From: a virus
Virus record (IMG/VR): IMGVR_UViG_3300045988_077974
Length of the DNA: 57,763 nt
Reading direction: 5' to 3' (one strand)
The translations under genes were made by a program, and so were the position numbers. The notes beneath the pieces were generated by a model. It made no database searches. It saw nothing but the letters and a program-made list of their open reading frames with translations, and was not told the DNA's origin. Shown here in pieces: positions 1-57,763 of this stretch; positions within the stretch are counted from its first letter, which is position 1; the number at the start of each line of letters is the position of its first letter.

Positions 1-108
1 GTAATCTCCAGAGCTACCAATCTGTGCGGAATCTCCAGAGCTACCAATCTTTGCGGAATCTCCAGAGCTACCAATCTTTGCGGAATCTCCAGAGCTACCA
101 ATCTGCGC
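1..108. repeat. 27-bp tandem repeat, 4 units (consensus ggaatctccagagctaccaatctgtgc)
   Basis: Units at 1-27, 28-54, 55-81 and 82-108 differ only at three variable positions. Same family as 57373..57763. Confidence 0.95.
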
Positions 109-480
109 GTTTCTTTCTTTGCTGTCGTTTTTGCCAGAACCATCACAGGTAAATCTTGTCTTTTCGATGGTAAAGTCAACACACGCTTTGATAAATCCTT
201 TAAGACCAAGCTTTAAACCGACGTGTAATTTGTTCGTAGCACATTTATCCTCTTTTTCGTATACATCTCCGACAGCTTCCACCTCTGAAAATTCAGAAAT
301 ATTGCCATTTTCATCTACTAATGGATAATAATTAAGCACGTCGAACGGCTCCTTGCAAAAATGCATAACACCAGATTCACAAATTTCGTTTCCGCTTTCC
401 TCGTAAGTAGTATTTTCCTCATACTGCTTTCCTTTGCAAATCATTCCTTTTTCGTAAGCTTTGTAACCTTTAACTGACAT
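1..480 (-). CDS. Repeat protein, N-terminal part: DUF7666-like head followed by IGSSGD[YS]A[QK] nonapeptide repeats. The ORF runs off the window start and is continued by 57149..57763 if the molecule is circular
   Basis: ATG at 480-478 sits behind a GGAGA RBS. My translation MSVKGYKAYEKGMICKGKQYEENTTYEESGNEICESGVMHFCKEPFDVLNYYPL... stays open to nt 1 and enters the 27-bp repeats. It is absent from the ORF track because no stop lies in the window. Confidence 0.7.
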   Translation of the reverse strand, partial: MSVKGYKAYEKGMICKGKQYEENTTYEESGNEICESGVMHFCKEPFDVLNYYPLVDENGNISEFSEVEAVGDVYEKEDKCATNKLHVGLKLGLKGFIKACVDFTIEKTRFTCDGSGKNDSKERNAQIGSSGDSAKIGSSGDSAKIGSSGDSAQIGSSGDY

Positions 481-494
481 AAACGTCTCCTTTC

Positions 495-1232
495 TTAAAT
501 TTCCATCTGCTTAAACTTATTGATAAAGTAAATCTGACCTTTACCGCTAACCTTTGTGGTTCGTGTAATTCTCACGCTTCCATCGGGATTCTGAAAGTTG
601 CTTTCTTTCACCTCGAAAAGCCCCTGTTCGACATAACGCTGCTGCGGCATATTCCTTGACGAACCACTTTTGATTAAGTAGCCGTTGCTCCGTAACCACT
701 CAAACAATCGTTTCTGCCCTATCTGGTAGCCGTTCTGACAAATTAGTTTTGCCAAATCGCCAACAAGAATTGACGTCTTACTGGTTGCTACCGCATCAGC
801 AAAAACCTCTTTCGGTTTCATACGCTGAATAATCCTGTCCCTCTCTGCGATTTTGTTATTTGCAACAACCAACGCCTTTGCCATCAGCTCTTCATCAGAT
901 AAATACTCCTGCCCGTCAATGTAACCTCCGTTCTTTCTGATTGACGGCAACACCTCTGACGTAACCCATTTGCGGAATTTCTTTGCATTTGGCTTATCAC
1001 TTCGCAGGATAACAGCATAAAGACCGCTTTCTGTAATGAAGTTGGTATTTCCTGCACGCCCTAGATTTAATCTAGTGCGTTCGTCTTCATCAAGCCTTTT
1101 TGCTACGTCAGTAGCATTCTTAATCCCCAACGCCTTGCAAACATCAGCCAAGCAAAACATTGGTTCATCATCCACAGTTACGGTTCGGATTTCTCCAAAC
1201 TCACTGTTTTGAAAAATCTGTAAATCTTCCAT
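495..1232 (-). CDS. Phage antirepressor (Bro-N domain plus KilAC/ANT-like C-terminal domain)
   Basis: The N-terminus FQNSEFGEIRTVTVDDEPMFCLADVCKALG...KFRKWVTSEVLPSIRKNG matches the Bro-N signature. The C-terminal ILVGDLAKLICQNGYQIGQKRLFEWLR resembles KilAC. Confidence 0.85.
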   Translation of the reverse strand: MEDLQIFQNSEFGEIRTVTVDDEPMFCLADVCKALGIKNATDVAKRLDEDERTRLNLGRAGNTNFITESGLYAVILRSDKPNAKKFRKWVTSEVLPSIRKNGGYIDGQEYLSDEELMAKALVVANNKIAERDRIIQRMKPKEVFADAVATSKTSILVGDLAKLICQNGYQIGQKRLFEWLRSNGYLIKSGSSRNMPQQRYVEQGLFEVKESNFQNPDGSVRITRTTKVSGKGQIYFINKFKQMEI

Positions 1233-1284
1233 ATAATCTCCTTTCTGTGATATAATGTCCTAAAAAACTTTAGGAGGATTTCGT

Positions 1285-1710
1285 ATGCTTTCTTTGAAAA
1301 CACAAAATTTGTCGGTAATCATTCCTGCAATTACGCTTATGGTTTCTATCGTATCTCCCGTTATTGTGGCTTTGATAAACAACGTCCATAATAGCCATAT
1401 GAAAAGAATGGAATTAAAATACGAAAAGCTATCTTCTTATTACGAAAAACAGCAAGAAGTATTTTCAAACTTCCTAAGTAGCGTTTCTCGGCAAATAGAG
1501 TCGAATTATCAAAGTCAGCGTATTGAATACATTCGTTGTTACAATGAATTGTTTCTTTACACACCGAGTAAATACTGGGATGAATTTCAGAAACTAAACG
1601 AATTGATACTTTCAAGGAATACATCAGAAGCAAAGGTAAAACTATCTTCTGTCGCTAAAACATTGGGCAAAATCCTACAAATATCTGAGAAACAATTCCC
1701 AAAAATATAG
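1285..1710 (+). CDS. Hypothetical membrane-anchored protein
   Basis: RBS taggagga lies 6 nt before the ATG. N-terminal hydrophobic segment. No recognisable family. Confidence 0.4.
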   Translation: MLSLKTQNLSVIIPAITLMVSIVSPVIVALINNVHNSHMKRMELKYEKLSSYYEKQQEVFSNFLSSVSRQIESNYQSQRIEYIRCYNELFLYTPSKYWDEFQKLNELILSRNTSEAKVKLSSVAKTLGKILQISEKQFPKI

Positions 1711-1846
1711 TGTAGAAGAGACCGTATAACCCCCATCCCTGCTCTGACCTTGCGTGCCAATACGAAGTGGCACAGGTGATAATCACAAAAATAGAAATCG
1801 GAATTGCGTCAAGCAAACTTCGATTTAATACCTGTAATGTCAACAT
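1655..1846 (-). CDS. Small hydrophobic protein (2 TM-like segments)
   Basis: GGAGGG RBS before the ATG at 1846. Follows the 1907..2053 ORF in the same operon. Overlaps the 3' end of 1285..1710, so one of the two may be spurious. Confidence 0.3.
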   Translation of the reverse strand: MLTLQVLNRSLLDAIPISIFVIITCATSYWHARSEQGWGLYGLFYTIFLGIVSQIFVGFCPMF

Positions 1847-1906
1847 CTTCCCTCCTCATTTTGATATACCGCTTCTTCCTTTTCTAAGTAAACCAGTTCG
1901 TCCAAG

Positions 1907-2053
1907 CTAAGCCTCCTTTGCTTCCTTATGCTTCTTCTCTTTCTGCTCTGCCATATTCTCTACTTTTCCGAGAATGTATCCCTTGTCAAAATCCGACATT
2001 TTAGGAATGGCGTCTTTGAGCTTCTCGACAATGTTCTTTTCCTTTTCACTCAT
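1907..2053 (-). CDS. Small early protein (48 aa, MSEKEKNIVEKLKDAIPKMSDFDKGYILGKVENMAEQKEKKHKEAKEA)
   Basis: Hand translation. GGGGAGG RBS 8 nt upstream. First gene of the leftward early operon, divergent from the XRE gene. Too short for the ORF track. Confidence 0.45.
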   Translation of the reverse strand: MSEKEKNIVEKLKDAIPKMSDFDKGYILGKVENMAEQKEKKHKEAKEA

Positions 2054-2072
2054 AGGCTTTTACCTCCCCTCT

Positions 2073-2157
2073 TTGTTGATTCTAAAACAAGTATATGTCA
2101 TTCTAAAACATTTGTCAATAAGTTTTTGTTGATTTTTTCAACAATGTATGGTATTCT
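2073..2157. promoter_or_regulatory. Divergent early control region: operator-like direct repeats plus a putative rightward promoter
   Basis: ATTCTAAAACA occurs at 2079-2089 and 2100-2110 (21-bp spacing). TTGTTGATT occurs at 2073-2081 and 2126-2134. Putative promoter: -35 TTGATT at 2129-2134, 17-nt spacer, extended -10 TGgTATTCT at 2149-2157. Confidence 0.45.
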
Positions 2158-2181
2158 ATTATCAGAAAGGAGGGAATAGTC

Positions 2182-2544
2182 TTGAATGAGCGTATTAAAC
2201 AAATAAGAAACACGTTCGATCTTACTCAACAGGAATTTGCGGATAAGATAAAAGTAAAAAGGAATACTGTAGCCACATATGAAATGGGAAGAAGTATTCC
2301 AAGTGATTCCGCAATAGCATTGATATGTAGAGTTTTTGGTGTTAGCGAGGATTGGCTTAGAACAGGGAGCGGAGAAATGCTTTCTAAAAGCACCAAAGAC
2401 GAACAGATTTCAGAAATGTTAGGAGAAATTCAAAGAGGAGAAGAAGACAGTTTCAAACGCAGACTTGTTTCCGCACTATCTAAATTAAGCGATTCAGAAT
2501 GGGATGTTTTAGAAAAACTGATTGATTCTATCGCAGAAAAGTAA
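2182..2544 (+). CDS. XRE-family helix-turn-helix regulator (Cro/CI-type)
   Basis: TTG start behind AAGGAGGG. IRNTFDLTQQEFADKIKVKRNTVATYEMGRSIPSDSAIALICRVFGVSEDWL is a canonical HTH_3/XRE motif. Confidence 0.85.
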   Translation: MNERIKQIRNTFDLTQQEFADKIKVKRNTVATYEMGRSIPSDSAIALICRVFGVSEDWLRTGSGEMLSKSTKDEQISEMLGEIQRGEEDSFKRRLVSALSKLSDSEWDVLEKLIDSIAEK

Positions 2545-2548
2545 CAAA

Positions 2549-2581
2549 GAGCCACGGTAGGCAAAACCGTGGCTCTTTTTC
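2549..2581 (+). terminator. Rho-independent terminator
   Basis: Stem GAGCCACGG (2549-2557) pairs with CCGTGGCTC (2567-2575), followed by TTTTT. Confidence 0.8.
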
Positions 2582-2687
2582 ATCCTATAAGTTTTTTCAG
2601 ATAAGCGTATATGGCTTTTAGCCAGTAAAGGCTCTGACAATTATTCACCATTTCAATAATTTCCTGTTTCAATTCATCCTTTTCCAT
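2580..2687 (-). CDS. Possible 35-aa ORF (MEKDELKQEIIEMVNNCQSLYWLKAIYAYLKKLIG)
   Basis: GGAGGT RBS 5 nt upstream of the ATG at 2687. Very short, with no other support. Confidence 0.25.
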   Translation of the reverse strand: MEKDELKQEIIEMVNNCQSLYWLKAIYAYLKKLIG

Positions 2688-2760
2688 ACAATACCTCCAT
2701 AGCCAATCTCCCAGTGACGATTTACCCCATTATAGAACGTATGTTCTTTTATGTCAATAC

Positions 2761-2789
2761 TTGACTTCATTCGTAAATCATCGTAAAAT
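2761..2789 (+). promoter_or_regulatory. Near-consensus sigma70/sigmaA-type promoter for the CI-like gene
   Basis: TTGACT at 2761-2766, 17-nt spacer, TAAAAT at 2784-2789. Confidence 0.6.
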
Positions 2790-2914
2790 TTTTATGTGCT
2801 TAAAATTTCGGGACGGCAGAAACGCCAATAACTACCGCCCCTATGCCAAAACTTGAAGTCCCCCTCTTTGTAGGGGGTATATATATCATAGCACGCTTAA
2901 TAGGAGGAGAAAGT

Positions 2915-3709
2915 ATGATAAGGGATGAAAAATTGAAACAAATTTCGACAAAGTTAATTCGTTCTGACAAAGTGGACGATATCGCCACGCTACGCCGTAA
3001 CGTGGAAATGTACGTTCAAGACCCCGATATTACGATACGGGATATTTCGGAACAGTCGGGCGTACCGATACCAACGATAAACAATCTGCTATACAAAGAC
3101 AAGCAGGGAATACGGCTGTCTACCGTCATAGCACTGGCAAGGGCATTACAGGTCAGCATTGATGAATTGGTCGGCTGTCAGACTATGACAAAGGAAATGC
3201 GGGAAAGCGTAGAAATCTGCCGTGGACTACCCGAAAATGCGCTGCTGTTAGTTCGGTACTTCATACGCCATCAGCAAATGCTATACTCAAAAGTAAGTAA
3301 CAAATCTAATTATATCTCTGTATTCGTTCCGAAGTATGAAAATGGAATCCTAGCAACTACCAACGTATCTGAAATGGTCAATTTAGAGAATTTTCCGTCA
3401 AATGTGAAATCCAAGGCTTATACTGGAATTAAAATTCCTAACGACAGTTATATGCCCTACTATATGGAAAATGAGATTGTACTGGTTGCCTGCGACCGTG
3501 AAGCTGTCAAAGGTGAGCATTGTATTATTACCAGTGGCGGCGGTATCTATATTGTAAAGAAAGAAATCAGTGTTCGGAACTGCAGGAAAGAAAAGCACTA
3601 CATATCTCTTTATGGTGATTCTGACATTATCCCAGACAGCAAAATTGACGATAGGATAGGTTATGTGGTCGGTTTTATCGACAGCAACGGAAAATGGGGT
3701 GTTCGGTGA
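2915..3709 (+). CDS. CI-like repressor: N-terminal HTH plus C-terminal S24/LexA-like domain
   Basis: ATG at 2915 behind AGGAGG (the track ORF starts earlier, at 2843). HTH segment: ITIRDISEQSGVPIPTINNLLYKDKQGIRLSTVIALARALQVSIDEL. The C-terminus (IKIPNDSYMPYY...IVLV...GEHCII...GYVVGF) resembles the S24 fold, from memory of the GDSM-type motif. Confidence 0.65.
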   Translation: MIRDEKLKQISTKLIRSDKVDDIATLRRNVEMYVQDPDITIRDISEQSGVPIPTINNLLYKDKQGIRLSTVIALARALQVSIDELVGCQTMTKEMRESVEICRGLPENALLLVRYFIRHQQMLYSKVSNKSNYISVFVPKYENGILATTNVSEMVNLENFPSNVKSKAYTGIKIPNDSYMPYYMENEIVLVACDREAVKGEHCIITSGGGIYIVKKEISVRNCRKEKHYISLYGDSDIIPDSKIDDRIGYVVGFIDSNGKWGVR

Positions 3710-3723
3710 TTGAATTTTGGCAA

Positions 3724-3756
3724 TAAAAAAAGGGGGGGCATATGCCCCCTTTTGAT
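3724..3756. terminator. Bidirectional terminator between the convergent CI-like and endolysin genes
   Basis: Perfect palindrome GGGGGCATATGCCCCC (3734-3749) flanked by an A-run and a T-run. Confidence 0.75.
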
Positions 3757-3757
3757 T

Positions 3758-4552
3758 TTAAAATTTTAAATATTTTTTTGCTACATATCCTGCTTTTCCC
3801 TTGTATTTCACTTTAGACATAGTATAAAGCGTGCCGCAAATTATCATCTTTTTTGCGTTTTTATCAAGAACAGAAACGCTACATTCTTTTAAAATAGAAC
3901 CTATTTTCTTTCCTTTTGAGTTTCTAAATGCAAGGCAGGAAGCATTTACTTTTGCTATTACAGAACTTCCATTTTTTGTTTTTTCTTTTTTTACATTTTT
4001 AGAATCATACGGAGGTCTGCCAAACCCTGCAATCCTCCCGTAATTAATTGGATATGTTTTTAAAGCAACACATCCACCGTTTGCAATCACTCCGATTTTA
4101 GAGCTTGTATTCCCCTCTATTGTATCAAATTCGTTAGACCTAACTTTTACTACAAGACCTGTATGGCAAATTCTTCCTTTTGAATTTTTAAAAAATACCT
4201 GGTCTCCTGCTTTTGGGTTTTTATGCCATGCATTTTTTGATTTGTACATGTTAGAACTGCTTATTGTATAATCATCAAAATTTCCGCAAATAAGTTTTTT
4301 GGCTGTTGAAATTCCGTAAGCTTTCTGAAAACACCAATCAACAAAACAATCACACCAATATGCAGGAAAATCCATAACAGACGGGTATATTTTGTGCATA
4401 TCTCTTCCATATTTTGTATAATTGTCCGACCCCGCACCCTCTTTTTTCTTATCAAGGACGGATGGGTCCATTTTGTATGCTGATTTTGATTTTTCAATAT
4501 AACCTATCTCTTTTTTTGCGACTTTAATTACAGTTTTTGGACAAATTGACAT
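3758..4552 (-). CDS. Endolysin: CHAP/NlpC-like hydrolase domain plus SH3b-like C-terminal domain
   Basis: Motifs YWCDCFVDWCF...GDQVFF...ICHTGLVV...FDTIEGNTS are typical of CHAP lysins. The C-terminal ~65 aa (GYVAKKYLKF) is SH3b-like. Last gene of the late operon. Confidence 0.8.
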   Translation of the reverse strand: MSICPKTVIKVAKKEIGYIEKSKSAYKMDPSVLDKKKEGAGSDNYTKYGRDMHKIYPSVMDFPAYWCDCFVDWCFQKAYGISTAKKLICGNFDDYTISSSNMYKSKNAWHKNPKAGDQVFFKNSKGRICHTGLVVKVRSNEFDTIEGNTSSKIGVIANGGCVALKTYPINYGRIAGFGRPPYDSKNVKKEKTKNGSSVIAKVNASCLAFRNSKGKKIGSILKECSVSVLDKNAKKMIICGTLYTMSKVKYKGKAGYVAKKYLKF

Positions 4553-4554
4553 TT

Positions 4555-4668
4555 TTATGCCTCCTTTTCTTTATTTAATTCTTTTTCGACAAGATCACGC
4601 CACTTAACAGGAACATCTTCCAATTTCTTTTTCCCTGCCTTAATTTGTAATACATAAAATTTTACCAT
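4555..4668 (-). CDS. Small conserved late protein (37 aa, MVKFYVLQIKAGKKKLEDVPVKWRDLVEKELNKEKEA), in an XkdX-like position
   Basis: Hand translation. GGAGGTGAATAAT RBS. The motif L.DVP..WR..V is recalled from small proteins found between the fibre and lysis genes of Firmicutes phages. Confidence 0.5.
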   Translation of the reverse strand: MVKFYVLQIKAGKKKLEDVPVKWRDLVEKELNKEKEA

Positions 4669-4669
4669 A

Positions 4670-4945
4670 TTATTCACCTCCAATAATGGATGCAAGTTCA
4701 TCAATTGCAGATTCTATTGCACTTAATCTTTCTTCTGTTGTTGGTTCTATATAGTCCGTAGATTGTGAGTTTTTAATATCATTCAACACATCATTGTCTA
4801 CAATCAACATTTTTTTGTCTTTGTCGTATTTATACGCAAAGAGATCAGATACCGATTCTACAGATGGCATTTCTTCTACTTCCACAATATTTTCTGCATC
4901 TTTTTCTGCATAATAGCCCTTATTATCAATTCCTATTTTATACAT
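4670..4945 (-). CDS. Hypothetical tail-fibre-associated protein
   Basis: ORF track. Tightly packed between the fibre and lysis genes. Confidence 0.55.
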   Translation of the reverse strand: MYKIGIDNKGYYAEKDAENIVEVEEMPSVESVSDLFAYKYDKDKKMLIVDNDVLNDIKNSQSTDYIEPTTEERLSAIESAIDELASIIGGE

Positions 4946-4960
4946 ATTAAATTTCCCTCC

Positions 4961-6067
4961 TTAATTTATTTGAAGTAAACTAATCGTAAAGCTACCACTT
5001 TGACTGTTAATCCATCCGCTTCCGCTTACCGTTAATGTATATCCGCTAACTGAATTGCTTGCAAAATTTTGATCTAATGCGCGACATAGATTTCCGTCAT
5101 AACCATATAAGATTCCTCTTACAATTCCAGTCGTGGGACTTTGTGGGTTATATTTACAACTGCCATAAAAAACAGCTATCCAAAATTTATTTTTCGGAAG
5201 AGAAACCGATGCACTTCCATTATTACTTTCTTTCCTTTCTATCGTTTTTGCGTATCCCCAATCATTTACTATTGAATCTGTTACCTTATTATTTTCAAAT
5301 TTTTCATACAAAACTTTATTTTGAACTGGGTTTTCGCTAGTGCTTGAAAGCTCAGTATCTATAGTTATATTTGCAATTTTTTTGGCTTGTTCTGAATAAT
5401 ACTTTGCGTTGTCTGTATCTTCCCCATCTCTGATACCGCTCTTCCCAACTGCGTAAGATTGTGATAATTTAGCGTCTGTTAATGCATTGCTTTCGCTTGT
5501 AGATGCATTTTCAGCACTGCTACTTGCGGATTGTGCTTGTGCAGTTATATTAGATAAATAATTTTGTTCTAAATATTCATCTGTAATACTTCCTTTTAAA
5601 ATATCAGCATTTACAGCAAAACTTCCATCTGCATTTTCGATTTTTTCAAAACGAATCCTTTGACTATTATTAAAATTGTAAGTAGGAATCATGCTTCCAA
5701 TATTAGCTTGCCATTCGGTTCCGTCTTCCGTTGTCATTACAAGCACTCCGTTGCTATTCAAGGAAAATGATACTGGTATTTTTTCGATGTTAAAATCAAT
5801 GCTAAAACTTGTTCCGTCAAAAAACTTAAAAGTCAAAATCCCTGTTTCAGCATCCCATGTAGGCGTTTCTGAAAGTAATTTATTTGCCGAAGATTTGTCA
5901 AGCTTTTCAATGCTAAATCCATTGTATACGACATCCATAATTTCACACAATTTTTTTATTGTATTGTCCATTTTGTTTAAATTGTTTTTATCAATAGGCG
6001 TCTTAAGGCTTTCTGATCTGTTTTCCCATCCAACGGGATAATAAATAATTTTTTCGTAATTATCCAT
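4961..6067 (-). CDS. Tail fibre / receptor-binding protein candidate
   Basis: Position after the tail tip gene. Ala/Ser/Gln-rich coiled segment AQAQSASSSAENASTSESNALTDAKLSQSYA, typical of phage fibres. Confidence 0.6.
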   Translation of the reverse strand: MDNYEKIIYYPVGWENRSESLKTPIDKNNLNKMDNTIKKLCEIMDVVYNGFSIEKLDKSSANKLLSETPTWDAETGILTFKFFDGTSFSIDFNIEKIPVSFSLNSNGVLVMTTEDGTEWQANIGSMIPTYNFNNSQRIRFEKIENADGSFAVNADILKGSITDEYLEQNYLSNITAQAQSASSSAENASTSESNALTDAKLSQSYAVGKSGIRDGEDTDNAKYYSEQAKKIANITIDTELSSTSENPVQNKVLYEKFENNKVTDSIVNDWGYAKTIERKESNNGSASVSLPKNKFWIAVFYGSCKYNPQSPTTGIVRGILYGYDGNLCRALDQNFASNSVSGYTLTVSGSGWINSQSGSFTISLLQIN

Positions 6068-6078
6068 ATTCTTTCCTC

Positions 6079-8901
6079 CTAAACTCTAGCCCAGTATCCA
6101 TAATTTATCCTGTAATATTGCCCTTGTGTTTCTATATCTGTATGATATACCATTATTTCTTGTAAAGATGGAATAATAGAAACTCCTAAAACGTAAAATT
6201 CACAAGAATCAAAATCTCCATTTGTTGCATTCGCAGGCATATCTGTTATAATTCCTGGGGTGCTTATTCTTAAATACGCATGCTCATTTGAATCATTACC
6301 TGAATACACATTTACAACTGTTCCTGTAACATATTTCATATTATTCAAAATTATAGAATCCGTTTTGATTGAAGGTGTTGATATTCCTTTTGAAACTTCT
6401 ACTATATCACCATTTTCTTCAACGGTTGTTGATTCTCCGAATTGAAATTTACCACAATCTGTAACAAATTTTGGCAATGGGTTAAAGTCTCCATCATATC
6501 CTCCATTCTCTATCTTTACATTAGCAGTTATTACTTCTTGCTTTGCAACTCCCATCCTTGTTGTGTATTCAATTTTTTCAAAAACCAACTCACCTTTTGA
6601 TATTCCACAAGAAATTCCCTCTTTAAATGTTTCTGTTTTTGTACCTCCATTCCCATCTTCTATTTCTAAAGATTTGTCAGTATGGTCAGAACAAGATATT
6701 TCACCTCCACTACTAAGAGAAACCTCACTCCATTGTACACCATCTGGTATTTCTTCTTGAGTTACATCATACCATTTTGCTTCTCCTTCTATAACAATAT
6801 ACTGATAAAGCCTACTATTTTCAGTATCAAAATAATGTGCCCCCAAAGTTGCAAGAGTAAAATTAGGTGCTCCTTGTCCGATATATTCAATATTTTGACT
6901 TTCTAAATAATTATTTCTTAGAAGTATTAATCCTTCTTCGTTTGATGCTGTTTGAAGATTTATTTTTCCTCCTGTCACATCTATTGATTTTGCAACAACC
7001 TCTCCGTCAGAATTAACAGAAAAAAGCTCGCTAATTATGTTAATTTTATTCGCTGTAAGGTTTATTGTTTTTCCCGAAATAATGTTTAATATATCTTCTG
7101 CTGTAAAATCAATATTATCTGCGGTTAATTTTATGTAATTTTTCCCGGAATCGGCATCAACACCAAGTTCAACACTTACTATTTTCCCGTTTTTATCTAC
7201 TTTTAAAACGATTTCAGAGGCAAATTGTTCAATTGAAGATTCTAATTTTTCTACGCTTTCTTCTGCCTGTCCTATTTCTTTCCAAGAACCGCTTGGATTG
7301 GTCTTTTGGTAAATTTTGCCATCCGAAACATTGAGATAATAGTCTTTTTTTGAAGAAAACCAAAGCTTTGGCGTAGGCAATCCATAACCGTATTCGTAAG
7401 AATCCGCATTTTCTACATACCATTTTGATTGAGAAGAAGAAACCGTACTGCTTATTTCCTCTGCCGTTTGTTCTATAGATGTTTGCAATGTTTTTTTCGA
7501 GGAATTTGCATCTTCTTTTGTTTCGTATGTTTTTGAAACAGAAGATATTATTTCTTCTGCTGTTTGCTCTATATTACTTTGAAGTTTTTCTTCTTCTTCT
7601 GTAGCTCTTTTTACTTCTGTTGTGATTTGCTCGGCAGTTTGTTCAAATCTTGAAGATGTATTTTCACCGAGATTTTTTATATCCACAGACAACCCATCAA
7701 TAGATTTTTTTATTTCAAAACTTTTGCCAAGTAATTGTATGATTTCATCACGGCTTGTTGTCTCATTTGCCATTATTTTATTTCCTTTTGCCGTAAATTC
7801 ATCTTTTAGCCCTTGTATTCCGCTTAATGTCCTTGAAAAAACAAACGCTGTAACAGTATCTCTATTTTTCACTAAAGAATATGAATCTCCCAAATCAATA
7901 AATGGCAAGCCGTATAATTTTGTTGTGTTTGGTCTATATACTATATTCCTTATTTCGTTATGAATTGATTTTCCGATGGTTTTTAATTCTTGTTCGGATT
8001 TTCCGAAAAGTAAAAAATTAGAGGATATAACATAAGGATTGCTTTCATCGCTGTTTGATGAAACTCCGATATCGCTAGATGAAGATTTTATTGTTACGCA
8101 TGTAATAGGCATGGTTTCATATTCTTCATATTTTGTTTCAATGTATTGTAACCCCTCTGATTCAGAATCCAAAAACTCGACATTTGATTTTTCCGGGTAT
8201 AAATCTTCTGATGGATAAAGGTTGAAATCCGGATATATTCCAGATACTTTTACCGCTTTTATCTCATTAAATTTACCATATCGGTCAATATATCCAAAAG
8301 AACCATTTATTTCGCATATATATTTTAAAAGTAAAGCACCTGTAACTGTTCCTTTTCCCATTTCTACAGTCTTTTCAATATATATATCGTCATTTGCAAA
8401 TTCTCCACCGGAAAATTCTATCCCAAAATGTTTTAAAAGTTTTGAGCGAAATTCTGACAATTTAATTTTTTCATTTTCAGAAAATATATCGTTATAAAAA
8501 TCTGAAATATCTTCTGAAACGTCATAAAGCACATCATATGCAGTTATTTTCTTATAATCCTTATCATCTACGCATTTTGCACTATCGACACGATATACAC
8601 CCATAGGGACGGTTAAAACGATGTTGCCGTCTGAATCTTCCACATCCATATAGCACTTAAACTCAATTTCTGTAATGTCTTTATCCATAATTTCAGAAAC
8701 TTCAAATTCAAGCGAAGATGCAATACATCCACCTAAGACTAATTCCGAATCGCTACAGATAGATTGAGTAATTGTGACACTTTCTTGGTGAATTGTTTCG
8801 TTGTCAATCGTCAAGTTAATATCATCAAAAACCATCCGGTATCCCTTGTAATATCCGGACGAATAAAACATAGCTTTTTGTTCGTCTGTCAGATTAAGCA
8901 T
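6079..8901 (-). CDS. Tail tip / Tal-like minor structural protein (940 aa)
   Basis: Size and position (second gene after the tape measure). Central coiled-coil with repeated IEQTAEEI(S/I)S units. The N-terminal region resembles the prophage-tail family. Confidence 0.65.
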   Translation of the reverse strand: MLNLTDEQKAMFYSSGYYKGYRMVFDDINLTIDNETIHQESVTITQSICSDSELVLGGCIASSLEFEVSEIMDKDITEIEFKCYMDVEDSDGNIVLTVPMGVYRVDSAKCVDDKDYKKITAYDVLYDVSEDISDFYNDIFSENEKIKLSEFRSKLLKHFGIEFSGGEFANDDIYIEKTVEMGKGTVTGALLLKYICEINGSFGYIDRYGKFNEIKAVKVSGIYPDFNLYPSEDLYPEKSNVEFLDSESEGLQYIETKYEEYETMPITCVTIKSSSSDIGVSSNSDESNPYVISSNFLLFGKSEQELKTIGKSIHNEIRNIVYRPNTTKLYGLPFIDLGDSYSLVKNRDTVTAFVFSRTLSGIQGLKDEFTAKGNKIMANETTSRDEIIQLLGKSFEIKKSIDGLSVDIKNLGENTSSRFEQTAEQITTEVKRATEEEEKLQSNIEQTAEEIISSVSKTYETKEDANSSKKTLQTSIEQTAEEISSTVSSSQSKWYVENADSYEYGYGLPTPKLWFSSKKDYYLNVSDGKIYQKTNPSGSWKEIGQAEESVEKLESSIEQFASEIVLKVDKNGKIVSVELGVDADSGKNYIKLTADNIDFTAEDILNIISGKTINLTANKINIISELFSVNSDGEVVAKSIDVTGGKINLQTASNEEGLILLRNNYLESQNIEYIGQGAPNFTLATLGAHYFDTENSRLYQYIVIEGEAKWYDVTQEEIPDGVQWSEVSLSSGGEISCSDHTDKSLEIEDGNGGTKTETFKEGISCGISKGELVFEKIEYTTRMGVAKQEVITANVKIENGGYDGDFNPLPKFVTDCGKFQFGESTTVEENGDIVEVSKGISTPSIKTDSIILNNMKYVTGTVVNVYSGNDSNEHAYLRISTPGIITDMPANATNGDFDSCEFYVLGVSIIPSLQEIMVYHTDIETQGQYYRINYGYWARV

Positions 8902-8912
8902 ACGGCACCTCC

Positions 8913-9365
8913 TTAATACTCAATAAATTCCCAAGAAATCGGCATATACGTTGGAACGCCCTCATAAGTACCTCCGTACTGAAATTGAACGTCCGGAACA
9001 TAAAAGAATCCATGGTCATAATCGTTAGTCCATTCATTGAAATACCGTATTCTTATTTTCTTTTCCGGCAATCCTGCACAATCTTTTTGTTTCATTCCTG
9101 TAGTAAGTATTTTCATGAAAGAACGCATAGTAGTGTTTTTCATGTAAATGGTCGAAAATGCGATTCCGTCACGCATATGCTTTAACACATTTCTTTTAAG
9201 ATGACCGTTTGCATTTACATAGCTGTCAAGGTCCTGCGCTCTGCCGGGAGTGATATTAAGATTGTCAGCGGCAATGTATTTATCAATCTTTGTATACTGA
9301 TAATCACCTCCGGAATAACCGGTTGCTATCGAAACAAGACCTTTTGCTTTCTCAAATCCTGCCAT
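8913..9365 (-). CDS. Putative distal tail protein (assigned by position)
   Basis: First tail gene after the tape measure (apart from the inserted zinc-ribbon ORF). No motif recognised. Confidence 0.35.
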   Translation of the reverse strand: MAGFEKAKGLVSIATGYSGGDYQYTKIDKYIAADNLNITPGRAQDLDSYVNANGHLKRNVLKHMRDGIAFSTIYMKNTTMRSFMKILTTGMKQKDCAGLPEKKIRIRYFNEWTNDYDHGFFYVPDVQFQYGGTYEGVPTYMPISWEFIEY

Positions 9366-9415
9366 TTTATACCTCCAATTATTAAAGGTTAGCGGCTCTG
9401 AATAGACATAGCCGG

Positions 9416-9446
9416 AAATAAAAAAGAGCGGTGTTATCCGCTCTTT
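9416..9446 (-). terminator. Rho-independent terminator after the zinc-ribbon ORF
   Basis: Stem AGAGCGG (9425-9431) pairs with CCGCTCT (9438-9444). The plus-strand A-run at 9420-9425 gives a U-tail on the minus strand. Confidence 0.65.
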
Positions 9447-9465
9447 TCGTAAATAAACAATATTT

Positions 9466-9807
9466 TTAGAATCCCTGTGATGCCGTTATAATTAAGCTAA
9501 CAACTATAAAAGCATATATACATGCATTCCTTGTCTTTTTCACGCTTCTCACATTATATTCCGGGTCTTTTGACCTTTTAGAGTAAATCGTCTGATAAAC
9601 AATAAGCCACCCAAGAATAACCAGGTACGCACCAACCCACCACGGGCTAAAACCCAAAAATAAAGAAAATGCTAAACTAAAAAAGCAAAGCAAATCCAAA
9701 ATTTTATTATTTGCTTCTTTCTTTTTCACCTTTGCTCCGCAATGCGGGCAACTGTCTGCTGTTGTGCTTACCTCATTTCCACATTCGCTACATTTAATCA
9801 TTGCCAT
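9466..9807 (-). CDS. Zinc-ribbon membrane protein (moron-like insert between tape measure and distal tail genes)
   Basis: CSECGNEVSTTADSCPHCG zinc ribbon followed by 3 hydrophobic segments. Has its own terminator. Confidence 0.65.
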   Translation of the reverse strand: MAMIKCSECGNEVSTTADSCPHCGAKVKKKEANNKILDLLCFFSLAFSLFLGFSPWWVGAYLVILGWLIVYQTIYSKRSKDPEYNVRSVKKTRNACIYAFIVVSLIITASQGF

Positions 9808-9867
9808 AATACTTATCCCTCCTGTTTTTAAAATTTACCCTATTATACACTACAAACGACAGATTGT

Positions 9868-12800
9868 CTATGCATAAAGCGGTCTGCCGTTTGTTTTCTT
9901 AAATTTTTCGTTTGCATCGGTCGTAATTCTGACGATATCACCATCAGAAACGCCCTCGACGTAAAGTGCTTGACCGTTTCCGCTGTTCATTTTGTTGATG
10001 GCAACAACCAGACTTGTAAGCACCGGGGTCATTACATTGTAAACAGCATCCGCAACACCTTTAGATGTAGATGCAATAATCTGGTCATTGTTGATTACTT
10101 TTGTCCTGTTGCCTTGTCTACCGACAAGCTCCGGTTTGCCATTTTCTCTCGCATAAAAAAGCTCACCCATTTTAGGGGTACCACCAGTTTCAAACGTAGC
10201 AATATGGCTTATATTAAAACCGAGCTTTCCTCCCCCTAATGCTTTTGGTATTTTTAATGATATCTTATTAAGATTATCAATAATTTTTCCGTTAATCCAT
10301 CCTATAAGCGTATTAATTCCTTTTTTTAATGTTTCCATAGAAAATATGCTCTTAATTTTTAAAGCCTTATCTCCCCACCATTTTTTAACATTGTCCCACC
10401 ATTTTGCTATCTCATTTGCTTTTGTGGCTAACGCAGATTTTACATTTACTGCTTTTTCTCCCCACCAGTCTTTTACATTTCCCCACCAATTTTTAACCTT
10501 GCTTTTGGTGGTCTCAAAATTTGATTTTACTGAAAGTGCTTTTTCTCCCCACCATTCTTTTACGCCAGTCCACCAGTCTCCTATAGACTTTTTCCATTCT
10601 CCAAATTTTATTTTAATGCTTAATCCCTTTTTGCTCCACCAGTCTTCAACATCTACCCACCAGTCAGCAAATGCTTGCCAAAAATCAGACCAATCCTCTG
10701 AATCCCACTTAAATACATCTGAAAAATTCAAATGATACGCATATTTTTTTTGATCGTCAGACATAATAAGCTTTCCTATTTCTTGACCTAAATGAAATCC
10801 GACAAAAGCTGCGGCCAACGCCGCTACCACTCCTCCAAGAATGCTTGCAGCTGTAGCGGCTGCACCGCTAGAAATGAATGTACCTATAAGTGACGGTATT
10901 TTTGTTACCGCCGTACCGATTGCACTGCAAATGGATTTTGCAATACTAGCGGTACCTCCAGCGTTGATAATTGCAAGTCCTATTTTATCCATTACATAAG
11001 ACGCAAGGTTTTTAAACACGCTCGTCCCAAGTCCTGTAAATTTAAGTGTAGCAAAAATACCGATAATTGCTGTTTCAATAGGTGCTGTTTCCATAGACCC
11101 TTTAATTGCTTTTCCAATGGCTTTTCCAATGGCAATCGCAAGTTTTCCAAAATCTAATGCAACCTTTCCAAAATCAATTCCAGAAAGAAAATTGCCTATA
11201 GATTGACCGACATTTTCCCAGTCAACTCCATCTAAAGCTGTTGTAAGCGTAGTTGCTATACCGCTAAATGTTGAGCTTATGCTTTTGCCAAGTTTTTTCC
11301 ATCCGCTTTTTCCGAATCCTTTGAAAAATCCATTTATTCCATCCGATATTTTAGTGCCTAAATCTTTCCATGTTTGTTTTTTTGATACTAAAGTATAAAG
11401 AGCATTTACTATGGAATCTACAAGCTTTCCAAAGTTTTCCCCAATACCAGATGCATTAATATCGGAAATTAATTGACCAATACGCTTTGCTATCAAACTC
11501 CAATCAGTACGATTTATTGCTGATATCATGCTTTTTAAAATTCCATTTACAACATTATTGAATGTAGAAGCAGTAAGACCTGCATTCCATGAAGTAAAAA
11601 ATCCGTTAATTCCAAGTCCTAAATTTCTTCCAAATTCATCCCACTTAAAAGTAGTCGCAAAACTATTTAGTCCAGTCAGGGCTGTATTTAATGAGTTTGC
11701 AATGGTTTTTCCTAAGTTTGAAAAAAGTCTTGCTCCCTCGCCTCCTGCAAAAAGTCCGTTAAGGAAAGATGCTAACCCCGTTCCAAATCCTGCCGCTTTT
11801 TGATAAATGGATTTCCAGTCAATATCCTCCATAGCCTTTGACAATGTTGTAGATATCTTTTTTCCAAGCTTTTCAAGTGTATCAATATCGCTTTCAAACT
11901 TCTTGAAAATGCTATCTTTCTGTTTCCACTTACCGCCACTTCCAGAGCCAATGTTAGACAGATTCCCAACACTAGTGCCTTTGTCATTTCCTGTACCGTC
12001 ATTATCTTTTCCTTTTGAGGATGTAAGGTTATTCAGACGGTCAAAGCCCTGCAACTGCTTATTGAACTCTTTTTGTGCCTTTGTAGCCTTTTTGGTAGCA
12101 TCGGCTGTATCGTTCGCTCCGTCAGCGGCATCTTCCATATCATCCTTGTAATTTTGAGTAACGCCGCCGCCCTCTTCATATTCCCATCCGAAAATCTTTC
12201 CAAGTGCGTCTCTGGCTGATTTTGCAAATTTATCCAGATGAACTAAAGTGCTGTTCATAGCTTTTACAAACGGCTTAAAAGCGTTAATCGCAATTTGACC
12301 AATCGTAGAGCCTAACTGCTGAAAATTTTGTTTCAGCATACGGGTTTGGTTTGCCCAGGTATTAGAAGTCCTAGAAAAATCCCCCTGTGCAGCACCGGTT
12401 TGTGAAATCACATACTGATAGCGGAGCATTGTCTTTTCCGCTTGTGACATAGATTTAATATTGGCATCTATGCCCTGCTTATGCGCCCACTCTTGAAGAG
12501 TTGCTTGCGTAAGGTCAATTCCATACTTTCTAAGTGGCATTGTTGTTCCGGTAAACACGGATTGCAGAGACTTGGCAACCTTTTCCTGATCTTCATTATA
12601 GAAAGATGCCATATCAGCAGACAGCTTTGTTAATTCAGTAGACATTCCCGACATTTTCTTTTGTGAAAATCCGACTGCTGTTCCCATTGCTTGGAAACGT
12701 CCGGCAATCTGCTTTGCTGTCAATTCAGACATACCGTAGTCTTGAATAGACGTTTTTGCCAAGTCTTCAATCTTGCTTTTATACTTTCCGAAACCAACGT

Positions 12801-14301
12801 CAACGACATTCTGAACCTCTGTCAAATTAGAAGAATAGTCCATTGCTGATTTTAGACCATTGAAAGCTCCCTTTGCCGCATTTACTCCGATAACAAGTTT
12901 TGTAAGCTTGGATGCAATGCCGCCGAATCCACTGCTTAATTTTCTTTGAGAAGAAAATCCGCTTTTTATTCTAGCAAAGAAAGAGCCGATAGACGCACTG
13001 GAAGCTTTTATGTTTTTCCCTATATTAGAAAAAGCCGAAATCATACTTTTTTGGAAAGAACCGGCATCTTTTCCAGTATCATTCAGCGTTTTTTTATAAG
13101 TCTTAAGCTCTGATTCCGCTTTTACAAGCTCTTGATATGATTTATCAAATCCCTCGTTTCCGAAACCGATACCGGCAGATTGCATCTTTTTAAGGTTTGC
13201 CCTTAATTTGCTTACTTTTGCATCTAAACTGTCTGTTTCTGTAATGTCGGTAGTAATTCCTTTTGCTTTCTGATTAAGCGCCGCCTTATACCTCTTTGCT
13301 TCGTCCGTAACTTTTGCCAAAGCCATATATGCAGTATCCCATTCAGAAGTACCCATTCCGAGACCGCTTTGCTCAACACTAGCCAAATACGATTTAGCAT
13401 CCTGCACCATAGCGGTATATCTCGAAATACCGTCTAAATTAGGATTAAGACCAGATTTTAACTCTTCCTTATAGTCTCTTACCTTTTTGTCAAGCTTTTC
13501 AACAGCTAAATAGGCATCATTCCACTCTTTATCTCCGACAGAATATCCTTGACTGGATAATTCCTTGAGGCGTTGCTTCGCATTATTAAGAGCGTCACCG
13601 TACTCATTTGTACTCTTTTCTGCTTTTTTAGTTTCTTTAATTGTCTGCATCAAAGAATCAGAATATCCAACCGCTGATTTCGGAATATAGGAAGTCTTTG
13701 GCTGTGCGGCTTTGGTATCTTTCAGACCGCCATTATCGCTACGGTTAATCTGAATCTGCTTTTGCGATGTTGCCATTTCTTTCATTTTCTTTGAAAGAGC
13801 ATCCATTTTGTTAATAGTTTCAGCAATATCGTACTGCATATTCACAAAAGAGCTTTTACCAGTAGATGCACTACCGGTAGCCAAAGCCTTTTTCTCTTTT
13901 TCTGCTAAATTATCCAGCTTCGCAGAAAGCTTGTCATACTCTTTCTGTAATTGTACGGTAGAACCATCAAACTTTGCATCTTTTCCGATTTCAGAAAACT
14001 TTTCCTGTAATGCTCTGATGGCTTCCATTCCAGTTTTTGTATCGACATTGACTTTTGTTTTTCTCTTTCCGAGATTTTTTACAGACTTATCAATTCCGTC
14101 AATAGCGGCTTTGGCGTCTTTCAGACCGCCATTTTTAACAATGCCATTAATATTTTTAGCAAAATTACCCAGTGCGGATGTATCAACTCCTCCAATAGCA
14201 GAAGATACCGCACCAAGCTTTTTTATAAGGCTATCAAGTGCGGCATTTGCCTTTTTCGCACTCGCTTCAATTTCTAACTCTAAGCTTTCCTCTGTAGCCA
14301 T
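9868..14301 (-). CDS. Tail tape measure protein (1477 aa)
   Basis: Size and position after the chaperones. Long coiled-coil N-terminus, TP901-type core (MSELTAKQIAGRFQAMG), Gly/Ala hydrophobic stretch and Trp-rich WW..KA repeats near the C-terminus. Confidence 0.92.
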   Translation of the reverse strand: MATEESLELEIEASAKKANAALDSLIKKLGAVSSAIGGVDTSALGNFAKNINGIVKNGGLKDAKAAIDGIDKSVKNLGKRKTKVNVDTKTGMEAIRALQEKFSEIGKDAKFDGSTVQLQKEYDKLSAKLDNLAEKEKKALATGSASTGKSSFVNMQYDIAETINKMDALSKKMKEMATSQKQIQINRSDNGGLKDTKAAQPKTSYIPKSAVGYSDSLMQTIKETKKAEKSTNEYGDALNNAKQRLKELSSQGYSVGDKEWNDAYLAVEKLDKKVRDYKEELKSGLNPNLDGISRYTAMVQDAKSYLASVEQSGLGMGTSEWDTAYMALAKVTDEAKRYKAALNQKAKGITTDITETDSLDAKVSKLRANLKKMQSAGIGFGNEGFDKSYQELVKAESELKTYKKTLNDTGKDAGSFQKSMISAFSNIGKNIKASSASIGSFFARIKSGFSSQRKLSSGFGGIASKLTKLVIGVNAAKGAFNGLKSAMDYSSNLTEVQNVVDVGFGKYKSKIEDLAKTSIQDYGMSELTAKQIAGRFQAMGTAVGFSQKKMSGMSTELTKLSADMASFYNEDQEKVAKSLQSVFTGTTMPLRKYGIDLTQATLQEWAHKQGIDANIKSMSQAEKTMLRYQYVISQTGAAQGDFSRTSNTWANQTRMLKQNFQQLGSTIGQIAINAFKPFVKAMNSTLVHLDKFAKSARDALGKIFGWEYEEGGGVTQNYKDDMEDAADGANDTADATKKATKAQKEFNKQLQGFDRLNNLTSSKGKDNDGTGNDKGTSVGNLSNIGSGSGGKWKQKDSIFKKFESDIDTLEKLGKKISTTLSKAMEDIDWKSIYQKAAGFGTGLASFLNGLFAGGEGARLFSNLGKTIANSLNTALTGLNSFATTFKWDEFGRNLGLGINGFFTSWNAGLTASTFNNVVNGILKSMISAINRTDWSLIAKRIGQLISDINASGIGENFGKLVDSIVNALYTLVSKKQTWKDLGTKISDGINGFFKGFGKSGWKKLGKSISSTFSGIATTLTTALDGVDWENVGQSIGNFLSGIDFGKVALDFGKLAIAIGKAIGKAIKGSMETAPIETAIIGIFATLKFTGLGTSVFKNLASYVMDKIGLAIINAGGTASIAKSICSAIGTAVTKIPSLIGTFISSGAAATAASILGGVVAALAAAFVGFHLGQEIGKLIMSDDQKKYAYHLNFSDVFKWDSEDWSDFWQAFADWWVDVEDWWSKKGLSIKIKFGEWKKSIGDWWTGVKEWWGEKALSVKSNFETTKSKVKNWWGNVKDWWGEKAVNVKSALATKANEIAKWWDNVKKWWGDKALKIKSIFSMETLKKGINTLIGWINGKIIDNLNKISLKIPKALGGGKLGFNISHIATFETGGTPKMGELFYARENGKPELVGRQGNRTKVINNDQIIASTSKGVADAVYNVMTPVLTSLVVAINKMNSGNGQALYVEGVSDGDIVRITTDANEKFKKTNGRPLYA

Positions 14302-14319
14302 TACCGCACCCCACTTTCA

Positions 14320-14424
14320 TTACTGTGCCTTGTTGTATACCAAAACAGAGTCTACGATTGCCTGTGCAATCTTACCCTGCGGATTATGACCGACGTGTAC
14401 CGTTACCGCTGTAATCTTTGCCAT
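14320..14424 (-). CDS. Possible 34-aa ORF (MAKITAVTVHVGHNPQGKIAQAIVDSVLVYNKAQ)
   Basis: GGAGGGATAAAG RBS before the ATG at 14424. Fills the gap between the chaperone and the tape measure. Very short. Confidence 0.3.
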   Translation of the reverse strand: MAKITAVTVHVGHNPQGKIAQAIVDSVLVYNKAQ

Positions 14425-14460
14425 CTTTATCCCTCCATTCAAAAAAAGACGGCGGGGCTT

Positions 14461-14829
14461 TTACACCTCGCCGTTACTTTCCATCAGTTTTCTACTCTGA
14501 ATTTCAAGCCTATGATTTGCACGTCTTGTAAGTGCATCAAGCCTTCGCGTTTCTGCTTCCGCCTTATCATTTTTAACATTATTAGAATCTTTATCCACTT
14601 CAATGTTTGAATAAAAAGGCTTCTCCGGATATTTTACCTTGTCTCCATTAAATGCACTTCCGATTGAAAATTGCGTGTAAAACCCAATAAGCCAAGCGAA
14701 ATACTCCCTATCATCGTTTTCGCTTTTCAATCTGTCGTTATATGCTGTAATTCTTCGATTTATCGCTGCCGGAGTCATATGAAAAAATTCACACTCTGTC
14801 AATCCGATTTTCAATGCTGCTGGCAACAA
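14461..14829 (-). CDS. Tail assembly chaperone, gpT-like -1 frame extension
   Basis: The motif LTECEFFHMTPAAINRRI..AYN is typical of the second chaperone ORF. It lies in the -1 frame relative to 14838..15305, and that frame stays open upstream past a TTTTTTC heptamer. Confidence 0.6.
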   Translation of the reverse strand: MLPAALKIGLTECEFFHMTPAAINRRITAYNDRLKSENDDREYFAWLIGFYTQFSIGSAFNGDKVKYPEKPFYSNIEVDKDSNNVKNDKAEAETRRLDALTRRANHRLEIQSRKLMESNGEV

Positions 14830-14837
14830 ATCTTCAA

Positions 14838-15305
14838 TTACTCGCTCTCGGAAACTTTTGGCTGCTTCTTCTTGTGATCCTGTGGTTTCTTCTGCTCTTT
14901 CTCCTCGGTCATCGGAGACATCATCTCTTCCAGACCGATCAGTTTGAAAAAACCATCTTCACCCATCTGATCTAACAACATTTCCATAACCGACCAGAAA
15001 TTTCCGTTGTTTTCCTTAATATAACTTTTCAAAAGGATTTTAGCCGTTTTCTTATCCGGCACCTCTCCGTCTCCCTCTTCCGTTCCGTGATGTTCCATAA
15101 GACCTGCATAAAACATAGAAAGAGCCACTTGAGGAATGTCTGAAATCCCTTTGAATTTTGTCTTAATGCTCTCAGCGTTATCGCCGTCTTCATTAACTGC
15201 CGTCATAAGATTTATTACTTTCTCTGTACACTCACCATACAATGAAGCTTCCACAGAAAATTCGATCTTATAATCTTTTCCAGAAATTTTCAAAACCTTA
15301 TACAT
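14838..15305 (-). CDS. Tail assembly chaperone (gpG-like)
   Basis: Position between the major tail and tape measure genes. Acidic C-terminus. Confidence 0.65.
   Translation of the reverse strand: MYKVLKISGKDYKIEFSVEASLYGECTEKVINLMTAVNEDGDNAESIKTKFKGISDIPQVALSMFYAGLMEHHGTEEGDGEVPDKKTAKILLKSYIKENNGNFWSVMEMLLDQMGEDGFFKLIGLEEMMSPMTEEKEQKKPQDHKKKQPKVSESE
14946..14952 (-). promoter_or_regulatory. Candidate -1 slippery heptamer U UUU UUC
   Basis: In the zero frame of 14838..15305 the sequence reads GGT TTT TTC. The -1 frame is open from here into 14461..14829 (checked by hand). Confidence 0.35.
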
Positions 15306-15454
15306 TTTACCTATCCTTTCCCTCCCTTTTTATAAGGGAAAGGGGCAGTCCGAAAACCGCCCCCTTATAAACTAATTATTAAGTTCTGTATCATCTACGG
15401 CTGATTCGTCATAGCCAGCCACAGCCTTTTTACTGCTCGTTTCAGACTGGCTAT

Positions 15455-15955
15455 CTATTCCCCCGAATGCTCGGTAGGAGTTACAGCTGTATCCTCTCCC
15501 TTAAGCTCGTCCGTGATACAGTTCATCTGCATTGTAAGAAGTCCGTTCTGCTCTTTTGCAGTCTTCGGGATTCTAGCAGGAGGAGACGCAACGATAAACT
15601 CCGCATTGGTAAGTCCCTCTGTAATTTCTTGGAACCAAACTCTTTTACCTGCTGCTTTAGCCGTCTGTGCTTCACTGATCAGATCGGTCCATTCCTTGAC
15701 CGTTTGGTCTGTCTTATTTACCGTAACAACGTAATTTTCCGTTACGGTATCTCTTCCGGCAATATTTCTCGTCTGCTTATCTTCCAAAGCAGAAGCGTCA
15801 ATAGCTTCCGGCTCAACCGTTACTTCGTCAATGGAGTTAATTCTGTGAAGCAACGTAAATTTAGTTGGTTTTTGACCAGCCACCGTTTCAATGCCATAAG
15901 ACAGAGTGGTACCGTTGGTGCTAACGCCAGCCACATAAGATGTATTATCTGCCAT
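15455..15955 (-). CDS. Major tail (tube) protein
   Basis: 166 aa, immediately upstream of the chaperone pair. Weak GC hairpin downstream at about 15340-15375. Confidence 0.7.
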   Translation of the reverse strand: MADNTSYVAGVSTNGTTLSYGIETVAGQKPTKFTLLHRINSIDEVTVEPEAIDASALEDKQTRNIAGRDTVTENYVVTVNKTDQTVKEWTDLISEAQTAKAAGKRVWFQEITEGLTNAEFIVASPPARIPKTAKEQNGLLTMQMNCITDELKGEDTAVTPTEHSGE

Positions 15956-16023
15956 TATTTACCTCTCTTTCTACCGCTAATTATTGCGGTCAGCGAACAT
16001 TTCAATAAATGCCCGGTACATAG

Positions 16024-16437
16024 TTACAAAATAGTGTCGTTCGCTCCATATAAGCGTCTAAAACGCATCGTTGAAGTATATATGCCGTCAGACTTTCCGT
16101 AAGTCGGCATACCGACAGCGTCAAATCTCAATTCCTTGAACGAATTTGCCACGGTTGCCGTTACCAATCGAACATCTGAACCGCTTGTATTTGAAGAAAT
16201 ATCGACTTGTATAGTTTCCAAAACTGCATTGACGGTTTGCCCGTCAAGCGTTTGTCCCTGTTCTAATCCAGACAGTTCGTGAATGTAAACAGTCGGAAAA
16301 ATAGGTTTTTGATTTGTTTCTCCCTCGTCCGTGATATACACATCAGGGAATTTCTTTTGCAAAATAGGCTCTGCTCTGGATTTCACAACATAAAAGATTG
16401 TGTTTCCAAGTTCAAACGCCCAACTGTTATCTACCAT
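16024..16437 (-). CDS. Putative tail terminator / completion protein (assigned by position)
   Basis: Gene order only. Confidence 0.4.
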   Translation of the reverse strand: MVDNSWAFELGNTIFYVVKSRAEPILQKKFPDVYITDEGETNQKPIFPTVYIHELSGLEQGQTLDGQTVNAVLETIQVDISSNTSGSDVRLVTATVANSFKELRFDAVGMPTYGKSDGIYTSTMRFRRLYGANDTIL

Positions 16438-16961
16438 CAGCTAAACACCTCCTTGAAAATCTTTTCATATTGCGAAATAATCTCCATACTAGCCTTATAA
16501 ATAGGCATTGTTGCTTTGATTCCTTTTGAATAGTGCCACTTATTATCATTACCGAGGTAATACCACCCATCTTCAAAGGCGTGTATTTGCCCCGGATATG
16601 TTCCGACACCATATCCCATATCGTTTGCTTTCGAGTTAGGCTCCGGGTTGTAGTGGATACCGGTACCAAATTCTACAGCTAAAACCGTGTAGAACGGGTC
16701 TCTGTCTTTTACCTCATGTACTTTACCAGTAGCAATCAAAACGGCTTTACAGCCCATTTTAGACGGTTCTCTGTCTATGCTAAGAGTTATTTGATTCCCG
16801 ATAGGGCTTTCATTGATTGCTTGTATCGCTACTTGCTCTCCAATTTTTGTCAATCGGTCAACATACTCTTTGCATTTTTTATTGATATCAGATTTATATT
16901 GCTCAATCTGCTTTATCGCTTCTTGAATAGACTTTTTCGACAACCCCATTTTTACCTTCAT
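16437..16961 (-). CDS. HK97 gp10-like head-tail component
   Basis: The VLAVEFGTG motif is typical of the HK97 gp10 family. Position is consistent. Confidence 0.6.
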   Translation of the reverse strand: MKVKMGLSKKSIQEAIKQIEQYKSDINKKCKEYVDRLTKIGEQVAIQAINESPIGNQITLSIDREPSKMGCKAVLIATGKVHEVKDRDPFYTVLAVEFGTGIHYNPEPNSKANDMGYGVGTYPGQIHAFEDGWYYLGNDNKWHYSKGIKATMPIYKASMEIISQYEKIFKEVFS

Positions 16962-16970
16962 AAAAACCGC

Positions 16971-17396
16971 CTACTTTGTTGTTTTCTGCAAAAGAAAAAG
17001 GTCTACTGTCAATCCCTCGTCAGCCACACCTTTGACGATGTAGTCAGCGGTCAAGATATCAACAAGACCTTCTTTCGTATGTCCCACGTCAGATTTTTTC
17101 CAAATATAATCACCGGACTTAATCGGCAAATATCCCTTGTCTGTCGTGATCTGGCAGTAAGATGTGCTATCATCAATACCAAACTCTTTGACAAGAACTT
17201 CCGAAAGTTTATTGCTGATATTTGCCATAAACGATACCGGCTCCGAAAATCCATCCACTTTTTTTGTGTAGTAGATTTTTTCGCCGTCTGACGTTTCGTA
17301 AAATTTACGATTTCCGTCATCGTCCGTCTCATAAATGGTTATTTTCTGACCGGCACGGGAATATTTCATTTTCTGTTTGTTAGCCTTTAAGCTCAT
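16971..17396 (-). CDS. Putative head-closure / head-tail adaptor protein
   Basis: Position. Preferred start is the ATG at 17396 behind GGAGGAAG (the track start 17423 would overlap the holin more). Confidence 0.45.
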   Translation of the reverse strand: MSLKANKQKMKYSRAGQKITIYETDDDGNRKFYETSDGEKIYYTKKVDGFSEPVSFMANISNKLSEVLVKEFGIDDSTSYCQITTDKGYLPIKSGDYIWKKSDVGHTKEGLVDILTADYIVKGVADEGLTVDLFLLQKTTK

Positions 17397-17592
17397 TTGC
17401 ATCTTCCTCCGGCAGTCCGGCAACGCTTGTCAGCAAAGATACCAGTCCTGCAAGAACGGAAGCCGACACAACCACCTTCCAATCTACCGCACTAATGACC
17501 ATGCTCGAACCGATTACACCAATTGCCGTTTGTGCAACTGTCTTTACCGCTCTGATTCCTGCTTTCTTCGCCCAGTCTTTCCAATCTCTCAT
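17380..17592 (-). CDS. Holin, phage r1t-type family
   Basis: WAKKAGIRAVKTVAQTAIGVIGSS...VDWKVVVSASVLAGLVSLLTSVAGLPE matches the r1t-holin pattern (ERAVKT.AQ...VDW...LLTS) as I remember it. Confidence 0.65.
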   Translation of the reverse strand: MRDWKDWAKKAGIRAVKTVAQTAIGVIGSSMVISAVDWKVVVSASVLAGLVSLLTSVAGLPEEDANELKG

Positions 17593-17919
17593 TTACGATG
17601 CCCCCTTACAATTGATACGTTCCGCAATTTCATTGATACGATGATGAGCTTGCTTTACGCTCTCCTCGACAACCGTAATTCTGCTATCGTGAGAATCAAG
17701 CTCCTTCTTCATTTCAGACCGTTCATTTTTCATTTCATTGATAGTGTCAAGTATTGCATCTAATTTCATATTGATTTTAGTGTTTTCCTTCACCCTATCT
17801 TCGATTTCCTTAGTATCTGTATGTTTGCTGTTTTTTGCATTGTAACTTAAGCTAAAAAAGCCGAAAAAGACGGAAAAAACGACCGAAACGCCGCTTATAA
17901 TAATTGGTATTATATTCAT
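17593..17919 (-). CDS. N-terminal TM plus coiled-coil protein (possible holin partner)
   Basis: MNIIPIIISGVSVVFSVFFGFFSL TM segment followed by a heptad-rich region. Stop abuts the holin start. Confidence 0.5.
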   Translation of the reverse strand: MNIIPIIISGVSVVFSVFFGFFSLSYNAKNSKHTDTKEIEDRVKENTKINMKLDAILDTINEMKNERSEMKKELDSHDSRITVVEESVKQAHHRINEIAERINCKGAS

Positions 17920-18021
17920 ATATACCGCCTTTCATAAAAAATGGCACGCCGCCCACCACCCTTAAAGCGTGCCGCCTGCTACCATTTTGTTGACCTAAAC
18001 AAAATCGCAACGCACAATCTT

Positions 18022-18402
18022 CTATAAGACTTTAGCAAACGGAAAAACTCCTGCCAGTAATTCTTTTCTGTCCTTCCAATTACGACTAATGCCGTTTTCG
18101 GAATAAGAAGACATATATGATTCGCCAGCTTGCGAATAATCATACACAGCAAGGTTGACAATGACTGATTGATATTTCTTCATATCTTCGTCTATTCGCT
18201 CATCGGTATAACTATCCGGATAATTTCTTAATGTCCTTATTTCTTCCGTTGCCTGCTCTATAAGCTGTTCGATAAGAGGGTTTTCCTCCTTTTTGTCAAA
18301 AACAACAACGTCAGAAGTGGTATCATCGCCGTTATCAACCGTATCAATATGAAATTGTTCTAATCGGATTTTCACCTGCTCTAACGTGCTGTATTTCGTC
18401 AT
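18022..18402 (-). CDS. Head-tail connector protein (gp6-like / DNA-packaging QLRG family)
   Basis: Position after the capsid genes. Pattern ...LIEQATEEIRTLRNYP...NLAVYDYSQ is typical of Phage_connect_1. Confidence 0.6.
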   Translation of the reverse strand: MTKYSTLEQVKIRLEQFHIDTVDNGDDTTSDVVVFDKKEENPLIEQLIEQATEEIRTLRNYPDSYTDERIDEDMKKYQSVIVNLAVYDYSQAGESYMSSYSENGISRNWKDRKELLAGVFPFAKVL

Positions 18403-18413
18403 ATGGATGCCTC

Positions 18414-18668
18414 CTACAAACCAAGCTTATCAACCAAAAGTTTTTTAAGGTCTGCCCCTGTATAGGTGTCAGCCTCTTCGATATCAAGTTCTTTTGCCAG
18501 TTTCTTTAAATCAGCCGTACTCATACGGGAAATTTCGGTTTTGGTATATTCCGGCGGATTCATATGATTAGAAAAAGCAGAAGTATTTTTATCCTCTGCT
18601 TTTCCCTTGATTTCCTCTCCCGGTCTATACCACACGCCGTTAATTTTTACGGAATGTGTTGCAACCAT
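18414..18668 (-). CDS. Small protein with Rho-N/SAP-like HeH motif
   Basis: The C-terminal MSTADLKKLAKELDIE...TGADLKKLLVDKL is a duplicated HeH motif, common just after capsid genes. Confidence 0.5.
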   Translation of the reverse strand: MVATHSVKINGVWYRPGEEIKGKAEDKNTSAFSNHMNPPEYTKTEISRMSTADLKKLAKELDIEEADTYTGADLKKLLVDKLGL

Positions 18669-19765
18669 TACTCACCCTCCTTGACCTTCATAACAACTAC
18701 GCTGTCCATTCCCTCGAATGTAGGAAGTCCAATCATAGAAACTACGCAGTGAGTGTTGATAGGATGATTTGTAGCATATGTGTAAACAGCGATACCGGTC
18801 TCTACGATAGAAAGATTTCCGTCTGTAAGACTTCCACTTCTCTCCTCTGGAGTTCTGCCGAATACATATTCCCCAAGGAATACTCCGCCGGACTGTGCTG
18901 ACACAATGCCGGTAGGTACAAAGCTCTTTGTCTTTCCATCTGCCGGATCAATGTACAGCTTGTCGTAAATCTCAATCTCGATACCGTACCCACGAAGATA
19001 CTCTGTTACCTGTCCCGGCTGCAATCTGATTCCACCATTGTAAGCGGTAATTCCAAGCACTTGCTTCTTTGTATCCTCTGCCTTGAGAACCATTTCCCAA
19101 GTCTCTGTATTCATCGTAAATCGTGTGAGCGAATATCCTGTTTTCTTTGCAAACTCACGTCTGGTTTGAATAAGATCATCAAGAGGAGTTGCAGTTGCCG
19201 ACTTATCCCATGCACTTGTATCCTTAAACTCAACAAAGTGGTCTGTTTTATGCTCTGCTCCGTTATCTGCCGTGTAGTCGATTGTGTATTTCTTATCGCC
19301 AAGAACAACATCAACCTTCGGAATACCATCTTTCGGTGCAAGCAACTGCCAAATCTGTCTCTCCGGAACCACTCTAGCTCCCTCGATAAGGTTCATTGGC
19401 TTTTTGCTGATCTCACGAAGCACGCTATTGGCAAGGCCTGAATTTTCAGCGTTTTGATAATTTGCGTACTCCTGCTCCTCTTTCTCTGTTACCATGTAAC
19501 TCTCACGGTAAAAAGGCATCTCACTCTGAATGTCAGAGAAACCTCCAACGTCTCTTAACTCTGCCTGTGCGTCAAAATTAGATGCTTTCAAAGAGACCGG
19601 GAGTCCGCTCTTTCCTTTGATAAACCTAAGATCGAGACTATCCTGCTTTCTTGTTCCAAACTTTAAACGTCCAAGATAAGGCTCCGTTCCTAATGTTTTC
19701 TTGTAATTATCCCACATTACACCGAGACTTCTCGCTGTAAATGCTTCTGCTAATGGTAATGCCAT
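18668..19765 (-). CDS. Major capsid protein (lambda gpE-like family)
   Basis: 365 aa, preceded by decoration and scaffold genes. The N-terminus MALPLAEAFTARSL...YLGRLKFGTRK is typical of Phage_cap_E. Confidence 0.85.
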   Translation of the reverse strand: MALPLAEAFTARSLGVMWDNYKKTLGTEPYLGRLKFGTRKQDSLDLRFIKGKSGLPVSLKASNFDAQAELRDVGGFSDIQSEMPFYRESYMVTEKEEQEYANYQNAENSGLANSVLREISKKPMNLIEGARVVPERQIWQLLAPKDGIPKVDVVLGDKKYTIDYTADNGAEHKTDHFVEFKDTSAWDKSATATPLDDLIQTRREFAKKTGYSLTRFTMNTETWEMVLKAEDTKKQVLGITAYNGGIRLQPGQVTEYLRGYGIEIEIYDKLYIDPADGKTKSFVPTGIVSAQSGGVFLGEYVFGRTPEERSGSLTDGNLSIVETGIAVYTYATNHPINTHCVVSMIGLPTFEGMDSVVVMKVKEGE

Positions 19766-19787
19766 AGTTTTTTACCTCCTTAAATCA

Positions 19788-20135
19788 TTACACCTGTGCA
19801 ATCTTTGGTGCGCCGTAAAATGTAACCCTTGGTGTTGCTTTTCTTGCTGCGTCAGCAATCGCTGGATCAAGATTTTTTACCTTTTCCCAGTCGATTGTCC
19901 CTTGATAAACATAGGTACCAGGTGCATCACCCTGTGTAACATCTACATCCTCAAGCAGATATCCAAGGCATCCATCATCATTTGTTGGGTAAGGTGTTCC
20001 TGCAGGAACAATCTTTCTTTCGTTTGCATCTGCAACAACTCCCGACTGCGCTACTACGCAAGCCGCTCCCTCATAAGGGAAAAATTTCAAAATCCCTTTA
20101 CTTTGTGTAAAATCCCTTGTAATAGGCTTTCCCAT
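19788..20135 (-). CDS. Head decoration protein (gpD-like)
   Basis: 115 aa between the scaffold and capsid genes. The GDAPGTYVYQG-type segment resembles gpD-like proteins. Confidence 0.65.
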   Translation of the reverse strand: MGKPITRDFTQSKGILKFFPYEGAACVVAQSGVVADANERKIVPAGTPYPTNDDGCLGYLLEDVDVTQGDAPGTYVYQGTIDWEKVKNLDPAIADAARKATPRVTFYGAPKIAQV

Positions 20136-20149
20136 CGTCTTTTACCTCC

Positions 20150-20701
20150 TTAAATCACATAATGGTTTTGATCTTCTACGTTAGTCTCAACGCCAAAAGT
20201 AATGTTTTCGGCGTTTTCAACGTCAGCTGTTTTTTCTTTGTTTTTACCACCGCCGGCACTTCCACCGCCCGGATTTGTAGAACCGTTTGCGATTTCCTGC
20301 TCTTTTGCTTGTGCGGCAGCGGTTTCTTTCTCGGACATAATTTTTCCAAGAGCAGCCGTGTCGAAATTTCCATCATCACCAACAACTTCTTTTGCCTGTT
20401 CTGCTGTGATGCGAAAATCTGTCATAGCTTTTTCACGAAGATCTCTAATTGCATTATTTTTTTGTAACTCTGCAATCTGCTGATTAGCTGTCTCCAATGC
20501 TTTGTTAGCTTTATCAAGCTCGGTAAGGTTTCCAGCTTCAAAATCATCAATCTTTTTTTGAAGCTCATCTGCTTTTTCAGCTTTTTCCTTATATTGAGCT
20601 GTTTTTGCCTTTTCCCTTTGGATAGAGCTGCCGTAATCTGCCATAATCTTGTCAGCGTCTTCTTCGCTAACTCCCATAGCAATAAGTTCTTCTCTCTTCA
20701 T
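20150..20701 (-). CDS. Scaffolding protein (GP20-like)
   Basis: Start at 20701 behind GGAGGTAATT. Highly charged coiled-coil: MKREELIAMGVSEEDADKIMADYG... Confidence 0.75.
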   Translation of the reverse strand: MKREELIAMGVSEEDADKIMADYGSSIQREKAKTAQYKEKAEKADELQKKIDDFEAGNLTELDKANKALETANQQIAELQKNNAIRDLREKAMTDFRITAEQAKEVVGDDGNFDTAALGKIMSEKETAAAQAKEQEIANGSTNPGGGSAGGGKNKEKTADVENAENITFGVETNVEDQNHYVI

Positions 20702-20815
20702 AATTACCTCCGATATGTCATACGATTTTTTATACGGTGCAACGACACCGATTGACATTGTTGATTTTTACGCTCACAACTTTGCGAATTTTTATAAAAT
20801 AAAAACGGCTACTGA

Positions 20816-22276
20816 TTATTCAGCAACCGTTTTATCTATCTCTTTGTCTAATGGATTGTCGTTATTTAATTTATCTGTTATTTCCTTGGCTTTTCTTTCC
20901 TGTTCTTCCAAATCATCAATCGTTTGATATTTCGCTTTTAAGTACGGATCAGAAAGAATAAATGTTTTTTCCGCATCTCCCCAAAGACCAACTGTTTTAA
21001 TAGCCACAAGCGGATGAATACCACATTGTAAAAGTACCGTAAGCGTTTGTGCTTTTGTGTACATATTATCCTGCGGACTGTGATTGATCTGCACATCAAA
21101 ATCCCTTGAGGTAATGCCAAGATCATGATCTTTTATTCTGATAATGTTCAGAATAATTTTCGCCAGCTTCTTTTCTGCAGACTTTACCAATGGGTCTTTC
21201 AGCTTTGCCCTTGTCTTTGAAAAATCCCAACCATTTCTAAGTTGAACCGCTCCCTGTGTATCTCCACCGGAATTATTATTGTTTTTATTTGGGATTGCTA
21301 AAATTGATAAAGCGTTATCCCACAGATCATCTTTCGCAACCTGGCATTCCGTTTGATTAAGCTCCTGCGTCATCACATCAACATCTGATTTATTGTCTTT
21401 GTTGATTGACTTTACGACCAAGGCTCGATTCATTTTCATTTTTTCAAATTCTTCTGAATCAATTTCACAATTTACGAATTTTATCCAGCTTTGAACGAAT
21501 TGTTCAATACCGTCCATTCTGTTCGATTGCATTGTATTGATAGAATCTAAAATATCAATGACAAGTTCGATATCAGATATTCTTTCGTGGTTGTTCGGAA
21601 ACTCCACAATCGGAATACCACCAAAACCGTGTAATTTCCAATCATAAACTTTTCCGTCTGCAATTTTGCATTCATGTGTCTTTGTATAGCAAAGCTTATA
21701 CCACTCGCCATCTTCATTTTTCAATTCTTGGACGGCAACCAACGCCTCTTCTGTATGTCTGCTATAAATAACAAACGTATTCATCGGAGATGGAGCAACG
21801 ATACGAAACGGTATGTCGCCATCGGAAAATTGTGCCGCTTTAAACGACGTCCCTACGGCAGATTGCCATTCTCCGGCTTTGATATCTTTTTCCTGTTTGT
21901 CGGCATCCGTTGTATAATCGTTATATTCATCAACAGCCTTGTTAATGTTTTCATCATTTTTCCGGCTTACCATTTGCACCGGCTCACCGTAAGTTTGCCC
22001 TACTTTAAATTGCACAATTTCATATGCGTGATTTTCTTCTACCTTATTTGTGATATCTTCATTCGATACTTTGGTTCTATAAAGCACCGGCTGATCTCCT
22101 TTGTAATAATTCCAAAGGTACTCAATAGCTGTTTTATTGTAGTTAAAAATTCCAATGCAATTTCCGATAACATTAGAAATATTATTCGCCGTTATCGTTT
22201 CTACGTCCGTATATGCAATTTTCCGTCCGTATCTACCTTTCGCAATATCACGAAATGGCATTTTGTTTCTTAACAT
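20816..22276 (-). CDS. Portal protein (SPP1 gp6-like)
   Basis: 486 aa downstream of terL. YLWNYYKGDQPVLYR and the QSWIKF region are typical of SPP1-type portals. Confidence 0.88.
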   Translation of the reverse strand: MLRNKMPFRDIAKGRYGRKIAYTDVETITANNISNVIGNCIGIFNYNKTAIEYLWNYYKGDQPVLYRTKVSNEDITNKVEENHAYEIVQFKVGQTYGEPVQMVSRKNDENINKAVDEYNDYTTDADKQEKDIKAGEWQSAVGTSFKAAQFSDGDIPFRIVAPSPMNTFVIYSRHTEEALVAVQELKNEDGEWYKLCYTKTHECKIADGKVYDWKLHGFGGIPIVEFPNNHERISDIELVIDILDSINTMQSNRMDGIEQFVQSWIKFVNCEIDSEEFEKMKMNRALVVKSINKDNKSDVDVMTQELNQTECQVAKDDLWDNALSILAIPNKNNNNSGGDTQGAVQLRNGWDFSKTRAKLKDPLVKSAEKKLAKIILNIIRIKDHDLGITSRDFDVQINHSPQDNMYTKAQTLTVLLQCGIHPLVAIKTVGLWGDAEKTFILSDPYLKAKYQTIDDLEEQERKAKEITDKLNNDNPLDKEIDKTVAE

Positions 22277-22288
22277 ACAATTCCACCT

Positions 22289-22486
22289 CTAAAAAAATGT
22301 CATACCGCTCGAAGTTTCCCTCGCAGGTAACTTTTTAATCTCTCTTTTTCCTGTTTCCGGATAATAAATAACACGCTTTACGCATTTATTGCACCGGCAA
22401 ACAATATTCATCGTCCCTCTCCCGTCATAAGTTCCGACCTTACGACCGCAATTAGGACAATATATCGTTCTTTTTACATACTCCAT
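22289..22486 (-). CDS. Com-like zinc-ribbon protein
   Basis: CPNCGRK...CRCNKC four-Cys arrangement, resembling the Mu Com zinc finger. Function not established. Confidence 0.45.
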   Translation of the reverse strand: MEYVKRTIYCPNCGRKVGTYDGRGTMNIVCRCNKCVKRVIYYPETGKREIKKLPARETSSGMTFF

Positions 22487-22501
22487 AAAATACCTCTTTT
22501 T

Positions 22502-22531
22502 AAAACAAAAAAGGACACCTAAATGGTGTCC
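22502..22531 (-). terminator. Rho-independent terminator between the DUF1492 gene and the portal block
   Basis: Stem GGACACC (22513-22519) pairs with GGTGTCC (22525-22531). The plus-strand A-run at 22502-22512 gives a U-tail on the minus strand. Confidence 0.7.
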
Positions 22532-22622
22532 CCTCTACATCACAGGAGTAAAGATATGAGCTTTAACTCTTTCTTCACGATAAATATTATCATAAAAGAT
22601 ATATGACATTCTATGACAAGTT

Positions 22623-23045
22623 TTACAAATATTCTTCTCCGTACTTTTTTTCAAATTGTTGCAACGCTTTTCCGTGTAATCTGACAATCTGCCTCCACGA
22701 ATATTCCATTTCGGTAGCAATTTTTTCAAAAGTCTTTTTTTCTATGTACCTGGAAAATAAAATTTGATAAACGCTTTCTTCCTCCATTGTATCTATTTGA
22801 GCAATAATCCTTTCTCTTTTGACTAAATATTCGTCAATCATTTTATCGAGATTGTTCTCCAGTTCATCTATTTTTGCGATCGCTGTTCCTATTTTGTCAA
22901 AATTAGGAGAAGTCTGTACCTTTTCATCGTTTCCAATAGCTGATATGCTTACAGAAAGCTCTCTTAATTGAGATATTTCAGACAACTTATTGTTTATCAT
23001 TTTGTTTAATCTGCTTACTTGTGATAAATAATCTTTAGTTTTCAT
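22623..23045 (-). CDS. DUF1492-type sigma70-region-4-like transcriptional regulator
   Basis: KDYLSQVSRLNKMINNKLSEISQLRE...ILFSRYIEKKTFEKIATEMEYSWRQIVRLHGKAL matches the DUF1492 pattern (AYRLD.RI..K...; ...W..IA.EMGY..R...RLHG.AL). Confidence 0.7.
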   Translation of the reverse strand: MKTKDYLSQVSRLNKMINNKLSEISQLRELSVSISAIGNDEKVQTSPNFDKIGTAIAKIDELENNLDKMIDEYLVKRERIIAQIDTMEEESVYQILFSRYIEKKTFEKIATEMEYSWRQIVRLHGKALQQFEKKYGEEYL

Positions 23046-23046
23046 C

Positions 23047-24771
23047 TCAATACCTCCTAAATGGATTTTTTATTGCTTCTACTTTTGCAACTCTATTTCC
23101 TTGGGTTATTCTTAGAGCAAAGTTTGAAAAAACATCCGGCACATCATCTAATTGTTTTTTCCCGGATACAGAATATTGCTTTAATAACGACATCATCACG
23201 CCGTATGGATCGTTTGGTTTATAAAGAGAACTGTCTTTAAAAATTACATGCTGCAATATCCAGTTTGAACATTGAAAAATTCTTGCTTCTTTGTTCGTTT
23301 CCGTTGGAACGTCAGTTATATTGCATATCCACCCAACACTTTCCACACGTTTATTTACTTCCATGGCTACACGGTCTCCGCCGGCATTACGCTCAAATTC
23401 GCATTCTTGTACTTTATTATTTACAAGAACTCCTGCGGCGTTTCTATATTGTTCTTCATAATCTGCCGTGTTATCGCACACGCAATCCACGCAATAATAA
23501 TCTTCTCCGTATTTTTGTAGAACAGGCAACACAAAATAGTCAGTTCCTTTTCCTTTTGTATCACACTGACCCGTAACAATTTCCGGTTCTCCGTGCGGCA
23601 AATTAAGATACCGTCGAATTTTATCTTCCGGAAACAATAGCCCTTCTCTTTCAATCGGATCCTGTTTGTATAGGCAGCGATAAGAAATTTCATCCATAAG
23701 CAACTGTATGTCTTCAAAATCCTTTACCGTATATCCACCGAATTCAAAGTTGAAATTACTTTCTCCAGTTTTCGGGTCAATGTCCGGAACCGATATCACC
23801 TTTACCCTTTTATTTCCCTCATATGCCTGTATAATACGACCTATAACATCCCGAACGCTCCATCTCGTAGCAATGTGTATTTCCTTGCACGGATTTCCGT
23901 CTTCGTCCGGAATTTTTCTCTGTCTAGCATCTACAGCATACTTTCCCCATAATTTATCAAGATAAGTAGGGTTTAGTGCTTCTTCAATTCCCCCAATCAT
24001 ATCATCAACAAGCAAAAATTTATTTGCACGGACTTTACCAGCATTTTTACTTCCGACTGACGTACATTGTACAGACTGAAACGGCTTATACTTTCCGACA
24101 TTAAATTGTTCAAGTTTTGCGTTTGTACTTGTTACTTTAAGGTCTGGGAATATTTCATTCCAGGTATATTCATCTTCGTTCGTTACAATATCGTACATAC
24201 CGTCATAATACATTCTGGTAATATCTCCGCTATGGGAATAAAAAAGATTATATCCACTCGTATACCATCCTATAACCGCAGAATGGAAAAATTTTTCAAT
24301 CGTTGTCTTTCCTGTTCCTGGGGGTAATGAGATACACAATATGTCGTACTTATCATCAATCATCCCCTGCAACGCATCCACAAGACCAATTTTTAAAAAT
24401 TGTTTTCTTCTTGGCATATAAAAACGCTCTTTAGGCTCTCTTTTTTTCTCAATGTACCTAAAAAAACTGTCAACAATTTTATTTTGAGCTTCGATCAACA
24501 AAATCTCATAATATTTATCCAGCAATTCAAAAGAGCTTTTATTTTTGAAAACAAACTTTTCTATGCCCCACATATCAAGTCCTGTGTCACGAATGCATAC
24601 GGTTTCTATCAGCTCTTTTGCTCTAGCCGTACATTTCAGCATTAAGTCAGTTTTTTTTTCTTCCTTAGCAAGCTGGCACACATCACAGTATGTATTTATT
24701 ATGTTTTCATCAATTCCATTTCGGGTAATATACTTTTCGCAATCAGAAATCAGATTTTCTAATTCAGACAT
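23047..24771 (-). CDS. terL: Terminase large subunit
   Basis: Walker A ISLPPGTGKTT and LLVDDMIGG, plus the C-terminal nuclease half. Preferred start is the ATG at 24771 (MSELENL...) behind GAGGTG. Confidence 0.9.
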   Translation of the reverse strand: MSELENLISDCEKYITRNGIDENIINTYCDVCQLAKEEKKTDLMLKCTARAKELIETVCIRDTGLDMWGIEKFVFKNKSSFELLDKYYEILLIEAQNKIVDSFFRYIEKKREPKERFYMPRRKQFLKIGLVDALQGMIDDKYDILCISLPPGTGKTTIEKFFHSAVIGWYTSGYNLFYSHSGDITRMYYDGMYDIVTNEDEYTWNEIFPDLKVTSTNAKLEQFNVGKYKPFQSVQCTSVGSKNAGKVRANKFLLVDDMIGGIEEALNPTYLDKLWGKYAVDARQRKIPDEDGNPCKEIHIATRWSVRDVIGRIIQAYEGNKRVKVISVPDIDPKTGESNFNFEFGGYTVKDFEDIQLLMDEISYRCLYKQDPIEREGLLFPEDKIRRYLNLPHGEPEIVTGQCDTKGKGTDYFVLPVLQKYGEDYYCVDCVCDNTADYEEQYRNAAGVLVNNKVQECEFERNAGGDRVAMEVNKRVESVGWICNITDVPTETNKEARIFQCSNWILQHVIFKDSSLYKPNDPYGVMMSLLKQYSVSGKKQLDDVPDVFSNFALRITQGNRVAKVEAIKNPFRRY

Positions 24772-24777
24772 AAAGAA

Positions 24778-24807
24778 AAGCACCTCGCTTTCACAGCAAA
24801 GGTGCTT
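24778..24807 (-). promoter_or_regulatory. Hairpin sequestering the terL RBS (terminator/attenuator-like)
   Basis: AAGCACCT (24800-24807) pairs with AGGTGCTT (24778-24785) on the minus-strand RNA, followed by UUCUUU and the AUG. The GAGGUG RBS is inside the 3' arm. Confidence 0.5.
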
Positions 24808-24872
24808 ATAGACCTCTGCCTATAATTTTTCTAGGGTAGCGACTACAATCAATATGTAGCCGGTAATATCAC

Positions 24873-25157
24873 TTAATCAATGTCCGCAATGCTTTCTACA
24901 AAACAATTGTAATAAATATATCTCTTTCCATTGAAGTCAAACTTAACATATCCACCATCATTTGTATCAATATCAATCTTTCCTTTATATGTTGCAAGCT
25001 CTTTACCATCTGCCGTATATACAGTAATTGTTCTGTTCATACCGCCATTGATATTGCTCTTAAAATCAGTTACACTTCTTTCCCATTGTGCAGTACATCC
25101 AGTCATTCCAAAACACAATGTTAATCCTAATACTACAGATAAAATTTTCTTCTTCAT
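24873..25157 (-). CDS. Small lipoprotein (moron-like)
   Basis: Signal peptide MKKKILSVVLGLTLCFGMTGC with a lipobox-like MTGC. Confidence 0.7.
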   Translation of the reverse strand: MKKKILSVVLGLTLCFGMTGCTAQWERSVTDFKSNINGGMNRTITVYTADGKELATYKGKIDIDTNDGGYVKFDFNGKRYIYYNCFVESIADID

Positions 25158-25222
25158 AATAATTCCTTTCTGCTGATATCAGCAATTTATTTTTTGTCTT
25201 CGTTTTATTTATTTCAACATAT

Positions 25223-25603
25223 TCATACGTCATCCTCCTCAAATATTTTTTTTACTTTTTCCATATAATCCGGCATACCATCTAATATTTTATACAATTC
25301 ATCTGCTGTGTTTGGAGTTCTGCTTCCTGTATGTAATATTTCTTTTCCTTTTTTGAATATCGACATTGAAGTTTCACCATACAAACAACCTTCATATCCG
25401 TTTTTATGTTTAACAATTATTTGATTGTTTTTTATTTCATATTTTATTCCGTTTTTAGATATGTATATTCCATTTTGCATACTAATATCCTCAATTTTTA
25501 AATTAAAATCATTCCTATTCATTCTAAATTTATCTAAATAGGCTTGTATCATTCCCTTTGCTACAAGTGTAAATGGTATATTCTTCCCCTGTTTCTTCAT
25601 CAA
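25223..25603 (-). CDS. Hypothetical protein
   Basis: ORF track. Co-oriented packing. Start uncertain. Confidence 0.45.
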   Translation of the reverse strand: MMKKQGKNIPFTLVAKGMIQAYLDKFRMNRNDFNLKIEDISMQNGIYISKNGIKYEIKNNQIIVKHKNGYEGCLYGETSMSIFKKGKEILHTGSRTPNTADELYKILDGMPDYMEKVKKIFEEDDV

Positions 25604-25641
25604 AAACGAAATCTTCTTCGCTTAATTTACATTTTAAACAA

Positions 25642-25920
25642 TCATTCATTCCTAGCAGCTCTGCACACATAAGTATGGCACCTCCTTGAATATCTAATAC
25701 ACATTACAGAGTCATGTACAAGGTCTGGCATATACCCTGTTTCTAAAATAGTTTTCGATATTTTTCTCGCTTGCTTGATACTATTGAGTAATGGCATGTT
25801 TAAATCTTTTCTAAAGTGCTTAAAGTACGAAAGGAACCATTCTCTTTGTGCATATCTTATATTGTGCCTTATTCTGCTATCTAATTGCAGACAATGAAGT
25901 ATTTCTTTAATTCTTCTCAT
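25642..25920 (-). CDS. Hypothetical protein
   Basis: ORF track. An alternative 46-aa ORF with a strong RBS starts near 25673, so this call is uncertain. Confidence 0.35.
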   Translation of the reverse strand: MRRIKEILHCLQLDSRIRHNIRYAQREWFLSYFKHFRKDLNMPLLNSIKQARKISKTILETGYMPDLVHDSVMCIRYSRRCHTYVCRAARNE

Positions 25921-26143
25921 TCCTCATAAACCTCTCAAAATCTTTCCTACACTTAGGACATAACTCGTAATTCCATTTTAGAAAATGTGTATAGGTAACT
26001 TTTTCAAACAAATTTTCATCTTCGTACTTAGGAACAACATCTCCATATACACCGCACATCTGAAAACTCATTTTTGTCATTGGTTTGATTTTGATTTTTG
26101 CATCGCACCTGTCGCAAGTACGCCATTCTTTTTGATGTTTCAT
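25907..26143 (-). CDS. Hypothetical Cys-pair (zinc-ribbon-like) protein
   Basis: CDRCDAK...CPKC motifs. Confidence 0.5.
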   Translation of the reverse strand: MKHQKEWRTCDRCDAKIKIKPMTKMSFQMCGVYGDVVPKYEDENLFEKVTYTHFLKWNYELCPKCRKDFERFMRNEKN

Positions 26144-26167
26144 TCTTCCACCACCTATTCTATATGC

Positions 26168-26311
26168 TTAAATGTTCGCTACAATCATTGTCAAAAGAAA
26201 TATAATACTTAAAAACCCCACTTCTGCGACTTCTCTAATATTTTTGGATTTCTTTATGAGCCATAACGATAAGATATAGTAAATAAACAATGCTATTTTA
26301 CACAATATCAT
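26168..26311 (-). CDS. Possible 47-aa two-TM peptide (MILCKIALFIYYILSLWLIKK...)
   Basis: Hand translation. GGTGGAAG RBS. Confidence 0.35.
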   Translation of the reverse strand: MILCKIALFIYYILSLWLIKKSKNIREVAEVGFLSIIFLLTMIVANI

Positions 26312-26326
26312 TCTTCCACCAGCTTT

Positions 26327-26536
26327 CTATATTTCTGATATATCTTTTATTTCTCCATCTGGAAGTTTTACCTTAACTTTGTCTGCTAGTAATGTTATTT
26401 GAATTTCTTTTGCTGTGTCCTTTTGATAAATATTGGATATACCATCAATACTTATTACTCCTTTTAAAAATTCGCCATCAAGAAATAATCTAACAATTCC
26501 GCTTGAATGGTCAAGCAACACCTCTTTAACCATCAT
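26327..26536 (-). CDS. Hypothetical protein
   Basis: ATGA-type overlap with the stop of 26533..26793. The track start 26602 is less likely. Confidence 0.5.
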   Translation of the reverse strand: MMVKEVLLDHSSGIVRLFLDGEFLKGVISIDGISNIYQKDTAKEIQITLLADKVKVKLPDGEIKDISEI

Positions 26537-26793
26537 TCCACCAACTTTCTGCCACACATAGGGCAATAATTTATTTTTATATATCCTCTTGCGTATTCCC
26601 AACTCGAATTATCAAAATATAGTCGATTTTCTTCATCTTCGTTCACTAATGTTACTCCGTTGACTTCGTTAAGTTTATAATCTCTTGAACAAAAAATACT
26701 TTTTGTTCTTTTTGTATATTTTTTCCCTTTTCCATACCCATCTACAATTTTAAAATTTATTTTTTCGCAAAATTCACACATATTACACCTCAA
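26533..26793 (-). CDS. Hypothetical zinc-ribbon protein
   Basis: CNMCEFC...CPMCG motifs. Confidence 0.55.
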   Translation of the reverse strand: MRCNMCEFCEKINFKIVDGYGKGKKYTKRTKSIFCSRDYKLNEVNGVTLVNEDEENRLYFDNSSWEYARGYIKINYCPMCGRKLVE

Positions 26794-26859
26794 TCAAATA
26801 TTCTTTGAAATAGTTTTCAATATCTTTAGGCATATTAACAATTCTAAGCCATGTCCATT

Positions 26860-27084
26860 TTACAATCCGTTACAATGTACCGTGAATCCGCCATCCATAT
26901 ACTCTTTTACAGCTTTTCGCAACGCAGACTTTGACTTATATCTCTTTCTTAGCATAATAGCCACGCCTTTTCTCTCGATAGCATAAATTCCAAACGGAAC
27001 GGTATCGCTTGCAATTTTCAGAAGTTCATTAAACTGAACAATAGAAAGTCCATCATAAATGCTTTTCCCTATATTGACCGTCAT
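26860..27084 (-). CDS. Hypothetical protein
   Basis: ORF track. RBS GGAGGGATTAT before the ATG. Confidence 0.5.
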   Translation of the reverse strand: MTVNIGKSIYDGLSIVQFNELLKIASDTVPFGIYAIERKGVAIMLRKRYKSKSALRKAVKEYMDGGFTVHCNGL

Positions 27085-27182
27085 ATAATCCCTCCTACAC
27101 CTTGTATATCGCTCATATTCAAACGATTTTATTTTTTATGCACAATTCCCTGCTTTTGTCCTAAAATTGATTTACGGGCAAA

Positions 27183-27380
27183 TTAGACATTTCTCAAATC
27201 CGTAATGATAACCATTCTATCAAAATTATCTTCCATAGCTTTATCGAAAGTCTTTGTTGCATAAAGAAATTCGCCAGTATAAAAATCTGTCACAGCATAT
27301 CTGTATTCCGGATAAAGGTCATATTTTATCTTTTCCAAAGTCTTTTCTGTCTTTTTGATTGCATTTCCCGTTCCAAACAT
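27183..27380 (-). CDS. Hypothetical protein
   Basis: ORF track. Co-oriented. Confidence 0.45.
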   Translation of the reverse strand: MFGTGNAIKKTEKTLEKIKYDLYPEYRYAVTDFYTGEFLYATKTFDKAMEDNFDRMVIITDLRNV

Positions 27381-27382
27381 CC

Positions 27383-27595
27383 CTAAATCCTCACAATTTC
27401 GTCAAGGTCGTAATTATCTCTGACATAATCAACAACCTCGCTCAATCTGTTTTTCACAAATTCATCATTAGCAATTTCCGGCAAACAATGAAATGTGCAG
27501 CTATTCTCTTTCCCGTACTTTTTATACTTCCCGTAGTCAAATGTCATATAAAAATCGGTATTTGCGTCAGATTTTTCGTTTTTCTGCAAAGCCAA
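27383..27595 (-). CDS. Hypothetical protein
   Basis: ORF track. TTG start without a clear RBS. Confidence 0.35.
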   Translation of the reverse strand: MALQKNEKSDANTDFYMTFDYGKYKKYGKENSCTFHCLPEIANDEFVKNRLSEVVDYVRDNYDLDEIVRI

Positions 27596-27610
27596 TGGTT
27601 AAAAATCCAT

Positions 27611-27763
27611 TCAATCATTGTTTTCCTCCATACACAAAACTAATTTCACAATTTCTAAACACTTTTCACGATTTTCTTCATCAGTGCAACACCCAAAAGC
27701 GTTATACCGGCAATCGTGAAAGTGACAACTATAATCTTTTGGTGCGATATCAGAAAAATTCAT
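27611..27763 (-). CDS. Possible 50-aa Cys-rich protein (MNFSDIAPKDYSCHFHDCRYNAFGCCTDEENREKCLEIVKLVLCMEENND)
   Basis: Hand translation. GGAG RBS 5 nt upstream. Confidence 0.4.
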   Translation of the reverse strand: MNFSDIAPKDYSCHFHDCRYNAFGCCTDEENREKCLEIVKLVLCMEENND

Positions 27764-27770
27764 ATTTCTC

Positions 27771-28712
27771 CTAACTCATGACAAATTGTGCCAGTTTCAA
27801 AAGATACTTTTTGTTACAAAAATGAGCTATGCTATAATCTGTCTTACCATTGTGGCTTCTGGCAAAGTGCAGTCTTACCATTTCTTCCAACGGCATCGTT
27901 CCATCTTCTTTTTGTTTTGAAAAATCAAACTCCTCAAAATGATTAAACTCTTTATCGTTTATATGCGATAAAGCTGAGCATACATCAATCAGCGTTTCGC
28001 TTCTAAGTATCGGATGTATCTTCCCTGTTTTCTTCGTAAACAAATCCAGGTAAAGATTAAAAGCATTATTTACTGCTTCTTTCAAATCGCCATGACCGAT
28101 AGATACATCGCAGATATCATAAAAGCGTTTAGACATGTCCTTTTGTTTTTTCTGCAATTCTGATTTTGTGAGTTTTGTTTTTACATCATTTTCTGAAAAT
28201 GATGTATTTACCTTTCCATCATCGTTAGATGATGTATTATCCTCTATGTAGTCTTTGTATGTATTCTCTGCAGTAGTCTCTGGTATTGCTTTGCTGAGAT
28301 TGCCATGTCCATCTGTGCAATTTGCCATGTCGTGAACGCAATCTGCCATATCGTAATTGTCAACAAGACTTTGCAGCTTTTCATAGTCAATAGAATACCA
28401 CTTTGTCTTGTCAATTTTCATTTTGTTATAATTAGCTGTAATGACAATGCCTTTTTTCTCCAGACTGGTTATTGTTCTTCTGATCGTGTCTACTGACCAA
28501 AAATCAAAATCAGTTTCTTTCCATGACTGATATGTATTAAAAATCCAGTATCTTCCATCACGGAAATTTTTATCTGCCTTTTTATTAATTTCAAGCCAAT
28601 AATGTATCTGATTGAGAACAACAGCTTCATTCAGATTACCCAAAACCTTTACAAGCGTTTTTCGGATAAGCAAAACATCGTCTTTGTTTATAAACAGCTC
28701 ATTATAATTCAT
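27771..28712 (-). CDS. Winged-helix DNA-binding protein, replication-initiator/replisome-organiser-like N-terminal domain
   Basis: AVVLNQIHYWL...YWIFNTYQSWKE.DFDFWSVDTIRRTITSLEKKGIVI...DKTKWYSIDYEKL resembles a recurrent phage/plasmid wHTH family, recalled from memory. Confidence 0.45.
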   Translation of the reverse strand: MNYNELFINKDDVLLIRKTLVKVLGNLNEAVVLNQIHYWLEINKKADKNFRDGRYWIFNTYQSWKETDFDFWSVDTIRRTITSLEKKGIVITANYNKMKIDKTKWYSIDYEKLQSLVDNYDMADCVHDMANCTDGHGNLSKAIPETTAENTYKDYIEDNTSSNDDGKVNTSFSENDVKTKLTKSELQKKQKDMSKRFYDICDVSIGHGDLKEAVNNAFNLYLDLFTKKTGKIHPILRSETLIDVCSALSHINDKEFNHFEEFDFSKQKEDGTMPLEEMVRLHFARSHNGKTDYSIAHFCNKKYLLKLAQFVMS

Positions 28713-28872
28713 ATTGTTTACCTCCTACGAAACATAAACAGCACCACGCTTTATGTGCTAAACTCTACGATTAATAAAAAACAACAAACAGGCAGTCGTA
28801 GGTCTGCTTTTCGGTCTGCATCACCTAGTTTGTTGCATTTATTTACTGATAATATTCAAATATCAGCAAAAC

Positions 28873-28958
28873 GGACGGTTGCGGATTTGAACCGCAATCA
28901 CTCTTTTATGTTGGAGCAAAGGAGTGAAAACCTCCAACCGGCATTCCAGCCTCCGTCC
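28873..28958 (-). ncRNA. Atypical 86-nt tRNA-like gene (canonical T-arm and acceptor, aberrant D/anticodon region)
   Basis: Minus-strand sequence GGACGGAGGCTGGAATGCCGGTTGGAGGTTTTCACTCCTTTGCTCCAACATAAAAGAGTGATTGCGGTTCAAATCCGCAACCGTCC. Acceptor is 6 bp plus an A:A mismatch. T-arm is UGCGG/UUCAAAU/CCGCA. The anticodon register is ambiguous. Confidence 0.4.
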
Positions 28959-29012
28959 ACCAGTCTTTTATTAAGACCAGCCGGTCACAGGAATAAATCC
29001 CGTGCCGGATAA

Positions 29013-29077
29013 TGGCAAGGATGGATTCGAACCATCTTTCCGTCTGCACGAATAACGGATGCCCTGCGCACTTGCCA
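29013..29077 (-). ncRNA. Short (65-nt) tRNA-like element or tRNA pseudogene
   Basis: Sequence TGGCAAGTGCGCAGGGCATCCGTTATTCGTGCAGACGGAAAGATGGTTCGAATCCATCCTTGCCA. It has a perfect 7-bp acceptor and a GATGG/TTCGAAT/CCATC T-arm, but only 32 nt remain for the D and anticodon arms. Confidence 0.3.
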
Positions 29078-29159
29078 CTCAAAAACATACAATTATCAGT
29101 GGAGGATTTTGTATGAAATGACACCGCCTGTTACGGCTACGCTCATGCCAAAAAGCGTA

Positions 29160-29262
29160 AGTTGATTTGCACGCTTGAGCATCGTTGGATAGATGCTCAA
29201 GAAATCCCCTCCGATCCTTGTGACGGATCTTTAATCAGCTTTCCGCTAGAGGGGTATTAGAA
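29160..29262 (-). other. Unclassified structured segment: three-way-junction-like fold plus a perfect 10-bp hairpin
   Basis: Minus strand: CCCCTC...GAGGGG encloses AGC-GGAAA-GCT and GATCC-GTCACAA-GGATC. It is followed by CTTGAGCATC-TATCCAAC-GATGCTCAAG (29173-29200), then AGCGT..ACGCT and a U-run. Confidence 0.35.
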
Positions 29263-29346
29263 AGGAGATGTACAATGCAAATAGCATGTAGCATCATGGT
29301 CCCGGCAGGGGAGAAAAAGTATAATACTAAAAGCACCTGCCGGAAA

Positions 29347-29418
29347 CTAGGGTACCCGGATTCGAACCGGGAAGTCTGGGAACCAAAATCCCATGCCTTA
29401 CCATTTGGCGATACCCCA
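29347..29418 (-). tRNA. tRNA-Gln (anticodon UUG)
   Basis: Minus-strand sequence TGGGGTATCGCCAAATGGTAAGGCATGGGATTTTGGTTCCCAGACTTCCCGGTTCGAATCCGGGTACCCTA-G. Full cloverleaf drawn by hand: U1:A72, G73, anticodon loop UUUUGGU, T-loop TTCGAAT. No encoded CCA. Confidence 0.88.
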
Positions 29419-29558
29419 TCACTTACGGGCGAAGAGACCAATCAAACGCCCGTAAACTACTACGATTAAAAGGTTAATTATGACACGTTTATTTCAGACT
29501 GTTATTTATAGTTCAATTGTTATTCCTTTCCCGCTACCTAGTTGGGCATCTGATTTTT

Positions 29559-29750
29559 CTATTCTGATCCATAGACTTTACCTCCTTTTCGCTTATCTAA
29601 ATGTTCAAACTGACATTTAACCATGTCAGTGACATTACTACGTTGGCAATCAATGCCATGGCCGGCTTTAAATAATTCACATTCAAACATCCGGACGCAT
29701 TTCGTACATTCATCGTCAATCTCTTTACGACCTATTTTCATCTTTCTCAC
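29559..29750 (-). CDS. Hypothetical Cys-rich protein
   Basis: ORF track. Confidence 0.45.
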   Translation of the reverse strand: MRKMKIGRKEIDDECTKCVRMFECELFKAGHGIDCQRSNVTDMVKCQFEHLDKRKGGKVYGSE

Positions 29751-30060
29751 TCAATTCAATGTATTTATTCAAATACCAAACTGCTTTTTTTACATCCTCT
29801 AATCCATTCTTTTTACGGTGCCGGTAGATATACTTAAATGCATTGCAGATGCAGAAATCTTTTACCGCTTCTGTGCCTTGCGTTTCCTCCATCACGTCTA
29901 TGCATTGGTATTTTCCAGTTTCATAATGCGACGGATGATTTACGTTGTCATTCTTAATTCCGTTGCACAGTTCTAAAACTTTTTCTTGTTCTGCTTCCGT
30001 AAAAATATCAAGATCAATCTTGGAAGCATCAATCATTTTATCGCTCATCGGATCAAACAT
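29725..30060 (-). CDS. DUF3310-family protein
   Basis: NHPSHY...CIDVME...CICNAFKYIYRHRKKNGLEDVKKAVWYLNKYI matches the DUF3310 signature. Start at 30060 behind GGAGGA. Confidence 0.75.
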   Translation of the reverse strand: MFDPMSDKMIDASKIDLDIFTEAEQEKVLELCNGIKNDNVNHPSHYETGKYQCIDVMEETQGTEAVKDFCICNAFKYIYRHRKKNGLEDVKKAVWYLNKYIELSEKDENRS

Positions 30061-30082
30061 ATATTCCTCCATTTTTAGTTTA

Positions 30083-30241
30083 TTACTCAACTTTAACCAA
30101 AATGTAACTATGTCTCTTTATCCAATTATCAGCATTGCCATATTTACTAACTAAGTAATAGCCACGGAATAAGTGTATTATTTCTACTTCCGGAAACTTA
30201 TATGGCAAAAGAAATAATTTATTCGGTGTTGTTCTTATCAT
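30083..30241 (-). CDS. Possible 52-aa ORF (MIRTTPNKLFLLPYKFPEVEIIHLFRGYYLVSKYGNADNWIKRHSYILVKVE)
   Basis: Hand translation. GGAGTG RBS. Confidence 0.4.
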   Translation of the reverse strand: MIRTTPNKLFLLPYKFPEVEIIHLFRGYYLVSKYGNADNWIKRHSYILVKVE

Positions 30242-30434
30242 TGTTTTCACTCCTGTTGTATATTGATTATGGTTAATGCTGTCAAGAGCAGGTCTTTTTG
30301 TTTTTGAGAATATTTGGGGGGCTTAGTACGCCCGCTAGGGCGTCCGGTACAGAGGGGGACGCCCCTTTTTCATCTGGAGCCGTGAAATGGTCCCGAAATG
30401 GTGATTTTTCTTCCGGTTTCCTGCCGTTCCTTTG

Positions 30435-30470
30435 GCTCTCTTTGATAAAGTCCGGTTTATCCAAGAGAGC
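30435..30470. other. Long hairpin (15-bp stem, one mismatch) just downstream of terS
   Basis: GCTCTCTTTGATAAA (30435-30449), loop gtccgg, TTTATCCAAGAGAGC (30456-30470). Confidence 0.8.
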
Positions 30471-30491
30471 TACCACAATATATAGTGGTGT

Positions 30492-31157
30492 TTATCCACC
30501 ATCCACAACATCTTGTGTTTCGGTGTGTTTGCTGTCAGACAACCGAGCTCGAATGTCTGACGCTGTAAGCGCTTTCTTCGCTTCTCGCTCCTTGCTTACG
30601 CCTGGTAGGTTCCACCCGTAGTGCTTATTGAGGATTGCTATCTGAGCTACCGCCTGCTTACTGTCCACCAGCTTTGCGCTCAAGCTCTCTTCTCTTTCCT
30701 GCGATAATTTTTTGTAAATATCCGCACCCGAATCACTTAATATATTCTTTTCATCTCTCCAAGCATAAATAGTATTATCATCTATACCAGTTAATTTATT
30801 AAATCCTAATATGCTAACTTCTTTACAGTATTGATAACACATATATATATAATAATCACATATCTCATTTACTAAACTAATATTATAAGCATTACAATTC
30901 GATTTATTGAGATTACTGGTAACATCAGAGTTATTATTGTTTTTGTAACCATTAAGGTGATTGTTTAATTTTAATTTATTAGTTCCTTTGAAAAGGTGAT
31001 GTTGAATATATAAAAGAGCCGCATTCCATACCCCCTGCGGTGCTGTGGTCATATCCTCGATTGGTGGCTTTCTCTGCTCGCAAAACTCCTGCAAATAATA
31101 TTCGATATCGTTGGCGAACACCTCGCCGGTCAATGGCTCATCCTCTAATCGTTCCAC
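30492..31157 (-). CDS. terS: Terminase small subunit candidate
   Basis: GTG start behind AAGGAGGTGA. The C-terminal half (ILGFNKLTGIDDNTIYAWRDE...KLSQEREESLSAKLVDSKQ.AVAQIAILNKHYGWN) resembles the HTH plus oligomerisation region of TerS proteins. First gene after a long regulatory gap. Confidence 0.55.
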   Translation of the reverse strand: MERLEDEPLTGEVFANDIEYYLQEFCEQRKPPIEDMTTAPQGVWNAALLYIQHHLFKGTNKLKLNNHLNGYKNNNNSDVTSNLNKSNCNAYNISLVNEICDYYIYMCYQYCKEVSILGFNKLTGIDDNTIYAWRDEKNILSDSGADIYKKLSQEREESLSAKLVDSKQAVAQIAILNKHYGWNLPGVSKEREAKKALTASDIRARLSDSKHTETQDVVDGG

Positions 31158-31177
31158 GTTCTCACCTCCTTAAATCA

Positions 31178-31213
31178 AATAAAAAACGCCCACAAGAAAG
31201 ACCTAACAGGCGT
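31178..31213 (-). terminator. Leader terminator immediately upstream of the terS RBS
   Basis: Minus-strand RNA reads ACGCCUG-(14 nt)-UGGGCGU followed by UUUUUUAUUU, about 15 nt before AAGGAGGUGA. Confidence 0.5.
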
Positions 31214-31340
31214 ATATATAACACCTCTGGTCATTCCTGCGAGCGTTCCGTTGCCGTCCTGGCTCGTCATCCTATCGCTTTAAGTATCTGCTCCCCTCTC
31301 ACGGCTCCGGGGTGATCCTCTGCCGGTAACACCGGCTGCG
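31214..31340 (-). ncRNA. GC-rich structured leader RNA of the late operon (unclassified)
   Basis: Locally GC-rich in an AT-rich genome. Hairpins include GCCGG-UGUUA-CCGGC, CCCC...GGGG and CGAGC...GCUCG. No credible ORF, and no riboswitch class recognised. Confidence 0.4.
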
Positions 31341-31510
31341 ATTCAGATCTAAATTGTAATTGAGATTATAAATCAATATTTTTATTTTGTCAATATCTAA
31401 AAAAAATAATAATTTATTTTCGTTTTTTCTTTCCTTTTTTCTTTCCTTTTCTCTTTCTTCTTTTCTCCTATTGTACAAAAAGTATTTATTTTAGTGTATT
31501 ATTTTGGCGC

Positions 31511-31542
31511 AAAATAAAAAAGCACCTATATTTCAAGGTGCT
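31511..31542 (-). terminator. Rho-independent terminator ending the upstream (early/middle) unit
   Basis: AGCACC (31521-31526) pairs with GGTGCT (31537-31542). The plus-strand A-run at 31511-31520 gives a U-tail on the minus strand. Confidence 0.75.
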
Positions 31543-31564
31543 TAAAATGATATCTACTTTTTCT

Positions 31565-31858
31565 TTATTCATCTTCATTTTTGACGGCTAAATAATAAGT
31601 CTCTTCATTCTCTTCTCCGTCTTCATCGGTCCATCTCGTCCCTACGTTGTAAAAGCTGTATCCGTAAACCTCATCATTTGGCTGCTCCGGATCAAGATAT
31701 GCTTCTTGCACATACGTTACAACCTCATCATATCCATCACTAGAATACACTCCATACGCTTCGCCCTCCTTTGGGATCCTATCTACAACGTCATAAGACC
31801 TATGATATATCTTATTGCTCCTCTCGTTATATCCTACGTTTGCCTTTATTGTCTTCAT
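31565..31858 (-). CDS. Hypothetical acidic protein
   Basis: ORF track. Followed by a terminator. Confidence 0.55.
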   Translation of the reverse strand: MKTIKANVGYNERSNKIYHRSYDVVDRIPKEGEAYGVYSSDGYDEVVTYVQEAYLDPEQPNDEVYGYSFYNVGTRWTDEDGEENEETYYLAVKNEDE

Positions 31859-31923
31859 GATAATCTCCTTTCATCCGCTTCACCCTGCGGCGGGTTGCTT
31901 TCTTTTTGATCTAAAAACAGTAT

Positions 31924-31939
31924 ATAACGATATCGTTAT
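31924..31939. promoter_or_regulatory. 16-bp perfect palindrome ATAACGATATCGTTAT (operator-like)
   Basis: Same half-site as the iterons at 32405-32588. Lies just downstream of the RHH gene. Confidence 0.6.
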
Positions 31940-31960
31940 AATGTCAATAGTTAATTGCAA

Positions 31961-32380
31961 CTATTTATTATTTTTTGTCGCTTTATCAAAAACCTTGTCC
32001 GGAACGCATACAAGGAGCGTTCTGTCTCGCTTTCTTTCTTCTTCTGCTGTCAATTCTGCTTTCTTGGTAGCCATCTTTTGATTGACTTGCTTTTGTAATT
32101 CTTCCGCTTCTTCGGCTTCTTCTGGGGTCCTCTCTCCTGCCACAGGTGGGATCGTAAACGGTCTTTCTGGTGCTGTGTCTGCTTCGTTCCGCAATTCTGG
32201 CAATGCTCCGGACGCATTGACCTTTTCCATAACGGCTTCAACGATAAACCCATTCAAGCTCTTTCCTGCTGCTGCTCGTATCGCTTCTTCGTCTTCTTTC
32301 TTAAAACGGACTAAGGTTTTGAAATATGATTTATCCTCGTATTTTTTGGTCGCTCTGATTTGACTTTCTTTTACTGCCAT
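31961..32380 (-). CDS. Ribbon-helix-helix (Arc/CopG-like) DNA-binding protein with an acidic/charged tail
   Basis: The N-terminus SQIRATKKYEDKSYFKTLVRFKKEDEEAIRAAAGKSLNGFIVEAVMEKV fits the RHH beta-alpha-alpha pattern. Confidence 0.65.
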   Translation of the reverse strand: MAVKESQIRATKKYEDKSYFKTLVRFKKEDEEAIRAAAGKSLNGFIVEAVMEKVNASGALPELRNEADTAPERPFTIPPVAGERTPEEAEEAEELQKQVNQKMATKKAELTAEEERKRDRTLLVCVPDKVFDKATKNNK

Positions 32381-32404
32381 CGCTTCTTACCTCCTAATAT
32401 ATGA

Positions 32405-32588
32405 TATCGTTATATTATTATATAATGTTATCGTTATTTTGTCAAGCATTTTGAAGAACGGTATCTTATAGCATTATCGTTATATTATTATATAATGTTA
32501 TCGTTATACATATTGCACAATAAATAATATAATGTTATCGTTATATTTGTGTGGTTTGTCTATTGAAATCATATAACGATAGCGTTAT
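32405..32588. repeat. Iteron array: six TTATCGTTAT-type sites, including a 33-bp direct repeat and one inverted pair
   Basis: Sites at 32405-32413, 32428-32437, 32474-32483, 32498-32507 and 32535-32544, plus the inverted pair ATAACGAT/AGCGTTAT at 32573-32588. The unit tatcgttatattattatataatgttatcgttat occurs at 32405-32437 and 32475-32507. Confidence 0.9.
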
Positions 32589-32642
32589 ACTATATTCAAG
32601 ATCAAAAGAAAGGAGCCGGAAAATCCGGCAGGGTAAAGAAAA

Positions 32643-32759
32643 ATGAGAAAATGCGAAATTAGAGTTGATGGACTTCTGGTAGGAGTTGAAGAGTTTACAA
32701 TCGAGGAGATCAAGGAACTGAACAAGGACGCAGAGATCAGCGTAACAATCATTAAATAA
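32643..32759 (+). CDS. Possible 38-aa ORF (MRKCEIRVDGLLVGVEEFTIEEIKELNKDAEISVTIIK)
   Basis: Hand translation. Weak RBS. First ORF of the plus-strand island. Confidence 0.35.
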   Translation: MRKCEIRVDGLLVGVEEFTIEEIKELNKDAEISVTIIK

Positions 32760-32779
32760 ATAATAAGGAGGGCAAAACA

Positions 32780-32932
32780 ATGACATATCAAATCAAAATC
32801 ACGGGTAGCATTTACAACGAAGATTACACCTTCACAGATCCGGCAGAGGGATCTATCAGGGAAGAGGTTGAGGCCATTCTTGAGGATATGGCAAACGGCA
32901 ATATTGACAGTCTGGAAATGTCAATCAAATAG
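32780..32932 (+). CDS. 50-aa ORF (MTYQIKITGSIYNEDYTFTDPAEGSIREEVEAILEDMANGNIDSLEMSIK)
   Basis: Hand translation. AAGGAGGG RBS 7 nt upstream. Confidence 0.55.
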   Translation: MTYQIKITGSIYNEDYTFTDPAEGSIREEVEAILEDMANGNIDSLEMSIK

Positions 32933-32976
32933 CAAGACCGGCAGGCGGTTCTGGGGTTCAATTCCCCGGCTTGCTT
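32931..32976 (+). ncRNA. tRNA-like minihelix (acceptor-like stem plus canonical T-arm, no D or anticodon arms)
   Basis: AGCAAGA-ccggcaggcggtt-CTGGGG-TTCAATT-CCCCGG-CTTGCT. Followed by GC-rich hairpins ACGCTC..GAGCGT and CACCGCGGGA..TCCCGGTG up to the RBS of 33066. Confidence 0.35.
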
Positions 32977-33065
32977 TACCCGATAGCCGAAACGCTCAAT
33001 TCCGGAGCGTCCACCGCGGGATGGTCTCCCGGTGCTGATGATGGCAGACCAGAAAGGGAAATATT

Positions 33066-33515
33066 ATGAATACAATTAAATTACAAGGAATTTACAGCAG
33101 ACAGAAAGCAATACCGGCGGCAGATCTTAAGCCGGGAATGGTTACAACTTGGAATTATGGTTATACTGAGACAGTTAAAAGCGTAGAGCCTACCAAGAGC
33201 GGTAAAAGCGTTAAATGCGTTATCATCTCAAACGAAAGCGGAACTGAATGCGTACGAACAATGAGAGCTGATAGGCTTGTAGGAGTTAAAGAGGAAGAAC
33301 CAAAAACCCCTATTGACAAAGCACTAGAAAATAGGACTAAAACATACAGCGGGATTTATAGCGATGTCGGCACAGCCTTAGAAGCTTTCAGCACTTCGGA
33401 GCTTGCGGAATATTATATACAGCGTTTCGGCGATAGTGCATTACGATATTTTCTTGAGCAGGGAATAATTTCCGCAGAAATCAACGCAGAGAAAGAGAAA
33501 AGAGAAATTTGTTAA
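33066..33515 (+). CDS. Hypothetical protein
   Basis: ORF track. Plus-strand island. Confidence 0.6.
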   Translation: MNTIKLQGIYSRQKAIPAADLKPGMVTTWNYGYTETVKSVEPTKSGKSVKCVIISNESGTECVRTMRADRLVGVKEEEPKTPIDKALENRTKTYSGIYSDVGTALEAFSTSELAEYYIQRFGDSALRYFLEQGIISAEINAEKEKREIC

Positions 33516-33563
33516 TTTTCACACGCCCCGGAGTAATCCGGGGATGGGCAGAAAGGAGCTAAA

Positions 33564-33719
33564 ATGGATAAGATAGTTAAATGGCTTATATCTTGCGGAT
33601 ATAATGAAAGAGAAGCTGTAAAAGAAGCAAATAAAATGATTGAGCAGAACAGATGGGACGGAGTAGAAAAATGCTCAAGGGAATTCGCTATAAATATGAT
33701 TTTAGAGAATTTAGAATAA
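33564..33719 (+). CDS. 51-aa ORF (MDKIVKWLISCGYNEREAVKEANKMIEQNRWDGVEKCSREFAINMILENLE)
   Basis: Hand translation. AAAGGAG RBS. Followed by a terminator. Confidence 0.5.
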   Translation: MDKIVKWLISCGYNEREAVKEANKMIEQNRWDGVEKCSREFAINMILENLE

Positions 33720-33726
33720 TTTGAAT

Positions 33727-33752
33727 AAGGGGCGAAAGCCCCTTATTTTTTT
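33727..33752 (+). terminator. Rho-independent terminator (GNRA tetraloop)
   Basis: AAGGGGC-GAAA-GCCCCTT followed by a T-run. Confidence 0.85.
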
Positions 33753-33878
33753 GTTTTGATTTCTTTTAATTTCTTTTTGTAGTGCTTAAAATGCCACCGC
33801 AAGCGGATGATCTTCACGCCGTCACGCTCAACGGTGTATGTTTCTGCGATAGCGTCAGCGCCGAAAACATAACCGCCC

Positions 33879-34583
33879 TTATTCGTTCCGGATCTGCTGC
33901 CCATCCTTGCACCCCCTTAATTTTTGCGTCAGCTCCTGTCCGAAGCTGTCAAGGTATATTACTTCTGTCGTTTCTTTCGTTCCTGTCTCTATCGGTCTAC
34001 CCACCACCAGAACCCGGAACGGCTCCAACCGCCGGACCATTTCGCGGAATCCTGCTATATAGCAATGCTTTCCGGCATCCGTAAAACAACGGTTTGTGCT
34101 GACTATTAGCGTGCTGTGTATTGGCAGACCGTCAAAACAAAAGTCGTATGTATCCGCAGATCCCCAACCAACAACCGGTATCACGTCCATACCGTTTAGC
34201 GTCAGCCACCAAGACAACGCCCGCGATCGGTATGCCTGGTATATCTGCAACGCTACCGGCATATCATCGTAAAAACTGAAATCAACACCGGCGATGTATT
34301 TGAAATTGCCAAGCATATCAAAATATTTCTGTGGATTGTTCCATAGACGCTCAAACAAATTATCGTCTATGAAGAAATGACACAGGCAGTCTGCCGGATG
34401 CTTTTCTTTCGATGCTGAATTAAACGGAACTGGTCGCAATCCGTCTGCGGATGCATTTATCGGTGGCAACTGTGGAAATTCATATTTACCGACCAGATCC
34501 GCACCGTAAATAAAACGCTCACGCAAAACATCATCTTTCGTGTTCACGCAGATTCCGTTCGTGTTGTCGAAGTTATTGACCAT
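33879..34583 (-). CDS. DUF4417-family protein (independent transcription unit)
   Basis: FIDDNLFERLWNNPQKYFDML..F.YIAGVDFSFYDDMPVALQIYQAYRSRALSWWL..NGMDVIPVVGW matches the DUF4417 pattern. Start at 34583 behind GAGGTG (track start 34616). Confidence 0.7.
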   Translation of the reverse strand: MVNNFDNTNGICVNTKDDVLRERFIYGADLVGKYEFPQLPPINASADGLRPVPFNSASKEKHPADCLCHFFIDDNLFERLWNNPQKYFDMLGNFKYIAGVDFSFYDDMPVALQIYQAYRSRALSWWLTLNGMDVIPVVGWGSADTYDFCFDGLPIHSTLIVSTNRCFTDAGKHCYIAGFREMVRRLEPFRVLVVGRPIETGTKETTEVIYLDSFGQELTQKLRGCKDGQQIRNE

Positions 34584-34691
34584 ATCGTTGCACCTCACTT
34601 TCGTCATTTTGCACAATGTGCGTCGTGTACTTCAAATTATAAATTGTGCAAAAAAACATAAAATGCATTTTAATTTACATTTTATAAATGT

Positions 34692-34720
34692 ATTATACCA
34701 TAATTAAAAATAATTTGCAA
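34692..34720 (-). promoter_or_regulatory. Consensus promoter for the DUF4417 gene
   Basis: Minus strand reads TTGCAA, 17 nt, TGgTATAAT (extended -10 with a perfect TATAAT). Confidence 0.7.
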
Positions 34721-34759
34721 CAAAAAAGCTACCGGACGCCGCTTGAATGCCCGATAGCT
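34721..34759 (-). terminator. Rho-independent terminator
   Basis: Minus strand reads AGCUAUCGG...CCGGUAGCU (9 bp) followed by UUUUUUG. Confidence 0.8.
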
Positions 34760-34796
34760 TTTATGGATAACTTGTAGAATATATTAAATTGTATAA

Positions 34797-34958
34797 CTAC
34801 AATAACATATTTCTAACATTTTTGCAAGTATTATTTTCTGCGGTCATAATCAGAGAACGTGAAGCATACCCGTTTACTGATAATTCTTTGACCAATTTCT
34901 CCTCTGTAATATCCGGATTCGTCCGGCGAACGTAGTCAAGTAGCTGTTTAATATCCAT
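34797..34958 (-). CDS. 53-aa ORF (MDIKQLLDYVRRTNPDITEEKLVKELSVNGYASRSLIMTAENNTCKNVRNMLL)
   Basis: Hand translation. Its start overlaps the stop of 34958..35278 (TGATG). Confidence 0.45.
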   Translation of the reverse strand: MDIKQLLDYVRRTNPDITEEKLVKELSVNGYASRSLIMTAENNTCKNVRNMLL

Positions 34959-35278
34959 CACGCAACCCTCCTCATAGACGATAGCAACATATCAACGATT
35001 TCAAAGACTTCCGCCCCGTATGTTGCTACAAAATCACATAAAACTTCTTCCTGCTCAAGCGGCAGATAAATGTCATAACTAAGGCAAATGGCGTGACATA
35101 TTTCGTGAGTAAGCACTTTTCTGAAAAATCCACCTTTTACAAGGCTAGAAATGTAAATTTCGTGAGTATTGCTGTCGGTAACACCGATGCTCATAGTGCC
35201 ATCACTCCGAAGCAGCCGGTAATCATCCGGTGGAACAATCACAACATCCCATGCCGTATCATTGATCGTAAACATCAC
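34958..35278 (-). CDS. Small zinc-metallopeptidase-like protein (HExxH)
   Basis: VLTHEICHAI motif, with an overall layout like SprT/ImmA-type minimal metalloproteases. Confidence 0.55.
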   Translation of the reverse strand: MMFTINDTAWDVVIVPPDDYRLLRSDGTMSIGVTDSNTHEIYISSLVKGGFFRKVLTHEICHAICLSYDIYLPLEQEEVLCDFVATYGAEVFEIVDMLLSSMRRVA

Positions 35279-35293
35279 GCCATCACCTCACTG

Positions 35294-35917
35294 TCAAATT
35301 TTAGAAACCAGTGTTGAAAGCTTGTTTCTAAGTAAATTCTTTTCTTCTGCCGTCATATCGTGCATAAGCTTTGTCACATCTCCGGTAATCTCTTTCATAT
35401 AGCTGTCAAGAGACTCCATCTTTTTCTGCTTATCCTCCGGCGTGTCAGCCTTGTGCATATCTTTTGTTTCCGTGTAATGACGTTTTGCACGGTCGTAATT
35501 GCTTTCTTTCATTTCCGGACGGTTCATGCCAGTGTCGGTGTAATGCATTTTACCATCGTGTCTATCCATATCACGATCCCACTCCGGATCCGTATGGTAA
35601 TACGGCGGTTCATCATATCCCCTGCGTGTACCCCTGCCCTTTGGAGCGAATCTTCCGTCAGCGTAGCGGTAGTGGTCATAGTATCTTCTGTCCGGATAAT
35701 CTTCGTACTGTTCAAGCATACGCATGATATCTTCGTTATCTTCTGACTTTTCCATAGCTTCAACAATTCTGTAATCCTTATCAAAGCAAACTATGTTCTT
35801 AGCTATTTCTGTAAAATCCTTTAAATCGTCAAGGTTTTGCCCTTCAAAGCTATCTAATCCGATTGCTTCAACCTTAGCCTTGACACATTCCATAATCTGT
35901 TTAGCCCATTTATGCAT
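35294..35917 (-). CDS. Hypothetical Tyr/His/Asp/Arg-rich protein
   Basis: Low-complexity core YYDHYRYADGRFAPKGRGTRRGYDEPPYYHTDPEWDRDMDRHDGKMHY. No family recognised. Confidence 0.6.
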   Translation of the reverse strand: MHKWAKQIMECVKAKVEAIGLDSFEGQNLDDLKDFTEIAKNIVCFDKDYRIVEAMEKSEDNEDIMRMLEQYEDYPDRRYYDHYRYADGRFAPKGRGTRRGYDEPPYYHTDPEWDRDMDRHDGKMHYTDTGMNRPEMKESNYDRAKRHYTETKDMHKADTPEDKQKKMESLDSYMKEITGDVTKLMHDMTAEEKNLLRNKLSTLVSKI

Positions 35918-35921
35918 AATA

Positions 35922-36341
35922 TCAAGCCTCCCTTACTGCAATCAAATTGCTGTTCTGAACCTCAATAGCTTGTGCTGACGTATTCTGCACGGCAACAGTG
36001 CTACAGCAACCGCAAGGAACGTCAATATAAGCCTGTGCGGAGACATTAAAGAAATTTTCTACAGCCGCAGGAGTGACAATCATCCGTGTTGCCTGCAATG
36101 GCTCTCCGTCTACTGCAATGGCAAGGGAAATGGCTTCCACCGTACCACCTGTAGGTATCTGAATATTGCCACTGTAAGAAACCAAAAACCTAGCCCTGCA
36201 TTGATTGGTTATTCCTCTAAGCTTAATAATTCCGCTTCCCTGTCTGTGGACTATACATTTGGTTCCGCATACTGGCGTTTCTGTAAATGCAACATCCTCT
36301 CCGGCGGCAACTGTTTGCAACGCAATTCCTGTTATTTCCAT
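35922..36341 (-). CDS. Beta-rich protein resembling the BclA C-terminal (C1q/TNF-like) domain
   Basis: Start at 36341 behind GAGAGG. The pattern QTVAAGEDVAFTE....GSGIIKL...G.FLVSYSGNI......ISLAIAVDGEPL...V.....NF.NVSAQAYIDV......V.N.S resembles BclA-CTD-like jelly rolls. Recalled from memory, weak. Confidence 0.35.
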   Translation of the reverse strand: MEITGIALQTVAAGEDVAFTETPVCGTKCIVHRQGSGIIKLRGITNQCRARFLVSYSGNIQIPTGGTVEAISLAIAVDGEPLQATRMIVTPAAVENFFNVSAQAYIDVPCGCCSTVAVQNTSAQAIEVQNSNLIAVREA

Positions 36342-36464
36342 AGTTTTTACCTCTCTTTCACAAAATAAGGGCAAACATTACAGTCTGCCCTTTGATTCAA
36401 AAGTAATACTGCTTAGCAGACATAATCGAGTTAAACTCAATTAAGATACTCAATTATTTAGTTG

Positions 36465-37256
36465 TTAGCAGTTACAACCCGTATTACATCCGCAACCATA
36501 AGCATATGCGTTAGGATTAGGAACGACATACGCCGGAACAGCTGTAGGATTTACAGAATTGATAATCTGCTGCGTCTGTGCATTCATTGCAGTTGTCAGA
36601 AATGCGGACTGGCGATCCTGCGAAGCTGCTCTGCGAAGATCATTGTTCTCTGCCTGCAGGGTAGAGATTTTTTCCTGGCAAAGGTAATCAAGGATTGCAC
36701 GGGTGCCAGCATTCTGGCTGTCAATGATGTCTCTGGTGTTGTTATTCATTGTGTTCTGTAAAGCACATGCGTTTTGAGCTGCATTGTAGTTTACACCTTG
36801 AATAGCCTCTCTTACATCACAGCAGCAACTAGCAATCTGCGACTGTAAAGCATTTGTGTTTTGCATATTTGCCACAGTATCGGCGTTAATAGCCTGCTGA
36901 ATTCCGTACCCGGTCTGCATTACATTGGTGTTAATGCCATTAAACCCAGTAAGCATACCGTTATTCATAGCATAAAAACCATCACACAAACCGTTGTTGA
37001 TTCCGTCAAGCTTTCCGATGATAGACTGTGTATCAAATCCTCTCTGAATTGCACTGTCTGTGTATGCGGCTGCTGTAGATCCCATTCCGCCGCCATTGCC
37101 GCCCCAGCCGTTACCGCCGAAGCTGCCCCAGCCAAAGATCATAGCGAAGATGATAATAGCCCACCAGCCATCACCGCCCCACATACCATCATTATTCCTG
37201 TTGTTTCCTGTCACTGCCGCAATATCGGCAAGACTTGGTGAATTTCCATTAAACAT
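36465..37256 (-). CDS. Membrane-anchored Gly/Trp-rich, Gln/Asn-rich, Cys-rich protein
   Basis: WGGDGWWAIIIFAMIFGWGSFGGNGWGGNGGG TM/Gly region, Q/N-rich helical core with CC/CCC motifs, and C-terminus YGCGCNTGCNC. Confidence 0.7.
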   Translation of the reverse strand: MFNGNSPSLADIAAVTGNNRNNDGMWGGDGWWAIIIFAMIFGWGSFGGNGWGGNGGGMGSTAAAYTDSAIQRGFDTQSIIGKLDGINNGLCDGFYAMNNGMLTGFNGINTNVMQTGYGIQQAINADTVANMQNTNALQSQIASCCCDVREAIQGVNYNAAQNACALQNTMNNNTRDIIDSQNAGTRAILDYLCQEKISTLQAENNDLRRAASQDRQSAFLTTAMNAQTQQIINSVNPTAVPAYVVPNPNAYAYGCGCNTGCNC

Positions 37257-37325
37257 TTTGGTTTACCTCCGTAAATTTATTTACATCGGGTAACCGGTCT
37301 TTTTGTGCGCACGACCCAAAATGTA

Positions 37326-37565
37326 TCAATGTTTGTTAAACATACCCATAACTTGTTGTTTGGCTTGGTCTACCGTAATTCCACGCTCTTTGCACATATT
37401 TTCAGCCATATTCTGCAAGCCCCTCGTATCTCCGTTTTGATACATTTTCATGGCGTTTTGTGCAAGCGGATTGTTTTGAACATTAGGATTGTTTTCAATT
37501 ATGCTTTGAATTGCCTGCTGCGGATTTCCGCTTGTCATCATTTGAATAATGTTAATTGGGTTCAT
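37326..37565 (-). CDS. Hypothetical Gln/Asn-rich small protein
   Basis: ORF track. Overlaps the stop of 37562..38077. Confidence 0.55.
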   Translation of the reverse strand: MNPINIIQMMTSGNPQQAIQSIIENNPNVQNNPLAQNAMKMYQNGDTRGLQNMAENMCKERGITVDQAKQQVMGMFNKH

Positions 37566-38077
37566 TCAGCATCACTCTCCTTTTTGGTTGAAGATCTTGT
37601 GCTTTTCGCTGTATTTTTTGTTAATGACGATTCAATGGACGATATTTTGCTTTCCAATTCATCAAATCGTTTCATAAACGCCCCTGTAACATCGTCAGAT
37701 AGCCCTATTTCAAGTTTTTTACCATCATCCATAGGATTTACACCATCCGTCATCGAAACAGGCTTAAAAACGACAGTATCAAGAGTGCCGTTGCTGTTCC
37801 AAGCCTTGACATAGATTTCTGATAAGTCCTGTTTTGGAAAAAATGCCGGGGATCCGGTCATTGGTACGTCCTGTGGAGCTATATCTTCTATTCTTCCGAC
37901 CATTTTACCTACCATACCGGACATCGGTGCTGGTTGTTGTACTTGCTGTGGTTGCATCTGTTCTTGCGGCAACCTCTGTTGTACGTTTTGCATCGGATTG
38001 TATTGATAAGCGTTAAATTCCGGACTATAAGTCATAGTCGGAGCCTGCTGATATGTCTGATACGGATTCATCTGCAT
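37562..38077 (-). CDS. Hypothetical protein with a Gln/Pro/Tyr-rich N-terminus
   Basis: MQMNPYQTYQQAPTMTYSPEFNAYQYNPMQNVQQRLPQEQMQPQQVQQP... GAGGAGGG RBS. Confidence 0.6.
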   Translation of the reverse strand: MQMNPYQTYQQAPTMTYSPEFNAYQYNPMQNVQQRLPQEQMQPQQVQQPAPMSGMVGKMVGRIEDIAPQDVPMTGSPAFFPKQDLSEIYVKAWNSNGTLDTVVFKPVSMTDGVNPMDDGKKLEIGLSDDVTGAFMKRFDELESKISSIESSLTKNTAKSTRSSTKKESDAE

Positions 38078-38201
38078 TTATTTCGCCCTCCTCCAAAACT
38101 TCGTCTATTGCCTTCAAAATAAGGGACAGCGTAACAAGGTCAACACGCTTCATTACTGTTTCATTCCCGAAAATACGTTCTCGCATTGCGTCTGTAATCA
38201 T
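38025..38201 (-). CDS. Hypothetical small acidic protein
   Basis: Start at 38201 behind AAAGGAGGGAACGG. The track start 38258 would run through a terminator hairpin. Confidence 0.45.
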   Translation of the reverse strand: MITDAMRERIFGNETVMKRVDLVTLSLILKAIDEVLEEGEINADESVSDISAGSDYDL

Positions 38202-38233
38202 CTGCCGTTCCCTCCTTTGATTAAATTTTTGCA

Positions 38234-38262
38234 TAAAAAAAGAGATGTGAATTATCACATCT
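38234..38262 (-). terminator. Rho-independent terminator downstream of int/attP
   Basis: AGATGTGA-(4-nt loop)-TCACATCT followed by a U-run on the minus strand. Confidence 0.7.
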
Positions 38263-38320
38263 TTATCAATTTTTTATCATTGCATAGGGCTTTTTGAATT
38301 ATTTTTTTAGTATTTTGTTT

Positions 38321-38582
38321 ATGTACCAATCTATGTACCAATCGTGTACCAATTTTTGTTAAATTATGAAAATATATGATTAAATTCGTAAATGTTAGGT
38401 AATTTTGAAATGCTGTATTTTCAATGCATTGAAACAATTTGAGCAATTATGTAAAATTACGCAAAAATCCAATGTACACAAACTTTACATTTGTGTTAAA
38501 ATTCAATTAAATATTGGAAACAACTGAAAACACTGCATTGCAATATACTACGTTCTTAATTATGTACCAATTATGTACCAAT
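38321..38582. promoter_or_regulatory. Probable attP: integrase arm-type repeats flanking a core region
   Basis: ATGTACCAAT at 38321-38330, 38333-38342, 38562-38571 and 38573-38582, and GTGTACCAAT at 38344-38353. 14-bp palindrome TTCAATGCATTGAA at 38420-38433. Directly 3' of int. Confidence 0.55.
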
Positions 38583-38583
38583 T

Positions 38584-39708
38584 TCAAACAATGTTAATTG
38601 CATCCCCTACCTTGAAAAGTTCCTCTATACCATAATCATCTCCCGGTGTGACATACAGATCAAGTGTTGTTGATATTTTTTGATGCCCCATAATTCTTTG
38701 CAGTGCTTTCGGGTTCATCCCAGCTTGTATGCACCGTGTGGCGAAAGTGTGTCTTAATAGATGCATTGATATGTTTCGTAGTCCGTTTGTCTTACAAACA
38801 TAAGCTATTCTTGTCGATAAACAAAATCTAGGTATACAGCTTCCGTCTGAATTTTTAAAAACCAAATCACCATATACTATGTTTGTAGCATATCCTTTTT
38901 GAGATTTTTTTACAATCCGTAGTATCCTTAACGCTTCCGTTGTCAATGGTATATTTCTTTTTCCGGCTTTCGTTTTTGTTTCGCCTAAAAACCAGCTATT
39001 ATCATTTTTATCTTGAATCAAGCTTCTATTTACCGACAAAGTATTATTTTCATAGTCTATATCGGACCACTTCATGCCAAGAACCTCTCCAACTCTCAAT
39101 CCTGTTTGCAGTACGAATCTGAATATATATTCGTATTTTCCTCCGGTTATTGCTTCTACAAATATTTTTTGCTCATTTTTGCTCATGGCAATCCGTTCAC
39201 GTTCTTCTTTTCCTGTTAATTTAACAGTTTTTCCGCACGGATTTTCTTTTAAAACCTTATTTTGCACTGCATAATCAAACATATTTCCCATTATAGCCTT
39301 TACGATATCTTCTGTTTTATTGCTCATTCCTGCATCTGACATATCATTAAGAACTCTTTGGCACGTTAATGGTATTATTTTTTTAATTTCAACATCTCCT
39401 ATTTTTGGCTTTATATGTTTTTCGTAATTAAAAGAATAAATATATAATGTCCCCTGCTTAACAGTCCTTCTTTTCATATCAATCCATATTTCATACCATG
39501 AATTAACCGTCATATTGTCTGGTTGCTCAATATCGCTATGTTCATTATGGTATTTACTATCAGCAACCCATTTCTGGCATTCTCGAACATTACGAAACAA
39601 TTTCTGCCTACGTTTACCAAATCTATCGGTATATCTGCCAACATAGTAACCGTCCTTTCTTTGAGATATACCCTCTCCAAGCTCCTTGCCTTTCAGACTT
39701 TTTCCCAT
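38584..39708 (-). CDS. int: Tyrosine integrase
   Basis: C-terminal catalytic region ...GLRVGEVLGMKW...HLLRHTFATRCIQAGMNPKALQRIMGHQKISTTLDLYV (R..HxxR..Y). Confidence 0.92.
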   Translation of the reverse strand: MGKSLKGKELGEGISQRKDGYYVGRYTDRFGKRRQKLFRNVRECQKWVADSKYHNEHSDIEQPDNMTVNSWYEIWIDMKRRTVKQGTLYIYSFNYEKHIKPKIGDVEIKKIIPLTCQRVLNDMSDAGMSNKTEDIVKAIMGNMFDYAVQNKVLKENPCGKTVKLTGKEERERIAMSKNEQKIFVEAITGGKYEYIFRFVLQTGLRVGEVLGMKWSDIDYENNTLSVNRSLIQDKNDNSWFLGETKTKAGKRNIPLTTEALRILRIVKKSQKGYATNIVYGDLVFKNSDGSCIPRFCLSTRIAYVCKTNGLRNISMHLLRHTFATRCIQAGMNPKALQRIMGHQKISTTLDLYVTPGDDYGIEELFKVGDAINIV

Positions 39709-39732
39709 TGCTGTTCTCTCCTTTCTTATACA

Positions 39733-39774
39733 GAAAAAGCCCTATGCAACATTACATACTATCACATAAGGCTT
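39733..39774 (-). terminator. Hairpin terminator between xis and int
   Basis: Minus strand reads AAGCCUUAUG...CAUAGGGCUU (10 bp including one G:U) followed by UUUUCU. Confidence 0.55.
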
Positions 39775-39781
39775 CATAAGT

Positions 39782-40180
39782 CTACAATTCAACATTTTCC
39801 TCGATGTATTTTTCAAAGGATTTTCTTTTAATCAATCGTTTCTTGCCGACAAAAACAACAAATCCGCATCTCGGATTATTGGACAGCTCACGGATCTTGT
39901 GGATTCCTATGTTGCTATATGCTGCTGCTTCCTCTATAGTCAGCGTAACTTTCTCCCAGATTGGTACTTCCTTTGTTTTCATATAATCGCCACCTATCTT
40001 CTTTTTAATACTTTCTATCCTCCTGCTAACCGTTGCTGTTGATATTGCGTGTTCAAATGCTATCTGTTCCAGACTTTTCCCTTTTGATAGCATTTTAAAC
40101 ACATATTCTTCATCTTCTGTTAAATTGGCGTTTTCAAGTATCTCTTCAAGTTCTGGCTTAGTCAGTTTCGATAACTTCAT
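39782..40180 (-). CDS. xis: Excisionase-family DNA-binding protein fused to (or preceded in-frame by) a sigma70-region-4/LuxR-like HTH
   Basis: The C-terminal half LTIEEAAAYSNIGIHKIRELSN....FVVFVGKKRLIKRKSFEKYI is an excisionase/MerR-type HTH. The N-terminal half EEYVFKMLSKGKSLEQIAFEHAISTATVSRRI is region-4-like. An internal ATG (MKTKEV...) could give a separate Xis. Confidence 0.7.
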   Translation of the reverse strand: MKLSKLTKPELEEILENANLTEDEEYVFKMLSKGKSLEQIAFEHAISTATVSRRIESIKKKIGGDYMKTKEVPIWEKVTLTIEEAAAYSNIGIHKIRELSNNPRCGFVVFVGKKRLIKRKSFEKYIEENVEL

Positions 40181-40194
40181 AAGCCAATCTCCTA

Positions 40195-40341
40195 TTATTT
40201 TGTTTTATCTTTCATTTTCTCCTGCCATTCTTCTTCCAGCTTTAAAGCGTGATACACTGTGACGTACATTTCCGTATCATTTCTGCTTAAATCCAAAAGA
40301 ATCGGTGCTATGAATTTCCATATTTCTTTAGGATCGGTCAT
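40195..40341 (-). CDS. 48-aa ORF (MTDPKEIWKFIAPILLDLSRNDTEMYVTVYHALKLEEEWQEKMKDKTK)
   Basis: Hand translation. ATGA overlap with the stop of 40338..40595. Confidence 0.45.
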   Translation of the reverse strand: MTDPKEIWKFIAPILLDLSRNDTEMYVTVYHALKLEEEWQEKMKDKTK

Positions 40342-40595
40342 TTCTTCATCCCACCTCCCTCTACTATTCCAATTGCCCTTTCATATGCATCCTTTAAGCC
40401 TTCAGCGTAATCAACGCTAGTGCTTCTTACTATTCCATAACATCGTTTCAACTGTTCTACAACTCCGTCAATATCATAAGCTGTTGGATATTCTTCTAGT
40501 AAATACAATACTGCATTTGTATTTACTAAAGTTTCATTGCTTAAAGTAACCGATTTTAAATCTTTCTTTAGTGCATCTGCATCTATCAATTTCAT
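40338..40595 (-). CDS. Hypothetical protein
   Basis: ORF track. Overlapping stop/start with neighbours. Confidence 0.55.
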   Translation of the reverse strand: MKLIDADALKKDLKSVTLSNETLVNTNAVLYLLEEYPTAYDIDGVVEQLKRCYGIVRSTSVDYAEGLKDAYERAIGIVEGGGMKK

Positions 40596-40885
40596 TCTTT
40601 ACCACTCCAATCTAACCTACAACCGCAATTGCTACAGTAATTTGGTGCATTGTTGTTATTCATTATTCCTACATCATGACTGACTTTGATTGTGTTTCCA
40701 CATTCACAATGGAATACAGAAAGAGTATCACTAAGGTTATGGTTAAATATAGGTTTCTTCGGTATCTGCTTTTCAAGTGCCTGTATTGCAAATTTGACAG
40801 CTTCTATCCCATCTGTAAGTGCGTTATTTTTAACCTGTATCTCTAAATCTCTTTGTAATATTTTAATTGCTTCACTCTCTGTCAT
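40592..40885 (-). CDS. Hypothetical zinc-ribbon protein
   Basis: Start at 40885 behind GAGGGATAAT. CECG...CSNCG motifs. Confidence 0.55.
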   Translation of the reverse strand: MTESEAIKILQRDLEIQVKNNALTDGIEAVKFAIQALEKQIPKKPIFNHNLSDTLSVFHCECGNTIKVSHDVGIMNNNNAPNYCSNCGCRLDWSGKE

Positions 40886-40886
40886 A

Positions 40887-41249
40887 TTATCCCTCGCTTT
40901 CTGATAATTCCGGATTGTCAAAAATGTTGCCAATAACTTCATCCTGTTGTAAATTCCAACGCATAGACTTAGAATATGTGAAGATAGGAGGTTGATATTC
41001 AATGAAATCAATTCTTGTTCCACCCCAATCGTATTTAACAATATCATTCTCCCAAATCAGCTTGCCGTTCTTATCTTTCAAGCCTGTGCATTGACAGATT
41101 GTGAATGGGTCTACTTCGAATCCCTGAAGAGAACCATCTGCCGGATTCTGGTTGAATATAGTAGATGCGTCATCGTGAAGCAGCAATGCACCTAGCACCC
41201 ATTCTCCGTTATCAATTCGCTTTGCCTTAAATAAATATCTATCTTCCAT
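40887..41249 (-). CDS. YopX-family protein
   Basis: FKAKRIDNGEWV.G......VDPFTICQCTGLKDKNGKLIWENDIV matches the YopX signature. Start at 41249 behind AGGAGAG. Confidence 0.75.
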   Translation of the reverse strand: MEDRYLFKAKRIDNGEWVLGALLLHDDASTIFNQNPADGSLQGFEVDPFTICQCTGLKDKNGKLIWENDIVKYDWGGTRIDFIEYQPPIFTYSKSMRWNLQQDEVIGNIFDNPELSESEG

Positions 41250-41257
41250 GTTCTCTC

Positions 41258-41464
41258 CTATTCTGCTTCTGATTGAAGCCATTCCAGTAAATCTCCATAA
41301 CTGTCATGAATTTCTTCTTCCCGATCGGTATCAAGGTTATAGATTGACTTATATGGTTCTTCGTGTCTTTCGATATCGCACATGTTAGTAAGCCATTCCG
41401 CCAACTCTTCATCCGACATATTCCTTATCCTGTCAGCATTGCTCTGTTTACCACTCATTTTCAA
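41258..41464 (-). CDS. Hypothetical protein, member of the NADRIRNMSDEELAE[WF]L...LQSEAE paralog family
   Basis: Shares a motif and 39-bp plus 24-bp identical DNA segments with 47798..48352. Confidence 0.6.
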   Translation of the reverse strand: MKMSGKQSNADRIRNMSDEELAEWLTNMCDIERHEEPYKSIYNLDTDREEEIHDSYGDLLEWLQSEAE

Positions 41465-41649
41465 TCTACCTCCACTTCATCCAACAAATCAATAACACAA
41501 TCTTTACACAACTGCCTGCCGTCAAATTCGTACAGTTTTTCTTCATCACCGCACTTGTCACAATAGCAATGTGGAACCCTGCTGTTAGGGCATCCATCAC
41601 CGATACAAACTGTATCGCAATGCAGGCATTCATTCTCGTAAACTACCAT
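41461..41649 (-). CDS. Hypothetical Cys-rich protein
   Basis: ORF track. Multiple CxxC motifs. Confidence 0.5.
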   Translation of the reverse strand: MVVYENECLHCDTVCIGDGCPNSRVPHCYCDKCGDEEKLYEFDGRQLCKDCVIDLLDEVEVD

Positions 41650-42269
41650 AAAATGCCCTCCTTAATCAAATTCTTTCTAGCTTTTTTTGCGTTCTCACAA
41701 TTAGCCATTTTTACCATTTTCTCATAATGAAATTCACAAACTTTGTATCCAGGCTTTAATGGTTTGTCGCAAAAAGTACATAAACCCAAAATATGCCTAT
41801 CCGACCTTTTACGCCTTGTATAATATCCGCTCCTTATTCTTTTCTGTTCAAGTATTTTAGCATGACAAATTTCGCACATTCTTCCATTTGCCGCCGGTCT
41901 TTTTTTGCAGTTAGGGCAAATGCCGGCATCTATCAGTTCGTGATATCTTCTGTTTTGAGATTTCTTGTGCTGTTCGTTTATCTTCTTTCCGTTTTTTTCT
42001 CTTGCCTTTTGCATCCATTCAGCTTTCTTGGCTCTGCATTCCGGGCAATTCTTTTCTTCTCCAAAAATCTTATTTTTTCCGCATATAGGACATATCCCGT
42101 GTTCTTTATACCATTTTCGTGATTCATTTTCGTATTTCTTATGCTTTTCGTTGCAAGAAATACAAATGGAACCTTTTCTGTCCAATGGCTTTCCACATTT
42201 TCCACAAAGTCCTTGTGCAACTCTTTTTCTATAAAGAGTTTTTACAGCTTCACAATGCTTCGTAGTCAT
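41643..42269 (-). CDS. Multi-zinc-ribbon protein (repeated CxxC pairs)
   Basis: CGKCGK..CISC, CPICG..CPEC, CPNC..CEIC, CTFC..CEFH. Confidence 0.6.
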   Translation of the reverse strand: MTTKHCEAVKTLYRKRVAQGLCGKCGKPLDRKGSICISCNEKHKKYENESRKWYKEHGICPICGKNKIFGEEKNCPECRAKKAEWMQKAREKNGKKINEQHKKSQNRRYHELIDAGICPNCKKRPAANGRMCEICHAKILEQKRIRSGYYTRRKRSDRHILGLCTFCDKPLKPGYKVCEFHYEKMVKMANCENAKKARKNLIKEGILW

Positions 42270-42270
42270 A

Positions 42271-43116
42271 TTATCCCTCCTGTCTCCTAATAGCGTTTAT
42301 CAACTCATACATATTTTCTTTAGCAATCCTATCTCTCACGCTTTCCTCCGGGAACGGTAATACAAAAGACCTCTCCTTGATACGGTTTACAATGCGATCA
42401 TCGTATCCGAGATTTTCTATGCCGGAATTGCTGGTGTAAATCGTCACATTTTTGTCCATATAGCGTGAATTGATAATTTGATAAAACCTTTCGCTTATCC
42501 ACGCCTTTTCACCCTGTTCCACATCGAAATCGTCAATAATTAACACTTCCGTGTTGGATAACTGGTTAATCAGCTCGCTTTCGCTCTGATATTCCGAGTT
42601 TTTATCCCAGCTTTTCTTGATTTCTGCCAAAATTTGCAGCGAAGTAGCGAATTTAACCTGTATACCCTTGTCCATCAATTCATTAGCAAGACTAACCGCC
42701 ATTCTGGTTTTTCCGCTCCCTTTAGTTTGTGAGTAAATGTACAAGCCCTTCCCTTGCCCTTTTAAGGCACTAAAATTATTTAGGTAATAGTTTATACCTT
42801 TGACAGCATTTCGTGCCGCATTTTGGCAATTAGGGCTATTGTAGGCGGCAATATCAAAACTGCTGATGCGTAATTTGCTAAAATTCGACGGCAAATTAGC
42901 AAATCGCATCCGATTTTCTTCAATCTGCCTCCTGCGGATACCACACTTACACTCCCGGCAGAATGTGTAACCGTCTTTCTCATATTCTTCCCACCCAGTA
43001 TCGTTACATACCGGGCAGGAATGCTTTGGTTCTTCATCAATGTGCCTCTCGGAAGAATTTCTCATAATCTGAATATCCGCCATCACTTTGTCTATTGTCC
43101 TGTCTATTACATCCAT
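42271..43116 (-). CDS. DnaC/IstB-like AAA+ helicase loader
   Basis: Walker A GLYIYSQTKGSGKTRMAVSLANEL and Walker B VLIIDDFD, with an N-terminal CPVC..CREC zinc motif. Start uncertain (43116, 43083 or 43170). Confidence 0.8.
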   Translation of the reverse strand: MDVIDRTIDKVMADIQIMRNSSERHIDEEPKHSCPVCNDTGWEEYEKDGYTFCRECKCGIRRRQIEENRMRFANLPSNFSKLRISSFDIAAYNSPNCQNAARNAVKGINYYLNNFSALKGQGKGLYIYSQTKGSGKTRMAVSLANELMDKGIQVKFATSLQILAEIKKSWDKNSEYQSESELINQLSNTEVLIIDDFDVEQGEKAWISERFYQIINSRYMDKNVTIYTSNSGIENLGYDDRIVNRIKERSFVLPFPEESVRDRIAKENMYELINAIRRQEG

Positions 43117-43798
43117 CATTGCCTCCCTTGTAATTCTTGTCCAGATAATCAACAAACGGTGTGGCAGCACTAAGAAATGTCGTTCCGTGCTTTATGTACT
43201 CCGTAGGCGTGCCTTTCTTTTTGCATTCATCCGCATAATTTCTGACGGCTTCTAAAAGCTCCGCCTCGGAATAACCGCTGTTTACTCTGGAACAGTAACA
43301 CTCATATGCCTTACCCTTGTTGATTTTCCGTGGGTAAATTTTCCAAAATTCCTCAAATGCACATATATATTTCTTTCTTTCTTTACTTCTTACATTCTTT
43401 ATATTCTTGTTTTGTGGTTCGTCTGATGGTTCGTCTGATGGTTCGTCTGATGGTTCACCAAAATTTTCGTACCCTTGATAAACCCCGTAATTTACTACGG
43501 TTATGAGCGTTCCTCTCTTGGTTCGTTCTGTGTACAACATTTGTTCACTTTCCAGTTCACTCAAGTAACGCTTAACCTTGTTCCGAGACCATCGCCAACG
43601 TGACGCTAATTTGTCAATACTGAACATATATGATCCACGCTTCACAGACTTAACAACTCCATCAACCATCATCTTCTTATCATTGTGTTGCATAAGAAGA
43701 AGCAGATCCACCCAGGCACTTCTTTTGTCAAACGGTTCGTTAGATTGCCAAATACAGCAGTCAACCATTTTCCTGTAAAGTTTTATCCATCCGTCCAC
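43037..43798 (-). CDS. DnaD/replisome-organiser-like replication protein
   Basis: The N-terminal WIKLYRKMVDCCIWQS..F..R.AWVDLLLL pattern and the C-terminal FEEFWKIYPRK segment are typical of phage replication organisers. Immediately upstream of the loader. Confidence 0.6.
   Translation of the reverse strand: MDGWIKLYRKMVDCCIWQSNEPFDKRSAWVDLLLLMQHNDKKMMVDGVVKSVKRGSYMFSIDKLASRWRWSRNKVKRYLSELESEQMLYTERTKRGTLITVVNYGVYQGYENFGEPSDEPSDEPSDEPQNKNIKNVRSKERKKYICAFEEFWKIYPRKINKGKAYECYCSRVNSGYSEAELLEAVRNYADECKKKGTPTEYIKHGTTFLSAATPFVDYLDKNYKGGNDGCNRQDNRQSDGGYSDYEKFFREAH
43416..43456. repeat. 12-bp tandem repeat x3.4 (encodes EPSDEPSDEPSDEP linker)
   Basis: ggttcgtctgat at 43416-43427, 43428-43439 and 43440-43451, plus a partial unit. 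Confidence 0.9.
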
Positions 43799-43812
43799 AA
43801 TTCACATCACCT

Positions 43813-44031
43813 TTATCTGTCTACCCATTCTATGCCGCCACCGTGACCACCACGGTGACAAACAATATTATCTTTGTAAACTTTCTTTAAATACGCCATA
43901 TCATAACGGATCGTACGTGTAGTAACGCCCAAAACTTCTTGCAATTCCGATGCCGTGCAAAATTTTTCACGTTTCAATATTTCAACAATCCGCATTTGTC
44001 TTTCGTTCACTCCATGAAGACCCATCACCAC
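43813..44031 (-). CDS. Small HTH (DeoR/HTH_11-like) regulator
   Basis: RQMRIVEILKREKFCTASELQEVLGVTTRTIRYDMAYLKK. Confidence 0.6.
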   Translation of the reverse strand: MVMGLHGVNERQMRIVEILKREKFCTASELQEVLGVTTRTIRYDMAYLKKVYKDNIVCHRGGHGGGIEWVDR

Positions 44032-44261
44032 ACCACCTTAGTTACAGTGCCACAATTAGGACATTTAACGTCAATACACGGATTTTCATTTTCTGGTAAA
44101 AGATTTTCCTCTATAAGCCGTATTGCGTAGTCAATTCCGTAAAACTGACCGTCTTCAAAACAATTATCAGGTCCATACGTTTCATCGGTCACACCACTAT
44201 CTGCCAGCTCTTTTTTTAAATCCTGTAAAACCTCCATCACTGACATTTTCTTATTTTCCAT
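44025..44261 (-). CDS. Hypothetical protein with a C-terminal zinc ribbon
   Basis: ORF track. CIDVKCPNCG motif. Confidence 0.5.
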   Translation of the reverse strand: MENKKMSVMEVLQDLKKELADSGVTDETYGPDNCFEDGQFYGIDYAIRLIEENLLPENENPCIDVKCPNCGTVTKVVW

Positions 44262-44272
44262 TTTTCTCTACC

Positions 44273-45894
44273 TCATTTCTGTTCAATATTCAAATTCTTA
44301 AACATAGCACACATAACATCTACGACTATGCTGTTGCCAAACTGCTTGTATAGCTGCGAATTACTATTTACTTCTTCCATTTTGGAAATATCTTCATCGG
44401 ATACAGCCATAAGACGCCCGCATTCTCTAGGTGTTAATTTTCTAATCCTATATTGTGGCTCAATCACAAGGTTATCTTTCTGCACACTTGTCAGACAATT
44501 ACTGGTTCTTTGCGTATTCACTTCTAATCTCTGTTCTGTTGGTCTACCCACGGACCTATCGGACGGATTATCGGGATTTCTGCCACGCATAGCAACTATC
44601 TGACTTTCAAAAATTTTCGGTTCTTGACCGCCACCTTGCATAGTACTCAATGTTGGACTACACCCCCCACATCATAAATTCGGTTCGTGCTTTCAAATTT
44701 GCTTTCAAGCGAACCTATCACTTTAACTTCATTCATTAAAACAACTCCTAAATCGTGCTTTTCAGCTTTCACACACCTTGCGATGGGAAATATACCTCTT
44801 TGAAATTTCTCTGAAACTTCCGTGTAAATACTTCCTATTAATTCCATTCAATCACTCCGTTACTTCCATAATTATCAAAGCCTTTGTAGTCTCTCGCTCT
44901 CAATGTTGTTGCAATATAAATTTGTTTATCTAATGTTGCTCCTTGGTCTTTCAACAACACAGTTTCCATCTGACCGCAAGTTGCTGATTCCTGCGTCATA
45001 TTTTGCCTTGATGCAGTTTGCAACTTCTCTTCTTCCCGGTTCACAAATTGTTCCGTCAACGCAAGTCTGCTCTGCTCTGCTCTGCTCTGCTCTGCTCTGC
45101 TCTGCTCTGCTCTTAGGGATTTTATCTGGCAATGTTCCGTTGTCAATAAGTGTCTGAATAAGTTTCTGTGCCTTTTCATTGTTAATGTAATACTTTTCTT
45201 CTACATTTTCCTCTAAGTAGTCTTTAAGTTTCTTTTTGAGTGGTATAGGGTTAGGAAACTTGTAATTATATTCTCCTAAGAATGAAAACATAAAGCATCT
45301 TTCCCTATTCTGTGCTACACCATAGTTCTTAGCATTTAAGTCTTGCCAGTAATTCACATATCCCAAACTTTCAAGGAAATCTAGCCACTTTCTAAAATCC
45401 GGCATATTGTCTTGACTATGTACCTGTGGCACATTCTCCATAAACAGTATCTGCGGAAGTTCTCCGTTGCTATCTCTGATTTCAGTTAAAATTCTCTCAA
45501 CTTCCCACAGTAGACCGCTTCTTGTACCACTACCCTTAGACATTCCGGCTTGTTTTCCGGCAACTGATAAATCCGTACAAGGGAATGAATAGGTAAGTAA
45601 ATAGGTGAATGCTGCTGTGTCACAAATGTTTAAATCTTCTGCGTGGACCTTTGTTATATCCATTGTAGGAAAATTCGTTCCGTGTACTGCGTTATAACTT
45701 GCAATAGCATACTTATCAAACTCCACAACTCTGTAATGTTCAAATTTTGCACCTATTTTCTTTAACGCCATAGCCTGCGAACCATATCCGGCAAATAATT
45801 CTATCAATCGGATAGGCTTTGTTATGCTAATTGGTTCTCTTGTGAAGTCAAATATAGACATCTGATTATCACAAGAATAATTTTCAAAATTCAT
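44273..45894 (-). pseudogene. DNA (cytosine-5)-methyltransferase with several TRD-like modules, split over four reading-frame segments
   Basis: Motif I ELFAGYGS, IV SFPCTDLS, VI ENV and VIII QNRER lie in 44926..45894. TRD-like pieces are VANCIKAKYDAGISN..GNCVVE, ATTLRARDYKGF..NGVIE and RIYDVGG/SPTLSTMQGGGQEPKI. Motifs IX RKLTPRECGRLM and X GNSIVV lie in 44273..44650. Frame changes occur near 44930, near 44845 and at the C6 run 44663-44668. Confidence 0.8.
45066..45113. repeat. Pentanucleotide microsatellite (tctgc)9.6, (GCAGA)n on the coding strand
   Basis: Nine full units at 45066-45110 plus tct. Encodes (SRAEQ)3 between motif VIII and the first TRD of the methyltransferase. Confidence 0.95.
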
Positions 45895-45960
45895 TTTCTC
45901 TTACCAAAAGGAAACCTCGGTTTTATGTCCGGACAACCTATTCCTTTCTTTGATTTTTAG

Positions 45961-46236
45961 TTAGTTATCTTCTTTTCTTTCAAAATCCTCGCAAGATACA
46001 TTAAGCAAGCAACCACATTGTTCGCTTTCTCCCATTGCATAATATGTCTTATATCTGTAAGAGTTTTTGCAGTTAAAGCAGAAATCACTGCCACTATTCA
46101 GCTTGCAACTTGTCTTTTTATCTTCCAACTTTTTCCCGATACTCTCGTTTGTCCTTTTGAGTTTCTCTAGATTTTCCTGTAATTCCTCTAAATCTTCAAT
46201 GAGTTTATTGTATTTCTTTTTACTTAAAATCTTCAT
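45961..46236 (-). CDS. Hypothetical coiled-coil / Cys-rich protein
   Basis: ORF track. Confidence 0.55.
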   Translation of the reverse strand: MKILSKKKYNKLIEDLEELQENLEKLKRTNESIGKKLEDKKTSCKLNSGSDFCFNCKNSYRYKTYYAMGESEQCGCLLNVSCEDFERKEDN

Positions 46237-46538
46237 TTTGAATCACCCTTTCCGTTCCTATATTCTTCTATTGCCTCGTCAACTTTGTCTTTGCCCCAAT
46301 CTGCACTATAGTACCATTCAACAGCTTTAAAAACAGGACTTAACATTTCAAAGAGCGTTTCCACTCTTATTTTAGCTGATTTGATATATTCAACTAACCG
46401 CATTGTATCTTTCGCCACATCTTCATATCCGTTTTGATTGAGATAATCAGCCATTTCTTCCAACAATTCAATATTTCCAGACTGTATAAGTTCATCAGCT
46501 TCTCTGGAATACAGATAGCTCCAACTTCCACCGCTCAT
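46233..46538 (-). CDS. Hypothetical protein
   Basis: ORF track. Overlapping stop/start. Confidence 0.55.
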   Translation of the reverse strand: MSGGSWSYLYSREADELIQSGNIELLEEMADYLNQNGYEDVAKDTMRLVEYIKSAKIRVETLFEMLSPVFKAVEWYYSADWGKDKVDEAIEEYRNGKGDSK

Positions 46539-47128
46539 TATTCCTCACCTACTTTCAATAAATCCATAAACTTCTCATACTGCCTTTGAGAAATTTTATT
46601 GTGCTTCTTATCCTCTCTGATTTCAATTTTAAGGTGTTTTTCTGCAATAGAGGATAATTCCCTCGCCAAGTTCTTTTCACCCTGTTTTAGACCGTCTCTG
46701 TATCCTCTGGAGGGCTTAAACTCATTTATCTTTTCCTTTCCCTCTCCTTGACCGCCAGCCGTCTTGTTATATCTGCACTGATAACCTTTCTTTGTGTATT
46801 CCAAAATCCAATACTGTTCCATTTTGTCAAGCTCCGATTTTGGATAGTTGATAAAATTCAGTTTCCATCCATAAGGGTTTTCCTCGCCGGAAAACCCCCT
46901 TTTCTTAATGGAAAGGTCAATATGCTGATACCCTGTTAAGTGACCGCACATTCTCTGGATGATGTTCACTGCTTGTCCGATGTAAAAATACGAAATATCG
47001 TTTTCGTCTGTACGGGTAAGAAAGTAAATGCCGCTACGGTCATTCAGATTAGGATTCACTTTCAGAAGCCGCTCACAGTTCTTCTTCTCGACAGCTTTGA
47101 TTTTCGCTATGTTTTTATACTGACTCAT
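46538..47128 (-). CDS. GIY-YIG nuclease-domain protein (free-standing, homing-endonuclease-like)
   Basis: GIYFL...YFYIGQAVNIIQRMCGH...YWILEY...YNKTAGG fits GIY-YIG motifs. Confidence 0.7.
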   Translation of the reverse strand: MSQYKNIAKIKAVEKKNCERLLKVNPNLNDRSGIYFLTRTDENDISYFYIGQAVNIIQRMCGHLTGYQHIDLSIKKRGFSGEENPYGWKLNFINYPKSELDKMEQYWILEYTKKGYQCRYNKTAGGQGEGKEKINEFKPSRGYRDGLKQGEKNLARELSSIAEKHLKIEIREDKKHNKISQRQYEKFMDLLKVGEE

Positions 47129-47328
47129 TCCGCAGCTCCTTTCAGCTTATCCGAAATTTCTTTGATTGTATTTTCTTCGATACAATCACCTTTTTCGAGA
47201 ACTTCCATAAGCTCCTCCGAAAATTTGTCATAACAGCGATTTTCAAAGTCCTGCAAAGTTTCGTGCAAGCAATCCCAACTACTGCATTTGCTATTCACAT
47301 AATGAACGCAACTTTTACATTCTCGCAT
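47125..47328 (-). CDS. Hypothetical Cys-rich protein
   Basis: Start at 47328 behind AAGGAGGA. Confidence 0.5.
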   Translation of the reverse strand: MRECKSCVHYVNSKCSSWDCLHETLQDFENRCYDKFSEELMEVLEKGDCIEENTIKEISDKLKGAAE

Positions 47329-47332
47329 AAAA

Positions 47333-47581
47333 TCAATCCTCCTTAATGTGATTTTTGAGGGTTTCAAGAATGCCGGAAAGAATGTCAACCGATTCTTTTC
47401 TGATTTCCTTTTCGCTCATAAGACCTCTTTTGTAAGATCGTTCCACCATTTCTTTTGCCTCGTCTTTTCCGTAATTTTCAGTCAGACTTTCAACCATACC
47501 TTTTGTAAGTGATGAAAATTCTGCCAAAATAATTGTAGTTGTCCCGTTGATTTCAACTTCTCCCATATTTGATTTAATCAT
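47333..47581 (-). CDS. Hypothetical protein
   Basis: ORF track. RBS AGGAGGTAAAAAATT. Confidence 0.55.
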   Translation of the reverse strand: MIKSNMGEVEINGTTTIILAEFSSLTKGMVESLTENYGKDEAKEMVERSYKRGLMSEKEIRKESVDILSGILETLKNHIKED

Positions 47582-47609
47582 AATTTTTTACCTCCTAAAA
47601 TTTAATTTT

Positions 47610-47786
47610 TTATGCTTCACTTTTTAAAAACTCAATAATTCTCGGTACGCAAATTTCCTCTGCACCGCTGCAGCTGTCGCAATCTTCATCACAGGAAACG
47701 AATTTAGCCGTTCCCTCTGAGACGCCGTAAAGAAACTCCGCCAGCTCTTCTGCTGACATTCCCTTAATTCTTTGAAATTCTGTCAT
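47610..47786 (-). CDS. 58-aa ORF, third member of the ...MSxEELAEFL...FLKSEA family
   Basis: Hand translation MTEFQRIKGMSAEELAEFLYGVSEGTAKFVSCDEDCDSCSGAEEICVPRIIEFLKSEA. GGAGGAGGAAG RBS. Confidence 0.5.
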   Translation of the reverse strand: MTEFQRIKGMSAEELAEFLYGVSEGTAKFVSCDEDCDSCSGAEEICVPRIIEFLKSEA

Positions 47787-47797
47787 TCTTCCTCCTC

Positions 47798-48352
47798 CTA
47801 TTCTGCTTCTGATTGAAGCTCTTTAATCCACCCATCATAATCCCATAAGCTTCCACATATAATATCACTTGTTACAGTTGTTAGAAATTCTGCTAACTCT
47901 TCATCCGACATATTCCTTATCCTGTCAGCATTGGTGTGGCTGTCACTTTCCACAATTTCAAAATATGTATCAATGTAACCTAATACAATTTTTAAGTCGT
48001 AAGAACTATATCCGATAGAATAATCTTCTTTGCCAACCTCTCTGTACTTCACTTCGTAATATGGTTTGTTGCCTATCATTCGTACAATTATTTCTAAGCT
48101 ATCTACCTTGACTATTTCAGCATTGGTCTGTCTGCTGTCACATCTGCAACAAGGCTCATTATCTCTCGAATTGCTGTTGTGCTGGCAGTTACAAGCATGA
48201 GCTTTTTCTTTTGTAGCTAAGTCAAGATAATATTTCAAATCTTTTATCAAACTGATAGTTCCGTAGAGTTGTTTTTCCTCAAGCATTTCAACAACTTCCG
48301 ATATTCTTCTATCAAAGTCACGCTTGTTTACGTTTTCAAGGAATTTATCCAT
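47798..48352 (-). CDS. Hypothetical protein with a C-terminal NADRIRNMSDEELAEFL...LQSEAE module
   Basis: ORF track. Shares DNA repeats with 41258..41464. Confidence 0.6.
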   Translation of the reverse strand: MDKFLENVNKRDFDRRISEVVEMLEEKQLYGTISLIKDLKYYLDLATKEKAHACNCQHNSNSRDNEPCCRCDSRQTNAEIVKVDSLEIIVRMIGNKPYYEVKYREVGKEDYSIGYSSYDLKIVLGYIDTYFEIVESDSHTNADRIRNMSDEELAEFLTTVTSDIICGSLWDYDGWIKELQSEAE

Positions 48353-48812
48353 TTTCTCCGCCTCTCAATTCTTTCAGTCTTGCTTTTACTTTTTCCTCTG
48401 TAGAAAAATACTTGCAATTTTCCTTATCAATATTCTCAATCTCGTATATCGCAAGCTCCCTTATAGATCTTTTCATAACCATTGAATACTTTGGATTGTT
48501 TATATCAACAATGAAATACACATCTTTGCAGGGTAGAAGAACAAGTCTGCCTTGTTCTTCTAAATCCTTATACTTTCTCCACTTGTCAACATCACCATCA
48601 GTCAGTACGATTGCTTTCTTCGGATGATGGCAACCATCGGGGATATGCTGACGGAAGATTCTTGCAAGTTCCTCTAGCGGTACGCCGATAAGCTCCTCTA
48701 AATCCTCATAATCAGCTAATTTTATAGCGGCTGATATATAATCATGGTTTTTGACCCATACCCCAGACTCTCCATCTGGGACATTATCAATCCTTTCTGT
48801 TAATCTCTCCAT
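48345..48812 (-). CDS. Hypothetical protein
   Basis: ORF track. Confidence 0.55.
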   Translation of the reverse strand: MERLTERIDNVPDGESGVWVKNHDYISAAIKLADYEDLEELIGVPLEELARIFRQHIPDGCHHPKKAIVLTDGDVDKWRKYKDLEEQGRLVLLPCKDVYFIVDINNPKYSMVMKRSIRELAIYEIENIDKENCKYFSTEEKVKARLKELRGGENG

Positions 48813-48830
48813 TACTGCTCCTTTCTGCCT

Positions 48831-48980
48831 TTAATCGTCCTTTTCTTCAAAATCATCGCAACTATCATCATACATAGTTGCTATTCTGTAATTGTCGCTA
48901 TCGGTATTGCGACAATAAAATTCCTTTTCTGTTGTAGAATACTTGTTATATTTGCATTCTCCGCAAATTTCTCTAGCCAT
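48831..48980 (-). CDS. 49-aa Cys-rich ORF (MAREICGECKYNKYSTTEKEFYCRNTDSDNYRIATMYDDSCDDFEEKDD)
   Basis: Hand translation. AAAGGAG RBS. Confidence 0.45.
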   Translation of the reverse strand: MAREICGECKYNKYSTTEKEFYCRNTDSDNYRIATMYDDSCDDFEEKDD

Positions 48981-48992
48981 ATAATCTCCTTT

Positions 48993-49730
48993 CTAAAACG
49001 GACACTCATTAGGATTTTTCGAATCCCAACTTTTCCCTGCTACTGCGACATCTACATTCGCCACAGGAGCGACTTTTTTCATCTTCTTGATAAAACTATC
49101 ACTATCGGAATTTTCACTCGATAAATGGCACATTATGACGTTCTGCAGGCGGTCTGAATAATTCTCCTTGACAAAATCACAAGCCGTGTCGATGGATAAA
49201 TGACCTCTGAAAACGTGATTGTTTTTAGCCGGATTGCTCCAGTCAACCATATCTTTGTCGTAATTGACACCAAGAAGAATATGGTCAATATCCTTAAATC
49301 TCCATTTGATAACTTCGCAATCGGTTATGTAAAGCATTCTCCCCATTTCCTTGTGAGTAATCAGAAAGCCGAATATCGGGCAAGGCTCGCCGTTTGCGTT
49401 TGTATGTGTCCAGTTTCCATCCATTGTTGTTAAATCAAATATTCTTACAGTAAAATAAGAATTTGCTAGAAACTGGTTCATAAGCAAGGTTTCATATGGC
49501 TTACATATTGGAATACCCATAGCTTCAAAATCTTTTACCGACTTGCTATGGTCAAGGTGCCGATGGGTGCATAACACACCCACAACATCTTTAATGTTCC
49601 AGTCTAATCCTTTTTTAATCTCCTTAATCGGTATTCCACAATCAAGGATAAGTGTTTCTCCGCTGTCGGAAGTTAGCGTATAGCAATTTCCGGCTGACGA
49701 TGAACCTAAGCATTTTAATCTCATACTCAC
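48993..49730 (-). CDS. Metallo-beta-lactamase-fold hydrolase (probable nuclease of the recombination module)
   Basis: LCTHRHLDHSKS (HxHxDH) motif, and the C-terminal MCHLS motif. Confidence 0.8.
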   Translation of the reverse strand: MSMRLKCLGSSSAGNCYTLTSDSGETLILDCGIPIKEIKKGLDWNIKDVVGVLCTHRHLDHSKSVKDFEAMGIPICKPYETLLMNQFLANSYFTVRIFDLTTMDGNWTHTNANGEPCPIFGFLITHKEMGRMLYITDCEVIKWRFKDIDHILLGVNYDKDMVDWSNPAKNNHVFRGHLSIDTACDFVKENYSDRLQNVIMCHLSSENSDSDSFIKKMKKVAPVANVDVAVAGKSWDSKNPNECPF

Positions 49731-50065
49731 ACCTCGATTTCTTCATCCCGCGGGAATTGAAAAACATTCATATTGCGATATTGTTTATTAATAGAATTCA
49801 CTTCATCCTCGTTCAATTCCCTTTCCATATATTCAGCGGTACCGTTTGCAATGACTTTCATCACCTCTAATTTACCGTATGCTTCTCTAAGCATTTCCAT
49901 AGCCTTAACCGCTTTTTCTTCGGTTGAATATGTGGCTATCTTTGTACCTTTGCAACCACCAGTAGACGGAACAATCTTTATTACACGTCCATCCATATAG
50001 TCAATAAACAAAGTGCTGTTTTCATATGGATAATCGCATTTCCCATCCTGTGATATAACCCTCAT
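49727..50065 (-). CDS. Hypothetical protein
   Basis: ORF track. Overlapping stop/start. Confidence 0.55.
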   Translation of the reverse strand: MRVISQDGKCDYPYENSTLFIDYMDGRVIKIVPSTGGCKGTKIATYSTEEKAVKAMEMLREAYGKLEVMKVIANGTAEYMERELNEDEVNSINKQYRNMNVFQFPRDEEIEV

Positions 50066-50066
50066 A

Positions 50067-50957
50067 CTACGCCTCCTCCGCTTTCATAAATTCCGGCAAA
50101 TCATCGTTTTCCTCCGCTGTCGCATCGTCAACATCGGTCGCAACGCTGTCGATAACGTCTGATTCGTCAAAATCAACGCTGTTTGCGTTCTGCTCAATAT
50201 CGTACTCGACATCTTTCTCGATCATTTCCTGCTCACTGACAACATTCAAATCGTCAATGTCGATCTCTGTGCCGGTATGCGAATTGTTGATATATTTCAG
50301 AAGCCGGTTTTTCACCGTTTTCATTGCCATCTGATCCGGAAACTTCTGGTGAGTTCCATTTCCATTCTCTTTGTATCCGTACCCCTGCTGCCAAGACTGC
50401 TTAATCTGATCCATCGTCATTACTTCCGAAATAATTTCCCCGTCATCCATAACAGCCACGGCATAAGCACCAATAATGTTATCATTGCTCATATTTTCAA
50501 AGGACTGCTCGTGAGAATCAATCACCGTCTTTGCGTTTTCCTTATGAAATTTGAAGATATCGCCTTTATAAATCACAGAAGCATTGATATCTTTCAGCCC
50601 AAAACGTCTCGCAATGCAGGTGTTTCCGTAAACGGAACGCTGACATTGTAATTTACCGCCATATGCGACTGGATAGCACTGCTTCTTTCTCATAGAAAGA
50701 CCGTCAGTGACCATTTCAATAAGGGCGTTTTCAATACTTGCTCTGCTGCAACTTTGCAAAACAGGCTTTTTATTTCTGTCAGTAGTCTCCTGTAAAATAA
50801 GCATTGCCGACATAAACTCATTGGTATAGTTGTAATCTTTCGGAAACGTCAAACCGAATTGCTCTTTCTGCTTGATCTTTACGACCATTCCCTCTGTGAA
50901 ATCTTTTGCAACCAGTTCTTTGCTTTCTGCTTCTTTAATTTCATTCTCCATAGTCAT
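50067..50957 (-). CDS. recT: RecT-family single-strand annealing protein
   Basis: MRKKQCYPVAYGGKLQCQRSVYG...IIGAYAVAVMDDGE...MTMDQIKQSW is a typical RecT core, with an acidic tail. Confidence 0.85.
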   Translation of the reverse strand: MTMENEIKEAESKELVAKDFTEGMVVKIKQKEQFGLTFPKDYNYTNEFMSAMLILQETTDRNKKPVLQSCSRASIENALIEMVTDGLSMRKKQCYPVAYGGKLQCQRSVYGNTCIARRFGLKDINASVIYKGDIFKFHKENAKTVIDSHEQSFENMSNDNIIGAYAVAVMDDGEIISEVMTMDQIKQSWQQGYGYKENGNGTHQKFPDQMAMKTVKNRLLKYINNSHTGTEIDIDDLNVVSEQEMIEKDVEYDIEQNANSVDFDESDVIDSVATDVDDATAEENDDLPEFMKAEEA

Positions 50958-51982
50958 TCCTCACTTTCAAATAATTCTTTTACATATAAATCCATTGAAT
51001 AACAAAGTTTTACGCAATTTCCGTGTAATGCATGATTTTTCCAGGAATTGTACTTCTCATAAAACTTCTTTTCTATCATTCTTCCAGATTTCACAAGCTT
51101 TACCCATGTTCTAATCTTCTTGCGGATTTTACGTTTATTCGATCCTGTAAGTTTTCTTATGTATTTTCCGTCTTTCGTAATGTAATGATGAAAACCGGTA
51201 AACAGTATCCCGTTTTTAAACGGCAATATTTGCGTTTTCCCATTCAGCGACAATCTGAGACTGGCAACAAATTCCCTTATGCAGTCAAGGCACCACATCA
51301 AATAACCTTTATCTTGGTGGATTAAGTAGAAATCGTCCATATATCGTCCGTATAGTTTTATACCTAATTCTCCGGTAATAAAACGATCTAACCCGTTAAG
51401 CGTCAACAAAGCATAAACCTGTGCAACTTGGTTTCCAAGCGGAAGCCCCAAACCATCTGTGCTGTCTATAAACAAATGATTTAACCACTTCACATATTCG
51501 TCTGTAAAATGATAGTCTACAATGTCTTTCAAAACCTCATGATCTATCTGGTAGAAAAACTTCGTAATATCACATTTAAGAATCCAACCATTAAGACCAT
51601 GCTCTCTGTAAAACTCAAGCATTTGATCTCTTAGACAATCCATTCCGAAATGAGTTCCTTTTCCTTTCTGCCCTGCATAATTGGTTTTGATAAACTCGCT
51701 TTCCAATCTCGGATGCAATATGTTGTCGCACAGACAATGTTGAACAACTTTATCCTTAAAAGAACACGATTTAATCACTCTCTCCTTAGGTTCATAGACC
51801 TTAAATTCATTGTACGGATTCATCCGGTATGTCTGATTTTCAAGCTGTTCTTTTAAAAGATGCAATCCCTCAAGGCTCATTGTCTGAAATTTTGCACTGC
51901 TGCCATTGAATTTTTTACCATATTTAGCTTTCTTATAAGCCTTATACAGATTTTCATAATCACAAATAATATCTTTATCCAT
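50954..51982 (-). CDS. DGR-type reverse transcriptase
   Basis: 342 aa. RT motifs ...ILKCDITKFFYQIDH..., GLPLGNQVAQVYA (resembles the DGR [IL]GxxxSQ motif) and GRYMDDFYLI. Sits directly 3' of a TR whose copies differ at adenines. Confidence 0.9.
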   Translation of the reverse strand: MDKDIICDYENLYKAYKKAKYGKKFNGSSAKFQTMSLEGLHLLKEQLENQTYRMNPYNEFKVYEPKERVIKSCSFKDKVVQHCLCDNILHPRLESEFIKTNYAGQKGKGTHFGMDCLRDQMLEFYREHGLNGWILKCDITKFFYQIDHEVLKDIVDYHFTDEYVKWLNHLFIDSTDGLGLPLGNQVAQVYALLTLNGLDRFITGELGIKLYGRYMDDFYLIHQDKGYLMWCLDCIREFVASLRLSLNGKTQILPFKNGILFTGFHHYITKDGKYIRKLTGSNKRKIRKKIRTWVKLVKSGRMIEKKFYEKYNSWKNHALHGNCVKLCYSMDLYVKELFESEE

Positions 51983-52003
51983 AGTAAAAATTCCTTTGTA
52001 TTT

Positions 52004-52021
52004 ATCCTTTTAGGAAAGGAT
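52004..52021 (-). other. 7-bp hairpin in the TR-RT spacer
   Basis: ATCCTTT-TAGG-AAAGGAT on the plus strand, between the TR and the RT start codon. Confidence 0.6.
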
Positions 52022-52081
52022 GCGCACTTTTTTGTATCTTTTTCCGATTTCGGCTTACTGCCTACTCTAACTGTCTGTGTA

Positions 52082-52157
52082 ATACAGAATGGGCGAACAC
52101 CGTTGTTGTTATTGTAGTTCCTGTTGTTGATATTGCCGGACGAAGCAACAACGGTTT
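52082..52157 (-). repeat. DGR template repeat (TR)
   Basis: About 76 nt. The sense strand is AAC/AAT-rich (AAT ATC AAC AAC AGG AAC TAC AAT AAC AAC AAC) and non-coding, between avd and the RT. It aligns to VR1 and VR2 with mismatches almost only at TR adenines. Confidence 0.9.
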
Positions 52158-52180
52158 ATACAGTGCGCAACCTAATAAAT

Positions 52181-52552
52181 TTATCTTTCTTTATCCTTAG
52201 TTCTCCAAGCAATCGCCATATGCTTAATGTCAGAAACCATCTTCGACCAATATTCCATGCTTTTTGCATTTATGATGTTTAGTTTCATTGATAATTCAAT
52301 GTAAAACAAAAGTTCGTCACAATGCGTTATTGCTTTGGTTTGAAGCTCCGACCGCTCCCTGCGATACAACTTCAAATCCGTTCGATTCGCTTCATACAGA
52401 TATTCATAGATTTCAAGTGCTTTATTTTGCATTTTATCCACAAGAGAAAATCTGTATTTCTTCGGATATCTATTGCAGTTTGAAGTTATCCGCAGCGTAT
52501 GTTCGGCAAGGTCTTTTGCTTTCAAGATTACCTTTAATTCCGTTCCAGCCAT
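52181..52552 (-). CDS. avd: Avd-like accessory variability determinant (four-helix-bundle, 23S rRNA IVS protein family)
   Basis: 123 aa, basic and helical. KAKDLAEHTLRITSN...YPKKYRFSLVDKMQNKALEIYEYLYEAN fits the Avd/IVS-protein pattern. Canonical position between target and TR. Confidence 0.8.
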   Translation of the reverse strand: MAGTELKVILKAKDLAEHTLRITSNCNRYPKKYRFSLVDKMQNKALEIYEYLYEANRTDLKLYRRERSELQTKAITHCDELLFYIELSMKLNIINAKSMEYWSKMVSDIKHMAIAWRTKDKER

Positions 52553-52556
52553 TTAA

Positions 52557-53165
52557 TTACTCCTCTGATTCAAAGATTGAAGAAGAAAAGATACAAAACG
52601 GGCGAACACCGTAGTCGCAATTGTAGTTCCTGATGATGAAATCGCCGGACGAAGAAACAACGGTAACCGAATATTCATAATCGTTGCAAGGTGTACTCCA
52701 AGGAGTAATAAGCCACCACCATTTTTTCTCGTTCGGAATAAGACTTCGATATTTCCTGTATTCATCTACAGTAAGAAGAGAAACGGAATCTTCGCACTTT
52801 TCATATTCCGTCTGACCGTCCAGAGATAACAGATCTCTTTCAAACTTAACGATATTTTCTTCTCCAACTTCATCGGATATCTTTTTGAGAAAATCTCCAT
52901 TCAAATATTCTCTTAAACCGCTCGATTTCCAGTCGTTAGAAGAATCGTCAAACTTCATATCTTCTTCCAAAATTTCACAAAGGCAAGAATAACCATTGTC
53001 TGTAATGTCAATAATCTTCCAGTCAAGACCTGCGATTTTAAAAGTGTCTCCAATTTTAAGGCTGGAAGGGATTTTAGAAACACTTTTCTCCGCTTTCAAA
53101 ATAGCAACATCATTCCTAAGTTCGTTGATCTGATCCTGCAAAATTTTCATTGTTAAATTAGCCAT
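52557..53165 (-). CDS. DGR target protein 1 (VR1 at the C-terminus)
   Basis: C-terminus WWWLITPWSTPCNDYEYSVTVVSSSGDFIIRNYNCDYGVRPFCIF. The overall layout (GD.F..G...W.V......LREYLN..F....vsLLTVDEY...WWW...) resembles DUF6273/CLec-like DGR targets. Alternative start at 53171. Confidence 0.85.
   Translation of the reverse strand: MANLTMKILQDQINELRNDVAILKAEKSVSKIPSSLKIGDTFKIAGLDWKIIDITDNGYSCLCEILEEDMKFDDSSNDWKSSGLREYLNGDFLKKISDEVGEENIVKFERDLLSLDGQTEYEKCEDSVSLLTVDEYRKYRSLIPNEKKWWWLITPWSTPCNDYEYSVTVVSSSGDFIIRNYNCDYGVRPFCIFSSSIFESEE
52591..52666 (-). repeat. DGR variable repeat VR1
   Basis: Aligned by hand to the TR. 9 in-frame substitutions at TR adenines and 2 at non-adenines. Confidence 0.9.
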
Positions 53166-53167
53166 AA

Positions 53168-53776
53168 TCATTCTCCTTTCGATACAAAGATATTAGATTT
53201 CAAGATACAAAATGGGCGAACACCGTTGCAGTTACCGTAGCCCCCGCAGCTGAAATTGCCGGACGAAGCAACAACGGCGATTGAATACTCCCATCCTCTT
53301 TCAGCTGTAGACCACGATGTGCAAGTCCACCACCAATCATTTAACTCGTTATTCACAAGAAGATCATTGTACTTTCTTGCTTCATCAAATGTAATAGGTC
53401 TGACCTTGCATTTAAAACGAGAAAATTCTTCCTGCATATCAACCGATGTCAAGTCGACAGAACATTCAACGATGTTTTCTTCACCAACCTCCGATTCAAT
53501 AATTGGCTGAATATCTTCCTCGATAACCTTTCTAAGATTAGATTTTCTGTAGTCTCTCGTATCATCATCAAATACGATATTTTTTGCCATAAATCCTTTT
53601 GAAATTACTGCCGTTGTTTCTGCATATTCATTCTGATCAAGCACAATAAAATCATGATCTCCAATTTTGAATGTATTGCCCGGATGCAATTCGCAAAGTT
53701 TGACTTTGCTTTTTTTCTCCTCTTCTTCAAGCCTTTTTACCAGTTCCCTTGCCATTTCCAATGTTTTACTATTCAT
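53168..53776 (-). CDS. DGR target protein 2 (VR2 at the C-terminus), paralog of target 1
   Basis: C-terminus WWWTCTSWSTAERGWEYSIAVVASSGNFSCGGYGNCNGVRPFCIL. Same architecture as target 1. RBS GGAGGG. Confidence 0.85.
   Translation of the reverse strand: MNSKTLEMARELVKRLEEEEKKSKVKLCELHPGNTFKIGDHDFIVLDQNEYAETTAVISKGFMAKNIVFDDDTRDYRKSNLRKVIEEDIQPIIESEVGEENIVECSVDLTSVDMQEEFSRFKCKVRPITFDEARKYNDLLVNNELNDWWWTCTSWSTAERGWEYSIAVVASSGNFSCGGYGNCNGVRPFCILKSNIFVSKGE
53205..53280 (-). repeat. DGR variable repeat VR2
   Basis: Aligned by hand to the TR. 12 substitutions at TR adenines and 1 at a non-adenine. Confidence 0.9.
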
Positions 53777-53779
53777 TTT

Positions 53780-55696
53780 TTATCCCTCCATAATTTCCAT
53801 ATCTTTGTTATCAACAATCAGAAGAATCTTCTGACTTTCGATCATATCAATTACTTTCGCCCGGTTCGCTTCATCCAAGCTCTCAACATCATCAATCCAA
53901 ATAGGGCAACGGATTCCGCTCATTTTCTGAATCGAATTACAAATGTCAATCCTGCCAATGATGCGGTTCCCCTTATTGCTCATAGTGGTTAGAATTGACT
54001 TTCCATCCACCATAGGGATGCAATCTGATTTGTAGCCGCCGGATTTTCCGATCTCAAACAATTTCCATTTGACAATTCCGAAATTAGCATTTACGGCATC
54101 AGCTAATTTTGAGTTTTTCACTTTCTCCAAATCCTCAATCAAATGAAGAACCCTCTCCGCATCTGCCTGCTTCTGTGATTTTTCACGCTGCTCTTTTCGC
54201 AGATGCTCTAATCTATCCTCGCAGTCGGAAGTATCTGACTGCGTCAGAAGCTTTTCCCATTCTGCCAATTCTGACCGTATTTCCGTCTCTTCTCCGGCTA
54301 GCATAGTTTTCAAAGCCGAAATGTCATTGTATTTCTCAAGGAATTTCTCCTTTTCGGAAATCTCACTTTCCAACTTCTTGTAATCATCGGTGCTGGTAAC
54401 GTCTCTTCTTTCTTCGGACAGATTGTTTTCAAGCTGCTTAATCTCTTCTGCCAAAATTTTCTTATCAGCTTCGTTATTTTTGTTTAGTTCCTCTAATTTA
54501 GATATTTCTTTGTTGTTTTCCTTGATTTCTTTCTTAATTTTCAAACCGTCACTCTCGATTTTTTTGATCCGATCATTCTTTGACTTCTCAAAATCAGATT
54601 TCAGAGTTTCAATTTCTTCATCCGGAAACTCCCGGTGACACGTCGGACATACAGTCGATTTCTCGTCGAATTGCTCTGATTTCACAGACTGCCAAACATT
54701 AGAAAGCCTTTCTCTCTCCTCGTTCAGCTTAATGTTTTCTTTTTTGTAACCAGAAAGCTCAAAAGTATTTTTCTGTATTTTTACATTAAGCTTTGTAAAA
54801 AGCTCTTCTTTTCTTCCAATCTGTTTTTTAATGTCACTCAATTCTTTTTCCGTTTTCTCATTCGCCTCACGAACCATATCATTAAGCCGAAATTTCATAT
54901 CAAGGATATCGTTCGTCTCCTTATCGTAAGAATCCATAAGATTCTTGTTAGAAGCCTGCTTGTCTTTGTTTTCTTTCAGACGTTCCAGTAAAAAGTTTCT
55001 TTGCAACTCTAACGCCGATACGTCCGTTTCCTGCTTCTGCTTGATCTCAAGCTCTTTCTCTGCGATGCGACCGGAATATGTTGATAATTCCTTTTTCATA
55101 TCGCTGACAATAGATTTGTTCATTGCCGTTATCTCTTCTACCGTATAATCAGCCAACAGCGGCAAAAGGTCTTTCAAATCTTCGTTTCCTGCGGCGATAT
55201 CATAATCGCTAATACTATCCGTATGAGCGAAAAGGTATTTCCTCATTTCGGTTGGCTTCTGTGCGGTAAAAGCGTTGATGTTGCAACACATCTTGACAAT
55301 GTCCATATCAATGCAGAGGTAACCCTTAAAGTCCTTGGCAGTTTTTAGAACGTCGTTAATAAAATACCTGTTATCGTCCTTGTAACTGCTGCCGTCTTTA
55401 CTATATGTCCGCTTCTGAACCTTTTTCATTGTGACTATTTTGCCATCAACACAAAACCTGGCAGTAACGCTAACATCGTCATCAACAGGCACCCCGTTTT
55501 CTTCCCGTCTTACAACCGGCTTCGGTGTCAAATCGTAGTCACAATCAAACAAAAGCCACATATAAGCATTCGCAATAGTGCTTTTTCCAACTCCGTTGCG
55601 ACCGATGATTCTGGTCAAATCGTTGAAACCGACCTTTTCGTAGCCATAAGCCATGAAGTTTGTCATTTCAATGTCAATGATTTTGATTTCTTTCAT
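53780..55696 (-). CDS. SMC/Rad50/SbcC-like AAA ATPase with a long coiled-coil and a CxxC hook
   Basis: Walker A IGRNGVGKSTI, about 350 aa of coiled coil containing CPTC, and a C-terminal ...IWIDDVESLD (Walker B/D-loop-like) motif. Confidence 0.8.
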   Translation of the reverse strand: MKEIKIIDIEMTNFMAYGYEKVGFNDLTRIIGRNGVGKSTIANAYMWLLFDCDYDLTPKPVVRREENGVPVDDDVSVTARFCVDGKIVTMKKVQKRTYSKDGSSYKDDNRYFINDVLKTAKDFKGYLCIDMDIVKMCCNINAFTAQKPTEMRKYLFAHTDSISDYDIAAGNEDLKDLLPLLADYTVEEITAMNKSIVSDMKKELSTYSGRIAEKELEIKQKQETDVSALELQRNFLLERLKENKDKQASNKNLMDSYDKETNDILDMKFRLNDMVREANEKTEKELSDIKKQIGRKEELFTKLNVKIQKNTFELSGYKKENIKLNEERERLSNVWQSVKSEQFDEKSTVCPTCHREFPDEEIETLKSDFEKSKNDRIKKIESDGLKIKKEIKENNKEISKLEELNKNNEADKKILAEEIKQLENNLSEERRDVTSTDDYKKLESEISEKEKFLEKYNDISALKTMLAGEETEIRSELAEWEKLLTQSDTSDCEDRLEHLRKEQREKSQKQADAERVLHLIEDLEKVKNSKLADAVNANFGIVKWKLFEIGKSGGYKSDCIPMVDGKSILTTMSNKGNRIIGRIDICNSIQKMSGIRCPIWIDDVESLDEANRAKVIDMIESQKILLIVDNKDMEIMEG

Positions 55697-55952
55697 TTGC
55701 CGCCGCTCTCCTTTCTTCTTCTCTTTTTCTTTCTTTCTCCTGTAAAAATTTGATTACTTCCTGTGCGTCAATCGTACCGATGACTGTCAGCATTTGAGTG
55801 ACATTCACATAACCGTCAAGTCTGATAAGCTCAACAAGTACACCAATACGGCTCTCAATCCCTAAAAGCTCCTCGTAACGCTTTCTGTCAATCTCAATGA
55901 CATTCTTCTTACACTCACAAACCTTTTCTTCAACTCCTGCAACTTCTAACAT
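55674..55952 (-). CDS. Hypothetical protein
   Basis: ORF track. Confidence 0.5.
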   Translation of the reverse strand: MLEVAGVEEKVCECKKNVIEIDRKRYEELLGIESRIGVLVELIRLDGYVNVTQMLTVIGTIDAQEVIKFLQEKERKREEERRAAANERNQNH

Positions 55953-55954
55953 AT

Positions 55955-56083
55955 CTACTTCTCCTTTCCAGGAAAGACAATCTTTGTAACCTTTCCGTTA
56001 TTGATTACAAAACCAATGCCGGTAAAAGCACTGATAACTTCCAAGTCAACAATTGATAACTCATTAAAATCTACATTTATCAT
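55955..56083 (-). CDS. Possible 42-aa ORF
   Basis: Hand translation MINVDFNELSIVDLEVISAFTGIGFVINNGKVTKIVFPGKEK. Weak RBS. Confidence 0.3.
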   Translation of the reverse strand: MINVDFNELSIVDLEVISAFTGIGFVINNGKVTKIVFPGKEK

Positions 56084-56086
56084 TTT

Positions 56087-56272
56087 CTACATCCTTTCTA
56101 TTTCAAACCGGAGCTTATCGACATATCTAACCTTTCCAGTAGCTTTGTTGATAAATCGAATATAAAACTCCATTTCCTCCAGTAACAACCAGTCATCTGC
56201 GTTCATGAAATTGAAACTGCATAACTCACGCTGACGGCGGCTCAATTTCTTTGGTCTCTTTAACTGTGCCAT
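56087..56272 (-). CDS. Hypothetical small basic protein
   Basis: Start at 56272 (MAQLKRPKKLSRRQRE...) downstream of AAGGAG. Confidence 0.45.
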   Translation of the reverse strand: MAQLKRPKKLSRRQRELCSFNFMNADDWLLLEEMEFYIRFINKATGKVRYVDKLRFEIERM

Positions 56273-56280
56273 CCCACAAA

Positions 56281-56391
56281 TCACTCCTTGTCATCGTGCT
56301 TGAATCCTATATACAGAATGATTGCCACAAATGCCAGCAGTTCAATTCCGACAACGGTTAAAACTCCAGCCCAAAACGGATTTACCCACAT
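56281..56391 (-). CDS. Possible 36-aa single-TM peptide (MWVNPFWAGVLTVVGIELLAFVAIILYIGFKHDDKE)
   Basis: Hand translation. Fills the gap after the 3D-domain gene. Confidence 0.35.
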   Translation of the reverse strand: MWVNPFWAGVLTVVGIELLAFVAIILYIGFKHDDKE

Positions 56392-56395
56392 ATCG

Positions 56396-56836
56396 CTATT
56401 CTCCTTTCTTTAAAATCCTAACTTTGACCGTCTGAACGCCAAACTCTTCTGCATCCTTATGACTTTCAAAGTAAATGTCCAACTTGTTCCCTTTGATTTT
56501 CGCCCCGCAATCCTCGGCGGTAAATTTTCCGATTCCCTTTAGGTGTAACTTCGTCCCATACGAAATCACTTTTGGATCAACTGCAATGGTACGTCCCTGC
56601 TTTGCTTTCGATCCTGTCGCAGTTAATCTTCCCCATCTACCGGAGCATTTCCGACAAGGGCAATATGCTGTAACTTTATACTTCTTCCAAACGATAGAAG
56701 CTTTCTTTTTCGGTTTTGCCTGCACGATTACTTCCTTATTATTAAGAAGCCCGTCAAACTGACATCCAATATCAGCTACCATCAACAGCGGTACGGCTAC
56801 CGCCAATACAAACAGTGCTATTTTCTTTCTTTTCAT
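56396..56836 (-). CDS. Secreted/anchored 3D-domain (RlpA/MltA-like double-psi barrel) cell-wall protein
   Basis: N-terminal hydrophobic signal. VTAYCPCRKCSG...TATGSKAKQGRTIAVDPKVISYGTKLHL.G.G.FTAEDCGAKIKGNKLDIYF matches the 3D-domain signature. Confidence 0.75.
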   Translation of the reverse strand: MKRKKIALFVLAVAVPLLMVADIGCQFDGLLNNKEVIVQAKPKKKASIVWKKYKVTAYCPCRKCSGRWGRLTATGSKAKQGRTIAVDPKVISYGTKLHLKGIGKFTAEDCGAKIKGNKLDIYFESHKDAEEFGVQTVKVRILKKGE

Positions 56837-56848
56837 CTTTCTTCCTTT

Positions 56849-57031
56849 CTAAACATTGATAACAAACTCGTTAAATTCGTTGAAACCAAAACCCGAAACA
56901 AATCTACTTTCGATATCCTCCGGAACGTCTGTTATCGGTCCTTTGAATATCTGCTTCTCCTCCCCTGTTTCAAAAATAAAAACTTCGTCATCATCGTACA
57001 TATAAAGCTCCAACAGCTCTTTAACTTCCAT
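56849..57031 (-). CDS. Hypothetical acidic protein
   Basis: ORF track. Confidence 0.45.
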   Translation of the reverse strand: MEVKELLELYMYDDDEVFIFETGEEKQIFKGPITDVPEDIESRFVSGFGFNEFNEFVINV

Positions 57032-57148
57032 CTTTTTCTCCTTTCATAAAAACCTTGCCAGTGCCGCCGTTATCGCAAATAGAAATAAAATCTCTATCAA
57101 ACGATCAATTATTTTGTTCTCGTCCATATTCTTTCTCCAAAATAATTT

Positions 57149-57763
57149 CTATTCAAGCTCCACAAATTCTCCGTTTTTTAATCGGTAAAACGTATCTTCT
57201 TTAATTTTTTCTCCGTCAACACATTCTGTTTTGACGCATACCGGAATCAAATAAGAATTATCGTTTTCATTTTTTCTTTCCCATTCAGCCAATGTAATCC
57301 AACTGCCAATTTTTGCTTTTGCAACAGAGTCCATTCCAGCTGCCATTATTACGGAGTGTTTGCCTTCCGATTCAATCTGTGCGTAATCTCCAGAGCTACC
57401 AATCTGCGCGTAATCTCCAGAGCTACCAATCTGTGCGTAATCTCCAGAGCTACCAATCTGTGCGGAATCTCCAGAGCTACCAATCTTTGCGGAATATCCA
57501 GAGCTACCAATCTGTGCGTAATCTCCAGAGCTACCAATCTGTGCGGAATCTCCAGAGCTACCAATCTGCGCGGAATATCCAGAGCTACCAATCTGTGCGT
57601 AATATCCAGAGCTACCAATCTTTGCGGAATCTCCAGAGCTACCAATCTGCGCGGAATATCCAGAGCTACCAATCTGTGCGGAATATCCAGAGCTACCAAT
57701 CTGTGCGTAATCTCCAGAGCTACCAATCTGTGCGTAATCTCCAGAGCTACCAATCTGTGCGGA
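57149..57763 (-). CDS. Repeat protein, C-terminal part (nonapeptide repeats plus 65-aa tail); 5' end leaves the window
   Basis: The frame of track ORF 57149..57346 stays open upstream through every repeat. Hand check gives ...SAQIGSSGDYAQIGSSGDYAQIESEGKHSVIMAAGMDSV... The track ORF 57349..57753 (HRLVALEIT) is a different, probably non-coding frame. Confidence 0.7.
   Translation of the reverse strand, partial: SAQIGSSGDYAQIGSSGDYAQIGSSGYSAQIGSSGYSAQIGSSGDSAKIGSSGYYAQIGSSGYSAQIGSSGDSAQIGSSGDYAQIGSSGYSAKIGSSGDSAQIGSSGDYAQIGSSGDYAQIGSSGDYAQIESEGKHSVIMAAGMDSVAKAKIGSWITLAEWERKNENDNSYLIPVCVKTECVDGEKIKEDTFYRLKNGEFVELE
57373..57763. repeat. 27-bp tandem repeat, about 14 units
   Basis: Units start at 57383. 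Variants are gta/gga, atc/ata and ctgtgc/ctgcgc/ctttgc. Continues at 1..108. Confidence 0.95.

Follow-up and report, generated by a model that had tools for sequence, protein, structure and literature searches.

A C5-methyltransferase gene with multiple target-recognition domains (TRDs), carried by a temperate Lachnospiraceae phage of the gut, is probably a contingency locus, that is, a site of localised hypermutation, from whose two ORFs a putative split enzyme would be assembled. The gene lies in a stretch of 57,763 nucleotides, referred to here as the window. Comparison with its relatives establishes that the repeat tracts of the gene are hypervariable, that three frame outcomes occur, that the layout in two ORFs is conserved and that all parts of the gene are under purifying selection. 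Fast-mutating repeats reset the reading frame, so related phages hold different versions of the enzyme.

The gene occupies the minus strand from 45894 to 44273 (Table 1), where every feature listed in the original prediction was found at its position. It consists of four ORF segments in three frames (0, +1, 0, +2), rather than four frames as first described, and holds five contiguous TRD-like modules between motifs VIII and IX; the earlier count had been three, all in other frames, whereas the first of the five, TRD1, belongs to the catalytic ORF. Membership of the Pfam family PF00145 is clear from motifs I, IV (PC), VI (ENV) and VIII (QxRxR), which appear in order and are followed by a variable region and then by motifs IX and X, with the conserved motifs spread over more than one polypeptide in the window copy. 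As predicted, motifs I, IV, VI and VIII share one ORF and motifs IX–X fall in another: ORF1 matches PF00145 at positions 2-231 of 324 (E = 2.6e-48), and the last ORF (44650-44273) matches it at positions 257-322 of 324, spanning motifs IX–X. The best solved relatives of the enzyme are M.MpeI and M.HhaI, and no characterised homologue was close enough to any TRD for a target to be assigned.

Table 1. Features of the methyltransferase locus, in window coordinates
Feature	Position	Strand	Description
ORF1, 322 aa	44926..45894	-	Catalytic large-domain part (motifs I–VIII), linker, repeat, TRD1 and 13-aa tail; stop 44926-44928
Motif I	45778-45795	-	In ORF1
Motif IV	45565-45585	-	In ORF1
Motif VI	45430-45438	-	In ORF1
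Motif VIII	45298-45312	-	In ORF1
SSR1, (GCAGA)9.6	45066..45113	-	Perfect; read SRAEQ x3; frame selector for all downstream ORF1 sequence
Junction element ACTTGCGTTGACGG	45053..45066	-	Directly 3' of repeat; start of three frame outcomes
TRD1 (TCVDGTICEPGRREVANCIKAKYDAGISN)	44980..45066	-	ORF1 frame, phase A; read in window
TRD2 (TCGQMETVLL...TTLRARDYKGFDNYGSNGVIEWN)	44838..44981	-	+1 frame, phase B; stop TAA 44838-44840
ORF2 start	44842..44858	-	GGAG (44855-44858), 7 nt, ATG (44845-44847); ATG overlaps end of TRD2 frame
ORF2a, 66 aa	44647..44847	-	TRD3 and first half of TRD4; stop 44647-44649 after G6 frameshift
TRD3 (MELIGSIYTEV...ARCVKAEKHD)	44734-44847	-	In ORF2a
TRD4, first half (...KFESTNRIYDVGG)	44662-44733	-	In ORF2a
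Poly-G tract, G6	44663..44668	-	C6 on plus strand; out-of-frame (OFF) length
C-terminal segment	44273..44662	-	+2 frame; second half of TRD4, TRD5, motifs IX and X; stop 44273-44275
TRD4, second half (CSPTLSTMQGGG)	44600-44662	-	In C-terminal segment
TRD5 (IVAMRGRNPDNPSDR...SNCLTSVQKDN)	44453-44599	-	In C-terminal segment
Motif IX	44408-44452	-	In C-terminal segment
Motif X	44315-44344	-	In C-terminal segment

Between motif VIII and the first TRD sits the pentanucleotide repeat SSR1, at present in frame, in which – as had been anticipated – the gain or loss of a unit shifts the frame of everything downstream, as expected of a simple sequence repeat in the coding region of a contingency gene. 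Tandem Repeats Finder reports it as TCTGC x9.6 with 100% matches (GCAGA on the gene strand), and it is the sole microsatellite of period ≤5 in the window. The junction element that follows can be read in three ways: as TCVDGT, the beginning of TRD1, in frame A; as LALTEQ, an open linker, in frame B; and as DLR followed by a stop in frame C. The window is in phase A; one unit more is computed to give a 353-aa ORF1 with TRD2, and one unit fewer a 277-aa ORF1 that terminates after DLR. A second, imperfect copy of the junction element (44962-44982) marks the edge of an 85-nt TRD1 cassette, and exactly this cassette is missing from one related locus (L039). The cassette sets TRD2 in the +1 frame – readable only at +1 repeat unit, +4 and so on relative to the window – and the phase of the repeat therefore determines whether the catalytic domain is followed by TRD1, by TRD2 or by neither. 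The frame junctions first noticed near 44930 and 44845 are present, but they are elements of a conserved two-ORF, dual-frame layout rather than lesions. Instead of merely turning a single long ORF on or off, the repeat therefore selects TRD1, TRD2 or a stop.

Two further properties of this region were considered and set aside. That the +1 frame stays open over TRD1 is weak evidence of design, because a synonymous-reshuffle test returns such an open frame by chance in 27% of cases (P = 0.27). A possible internal promoter just upstream of the repeat (TTGACA-16-TAAAAT at 45146-45119) belongs to a class of promoter-like sites found at the chance level (8 found, 7.3 expected), and most relatives carry CACAAT alone as the -10 element.

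The remaining modules are encoded by ORF2, whose start context AATGGAGTRATTGAATGGAA is kept in 44 loci. The poly-G tract in the window has six residues and ORF2 is therefore cut short; one added G (G7) rejoins the reading frame, as predicted, giving ...NRIYDVGGCSPTLSTMQGGG... and a 191-aa ORF2. This tract is the only ON/OFF break in the window copy. The Gly–Gly that it encodes as GGGGGG has no counterpart among the 53 such dipeptides of the 40 other window ORFs, in which GGG accounts for 11% of Gly codons, and a chance origin of this coding is excluded. Two other G runs of the window (3732-3738 and 30316-30321), examined as candidate coding switches, proved not to be such: they are intergenic and hairpin-associated.

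The variation among relatives, observed between assemblies, is concentrated in these tracts. Approximately 80 related Lachnospiraceae-phage contigs, 91-100% identical in the catalytic domain, have (GCAGA)3-11 or (GACA)4-23+ at the SSR1 site, one NCBI metagenome contig has (AGAAC)9, and in relatives without a repeat the motif, SRAE, occurs just once. In the window's own lineage the DNA gives 4, 9 and 10 units, and 8 and 21 are implied by protein sequences. That about 11 contigs break off inside the tract is at most an indirect sign of switching within a population. All downstream frames are occupied (A in 16 loci, B in 26 and C in 13). SSR1 length is unequal in 20 of the 25 locus pairs that have ≤5 differences in their 997 flanking nt, and the length of the TRD4 poly-G tract is unequal in 10 of 18 such pairs; pairs with zero substitutions are included, and the mutation rate of the tracts far exceeds that of substitution. 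Over the gene's 1.62 kb, the nearly identical locus L002 departs from the window in 2 SNPs, in a single GCAGA unit and in having G8 in place of G6; with its 10 units it reads the TRD2 frame (B). L093, likewise nearly identical to the window, also has G8; in L094 the tract is G7 and ORF2 is intact at 254 aa. Across 43 loci the TRD poly-G ranges from G5 to G9, with its mode at G7, the in-frame length. Some repeat tracts contain the interruptions GGCA or AACA. Tract-length polymorphism among nearly identical genomes, with every phase present, is what a contingency gene should display, and a phase-variable gene – one of three explanations left open by the original prediction – is strongly supported by the comparative data, namely by tract polymorphism, by the three populated frames and by selection on every module.

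Another of the three put the breaks down to sequencing or assembly errors in low-complexity sequence, the true gene being a single ORF. One break does lie at a G homopolymer, and some 11 contigs terminate within the microsatellite, so assemblers struggle there. However, two of the three junctions – the TRD1/TRD2 and TRD2/ORF2 offsets, found in 35 relatives – have no homopolymer and recur in independent JGI, ENA and NCBI assemblies; repeat counts span 3 to >23 units, with repeats of 4 to >23 units found in independent assemblies; correcting G6 to G7 still yields no single ORF; and the long ORFs elsewhere in the window are unbroken (1477, 940, 638 and 578 aa), no other gene being visibly fragmented. 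Error as the source of the breaks is thus contradicted, and we regard it as barely credible.

The architecture around the tracts is, by comparison, stable. In 35 loci exactly 223 nt separate the junction element from the ATG of ORF2, and 44 loci keep the GGAG-7-ATG start. The overlap of stop and start and the division into ORF1 and ORF2, as in two-polypeptide enzymes of the M.AquI type, accordingly occur in 35-44 loci, ORF2 of the window being additionally broken by its G6. Of 44 loci, 17 have an ORF2 that is unbroken through motif X, regardless of SSR1 phase, and 27 have a broken one. A single-ORF gene is found only in L015, L050 and L095; the common layout never encodes the full-length enzyme as one polypeptide, whatever the states of its tracts. 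The TRD modules recur in differing combinations and orders among relatives. A search of phage nucleotide sequences gave a sole informative relative, Dulem virus 39, with an intact 527-aa gene and no repeat, and a lookup of the exact ORF1 sequence matched no recorded contig.

Each module, read in its own frame, is constrained, with pN/pS of 0.03-0.45 overall against values of about 1 or more off frame; because the short segments were extracted by means of motif anchors, their pN/pS is biased downwards, and the exchange of modules among phages could bring in part of this signal. The catalytic N-domain has pN/pS = 0.08 and no stop codon in 68 relatives. TRD1 has 0.157 in frame A versus 1.6 in frame B; TRD2 has 0.45 in its own frame, B, where 1 of 35 relatives has a stop, against 0.97 in A and 0.70 in C. 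The constraint on TRD2 is only moderate (0.45). The parts of ORF2a (TRD3 and the first half of TRD4) lie at 0.04-0.26, TRD5 at 0.14 (n = 64) and motifs IX–X at 0.063 (n = 66). An excess of third-position variation persists within the 35 two-ORF loci alone, whose synonymous divergence is 0.2-0.45: variable sites by codon position number 8/9/18 in TRD1 and 15/18/30 in TRD2. In 18 loci of identical architecture, frame-breaking indels are found exclusively in poly-G tracts, the remaining indels being of 6 and 15 nt. A gene under purifying selection with frameshifts restricted to its tracts again fits a contingency gene.

These data bear on the idea, also raised originally, of a plain decaying pseudogene in which random frameshifts have accumulated through disuse. 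It could draw on the four pieces into which the window copy is divided and on its motifs IX–X segment, for which in-frame starts are limited to TTG or an internal ATG. Yet 35 relatives share two of the three breaks base for base, the third lies in a tract that spans G5-G9 around an in-frame mode, the catalytic domain is constrained and free of stops, and the nearly identical L002 differs solely by the two tracts and 2 SNPs. The comparative data already largely refute decay, which we consider very unlikely.

Another alternative is that the repeats are hypermutable, non-adaptive hot spots inactivating a dispensable gene, the two-ORF copies being dead and only the single-ORF relatives functional. 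If one chain is required, the common layout, which gives no full-length chain in any tract state, would leave most copies locked off; the broken ORF2 of 27 of the 44 loci, the GGCA/AACA interruptions of the kind seen in decaying repeats and the Streptococcus prophage C5-methyltransferases that are likewise annotated as two CDS and lack a microsatellite point the same way. Against it stand the strong purifying selection on all modules inside the 35 two-ORF loci at the synonymous divergence given above, the absence of stop codons and frameshifts outside the tracts, the emergence of three repeat units at one site, the retention of long perfect tracts, the confinement of GGGGGG-coded Gly–Gly to this locus within the genome and the conserved ribosome-binding site and start codon of ORF2. 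On balance we judge this alternative unlikely.

Programmed ribosomal frameshifting or transcriptional slippage, at the junctions or in the tracts, might also allow the broken DNA to yield a full-length enzyme. In some relatives an A5 run lies at the TRD2/TRD3 junction, and in P0099 an A6 run fuses the two TRDs in frame; G6-G8 runs, too, could permit slippage at a low level. In the window, by contrast, neither the TRD2/ORF2 junction (GAATGGAATTAATAGG) nor the shift from TRD1 to TRD2 contains a slippery sequence, and the conserved GGAG-ATG suggests separate initiation. The window lacks the A5/A6 run of these relatives; programmed frameshifting where TRD2 meets ORF2 was for that reason discarded as a general mechanism, and recoding of either kind appears highly improbable.

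Under the contingency-locus reading, slipped-strand mispairing at the pentanucleotide repeat would decide in which of three frames the ribosome continues past the catalytic domain. Phase A, the state of the window, would yield the catalytic domain with TRD1 (322 aa); in phase B the DNA of TRD1 would be read as an open linker and TRD2 appended (353 aa); and phase C would lead to an immediate stop (~277 aa). ORF2, initiating at the conserved GGAG-ATG that overlaps the stop of TRD2, would contribute additional TRDs together with motifs IX–X, and the Gly–Gly poly-G tracts inside its TRDs would switch it on or off, G6 truncating and G7 restoring it. We propose only tentatively the more specific scheme in which the phase of the microsatellite picks TRD1, TRD2 or neither for the catalytic subunit of a split enzyme presumed to be active, while poly-G gates the second subunit, such that one lineage may yield varied 5mC repertoires. 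Switching would then presumably take place within a population, each TRD would recognise a separate target, and a phage population would be a mix of methylation repertoires, none included. The probable adaptive value would lie in hedging restriction of unmethylated DNA against restriction of methylated DNA.

If true, this would amount to a combinatorial epigenetic bet-hedging device borne by a virus. It would widen the scope of phage contingency loci to temperate, abundant phages of Lachnospiraceae in the human gut, to microsatellites of the classic 4-5-nt kind, to DNA methylation and, beyond mere on/off control, to a switch that alters which recognition domain is made. It would also offer a testable model of how a phage balances protection from Type II restriction with exposure to methylation-dependent restriction. 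'Fragmented' methyltransferase genes in viromes may work and should not be thrown out as pseudogenes, and assembly breaks at such repeats may signal genuine biology.

Several known systems share part of this design. Like the enzymes of SPR, phi3T, rho11s and H2 and M.phiBssHII, the window enzyme is of phage or prophage origin and has one catalytic core (motifs I-VIII and IX-X), and, as in the Bacillus phage enzymes, several short tandem TRD modules lie between VIII and IX and are reshuffled among relatives. As far as is known, the multispecific C5 enzymes of Bacillus phages are single constitutive ORFs, for which neither repeats nor alternative frames nor a split of the ORF have been described. 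Identity to these enzymes is only ~28-50%, with coverage of the N-domain alone, so the window enzyme is not a close member of their family; the comparison drawn in the original prediction holds as an analogy.

Phase-variable methyltransferases of bacteria include Type III Mod phasevarions, Type I hsdS/hsdM systems bearing simple sequence repeats, such as NgoAV, and the Type IIG cj0031. These, too, have a tetra- or pentanucleotide repeat or poly-G in the coding region, of a length that differs between close relatives, and frame changes alter expression or specificity (PMC7383803, PMC9577141, PMC4889913). They are, however, cellular N6-adenine enzymes of restriction–modification in pathogens, whereas the window encodes a phage-borne orphan C5-cytosine enzyme of gut Firmicutes, with its repeat in the hinge that joins the catalytic domain to the TRD array, three phases that specify two alternative TRDs or a stop, and several independent tracts in one gene.

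For the division into two polypeptides, M.AquI and M.EcoHK31I are natural precedents. Fragment complementation is also documented for M.SssI, M.BspRI and M.HhaI, and pieces of an enzyme that is cut in its proximal variable region can complement one another without overlapping (PMC3404938). In enzymes of the M.AquI type one polypeptide bears motifs I–VIII and the proximal variable region, and the other, smaller subunit comprises the distal variable region and motifs IX–X; the boundary of ORF1 and ORF2 falls at a comparable position. In the window, by contrast, the smaller part has several whole TRDs and the larger one a TRD selected by the repeat, and activity of the split form is putative.

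The original prediction knew of no phage C5-methyltransferase of this kind, which is consistent with the literature found, the closest precedent being a 2025 preprint in which contingency loci in phages have just been proposed, for homopolymers in coliphages (bioRxiv 10.1101/2025.10.21.683753). There, a poly-A contingency locus in T2 agt toggles DNA glucosylation between TgvAB and McrA/BC defences, a modification toggle that escapes defences against modified or unmodified DNA (bioRxiv 10.1101/2025.10.21.683753). The homopolymers of T2/T4 and the poly-G of Fletchervirus, in receptor-binding proteins, resemble the tracts described here as hypermutable repeats with reversible frameshifts. The known phage loci are mononucleotide tracts that simply turn a gene on or off, and their carriers are lytic coliphages or phages of Campylobacter, whereas the locus in the window combines microsatellites of 4-5 nt, up to >90 nt long, with poly-G in a temperate gut phage and encodes alternative domains in its frames.

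The original prediction described the methyltransferase gene correctly overall, except that its four segments lie in three frames rather than four and hold five modules resembling target-recognition domains (TRDs) in place of the three claimed. Positions 2–231 of Pfam family PF00145 match ORF1 – the catalytic part, the repeat and TRD1 – and positions 257–322 the last ORF.

Coordinates of the methyltransferase gene, its parts and other repeat features in the window
Feature	Coordinates	Strand	Remarks
C5-methyltransferase gene	45894–44273	minus	four segments
ORF1, 322 aa	45894–44926	minus	motifs I, IV, VI, VIII, then linker LIDNGTLPDKIPK, repeat, TRD1
Promoter match	45119–45146	minus	TTGACA, 16 nt, TAAAAT; within ORF1
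(GCAGA)9.6, perfect repeat	45066–45113	minus	within ORF1; read as SRAEQ x3
TRD1	44980–45066	minus	within ORF1; short, first in order
TRD2	44841–44981	minus	+1 frame; ends ...TTLRARDYKGFDNYGSNGVIEWN, then stop
66-aa ORF	ATG 44845–44847	minus	ORF1 frame; TRD3 and first half of TRD4; ends just past G6
TRD boundary	44734–44760		LGVVLM/NEVKVIG
G6 tract	44663–44668	minus
Remainder of TRD4, TRD5, motifs IX and X	end 44273	minus	+2 frame
Perfect 12-nt repeat x3.5, (PSDE)n	43415–43456		in ORF 43037–43798 (minus)
Likely diversity-generating retroelement	50954–53776	minus
Reverse transcriptase ORF	50954–51982	minus	Pfam RVT_1, E = 2e-14
74-nt repeat	52082–52155		adjoins reverse transcriptase ORF
Diverged 74-nt copies	52591–52664; 53205–53278		85% and 82% identity; within ORFs 52557–53171 and 53168–53776
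27-nt tandem repeat (CAATCTGTGCGGAATCTCCAGAGCTAC)	3–109; 57373–57763		4 and 14.5 copies
ORF through 27-nt array	57349–57753	minus	no Pfam match

Directly after the microsatellite lies a conserved junction, ACTTGCGTTGACGG, beyond which frame A encodes TRD1 (TCVDGT...ANCIKARYDxGISN) up to a stop, frame B passes through the TRD1 DNA as an open linker and continues into TRD2 until a stop at GVIEWK/N, and frame C stops at DLR. Among 55 loci, 16 are in phase A (as is the window), 26 in phase B and 13 in phase C. The frame offset between TRD1 and TRD2 arises because TRD1 is an 85-nt cassette with an imperfect copy of the junction element at either end; one related locus (L039) lacks precisely this cassette. 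As 85 is 1 modulo 3, no single reading frame takes in both TRDs.

Dozens of N-terminal ORFs (300–357 aa, 80–94% identical, on contigs of ~57 kb) came up in a protein search; they vary in their number of SRAEQ or DRQT units and have two alternative C-terminal tails. In 80 retrieved viral contigs, with catalytic domains 91–100% identical, the repeat site holds (GCAGA)n, with n of 3–11, or (GACA)n, with n from 4 to at least 23, some tracts being interrupted; one NCBI metagenome contig has (AGAAC)9 at this site, and repeat-less relatives a single SRAE motif. Judging from MAGs, the hosts are Lachnospiraceae of the human gut, including Roseburia. About 11 independent contigs (L014, L022, L025, L075, L079, L052, L010, L018, L043, L054, L082) terminate within a (GACA)n or (GCAGA)n tract, in five cases at an identical offset, 91 nt past the LIDNG anchor; evidently, assemblers break at the repeat through a k-mer limit, length heterogeneity or both.

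Judged from closely related loci, tract changes outrun point substitutions. Microsatellite length is unequal in 20 of the 25 locus pairs with at most five substitutions in 997 flanking nucleotides, and the TRD4 poly-G tract in 10 of 18; several discordant pairs have zero substitutions. Over the 1.62-kb gene, the window and its relative L002 are separated by two SNPs, one additional GCAGA unit in L002 and G6 versus G8. Within the window's lineage (signature LPDKIPK), DNA gives four units in L093, nine in the window and ten in L002, protein sequences imply 8 and 21, and the counts cover all three phases.

The TRD4 tract (between DVGG and CSPTL) ranges from G5 to G9 over 43 loci, with the in-frame G7 as its mode; a tract in another TRD (between RGG and ICPTL) ranges from G5 to G8, its mode also G7, and a third variable G run occurs in some TRD3 variants found outside the window. 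Across 18 loci that share one architecture (mean identity 93.8%), all frame-breaking indels fall in poly-G tracts, the others being of 6 and 15 nt only. In the rest of the window, 11% of Gly codons are GGG, and GGGGGG encodes none of 53 Gly–Gly pairs. Sequencing error, initially left open, is excluded as the main explanation.

The junctions near 44930 and 44845, previously taken as breaks, turn out to be architecture: the post-repeat junction lies exactly 223 nt from the ATG of ORF2 (further TRDs and motifs IX–X) in 35 loci, and the context of this ATG, AATGGAGTRATTGAATGGAA (GGAG, 7 nt, ATG), which overlaps the TRD2-frame stop, is conserved in 44. ORF2 is intact through motif X (250–390 aa) in 17 of these 44 loci, whatever the repeat phase; the related locus L094, with (GCAGA)9, phase A and G7, has an ORF2 of 254 aa, and in the window G6 leaves ORF2 off. 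A single full-length ORF occurs only in L015, L050 and L095, each without one module.

Pooled Nei–Gojobori estimates, with each module in its own frame, gave pN/pS values of 0.08 for the N-domain (pS 0.33; 68 loci), 0.157 for TRD1 in frame A (1.6 in frame B), 0.45 for TRD2 in frame B (0.97 and 0.70 in the other frames), 0.03–0.26 for parts of TRD3 and TRD4, 0.14 for TRD5 (64 loci) and 0.063 for motifs IX–X (66 loci), although motif-based location of short segments depresses pN and some of the constraint could have come in through module exchange between phages. When only the 35 two-ORF loci are counted, variable sites at first/second/third codon positions number 59/41/176 in the N-domain, 8/9/18 in TRD1, 15/18/30 in TRD2 and 14/8/45 in motifs IX–X. 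The low pN/pS and an N-domain without a stop codon in 68 loci exclude a decaying pseudogene as the main explanation. A non-adaptive reading, in which a dispensable gene is disrupted time and again at mutational hot spots, strikes us as unlikely, if still worth weighing. With its hypervariable tracts, three populated phases and maintained selection, the locus is best accounted for as a contingency locus that combines a microsatellite with poly-G tracts, the phase-variable gene among the options first raised.

In such a contingency locus, the microsatellite would pick TRD1, TRD2 or nothing for the catalytic polypeptide, and the poly-G tracts would gate a second one carrying further TRDs and motifs IX–X. 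From the conserved start signal, selection on both parts and precedent, we infer that the active enzyme may assemble from two polypeptides: C5 enzymes that naturally consist of two chains include M.AquI and M.EcoHK31I, and when a C5 enzyme is split in the proximal variable region, its fragments complement each other (PMC3404938). The likely benefit would be bet-hedging between defences that cut unmethylated and those that cut methylated DNA; a recent preprint demonstrates such bet-hedging for the T2 agt poly-A tracts; it deals with homopolymers only and mentions in passing a poly-G tract in a methylase gene of phage BPP-1 (bioRxiv 10.1101/2025.10.21.683753).

Loci with a MEKLTDAIG-type TRD3 (e.g. 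L004, L017) have an A5 run at the TRD2/TRD3 boundary (GAATGGAAAAACTGA), and a related protein, P0099, has A6 there, fusing the two in frame (GVIEWKKLTDAIG), which suggests that in this subtype the layout arose by, or can revert via, a one-base change. The pattern G-V-(I/V)-x-(V/L)-M recurs at every TRD boundary (in relatives, e.g., GVIEVM/ADVNVIG), with GGAG, 7–10 nt and ATG in the DNA; given this resemblance to a ribosome-binding site and start codon, internal initiation at the module boundaries might produce C-terminal fragments even where the gene is a single ORF. The near-consensus sigma-70-type promoter match (11 of 12 positions), whose –35 element coincides with the conserved LIDN codons, lies 6 nt upstream of the microsatellite, has a weaker –10 (CACAAT) in most relatives and could drive ORF2 independently or be coincidence. 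In Streptococcus phages Javan179 (L091, MK448694.1 12603–13881) and Javan141 (L092), a related C5 methyltransferase is annotated as two CDS, one comprising the N-domain and a single TRD; the remainder, with TRDs and motifs IX–X, is shifted to the +1 frame, and runs of A7 occur close to the junction. Among prophages of Firmicutes, multi-TRD methyltransferases that are split or broken may be common.

Elsewhere in the window, many differences between the 74-nt copies fall at plus-strand T, that is, gene-strand A; if the retroelement is real, the phage has a second, independent hypervariation system. The 27-nt arrays, whose period equals nine codons, sit at opposite ends of the contig, which is probably circular and opened within an array of ~18 copies. 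The (PSDE)n ORF lies upstream of a helicase-loader-like gene, and its unit, a multiple of three, preserves the frame when copies change.

Full-text literature searches turned up neither a phase-variable C5 methyltransferase in a phage nor TRDs selected by a repeat. On its sequence features, the locus is a combination of known kinds, uniting the SSR phase-variable methyltransferase, the multispecific phage C5 enzyme and the split C5 enzyme.

Follow-up and report, generated by a model that had tools for sequence, protein, structure and literature searches.

We conclude, with a probability of about 0.7, that the DGR found in the recombination operon of a gut phage is a modular insertion, and that the genomes indicate no working partnership between this DGR and the RecT encoded beside it. 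The window (the whole stretch of DNA analysed, 57.7 kb) is that of a temperate siphovirus-like phage whose host is probably a member of the Lachnospiraceae. In the account that we favour, TR RNA would be reverse-transcribed with errors at adenines, the cDNA would then overwrite the 3' ends of both tandem DUF6273 target genes, and the cassette would enter or leave its slot exactly at gene borders, placing the RT gene against recT. The adenine-specific differences between TR and VR, seen both in the window and in 117 VRs of its relatives, show that the cassette works as DGRs do. As far as the genomes go, nothing points to the DGR depending on, or having co-evolved with, RecT.

Organisation of the locus

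The genes lie on the minus strand in the order Rad50/SbcC-like ATPase, target 2, target 1, avd, TR, RT, RecT, 112-aa gene and MBL hydrolase, and the features are as follows.

53780 to 55696, minus strand: Rad50/SbcC/SMC-like ATPase, 638 aa, the first gene of the module (profile matches)
53168 to 53776, minus strand: target gene 2, 202 aa, with a coiled-coil N-terminus and a DUF6273-type C-terminus (phrog_9958, 5e-31)
53205 to 53278, minus strand: VR2, which mismatches the TR at 12 of its 22 adenines and at 1 of the 52 remaining positions
52557 to 53171, minus strand: target gene 1, a 204-aa ORF (DUF6273, 1.2e-10; phrog_9958, 1.1e-47)
52591 to 52664, minus strand: VR1, which mismatches the TR at 9 of its 22 adenines and at 2 of the 52 remaining positions
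52181 to 52552, minus strand: avd (accessory variability determinant), 123 aa (phrog_3206 'Avd protein of DGR', 5.8e-23)
52082 to 52155, minus strand: template repeat (TR), which reads TVVASSGNINNRNYNNNNGVRPFC in the VR frame and is rich in AAC/AAT codons
50954 to 51982, minus strand: DGR reverse transcriptase, 342 aa (RVT_1, 2e-14; phrog_1423, 6.6e-99)
50067 to 50957, minus strand: RecT-family single-strand annealing protein (SSAP), 296 aa (PF03837, TIGR00616, phrog_148)
49727 to 50065, minus strand: conserved 112-aa protein encoded between the SSAP and MBL genes (phrog_25456, 1.8e-32)
48993 to 49730, minus strand: MBL-fold hydrolase, 245 aa (Lactamase_B_2, Lactamase_B; phrog_392, 1.7e-58)
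48858 to 48881, minus strand: inverted repeat, a possible operon end (weak terminator-like match in the 180-nt gap after the MBL gene)

A preliminary description of this DNA had reported a series of tight gene junctions, and each of its coordinates was checked and is correct. The ATPase gene (55696-53780) stops 3 nt before the target-2 start (53776); the target-2 stop has a 4-nt overlap with the first ATG of target 1 (53171); avd (start 52552) follows the end of target 1 (52557) after 4 nt; the TGA of the RT gene (51982-50954), at 50956-50954, overlaps the recT ATG (50957-50955) as ATGA; and the MBL-fold gene (49730-48993) lies two genes past recT, with the 112-aa gene in between. The latter begins 1 nt beyond the end of recT (50067) and overlaps the MBL gene by 4 nt. 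The actual starts of two of these genes may differ from the first ATG: homologues of target 1 are 202 aa long, so its real start is probably the ATG at 53165, 2 nt past the target-2 stop, and for recT the true start may be a second ATG, at 50951, which has GAGGA 6 nt ahead of it.

The same description had called the cassette translationally embedded in the recombination operon. However, avd and the RT gene are separated by 198 untranslated nt, in which the TR lies, and the chain of translational coupling is therefore broken at this point. Tight junctions are in any case the norm for this phage: 33 of the 95 minus-strand junctions in the window overlap or are at most 10 nt long, 10 of the 95 being exact 4-nt overlaps. 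The 4-nt RT/recT overlap follows from this habit, the ribosome-binding site of each gene being contained in the final codons of the gene before it. The statement that no promoter or terminator separates the genes is consistent with the data, but the scans of the window performed at chance level (30 promoter matches against 25.5 expected; 6 terminator matches against 5.6 expected) and cannot establish it. The DGR is likely to be co-transcribed with recT, and RecT and the cDNA would therefore probably coexist in the cell.

The element is an Avd-type DGR

Judged from its sequence, the element is a genuine, active and complete Avd-type DGR, with TR and VRs, an RT and an Avd. The VRs lie 33–36 nt upstream of the target stop codons, within the DUF6273 matches; the match in target 2, which carries VR2, is weak. 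Target 1 has 4400 homologues in which residues about 175-186 are hypervariable, and thousands of target variants differ solely in VR-encoded residues. Among relatives (73 TRs, 114 VRs), VR and TR differ at 54% of TR-adenine positions and at 3.9% of other positions. The RT, whose gene starts about 100 nt past the TR, is 32% identical to Brt of BPP-1. Further matches of Avd to bAvd, 23S_rRNA_IVP and the NCBIfam model DivGenRetAVD (9e-13) fell below the cut-offs, and the RT matched no DGR-specific RT model in the libraries searched. The targets gave no sequence match in the PDB, and the AF2 model of a target (pLDDT 56) was too poor to reveal whether the fold is that of a ligand-binding, C-type-lectin-like domain.

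The RT also has weak, sub-cut-off matches to Drt3a, retron and group II intron models, as might be expected if it belonged to an Abi-like or DRT-like defence or anti-defence system and the repeats were coincidental. We consider this exceedingly improbable, given the adenine-specific TR/VR differences in the window and across the 117 VRs, the presence of an Avd gene, the position of the VRs at the 3' end of DUF6273 genes and the target variants that differ only in VR-encoded residues; the TR/VR evidence contradicts it and it was rejected. As regards an IMH, a single consistent C/T difference at repeat position 69 separates the TR from both VRs, and no stable hairpin was found downstream of VR1 or VR2 (z-scores +0.3 and +1.8). 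Such an IMH or stem-loop aids homing in BPP-1 and is not a requirement for calling a DGR.

The surrounding recombination module

The gene product of recT is, from profile scores above curated thresholds, a member of the RecT/Redβ family with predicted annealing activity (PF03837, 8.3e-37, 127 bits against a 24-bit cut-off; TIGR00616, 59.9 bits against 52.65; phrog_148, 2.1e-55); a sequence search for close homologues among solved structures found none. The ATPase, which is encoded upstream of the SSAP in nearly all relatives, matches AAA_15 (6.5e-10), AAA_23, phrog_77 (SbcC-like, 1.2e-50), an LmuB-like profile (5.9e-25) and, weakly, Rad50_zn_hook, and has a Walker A motif (GRNGVGKST) and a hook-like CPTC. 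The MBL-fold hydrolase is the probable nuclease partner of the module. The 112-aa gene occupies the same position in 47 related loci (cluster C1), and the order ATPase–SSAP–(112-aa gene)–MBL is kept in 30 of 30 loci found through RecT and in 70 found through MBL. A search with the SSB of relatives (tblastn) found no SSB gene in the window.

The pairing of recT with Lactamase_B2 has been described for Firmicutes prophages (PMC8093625), and the early operon of this phage carries that known module. As in the published module, RecT adjoins an MBL-fold gene, SMC-like or AAA ATPases are neighbours and there is no YqaJ or DUF3799 exonuclease. The published examples come mainly from Bacillales prophages, whereas the host here is probably one of the Lachnospiraceae, and the copy in the window differs in having a DGR inserted.

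Inferred gain and loss of the cassette

The DGR cassette (target 2, target 1, avd, TR and RT) fills ~2.8 kb between the ATPase gene and recT. In relatives without a DGR the ATPase–SSAP gap is 0.14 to 1.7 kb and is filled by unrelated small genes, and no DGR was present within 10 kb in 66 of 70 ATPase–SSAP–MBL modules sampled via the MBL gene. Four pairs of occupied and empty sites could be compared (L040/L196, L036/L216, L079/L243 and L069/L214), in which homology breaks off where the upstream gene ends and is restored either at the SSAP start or ~10 nt short of the RT stop. We infer from these comparisons that the slot is hypervariable and the DGR an accessory occupant of it, gained and lost as a unit exactly at gene borders. 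In each of the three RecT lineages, some SSAP alleles found beside a DGR share 95–98% identity with alleles from phages that lack one; eight DGR-adjacent SSAPs, spanning the three lineages, have DGR-less counterparts that are at least 95% identical, which speaks against SSAPs specialised to the DGR or inherited only with it. For the exact lineage of the window the sample contained no empty-site allele: its own alleles of the ATPase (88% identity or more) and of RecT (96% or more) were each found only alongside the DGR.

RT–SSAP adjacency across the DGR family

The preliminary description had allowed that the adjacency might be unique to this genome. It is not, as 65 other viral contigs have a RecT-family gene after an RT gene, with a small gene between RT and SSAP in 36 and an RT–SSAP gap of at most 10 nt in 29. 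This order occurs beside three RecT lineages and beside ATPases just 30–47% identical to that of the window, while avd and RT in the same loci remain 80–99% identical; its persistence could reflect selection for the arrangement, not a recombination hot spot. The RTs in this slot all fall into a single cluster at 75% identity, and 10 loci of that cluster have other contexts.

Bacterial genomes yielded 80 cassettes of this family (RT 52–82% identical), none of which has a RecT-family gene after the RT, and within 3.5 kb of these 80 cassettes 7 of the 273 larger ORFs scanned were Sak, Rad52 or RecT genes. The adjacency was likewise absent in the four GenBank DGR phages inspected (nd12, Brigit, Lelie and Shimadzu). 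On this comparative evidence RT–SSAP adjacency is bound to a lineage and not conserved across the family. In two loci, L104 and L106, the cassette follows a primase/helicase gene; the two have identical RT genes, yet their VRs differ at 71% of adenine sites. Cassettes outside the slot are thus equally diversified, indicating that adjacency to an SSAP is not needed for DGR activity.

Does RecT assist cDNA integration?

It had been proposed that the phage SSAP assists integration of the DGR cDNA. The anatomy behind this proposal stands, i.e. a real DGR lies inside an SSAP operon and the adjacency recurs, but comparative genomics does not support the functional inference. As formulated, RecT from the shared transcript would anneal the cDNA, mutagenised at adenines, to VR DNA that is single-stranded at the replication forks of the phage; the ATPase and the MBL nuclease might help, and the frequency of homing would rise. 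The locus would then be a natural counterpart of the engineered systems that combine a DGR with recombineering. RT and recT lie on the same strand with a tight junction, and the 65 further contigs, 29 with a gap of at most 10 nt, would fit this. Two independent studies found that BPP-1 cDNA was installed in E. coli only with CspRecT (bioRxiv 10.1101/2025.03.24.644984; bioRxiv 10.64898/2026.07.21.739853). Retrohoming reconstituted in E. coli favours targets in which the strand complementary to the cDNA is the lagging-strand template and is inhibited by ExoI (PMC12875486), both of which resemble oligonucleotide recombineering. Neither VR is followed by a hairpin of the BPP-1 type, so that some other aid to target access is conceivable.

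Against this stand the absence of adjacency from all 80 genome-derived cassettes and all four GenBank phages, the gene intervening between RT and SSAP in 36 of the 65 in-slot loci, the sharing of SSAP alleles with DGR-less phages, the gain and loss of the cassette as a unit and the equal diversification of cassettes elsewhere. In addition, the reconstituted BPP-1 retrohoming in E. coli has no SSAP among its reported components (PMC12875486). When integration is driven by RecT in E. coli, in the engineered DGR-plus-recombineering systems, the TR is mutated at least as much as the VR. No such footprint of undirected annealing (loss of adenines from the TR, which CspRecT causes in E. coli) was found in 73 related loci, where the TR is conserved at 80-99%, 20-23 adenines are retained in 70 of the 73, and the minor-allele fraction is 0.03 in adenine columns against 0.10 in other columns, i.e. 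TR adenines are better conserved than the other TR positions. Adjacency would be unnecessary for help from RecT, as an SSAP encoded anywhere in the same phage would be co-expressed.

RecT-assisted integration is therefore plausible by analogy with the engineering precedent, and the genomics lends it no support; we regard it as unlikely. The stronger form, in which RecT co-transcribed with the DGR, possibly helped by the Rad50-like ATPase and the MBL nuclease, would materially boost cDNA installation into both VRs on replicating phage DNA, we regard as more unlikely still. If true, the locus would do naturally what the engineered DGR-plus-recombineering systems do, and would provide the first natural host or phage factor identified for the cDNA integration step.

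A further possibility, which we hold tentatively and think somewhat doubtful, is that the DGR resides in an early replication/recombination operon because co-expression with phage replication would give the cDNA a single-stranded target, or because the targets are early proteins; RecT would then be merely one among several possible neighbours. Wherever a neighbour of the cassette could be identified in the ~160 loci examined, it was the ATPase/SSAP/MBL module, a replication initiator, an SSB, primase/helicase or methylase gene, or, where the early region ends, terminase. The tail genes of the window lie ~38 kb from its DGR, while in the more distant phages nd12, Brigit, Lelie and Shimadzu the DGR lies beside tail, structural and lysis genes. 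The dependence of retrohoming on replication direction (PMC12875486) would also fit. However, a single ancestral insertion, later reshuffled among the many accessory slots of the region, may account for the location.

Significance

These results bear on the step by which DGR cDNA replaces the VR, for which recent work points to annealing to the lagging-strand template (PMC12875486). The comparative data lower the expectation that RT–recT adjacency is functional. They also show that this large family (4400 target homologues; 409 RT relatives among species-representative genomes) is a discrete cassette of the early replication/recombination regions of Clostridia phages, located away from tail genes and moving exactly at gene borders. 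The hypothesis of RecT dependence is still worth testing: a natural operon with a DGR RT directly upstream of recT, present in dozens of gut phages, is a ready test bed, and natural controls exist in the same SSAP alleles without a DGR and in the same DGR family at other positions.

Comparison with known systems

Retron recombineering pairs RT-made single-stranded DNA with a RecT-family annealase, and this pairing is an engineered one; retron RTs and their msDNA have an architecture unrelated to the TR/VR/Avd system. In DGRec (bioRxiv 10.1101/2025.03.24.644984) and synthetic retrohoming (bioRxiv 10.64898/2026.07.21.739853), RT, Avd, TR RNA and a RecT-family annealase are co-expressed, which is the arrangement that the preliminary description had imagined. 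However, these systems are artificial and were built with dominant-negative MutL (indispensable in one study), and the operon in the window has no mutL-like gene. They also need no IMH and rewrite the TR along with the VR, whereas the natural TRs of the window and its relatives are intact.

Bordetella phage BPP-1 (mtd–avd–TR–brt) shares with the window the target–avd–TR–RT architecture, which is type B1 of Wu et al. (PMC5758913), together with mutagenesis specific to adenines, an AAC-rich TR and a target gene whose 3' end carries the VR. The two differ in that the RTs are only 32% identical and the genome neighbours are not the same: BPP-1 has one tail-fibre target in a structural region and a hairpin after the VR that aids homing, while the window has two tandem 200-aa DUF6273 targets in an early recombination operon and no hairpin after either VR. 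In Lelie, one of the Faecalibacterium prophages with a DGR, the RT is 41% identical to that of the window, one of the two targets is large, most flanking genes carry no annotation, a peptidase is encoded downstream, and no SSAP gene was found up to 4.5 kb away. The DGRs of these prophages (Lelie, CP11, Roos and Pioen; PMC11792537) nevertheless resemble that of the window in having a DUF6273 target with the VR at its C-terminus, and those of Lelie and CP11 have, as in the window, two targets per DGR.

Organization of the phage genome and the recombination operon

The window is a temperate siphovirus-like genome with a mosaic layout, in which the integrase gene lies amid the early and replication region with two DnaD-like replication-initiator genes (38584-39708, 27771-28712 and 43037-43798, all minus strand).

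Main features of the phage genome (window positions)
Near left end: anti-repressor and repressor genes
4961-14301: tail genes, including the tape-measure gene
Up to 24783: major head protein, portal and large terminase genes
Middle of window: replication genes and integrase gene
~56000-48993: early recombination operon

Some 38 kb separate the DGR from the tail genes. Among species-representative genomes, the closest RTs belong to an Agathobacter sp. MAG (82% identity) and Lachnospiraceae MAGs (73–77%); the best GenBank phage RT is only 49.7% identical at the protein level, so the phage has no cultured close relative, and DNA similarity to GenBank phages was confined to one short unannotated fragment.

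Profile matches bore out the family assignments of the preliminary description, and all genes of the region are on the minus strand with the spacing that it reported.

Gene families and junctions of the operon (minus strand)
ATPase: AAA_15, AAA_23 and an SbcC-like PHROG; Walker A motif and CPTC hook-like motif
Avd: phrog_3206
RT: RVT_1 and phrog_1423
RecT: PF03837 (127 bits); TIGR00616 above cut-off
MBL-fold hydrolase: Lactamase_B and Lactamase_B_2
ATPase/target-2 junction: ATPase stop 3 nt ahead of the target-2 ATG
Target-2/target-1 junction: target-2 stop overlaps the first target-1 ATG
Target-1/avd junction: 4 nt apart
RT/recT junction, 50957-50954: RT TGA and recT ATG share ATGA
recT/112-aa gene/MBL: 1-nt gap after recT; 112-aa gene overlaps the MBL gene by 4 nt

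Sequence searches of the PDB with target 1 and RecT gave no match. Along its full length the ATPase (53780-55696, minus strand) also gives a match to LmuB, an SMC-like protein of Lamassu (PADLOC, 5.9e-25), which we read as Rad50/SMC-family resemblance and not as a defence system; a defence role for the RT and ATPase was rejected on the evidence of the template repeat (TR) and variable repeats (VRs) and on the module context.

The target-1 homologues are 202 aa long, so the real start of target 1 is probably the second ATG, at 53165, while recT has a second ATG at 50951 for which GAGGA is better placed. Between avd and RT lie 198 untranslated nt, containing the TR. The RT/recT overlap is ordinary packing of a kind routine in this phage: 33 of the 95 minus-strand junctions in the window are at most 10 nt long or overlapping, and 10 of the 95 are exact 4-nt overlaps. 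Promoter and terminator scans of the region gave matches at chance level and were uninformative. Downstream (3') of the MBL gene there is a 180-nt non-coding gap (48813-48992), in which an inverted repeat with an 8-bp stem (48858-48881) is a possible end point of the recombination operon.

Activity of the DGR

The repeats show a genuine DGR that is active. In the window, the 74-nt TR (52155-52082) is matched by two VRs and by no further copy. Of the 22 TR adenines, 9 are changed in VR1 and 12 in VR2, compared with 2 and 1 of the 52 other positions, and one C/T difference near the 3' end, common to both VRs, sets the TR apart. Across 114 VRs from 73 related loci, 54% of TR-adenine positions were changed compared with 3.9% of the others. 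Target 1 has 4400 homologues at E ≤1e-5, the closest of which (86–94% identical) differ almost only in the ~12 VR-encoded residues. The template itself is conserved i.e. 20–23 adenines are kept in 70 of the 73 TRs, and adenine columns of the TR alignment are less variable than other columns.

The two small DUF6273 targets (52557-53776, minus strand) are ~200 aa long with a coiled-coil N-terminus, and in ~160 related loci such targets are always found in early replication or recombination regions. An AlphaFold2 model of target 1 (19-sequence alignment) reached a pLDDT of 56, too poor for a fold search. An Rfam RT-2 RNA match between the TR and the RT start (51974-52079, minus strand) scored 24.7 bits against a gathering score of 40; it was dropped as sub-threshold, and nine related loci gave no match at the gathering score.

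RT and SSAP genes in related phages

RT–SSAP adjacency is not peculiar to this genome; the preliminary description had named uniqueness to this genome, with the cassette a recent random insertion, as an outcome that would tell against assistance by RecT. An RT search returned 556 viral stretches, and among the best 80 of these (77–96% identical) the cassette lies just upstream of a single-strand annealing protein (SSAP) gene in 65 loci, with the ATPase gene upstream of it wherever the contig reaches that far. The neighbouring SSAPs are of three RecT-family lineages: that of the window, one of 248 aa and one of 336 aa. In 29 of the 65 loci the SSAP ORF overlaps the RT stop or starts no more than 10 nt from it, and a small gene intervenes in the other 36. 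About 12 of the best 80 loci have other contexts.

Cassettes outside the ATPase–SSAP slot (related loci)
L104–L108: after a primase/helicase gene
L098: before a PD-(D/E)XK-like exonuclease gene
L063, L087: near SSB

When RT distances were grouped by average-linkage clustering, the in-slot loci formed three clusters at 80% identity, and a single 75% cluster held all three together with 10 loci of other contexts. This clustering suggests that the juxtaposition arose one to three times.

In ~33 relatives (L035-L089, ~8031-8278) the gene between RT and SSAP encodes 77–88 aa with an N-terminus like 'MIKSDFG.VE..G'. In some DGR-less relatives recT has the same type of gene immediately upstream, and a window ORF ~2.5 kb downstream of recT (47333-47581, minus strand) has a similar N-terminus; it could be one more small gene that moves among these operons.

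The module without a DGR

The recombination module also occurs without a cassette. A RecT search gave 30 viral loci, all of which, if extending far enough, carry the ATPase gene, a gap, the SSAP gene, the 112-aa gene and the MBL gene; a DGR was present only in the six whose RecT has ≥96% identity, and in the others the gap is 0.14–1.7 kb and holds unrelated small genes. Sampling by the MBL gene (76–91% identity) gave 70 loci with sufficient upstream sequence, of which 66 had no DGR within 10 kb and four had one in the slot, and in this sample all three SSAP lineages were also found without a DGR.

The right end of the window (57140-57763, minus strand) contains a gene for 9-aa SSGDYAQIG repeats (27-nt unit, 14.5 copies) that runs off the window and is represented in the ORF list only by a 'VALEITHRL' ORF in the wrong frame. 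Homologues with varied repeat number (252–370 aa) fill the ATPase–RecT slot in four DGR-less loci (L008, L009, L012, L015). Another locus with a DGR-less slot, L013, has a distant RT fragment (2-550, 28% identical) ~4 kb upstream of the ATPase gene, which points to an additional, unrelated RT element in this early region.

Probable gain and loss of the cassette at gene borders

Each SSAP lineage includes alleles beside a DGR that share 95–98% identity with alleles of DGR-less phages, and four such pairs represent occupied and empty sites.

Occupied versus empty sites
L040 vs L196: homologous throughout the ATPase gene as far as its stop, and again from ~10 nt before the RT stop; a 2.8-kb cassette is the sole difference
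L036 vs L216: cassette and one small gene together make up the indel
L079 vs L243: 0.3 kb of other genes replaced by the cassette
L069 vs L214: 1.6 kb of other genes replaced by the cassette

The sequence GAAAGNGAGGAA flanks the cassette in L040 (5190-5225 and 8010-8040) and L079, and marks the empty sites of L196 (8150-8180) and L243, at equivalent positions in L079 and L243. It codes for E-S/R-E-E and also serves the next gene as ribosome-binding site. We rejected it as a specific recombination site, as the window shows no enrichment of the 12-mer (5 matches with at most 1 mismatch, 2.7 expected) and the sequence reads as a ribosome-binding site in C-terminal codons; a third of window genes have a similar one within their last codons. 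We regard it as a by-product of the way the operon is packed, and it may make exchange at gene borders easier. For the window's own ATPase and RecT, the alleles were found only together with the DGR, so exact cassette borders are not defined for this lineage.

Neighbours of the wider cassette family

Species-representative bacterial genomes held 409 RT relatives. The best 80 of these (52–82% identical) come from Lachnospiraceae, Oscillospiraceae, Acutalibacteraceae, Faecousia and others, and almost all have one or two DUF6273-type targets, avd, TR and RT. None of these 80 cassettes has a RecT-family gene after RT, and ~7 have SSB there. A Pfam scan of the larger ORFs within 3.5 kb of genome-derived cassettes (150 downstream, from L110–L168 only, and 123 upstream) found SSB, replication initiators, DNA methylases, ParB-like proteins and terminase among the neighbours, with SSAP-family matches in seven ORFs in all (Sak 3, Rad52 2, RecT 2). 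According to this neighbour survey, the family generally lives in early replication/recombination regions, and RecT is its neighbour in only one lineage. A replication-timing rationale for this location is doubtful, though it would be compatible with modular insertion of the cassette.

Four annotated GenBank phages with RTs 35–50% identical differ in this respect. The DGR lies beside tail and lysis genes in Brigit and Shimadzu and between an upstream structural protein gene and a downstream amidase gene in nd12, and its flanking genes are mostly unannotated in Lelie; in none of the four is an SSAP gene annotated within 4.5 kb of the DGR.

Probable modular insertion and a possible role of RecT

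The preliminary description had proposed that the phage RecT helps DGR cDNA to replace the VR. The recurrence of the RT→SSAP order is in keeping with this, as are the co-orientation and probable co-transcription of DGR and recT, but the genomes gave no positive evidence for assistance: adjacency is lineage-bound, whole cassettes come and go as indels beside SSAP alleles common to DGR-less phages, and out-of-slot cassettes are diversified equally, e.g. L104 and L106 have identical RT genes and VRs that differ at 71% of adenine sites. Adjacency is also unneeded for co-expression, because any SSAP gene of the same early operon would serve.

Known systems bear on both sides. In two studies, which also used a dominant-negative MutL, BPP-1 cDNA was installed in E. 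coli only if CspRecT was supplied (bioRxiv 10.1101/2025.03.24.644984; bioRxiv 10.64898/2026.07.21.739853), and reconstituted retrohoming shows lagging-strand bias and inhibition by ExoI (PMC12875486). BPP-1 has a GC-rich inverted repeat after its VR, whereas we found no hairpin after VR1 or VR2 (52530-52610 and 53140-53225, minus strand; DNA folding z-scores +0.3 and +1.8), which would also fit a need for RecT. However, retrohoming has been rebuilt in E. coli from components among which no SSAP is reported, RecT-driven integration there rewrites the TR whereas the TRs here are intact, and the known DGR accessory genes (Avd, HRDC, MutS-like and CH1) include no recombinase (PMC5758913). Assistance by RecT, perhaps facultative, is therefore unlikely. 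The best explanation, to which we give a probability of about 0.7, is modular insertion i.e. this would be an ordinary Avd-type DGR of a large Clostridia-phage family, inserted as a module in the variable slot of a known recombination module, recT and Lactamase_B2 genes having been described together in Firmicutes prophages, beside genes for SMC-like or AAA ATPases (PMC8093625).

Follow-up and report, generated by a model that had tools for sequence, protein, structure and literature searches.

Genes and repeats at the locus

The DNA analysed is a viral stretch of 57,763 nt (IMG/VR record IMGVR_UViG_3300045988_077974), referred to here as the window. The phage, of about 57.8 kb, is temperate and siphovirus-like, and its hosts are gut Clostridia, probably Lachnospiraceae. 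The genes and repeats at the locus are as follows.

48993..49730, minus strand: metallo-beta-lactamase-fold hydrolase of the recombination block (phrog_392, 1.7e-58)
50067..50957, minus strand: RecT single-strand annealing protein (Pfam RecT, 8e-37; phrog_148)
50954..51982, minus strand: reverse transcriptase (RT) of a diversity-generating retroelement (DGR), 342 aa (Pfam RVT_1; phrog_1423, 6.6e-99; PDB 8ub7 bRT, 1.4e-38)
52082..52155, minus strand: template repeat (TR), non-coding, 21 adenines in the 72-nt core
52181..52552, minus strand: avd, accessory variability determinant, 123 aa (phrog_3206 "Avd protein of DGR", 5.8e-23)
52557..53165, minus strand: target gene 1, 202 aa (Pfam DUF6273, 41.9 bits, cut-off 23.5; phrog_9958, 1e-47)
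52591..52664, minus strand: variable repeat VR1, 85% identical to TR, near the 3' end of target gene 1
53168..53776, minus strand: target gene 2, 202 aa (phrog_9958, 5e-31; Pfam DUF6273, 18.2 bits, under the gathering score)
53205..53278, minus strand: variable repeat VR2, 82% identical to TR, near the 3' end of target gene 2
53780..55696, minus strand: SbcC/Rad50-like SMC ATPase, directly upstream of target gene 2 (phrog_77, 1.2e-50; Pfam AAA_15, AAA_23 and Rad50 zinc hook)

A first-pass annotation had proposed a complete DGR composed of RT, Avd, TR and two VRs; each component was tested and found. The ORF map gives the order target 2, target 1, avd, TR, RT, as proposed. The targets sit among early recombination genes at about 40 kb from the tail genes, a placement atypical for phage receptor-binding proteins.

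The 342-aa ORF assigned to the RT contains the GRYMDDF and LPLGNQVAQ motifs. Its best relative of solved structure is bRT of phage BPP-1 (8ub7; 136 bits, 31.9% identity), and equivalents of the catalytic and template-contact residues D138, YMDD, F66, R74, G182 and Q187 are retained. An RT of the retron or group II intron type had been named as evidence against a DGR; those enzymes match at about 33 bits (E of about 1e-7), and the BPP-1 RT is a far better match. NCBIfam DivGenRetAVD (9e-13) and Pfam bAvd (9e-5) also match the 123-aa Avd-like ORF, in each case under the curated cut-off. Conservation of Avd is 76-100% across 80 related loci.

Targets 1 and 2 are tandem paralogues with 39% sequence identity. 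The 202-aa homologues and a ribosome-binding site indicate that target gene 1 starts at 53165 and not at 53171, from which the ORF is also readable. The AlphaFold (AF2) model of target 1 has a pLDDT of 92.6. Among solved structures the model matches the DUF6273 domain of 9qa6 first (Foldseek E = 3.2e-7, probability 1.0), followed by Lcl, snake-venom C-type lectins and CD94/NKG2A, and its structural matches in BFVD are DUF6273 phage proteins. The targets are DUF6273 proteins with a predicted C-type-lectin-like fold. In target 2 an N-terminal helix is followed by the DUF6273-like domain of this fold, and in each target the VR codes for a beta-hairpin close to the C-terminus. The fold and the literature suggest that the targets may be ligand- or receptor-binding proteins, whose binding loops the DGR would rewrite.

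Adenine-specific variation and direction of transfer

The TR is a 74-nt sequence that lies between avd and the gene for the RT. It is non-coding, as the first-pass annotation had it: no minus-strand ORF covers this intergenic sequence and an in-frame TAA directly precedes it. The placement of all three repeats on the minus strand also agrees with that annotation, in which the VR ranges were 2 bases longer. No additional copy of the repeat was found in the whole window when both strands were scanned with A positions free. In the 72-nt core, 9 of the 11 mismatches of VR1 and 12 of the 13 of VR2 fall on TR adenines, identical to the earlier count by hand. Mismatches without enrichment at adenines had been named as grounds for rejection; the computed alignment is strongly adenine-biased (one-sided Fisher p = 1.9e-4 for VR1 and 5.7e-7 for VR2, 76-nt comparison window). 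A G-to-T difference from the TR in VR1, at TR index 9, is missing from all four close relatives. A fixed difference between TR and VR is located at the 3' boundary, where C68 of the TR is T in both VRs. All but one of the 21 TR adenines occupy the first or second codon position, adenine changes can never yield a stop codon, and about 5e11 stop-free protein variants are permitted per target.

Polymorphism in related genomes, suggested earlier as a check, was analysed using the window and four relatives with RTs that are 93-96% identical. The VR columns opposite TR adenines are polymorphic in 39 of 42 cases, and the other VR columns in 6 of 102. Polymorphism affects 2 of 72 TR columns and 316 of 2607 columns elsewhere. 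Of the six non-adenine VR changes, three copy a change in the TR of the same genome. Since these TR point changes recur in the VRs of that genome, information flows from TR to VR. A total of 4400 homologues of target 1 were found; identity is 86-94% for the 120 closest, which form mostly single-member clusters. An alignment of 23 of these 120 shows the variation concentrated in the VR block, and protein variation across 24 homologues is confined to G[x4 R x Y x4]GVRPFC.

Relatives of the cassette number in the hundreds and are found in gut phages and in prophages of Lachnospiraceae and Oscillospiraceae. Of 160 related loci in genomes of IMG/VR and GTDB, most have the two-VR version.

RNA elements and the proposed mechanism

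The RNA elements around the TR are listed below.

52162..52173, minus strand: 5' arm (AGGTTGCGCACT) of a 12-bp duplex, identified by covariation
52074..52088, minus strand: TR-specific hairpin TCTGT-ATTAC-ACAGA, predicted in the single fold and the consensus fold
52052..52062, minus strand: spacer hairpin GGC-AGTAA-GCC, invariant in 43 loci
52017..52028, minus strand: 3' arm (AGTGCGCATCCT) of the 12-bp duplex, identified by covariation
52005..52015, minus strand: hairpin TCC-TAAAA-GGA, adjoining the duplex, with compensatory changes in 2 of 3 pairs

In the DGR RNA, the TR and the initial portion of the spacer lie between the arms of the 12-bp duplex. Compensatory changes occur in 9 of the 12 pairs, 96.7% of the cells are paired, and none of 500 shuffles reaches the observed values. 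The duplex matches the known "cPRT Stop" RNA element, which has been described for BPP-1 and 207 other DGRs (bioRxiv 10.1101/2023.10.23.563531). Hairpin TCC-TAAAA-GGA is separated from the RT start codon by an A-rich tract, and this layout fits the "duplex + stem-loop + adenosines" arrangement of the same report (bioRxiv 10.1101/2023.10.23.563531). The TR-specific hairpin is 99.5% paired, yet nearly invariant. It begins where transfer from TR to VR stops and is a candidate template:primer element. The spacer hairpin provides no covariation evidence because it is invariant. Downstream of VR1 and VR2, no BPP-1-like hairpin or cruciform was found, which is unusual.

In the proposed mechanism, the transcript across the 3' end of avd, the TR and the spacer of about 100 nt would fold such that the duplex links the spacer with the bases immediately 5' of the TR. 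RT and Avd would bind the folded RNA and reverse-transcribe the TR from near its 3' end with misincorporation opposite adenines. In both VRs, the homologous stretch of about 66 nt would then be overwritten by the mutagenized cDNA. Cis-priming, what Avd does and how the cDNA is integrated are presumed here by homology with BPP-1.

Known systems and alternative readings

The BPP-1 prototype (mtd-avd-TR-brt) shares the gene order target-avd-TR-RT, a homologous RT with conserved catalytic and template-contact residues, adenine-specific transfer from TR to VR, a C-type-lectin-fold protein with a C-terminal VR, and a fixed TR/VR difference of the IMH*/IMH type at the 3' boundary. BPP-1 has a single 381-aa Mtd with beta-prism and beta-sandwich domains in place of two tandem 202-aa targets, a GC-rich hairpin/cruciform downstream of the VR, a spacer of 140 nt instead of about 100 nt, the RT motif IGxxxSQ instead of LGxxxAQ, and a DGR that adjoins tail-fibre genes and not a recombination module.

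The closest named RTs are those of gut phages nd12 and nd4 (49.7% and 40.7% identity; Baykov et al. 2023, PMC10743442), in which a single TR also serves two DUF6273 targets. Their tgt2 is a small single C-lectin domain flanked by helices with a VR beta-hairpin at the C-terminus, and the target model obtained here is alike. Their two targets are dissimilar (the "tentaclin", an Ig-domain protein whose VR is N-terminal, and a small protein) and the cassette lies among structural and lysis genes, whereas the targets here are tandem paralogues with C-terminal VRs in an early recombination block. Faecalibacterium phages Lelie/Toutatis, CP11, Roos and Pioen (PMC11792537; bioRxiv 10.1101/2024.10.15.618418) are likewise temperate gut phages of Clostridia. 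Their RTs are about 40% identical to the one described here, and their DUF6273 targets, annotated as Hoc-like or tail-associated, carry the VR at the C-terminal end of the domain, with two VRs in some. They have a large and a small target, in Toutatisvirus with the second 17 kb away, rather than two adjacent small paralogues without Ig domains. Among solved structures, the target model is matched best by the N-terminal DUF6273 domain of the IgA peptidase of Thomasclavelia ramosa (PDB 9qa6; PMC12402451; profile E = 1.2e-3), which aligns at the WW[W]L.TP...GVRP motif and has 17% sequence identity. It belongs to a secreted, cell-wall-anchored bacterial protease, for which DGR diversification is not reported in the part of PMC12402451 consulted.

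The locus is very probably a complete phage-encoded DGR that has been recently active in its lineage. It is an extremely improbable suggestion that the RT is of a retron, group II intron or defence type and that the repeats are ordinary paralogous gene ends. The top NCBIfam match of the RT is group_II_RT_mat (95 bits, cut-off 300), and Drt3a and retron RT models match weakly, but no maturase or endonuclease domains, intron RNA or retron ncRNA were found, Rfam is empty in the DGR region, and the third copy of the repeat, an A-rich non-coding sequence, lies between avd and RT. The adenine-bias test, the RT match scores and the VR polymorphism among relatives refute this reading. A decayed DGR, with components kept, diversification stopped and purely historical VR differences, is very unlikely. 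The non-adenine difference in VR1 and a relative in which avd is lost and a target gene is fused to the TR (L076) point in that direction. However, every ORF is intact and the catalytic residues are conserved, the VRs are completely different at adenine columns between genomes with 93-96% identical RTs, VRs have received copies of recent point changes in the TR, and close homologues of target 1 vary mainly in the VR block. The recently active DGR belongs to a well-known class and is ordinary within it: gut-phage DGRs have been catalogued in the tens of thousands (PMC8241571), and those with DUF6273 targets, two-target ones included, are already described (PMC10743442; PMC11792537; bioRxiv 10.1101/2024.10.15.618418).

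The site within a recombination/replication module, with the RT gene abutting that of RecT, is unusual. The DGR could be coupled to this module, such that RecT, perhaps with the SbcC-like ATPase and the metallo-beta-lactamase-fold nuclease, anneals mutagenized cDNA to the VRs at replication forks; we consider this unlikely. The junction sequence, in which the stop codon of the RT gene overlaps or adjoins the start of RecT, favors coupling, as does a RecT-family gene directly after RT in 65 of 74 IMG/VR relatives, with at least four RecT-family types that are mutually undetectable by tblastn at E 1e-5. The cassette (RT 77-96%, Avd 76-98%) is far more conserved than its flanks (ATPase 30-47%), the VRs have no downstream hairpin, and the uniform GC skew with a G-rich coding strand is compatible with the VR sense strand as the lagging-strand template. 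In E. coli RecT is sufficient, and the literature describes the mechanism of natural integration as not understood. Conversely, an annealing protein is not adjacent in 9 of the 74 close relatives. In 80 more distant clade members (52-82% RT identity) the nearest neighbors are other early genes (SSB, Rep, methylases, ParB), with Sak or Rad52 adjoining the DGR in only a few, and the closest named relatives, nd12 and FP_Brigit, have the DGR in a tail/lysis module. Allele swapping within a conserved gene order is also ordinary phage mosaicism.

Engineered DGRec and related systems combine a DGR RT, Avd and template RNA with RecT (bioRxiv 10.1101/2025.03.24.644984; 10.64898/2026.07.21.739853), and the RT and RecT genes are contiguous here. 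RecT-only integration in those systems needs no IMH and mutates the TR as well, whereas the TR of the natural element is nearly constant and the TR/VR boundary difference is retained; a discriminating homing step therefore exists. If coupling to RecT were true, this phage would carry a natural counterpart of the engineered DGRec system.

Composition of the retroelement

The element on the minus strand can be regarded with high confidence as a genuine and complete diversity-generating retroelement (DGR) that was active recently in its lineage. The two targets each carry a variable repeat (VR1 and VR2, respectively) that corresponds to a single template repeat (TR). The components and neighboring genes are listed here in the 5′ to 3′ order of that strand.

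53780-55696, minus strand: SbcC/Rad50-like ATPase
53168-53776, minus strand: target 2
53278-53205, minus strand: VR2, 82% identical to TR
52557-53165, minus strand: target 1
52664-52591, minus strand: VR1, 85% identical to TR
52181-52552, minus strand: Avd, 123 aa (phrog_3206 "Avd protein of DGR", 5.8e-23)
52155-52082, minus strand: TR, 74 nt, intergenic
50954-51982, minus strand: reverse transcriptase (RT), 342 aa (RVT_1; phrog_1423, 6.6e-99)
50067-50957, minus strand: RecT, followed by a small protein and an MBL-fold hydrolase

Judged by search scores and motifs, the RT is a member of the DGR clade. The best solved relative by far is bRT, the DGR RT from Bordetella phage BPP-1 (8ub7; 136 bits, 1.4e-38), while group II intron and retron RTs score ∼33 bits or less. 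The YMDD motif is kept, and LGNQVAQ stands for the IGSLTSQ of bRT ([ILV]GxxxSQ motif). A residue alignment shows conservation of the equivalents of D138, the YMDD aspartates, F66, R74, G182, and Q187, all of them catalytic residues of bRT or residues that contact its template or dNTP (bioRxiv 10.1101/2023.10.23.563531). Assignment as a retron, group II intron, or defense RT (DRT, Abi) was rejected, with all NCBIfam scores under the cut-off (group_II_RT_mat, 95 versus 300; retron_St85, 38 versus 235; Drt3a, 41 versus 200). Only generic RT matches were returned by PADLOC, and no intron or retron RNA was found using Rfam within 50954-53776. The accessory protein Avd is present, as judged by the PHROG match. 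NCBIfam DivGenRetAVD (48.4 bits) and Pfam bAvd (23.3 bits) also match, each with a score under the curated cut-off, and no match to Avd was obtained among PDB sequences.

The TR and both VRs were aligned computationally on the minus strand of 50500-54500. Within the 72-nt core, 9 of the 11 positions at which VR1 differs from the TR are TR adenines, and for VR2 this is the case at 12 of 13. These counts exactly match those of the hand alignment in the first-pass annotation, and the enrichment of mismatches at TR adenines that it had set as a test is present (one-sided Fisher p = 1.9e-4 for VR1 and 5.7e-7 for VR2; 76-nt comparison window with 23 adenines). The TR was correctly described there as noncoding; it is intergenic, and an in-frame TAA directly precedes its 5′ end. 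Relative to the RT start codon, the TR begins 173 nt upstream and ends 99 nt upstream. No additional copy of the repeat was found on either strand of the entire window when the adenine positions were left free.

Of the core TR adenines, 20/21 occupy codon positions 1 or 2 (AAC, AAT, ATC, AGG, TAC, and ACC codons), and a stop codon cannot be reached by any adenine substitution in the TR. Each target has access to ∼4.9e11 protein variants. The VR ends ∼30 nt before the stop codon in the family scan windows and 34-37 nt before it for the 74-nt VRs of the window.

Transfer from TR to VR and the DGR RNA

Related RTs number 556 in IMG/VR, mostly on contigs of 50-60 kb, and 409 in GTDB species genomes. 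The GTDB matches are prophages of Lachnospiraceae (Agathobacter, Roseburia, and others), Oscillospiraceae, Acutalibacteraceae, and other Clostridia and thereby indicate the host range. Nucleotide searches of INPHARED yielded one short unannotated fragment only, and the relatives were thus drawn from IMG/VR and GTDB. Most loci contain the same cassette (two small targets, avd, TR, and RT), with the VRs offset from the TR by ∼510 and 1050-1150 nt.

Counts of adenine bias pooled over 160 loci were set aside because the scan had selected TR/VR pairs by the adenine bias itself. The unselected comparison used in their place consists of the window and four IMG/VR genomes whose RTs are 93-96% identical and which align gap-free across the cassette.

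Polymorphic columns in the five-genome alignment of the cassette
VR columns opposite TR adenines: 39/42
Other VR columns: 6/102
TR columns: 2/72
Remaining columns: 316/2607

The difference between adenine and other VR columns is highly significant (Fisher p = 3e-25). Three of the six nonadenine VR changes are copies of a change in the TR of the same genome. In two of the IMG/VR genomes (L003 and L004), a C-to-T change at TR index 20 is found in both VRs of each. In a third (L002), a C-to-A change at TR index 2 is found in VR2 of the same genome and not in VR1, a pattern which reflects either independent updating of the targets or a variable 5′ extent of transfer. Because the loci were retrieved by RT similarity, the comparison provides an independent demonstration of transfer that is adenine-specific and directed from TR to VR.

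In one related locus, L076 (IMGVR_UViG_3300023505_000013, ∼5890-6000), avd is gone and the target-gene sequence is continuous with the TR. This arrangement looks like a deletion through recombination between VR1 and TR that left behind a decayed DGR.

For 43 distinct loci, the 228-nt segment immediately upstream of the RT start was aligned and the alignment was folded; base pairs were then counted for a named structure. The following structures were obtained.

52173-52162 with 52028-52017, minus strand: 12-bp duplex of AGGTTGCGCACT with AGTGCGCATCCT, supported by covariation
52088-52074, minus strand: TR-specific hairpin TCTGT-ATTAC-ACAGA, whose start is the exact end of TR-to-VR transfer

The duplex arm AGGTTGCGCACT lies six nt 5′ of the TR and AGTGCGCATCCT lies ∼55 nt 3′ of it. 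Across the 43 loci, compensatory double changes occur in 9/12 pairs and 96.7% of the cells are paired; these values were reached in 0/500 shuffles, and sliding the 3′ partner by 1-3 columns lowered the pairing to 21-45%. Covariation is likewise seen in a small hairpin (52015-52005) that adjoins the duplex, and an A-rich tract comes next. The layout of duplex, adjoining hairpin, and A-rich tract is the same as that of the "cPRT Stop" of BPP-1, a distal duplex with a mean of 13 bp, often with a neighboring stem-loop and then adenosines, which was predicted in 207 other DGRs (Handa et al., bioRxiv 10.1101/2023.10.23.563531).

At the 3′ boundary, the TR and VR ends share the A-free, GC-rich tract GGTGTTCGCCC. 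The last variable TR adenine is at index 65, and index 68 is C in the TR of 79/79 loci and T in 124/146 VRs, and the 3′ ends therefore appear to carry the IMH/IMH* asymmetry of VR and TR. The TCTGT/ACAGA hairpin may position the primer in the manner of the template:primer duplex (TR:Sp) of BPP-1. The hairpin would suggest an exact priming nucleotide, although index 66 already differs between many VRs and the TR.

Target proteins

Target 1 matches Pfam DUF6273 (PF19789) with 41.9 bits, against a gathering threshold of 23.5. Target 2 is 39% identical to target 1 and belongs to the same PHROG; its DUF6273 score of 18.2 bits is under the threshold. An initial AlphaFold model from a shallow alignment (25 sequences, mostly >86% identical) reached a pLDDT of 53.7 and was discarded. 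A good AF2 model of target 1 (pLDDT 92.6) was obtained with diverse homologues from a profile search, and the VR forms a β-hairpin at residues ∼175-187. A Foldseek search with this model returned the DUF6273 domain of 9qa6 first and then C-type lectin domains. The model thus places the VR at the C-terminal end of what is predicted to be a C-type-lectin-fold target.

A total of 4400 homologues of target 1 were retrieved. The closest 120 are 86-94% identical and fall into mostly single-member clusters. When 23 of these were aligned with both targets of the window, the differences proved to be concentrated in the VR block, G[x4 R x Y x4]GVRPFC. This pattern would lend indirect support to diversification that continues within a population. 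Three tandem targets, or two copies of the target-1 type, occur in L041 (3627-5391) and L025 (64-1280), two related IMG/VR loci which illustrate that the target array grows and shrinks. Fused double-DUF6273 proteins of 380-389 aa (P0121 and P0122) also exist.

No signal peptide is visible in either target. The predicted fold offers a lectin-type binding surface, and the target genes lie among early genes. The inferred function is either that of virion-associated binding proteins, with genes located away from the structural module, or that of nonvirion binders. The two small lectin-fold proteins, which lack a signal peptide, may be early nonvirion binding proteins rather than receptor-binding proteins.

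Genomic location and installation of the cDNA

At ∼57.8 kb, the window comprises a complete, circularly permuted phage genome. The same 27-nt tandem repeat occurs at both ends (3-109, 4 copies; 57373-57763, 14.5 copies), and the genome is therefore either circular or terminally redundant, with the cut falling within the array. An apparent 134-aa "ORF" (57349-57753) with HRLVALEIT repeats results simply from reading through this array. The terminase, portal, major head protein, tape measure, and integrase are all encoded in the window, far from the DGR. The tyrosine integrase (38584-39708, minus strand; phrog_1, 1e-73) is encoded midway along the permuted genome, and the phage is therefore temperate. 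Integrated relatives are found in large Lachnospiraceae contigs, such as the 170-kb L084 from the GTDB set. A match to a type II hammerhead ribozyme (32985-33053, plus strand; 64.2 bits versus the Rfam gathering value of 37, E = 4.7e-11) is located on the strand opposite most genes, a short distance upstream of a plus-strand ORF (33066-33515). An int-alpA sRNA match (28768-28835, minus strand; 47.1 bits versus 35.8) and a tRNA-Gln(ttg) (29347-29418, minus strand) adjoin the gene for a DnaD-like replication initiator.

The DGR cassette sits inside a recombination block, where the RecT start and the stop codon of the RT overlap or adjoin each other. The upstream SbcC/Rad50-like ATPase, which has a zinc hook, matches LmuB of Lamassu in PADLOC (5.9e-25); this match probably reflects general SMC similarity and not a role in defense. 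The counts from a promoter and terminator scan of 47.5-57.8 kb were at the level of shuffled sequence. A RecT-family gene follows the RT in 65/74 of the IMG/VR relatives with enough downstream DNA. Among the related IMG/VR loci (L001-L080), at least four mutually very divergent RecT-family types have been swapped at this position, and one locus carries a PD-(D/E)XK nuclease and a putative annealing protein after the RT. The cassette is conserved far above its flanks, with the upstream SMC-like ATPase down to 30-47% identity. When relatives devoid of the DGR were sought via this flanking ATPase, six relatives were obtained and 6/6 contain the cassette.

In 80 more distant prophage loci, the nearest neighbors are early genes (SSB, Rep, DNA methylases, ParB, HTH regulators, DUF1064, and ERCC4), with Sak or Rad52 near the DGR in a few. 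Among the 25 most frequent families listed by each of two Pfam scans of these neighbors, no tail, baseplate, or lysis family was present, and large-terminase domains appeared once. In the closest named relatives, the gut phage nd12 (PMC10743442; RT 49.7% identical) and FP_Brigit, the DGR lies between tail and lysis genes, unlike the arrangement here.

A hairpin downstream of the VR is not universal among DGRs. No hairpin or cruciform was detected 3′ of either VR of the window; DNA folds of 68 nt (the last ∼20 nt of the VR and ∼46 nt downstream) gave z = -0.59 and +1.23 versus shuffles. Across 222 segments located downstream of VRs in the family, z averages +0.12, compared with -0.51 for random controls, and the stems are no longer than those of the controls. 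Both VRs thus differ from that of BPP-1, where a hairpin or cruciform is found downstream (PMC3240598).

Installation of DGR cDNA in the target has been stated as not understood, and two engineered systems use CspRecT (bioRxiv 10.1101/2025.03.24.644984; 10.64898/2026.07.21.739853). A lagging-strand preference was found in a recent study. In this phage lineage, the DGR could be conceived as integral to an operon of early recombination genes (comprising the SbcC-like ATPase, both targets, avd, TR, RT, RecT, and the MBL nuclease) in which the phage RecT helps to install the mutagenized cDNA in the VRs and replaces the missing hairpin. A natural route of this kind is conceivable because the RT and RecT genes are contiguous, the VR-downstream hairpin is missing, and the GC skew is uniform. 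We nevertheless consider it unlikely, as the evidence against it is substantial. The adjacency to RecT is not retained in the wider clade, and a conserved module order combined with allele swapping can account for it. Moreover, integration by RecT only mutates the TR itself in the engineered systems, whereas the TR here is almost invariant and differs from the VRs at its boundary.

The element is a DGR of gut Clostridia phages with DUF6273 targets and is ordinary as a DGR; tens of thousands of gut-phage DGRs with DUF6273 lectin-fold targets, including those with two targets, have already been described. Its value is that of a natural example which is both very clean and abundant, with hundreds of nearly identical genomes carrying independent VRs. 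It proves the transfer from TR to VR by comparison rather than by experiment, and through covariation it supports the RNA elements that were known from BPP-1. The main merit lies in this clean comparative evidence and in the recombination-module context, rather than in the existence of the DGR. The recurring location in replication and recombination genes, abutting RecT, is worth recording. If RecT did assist integration, a DGR would for the first time be linked in nature to a defined cDNA-integration factor. Engineered DGRs solve the cDNA step with RecT, and the family would offer a natural system for testing the role of RecT.
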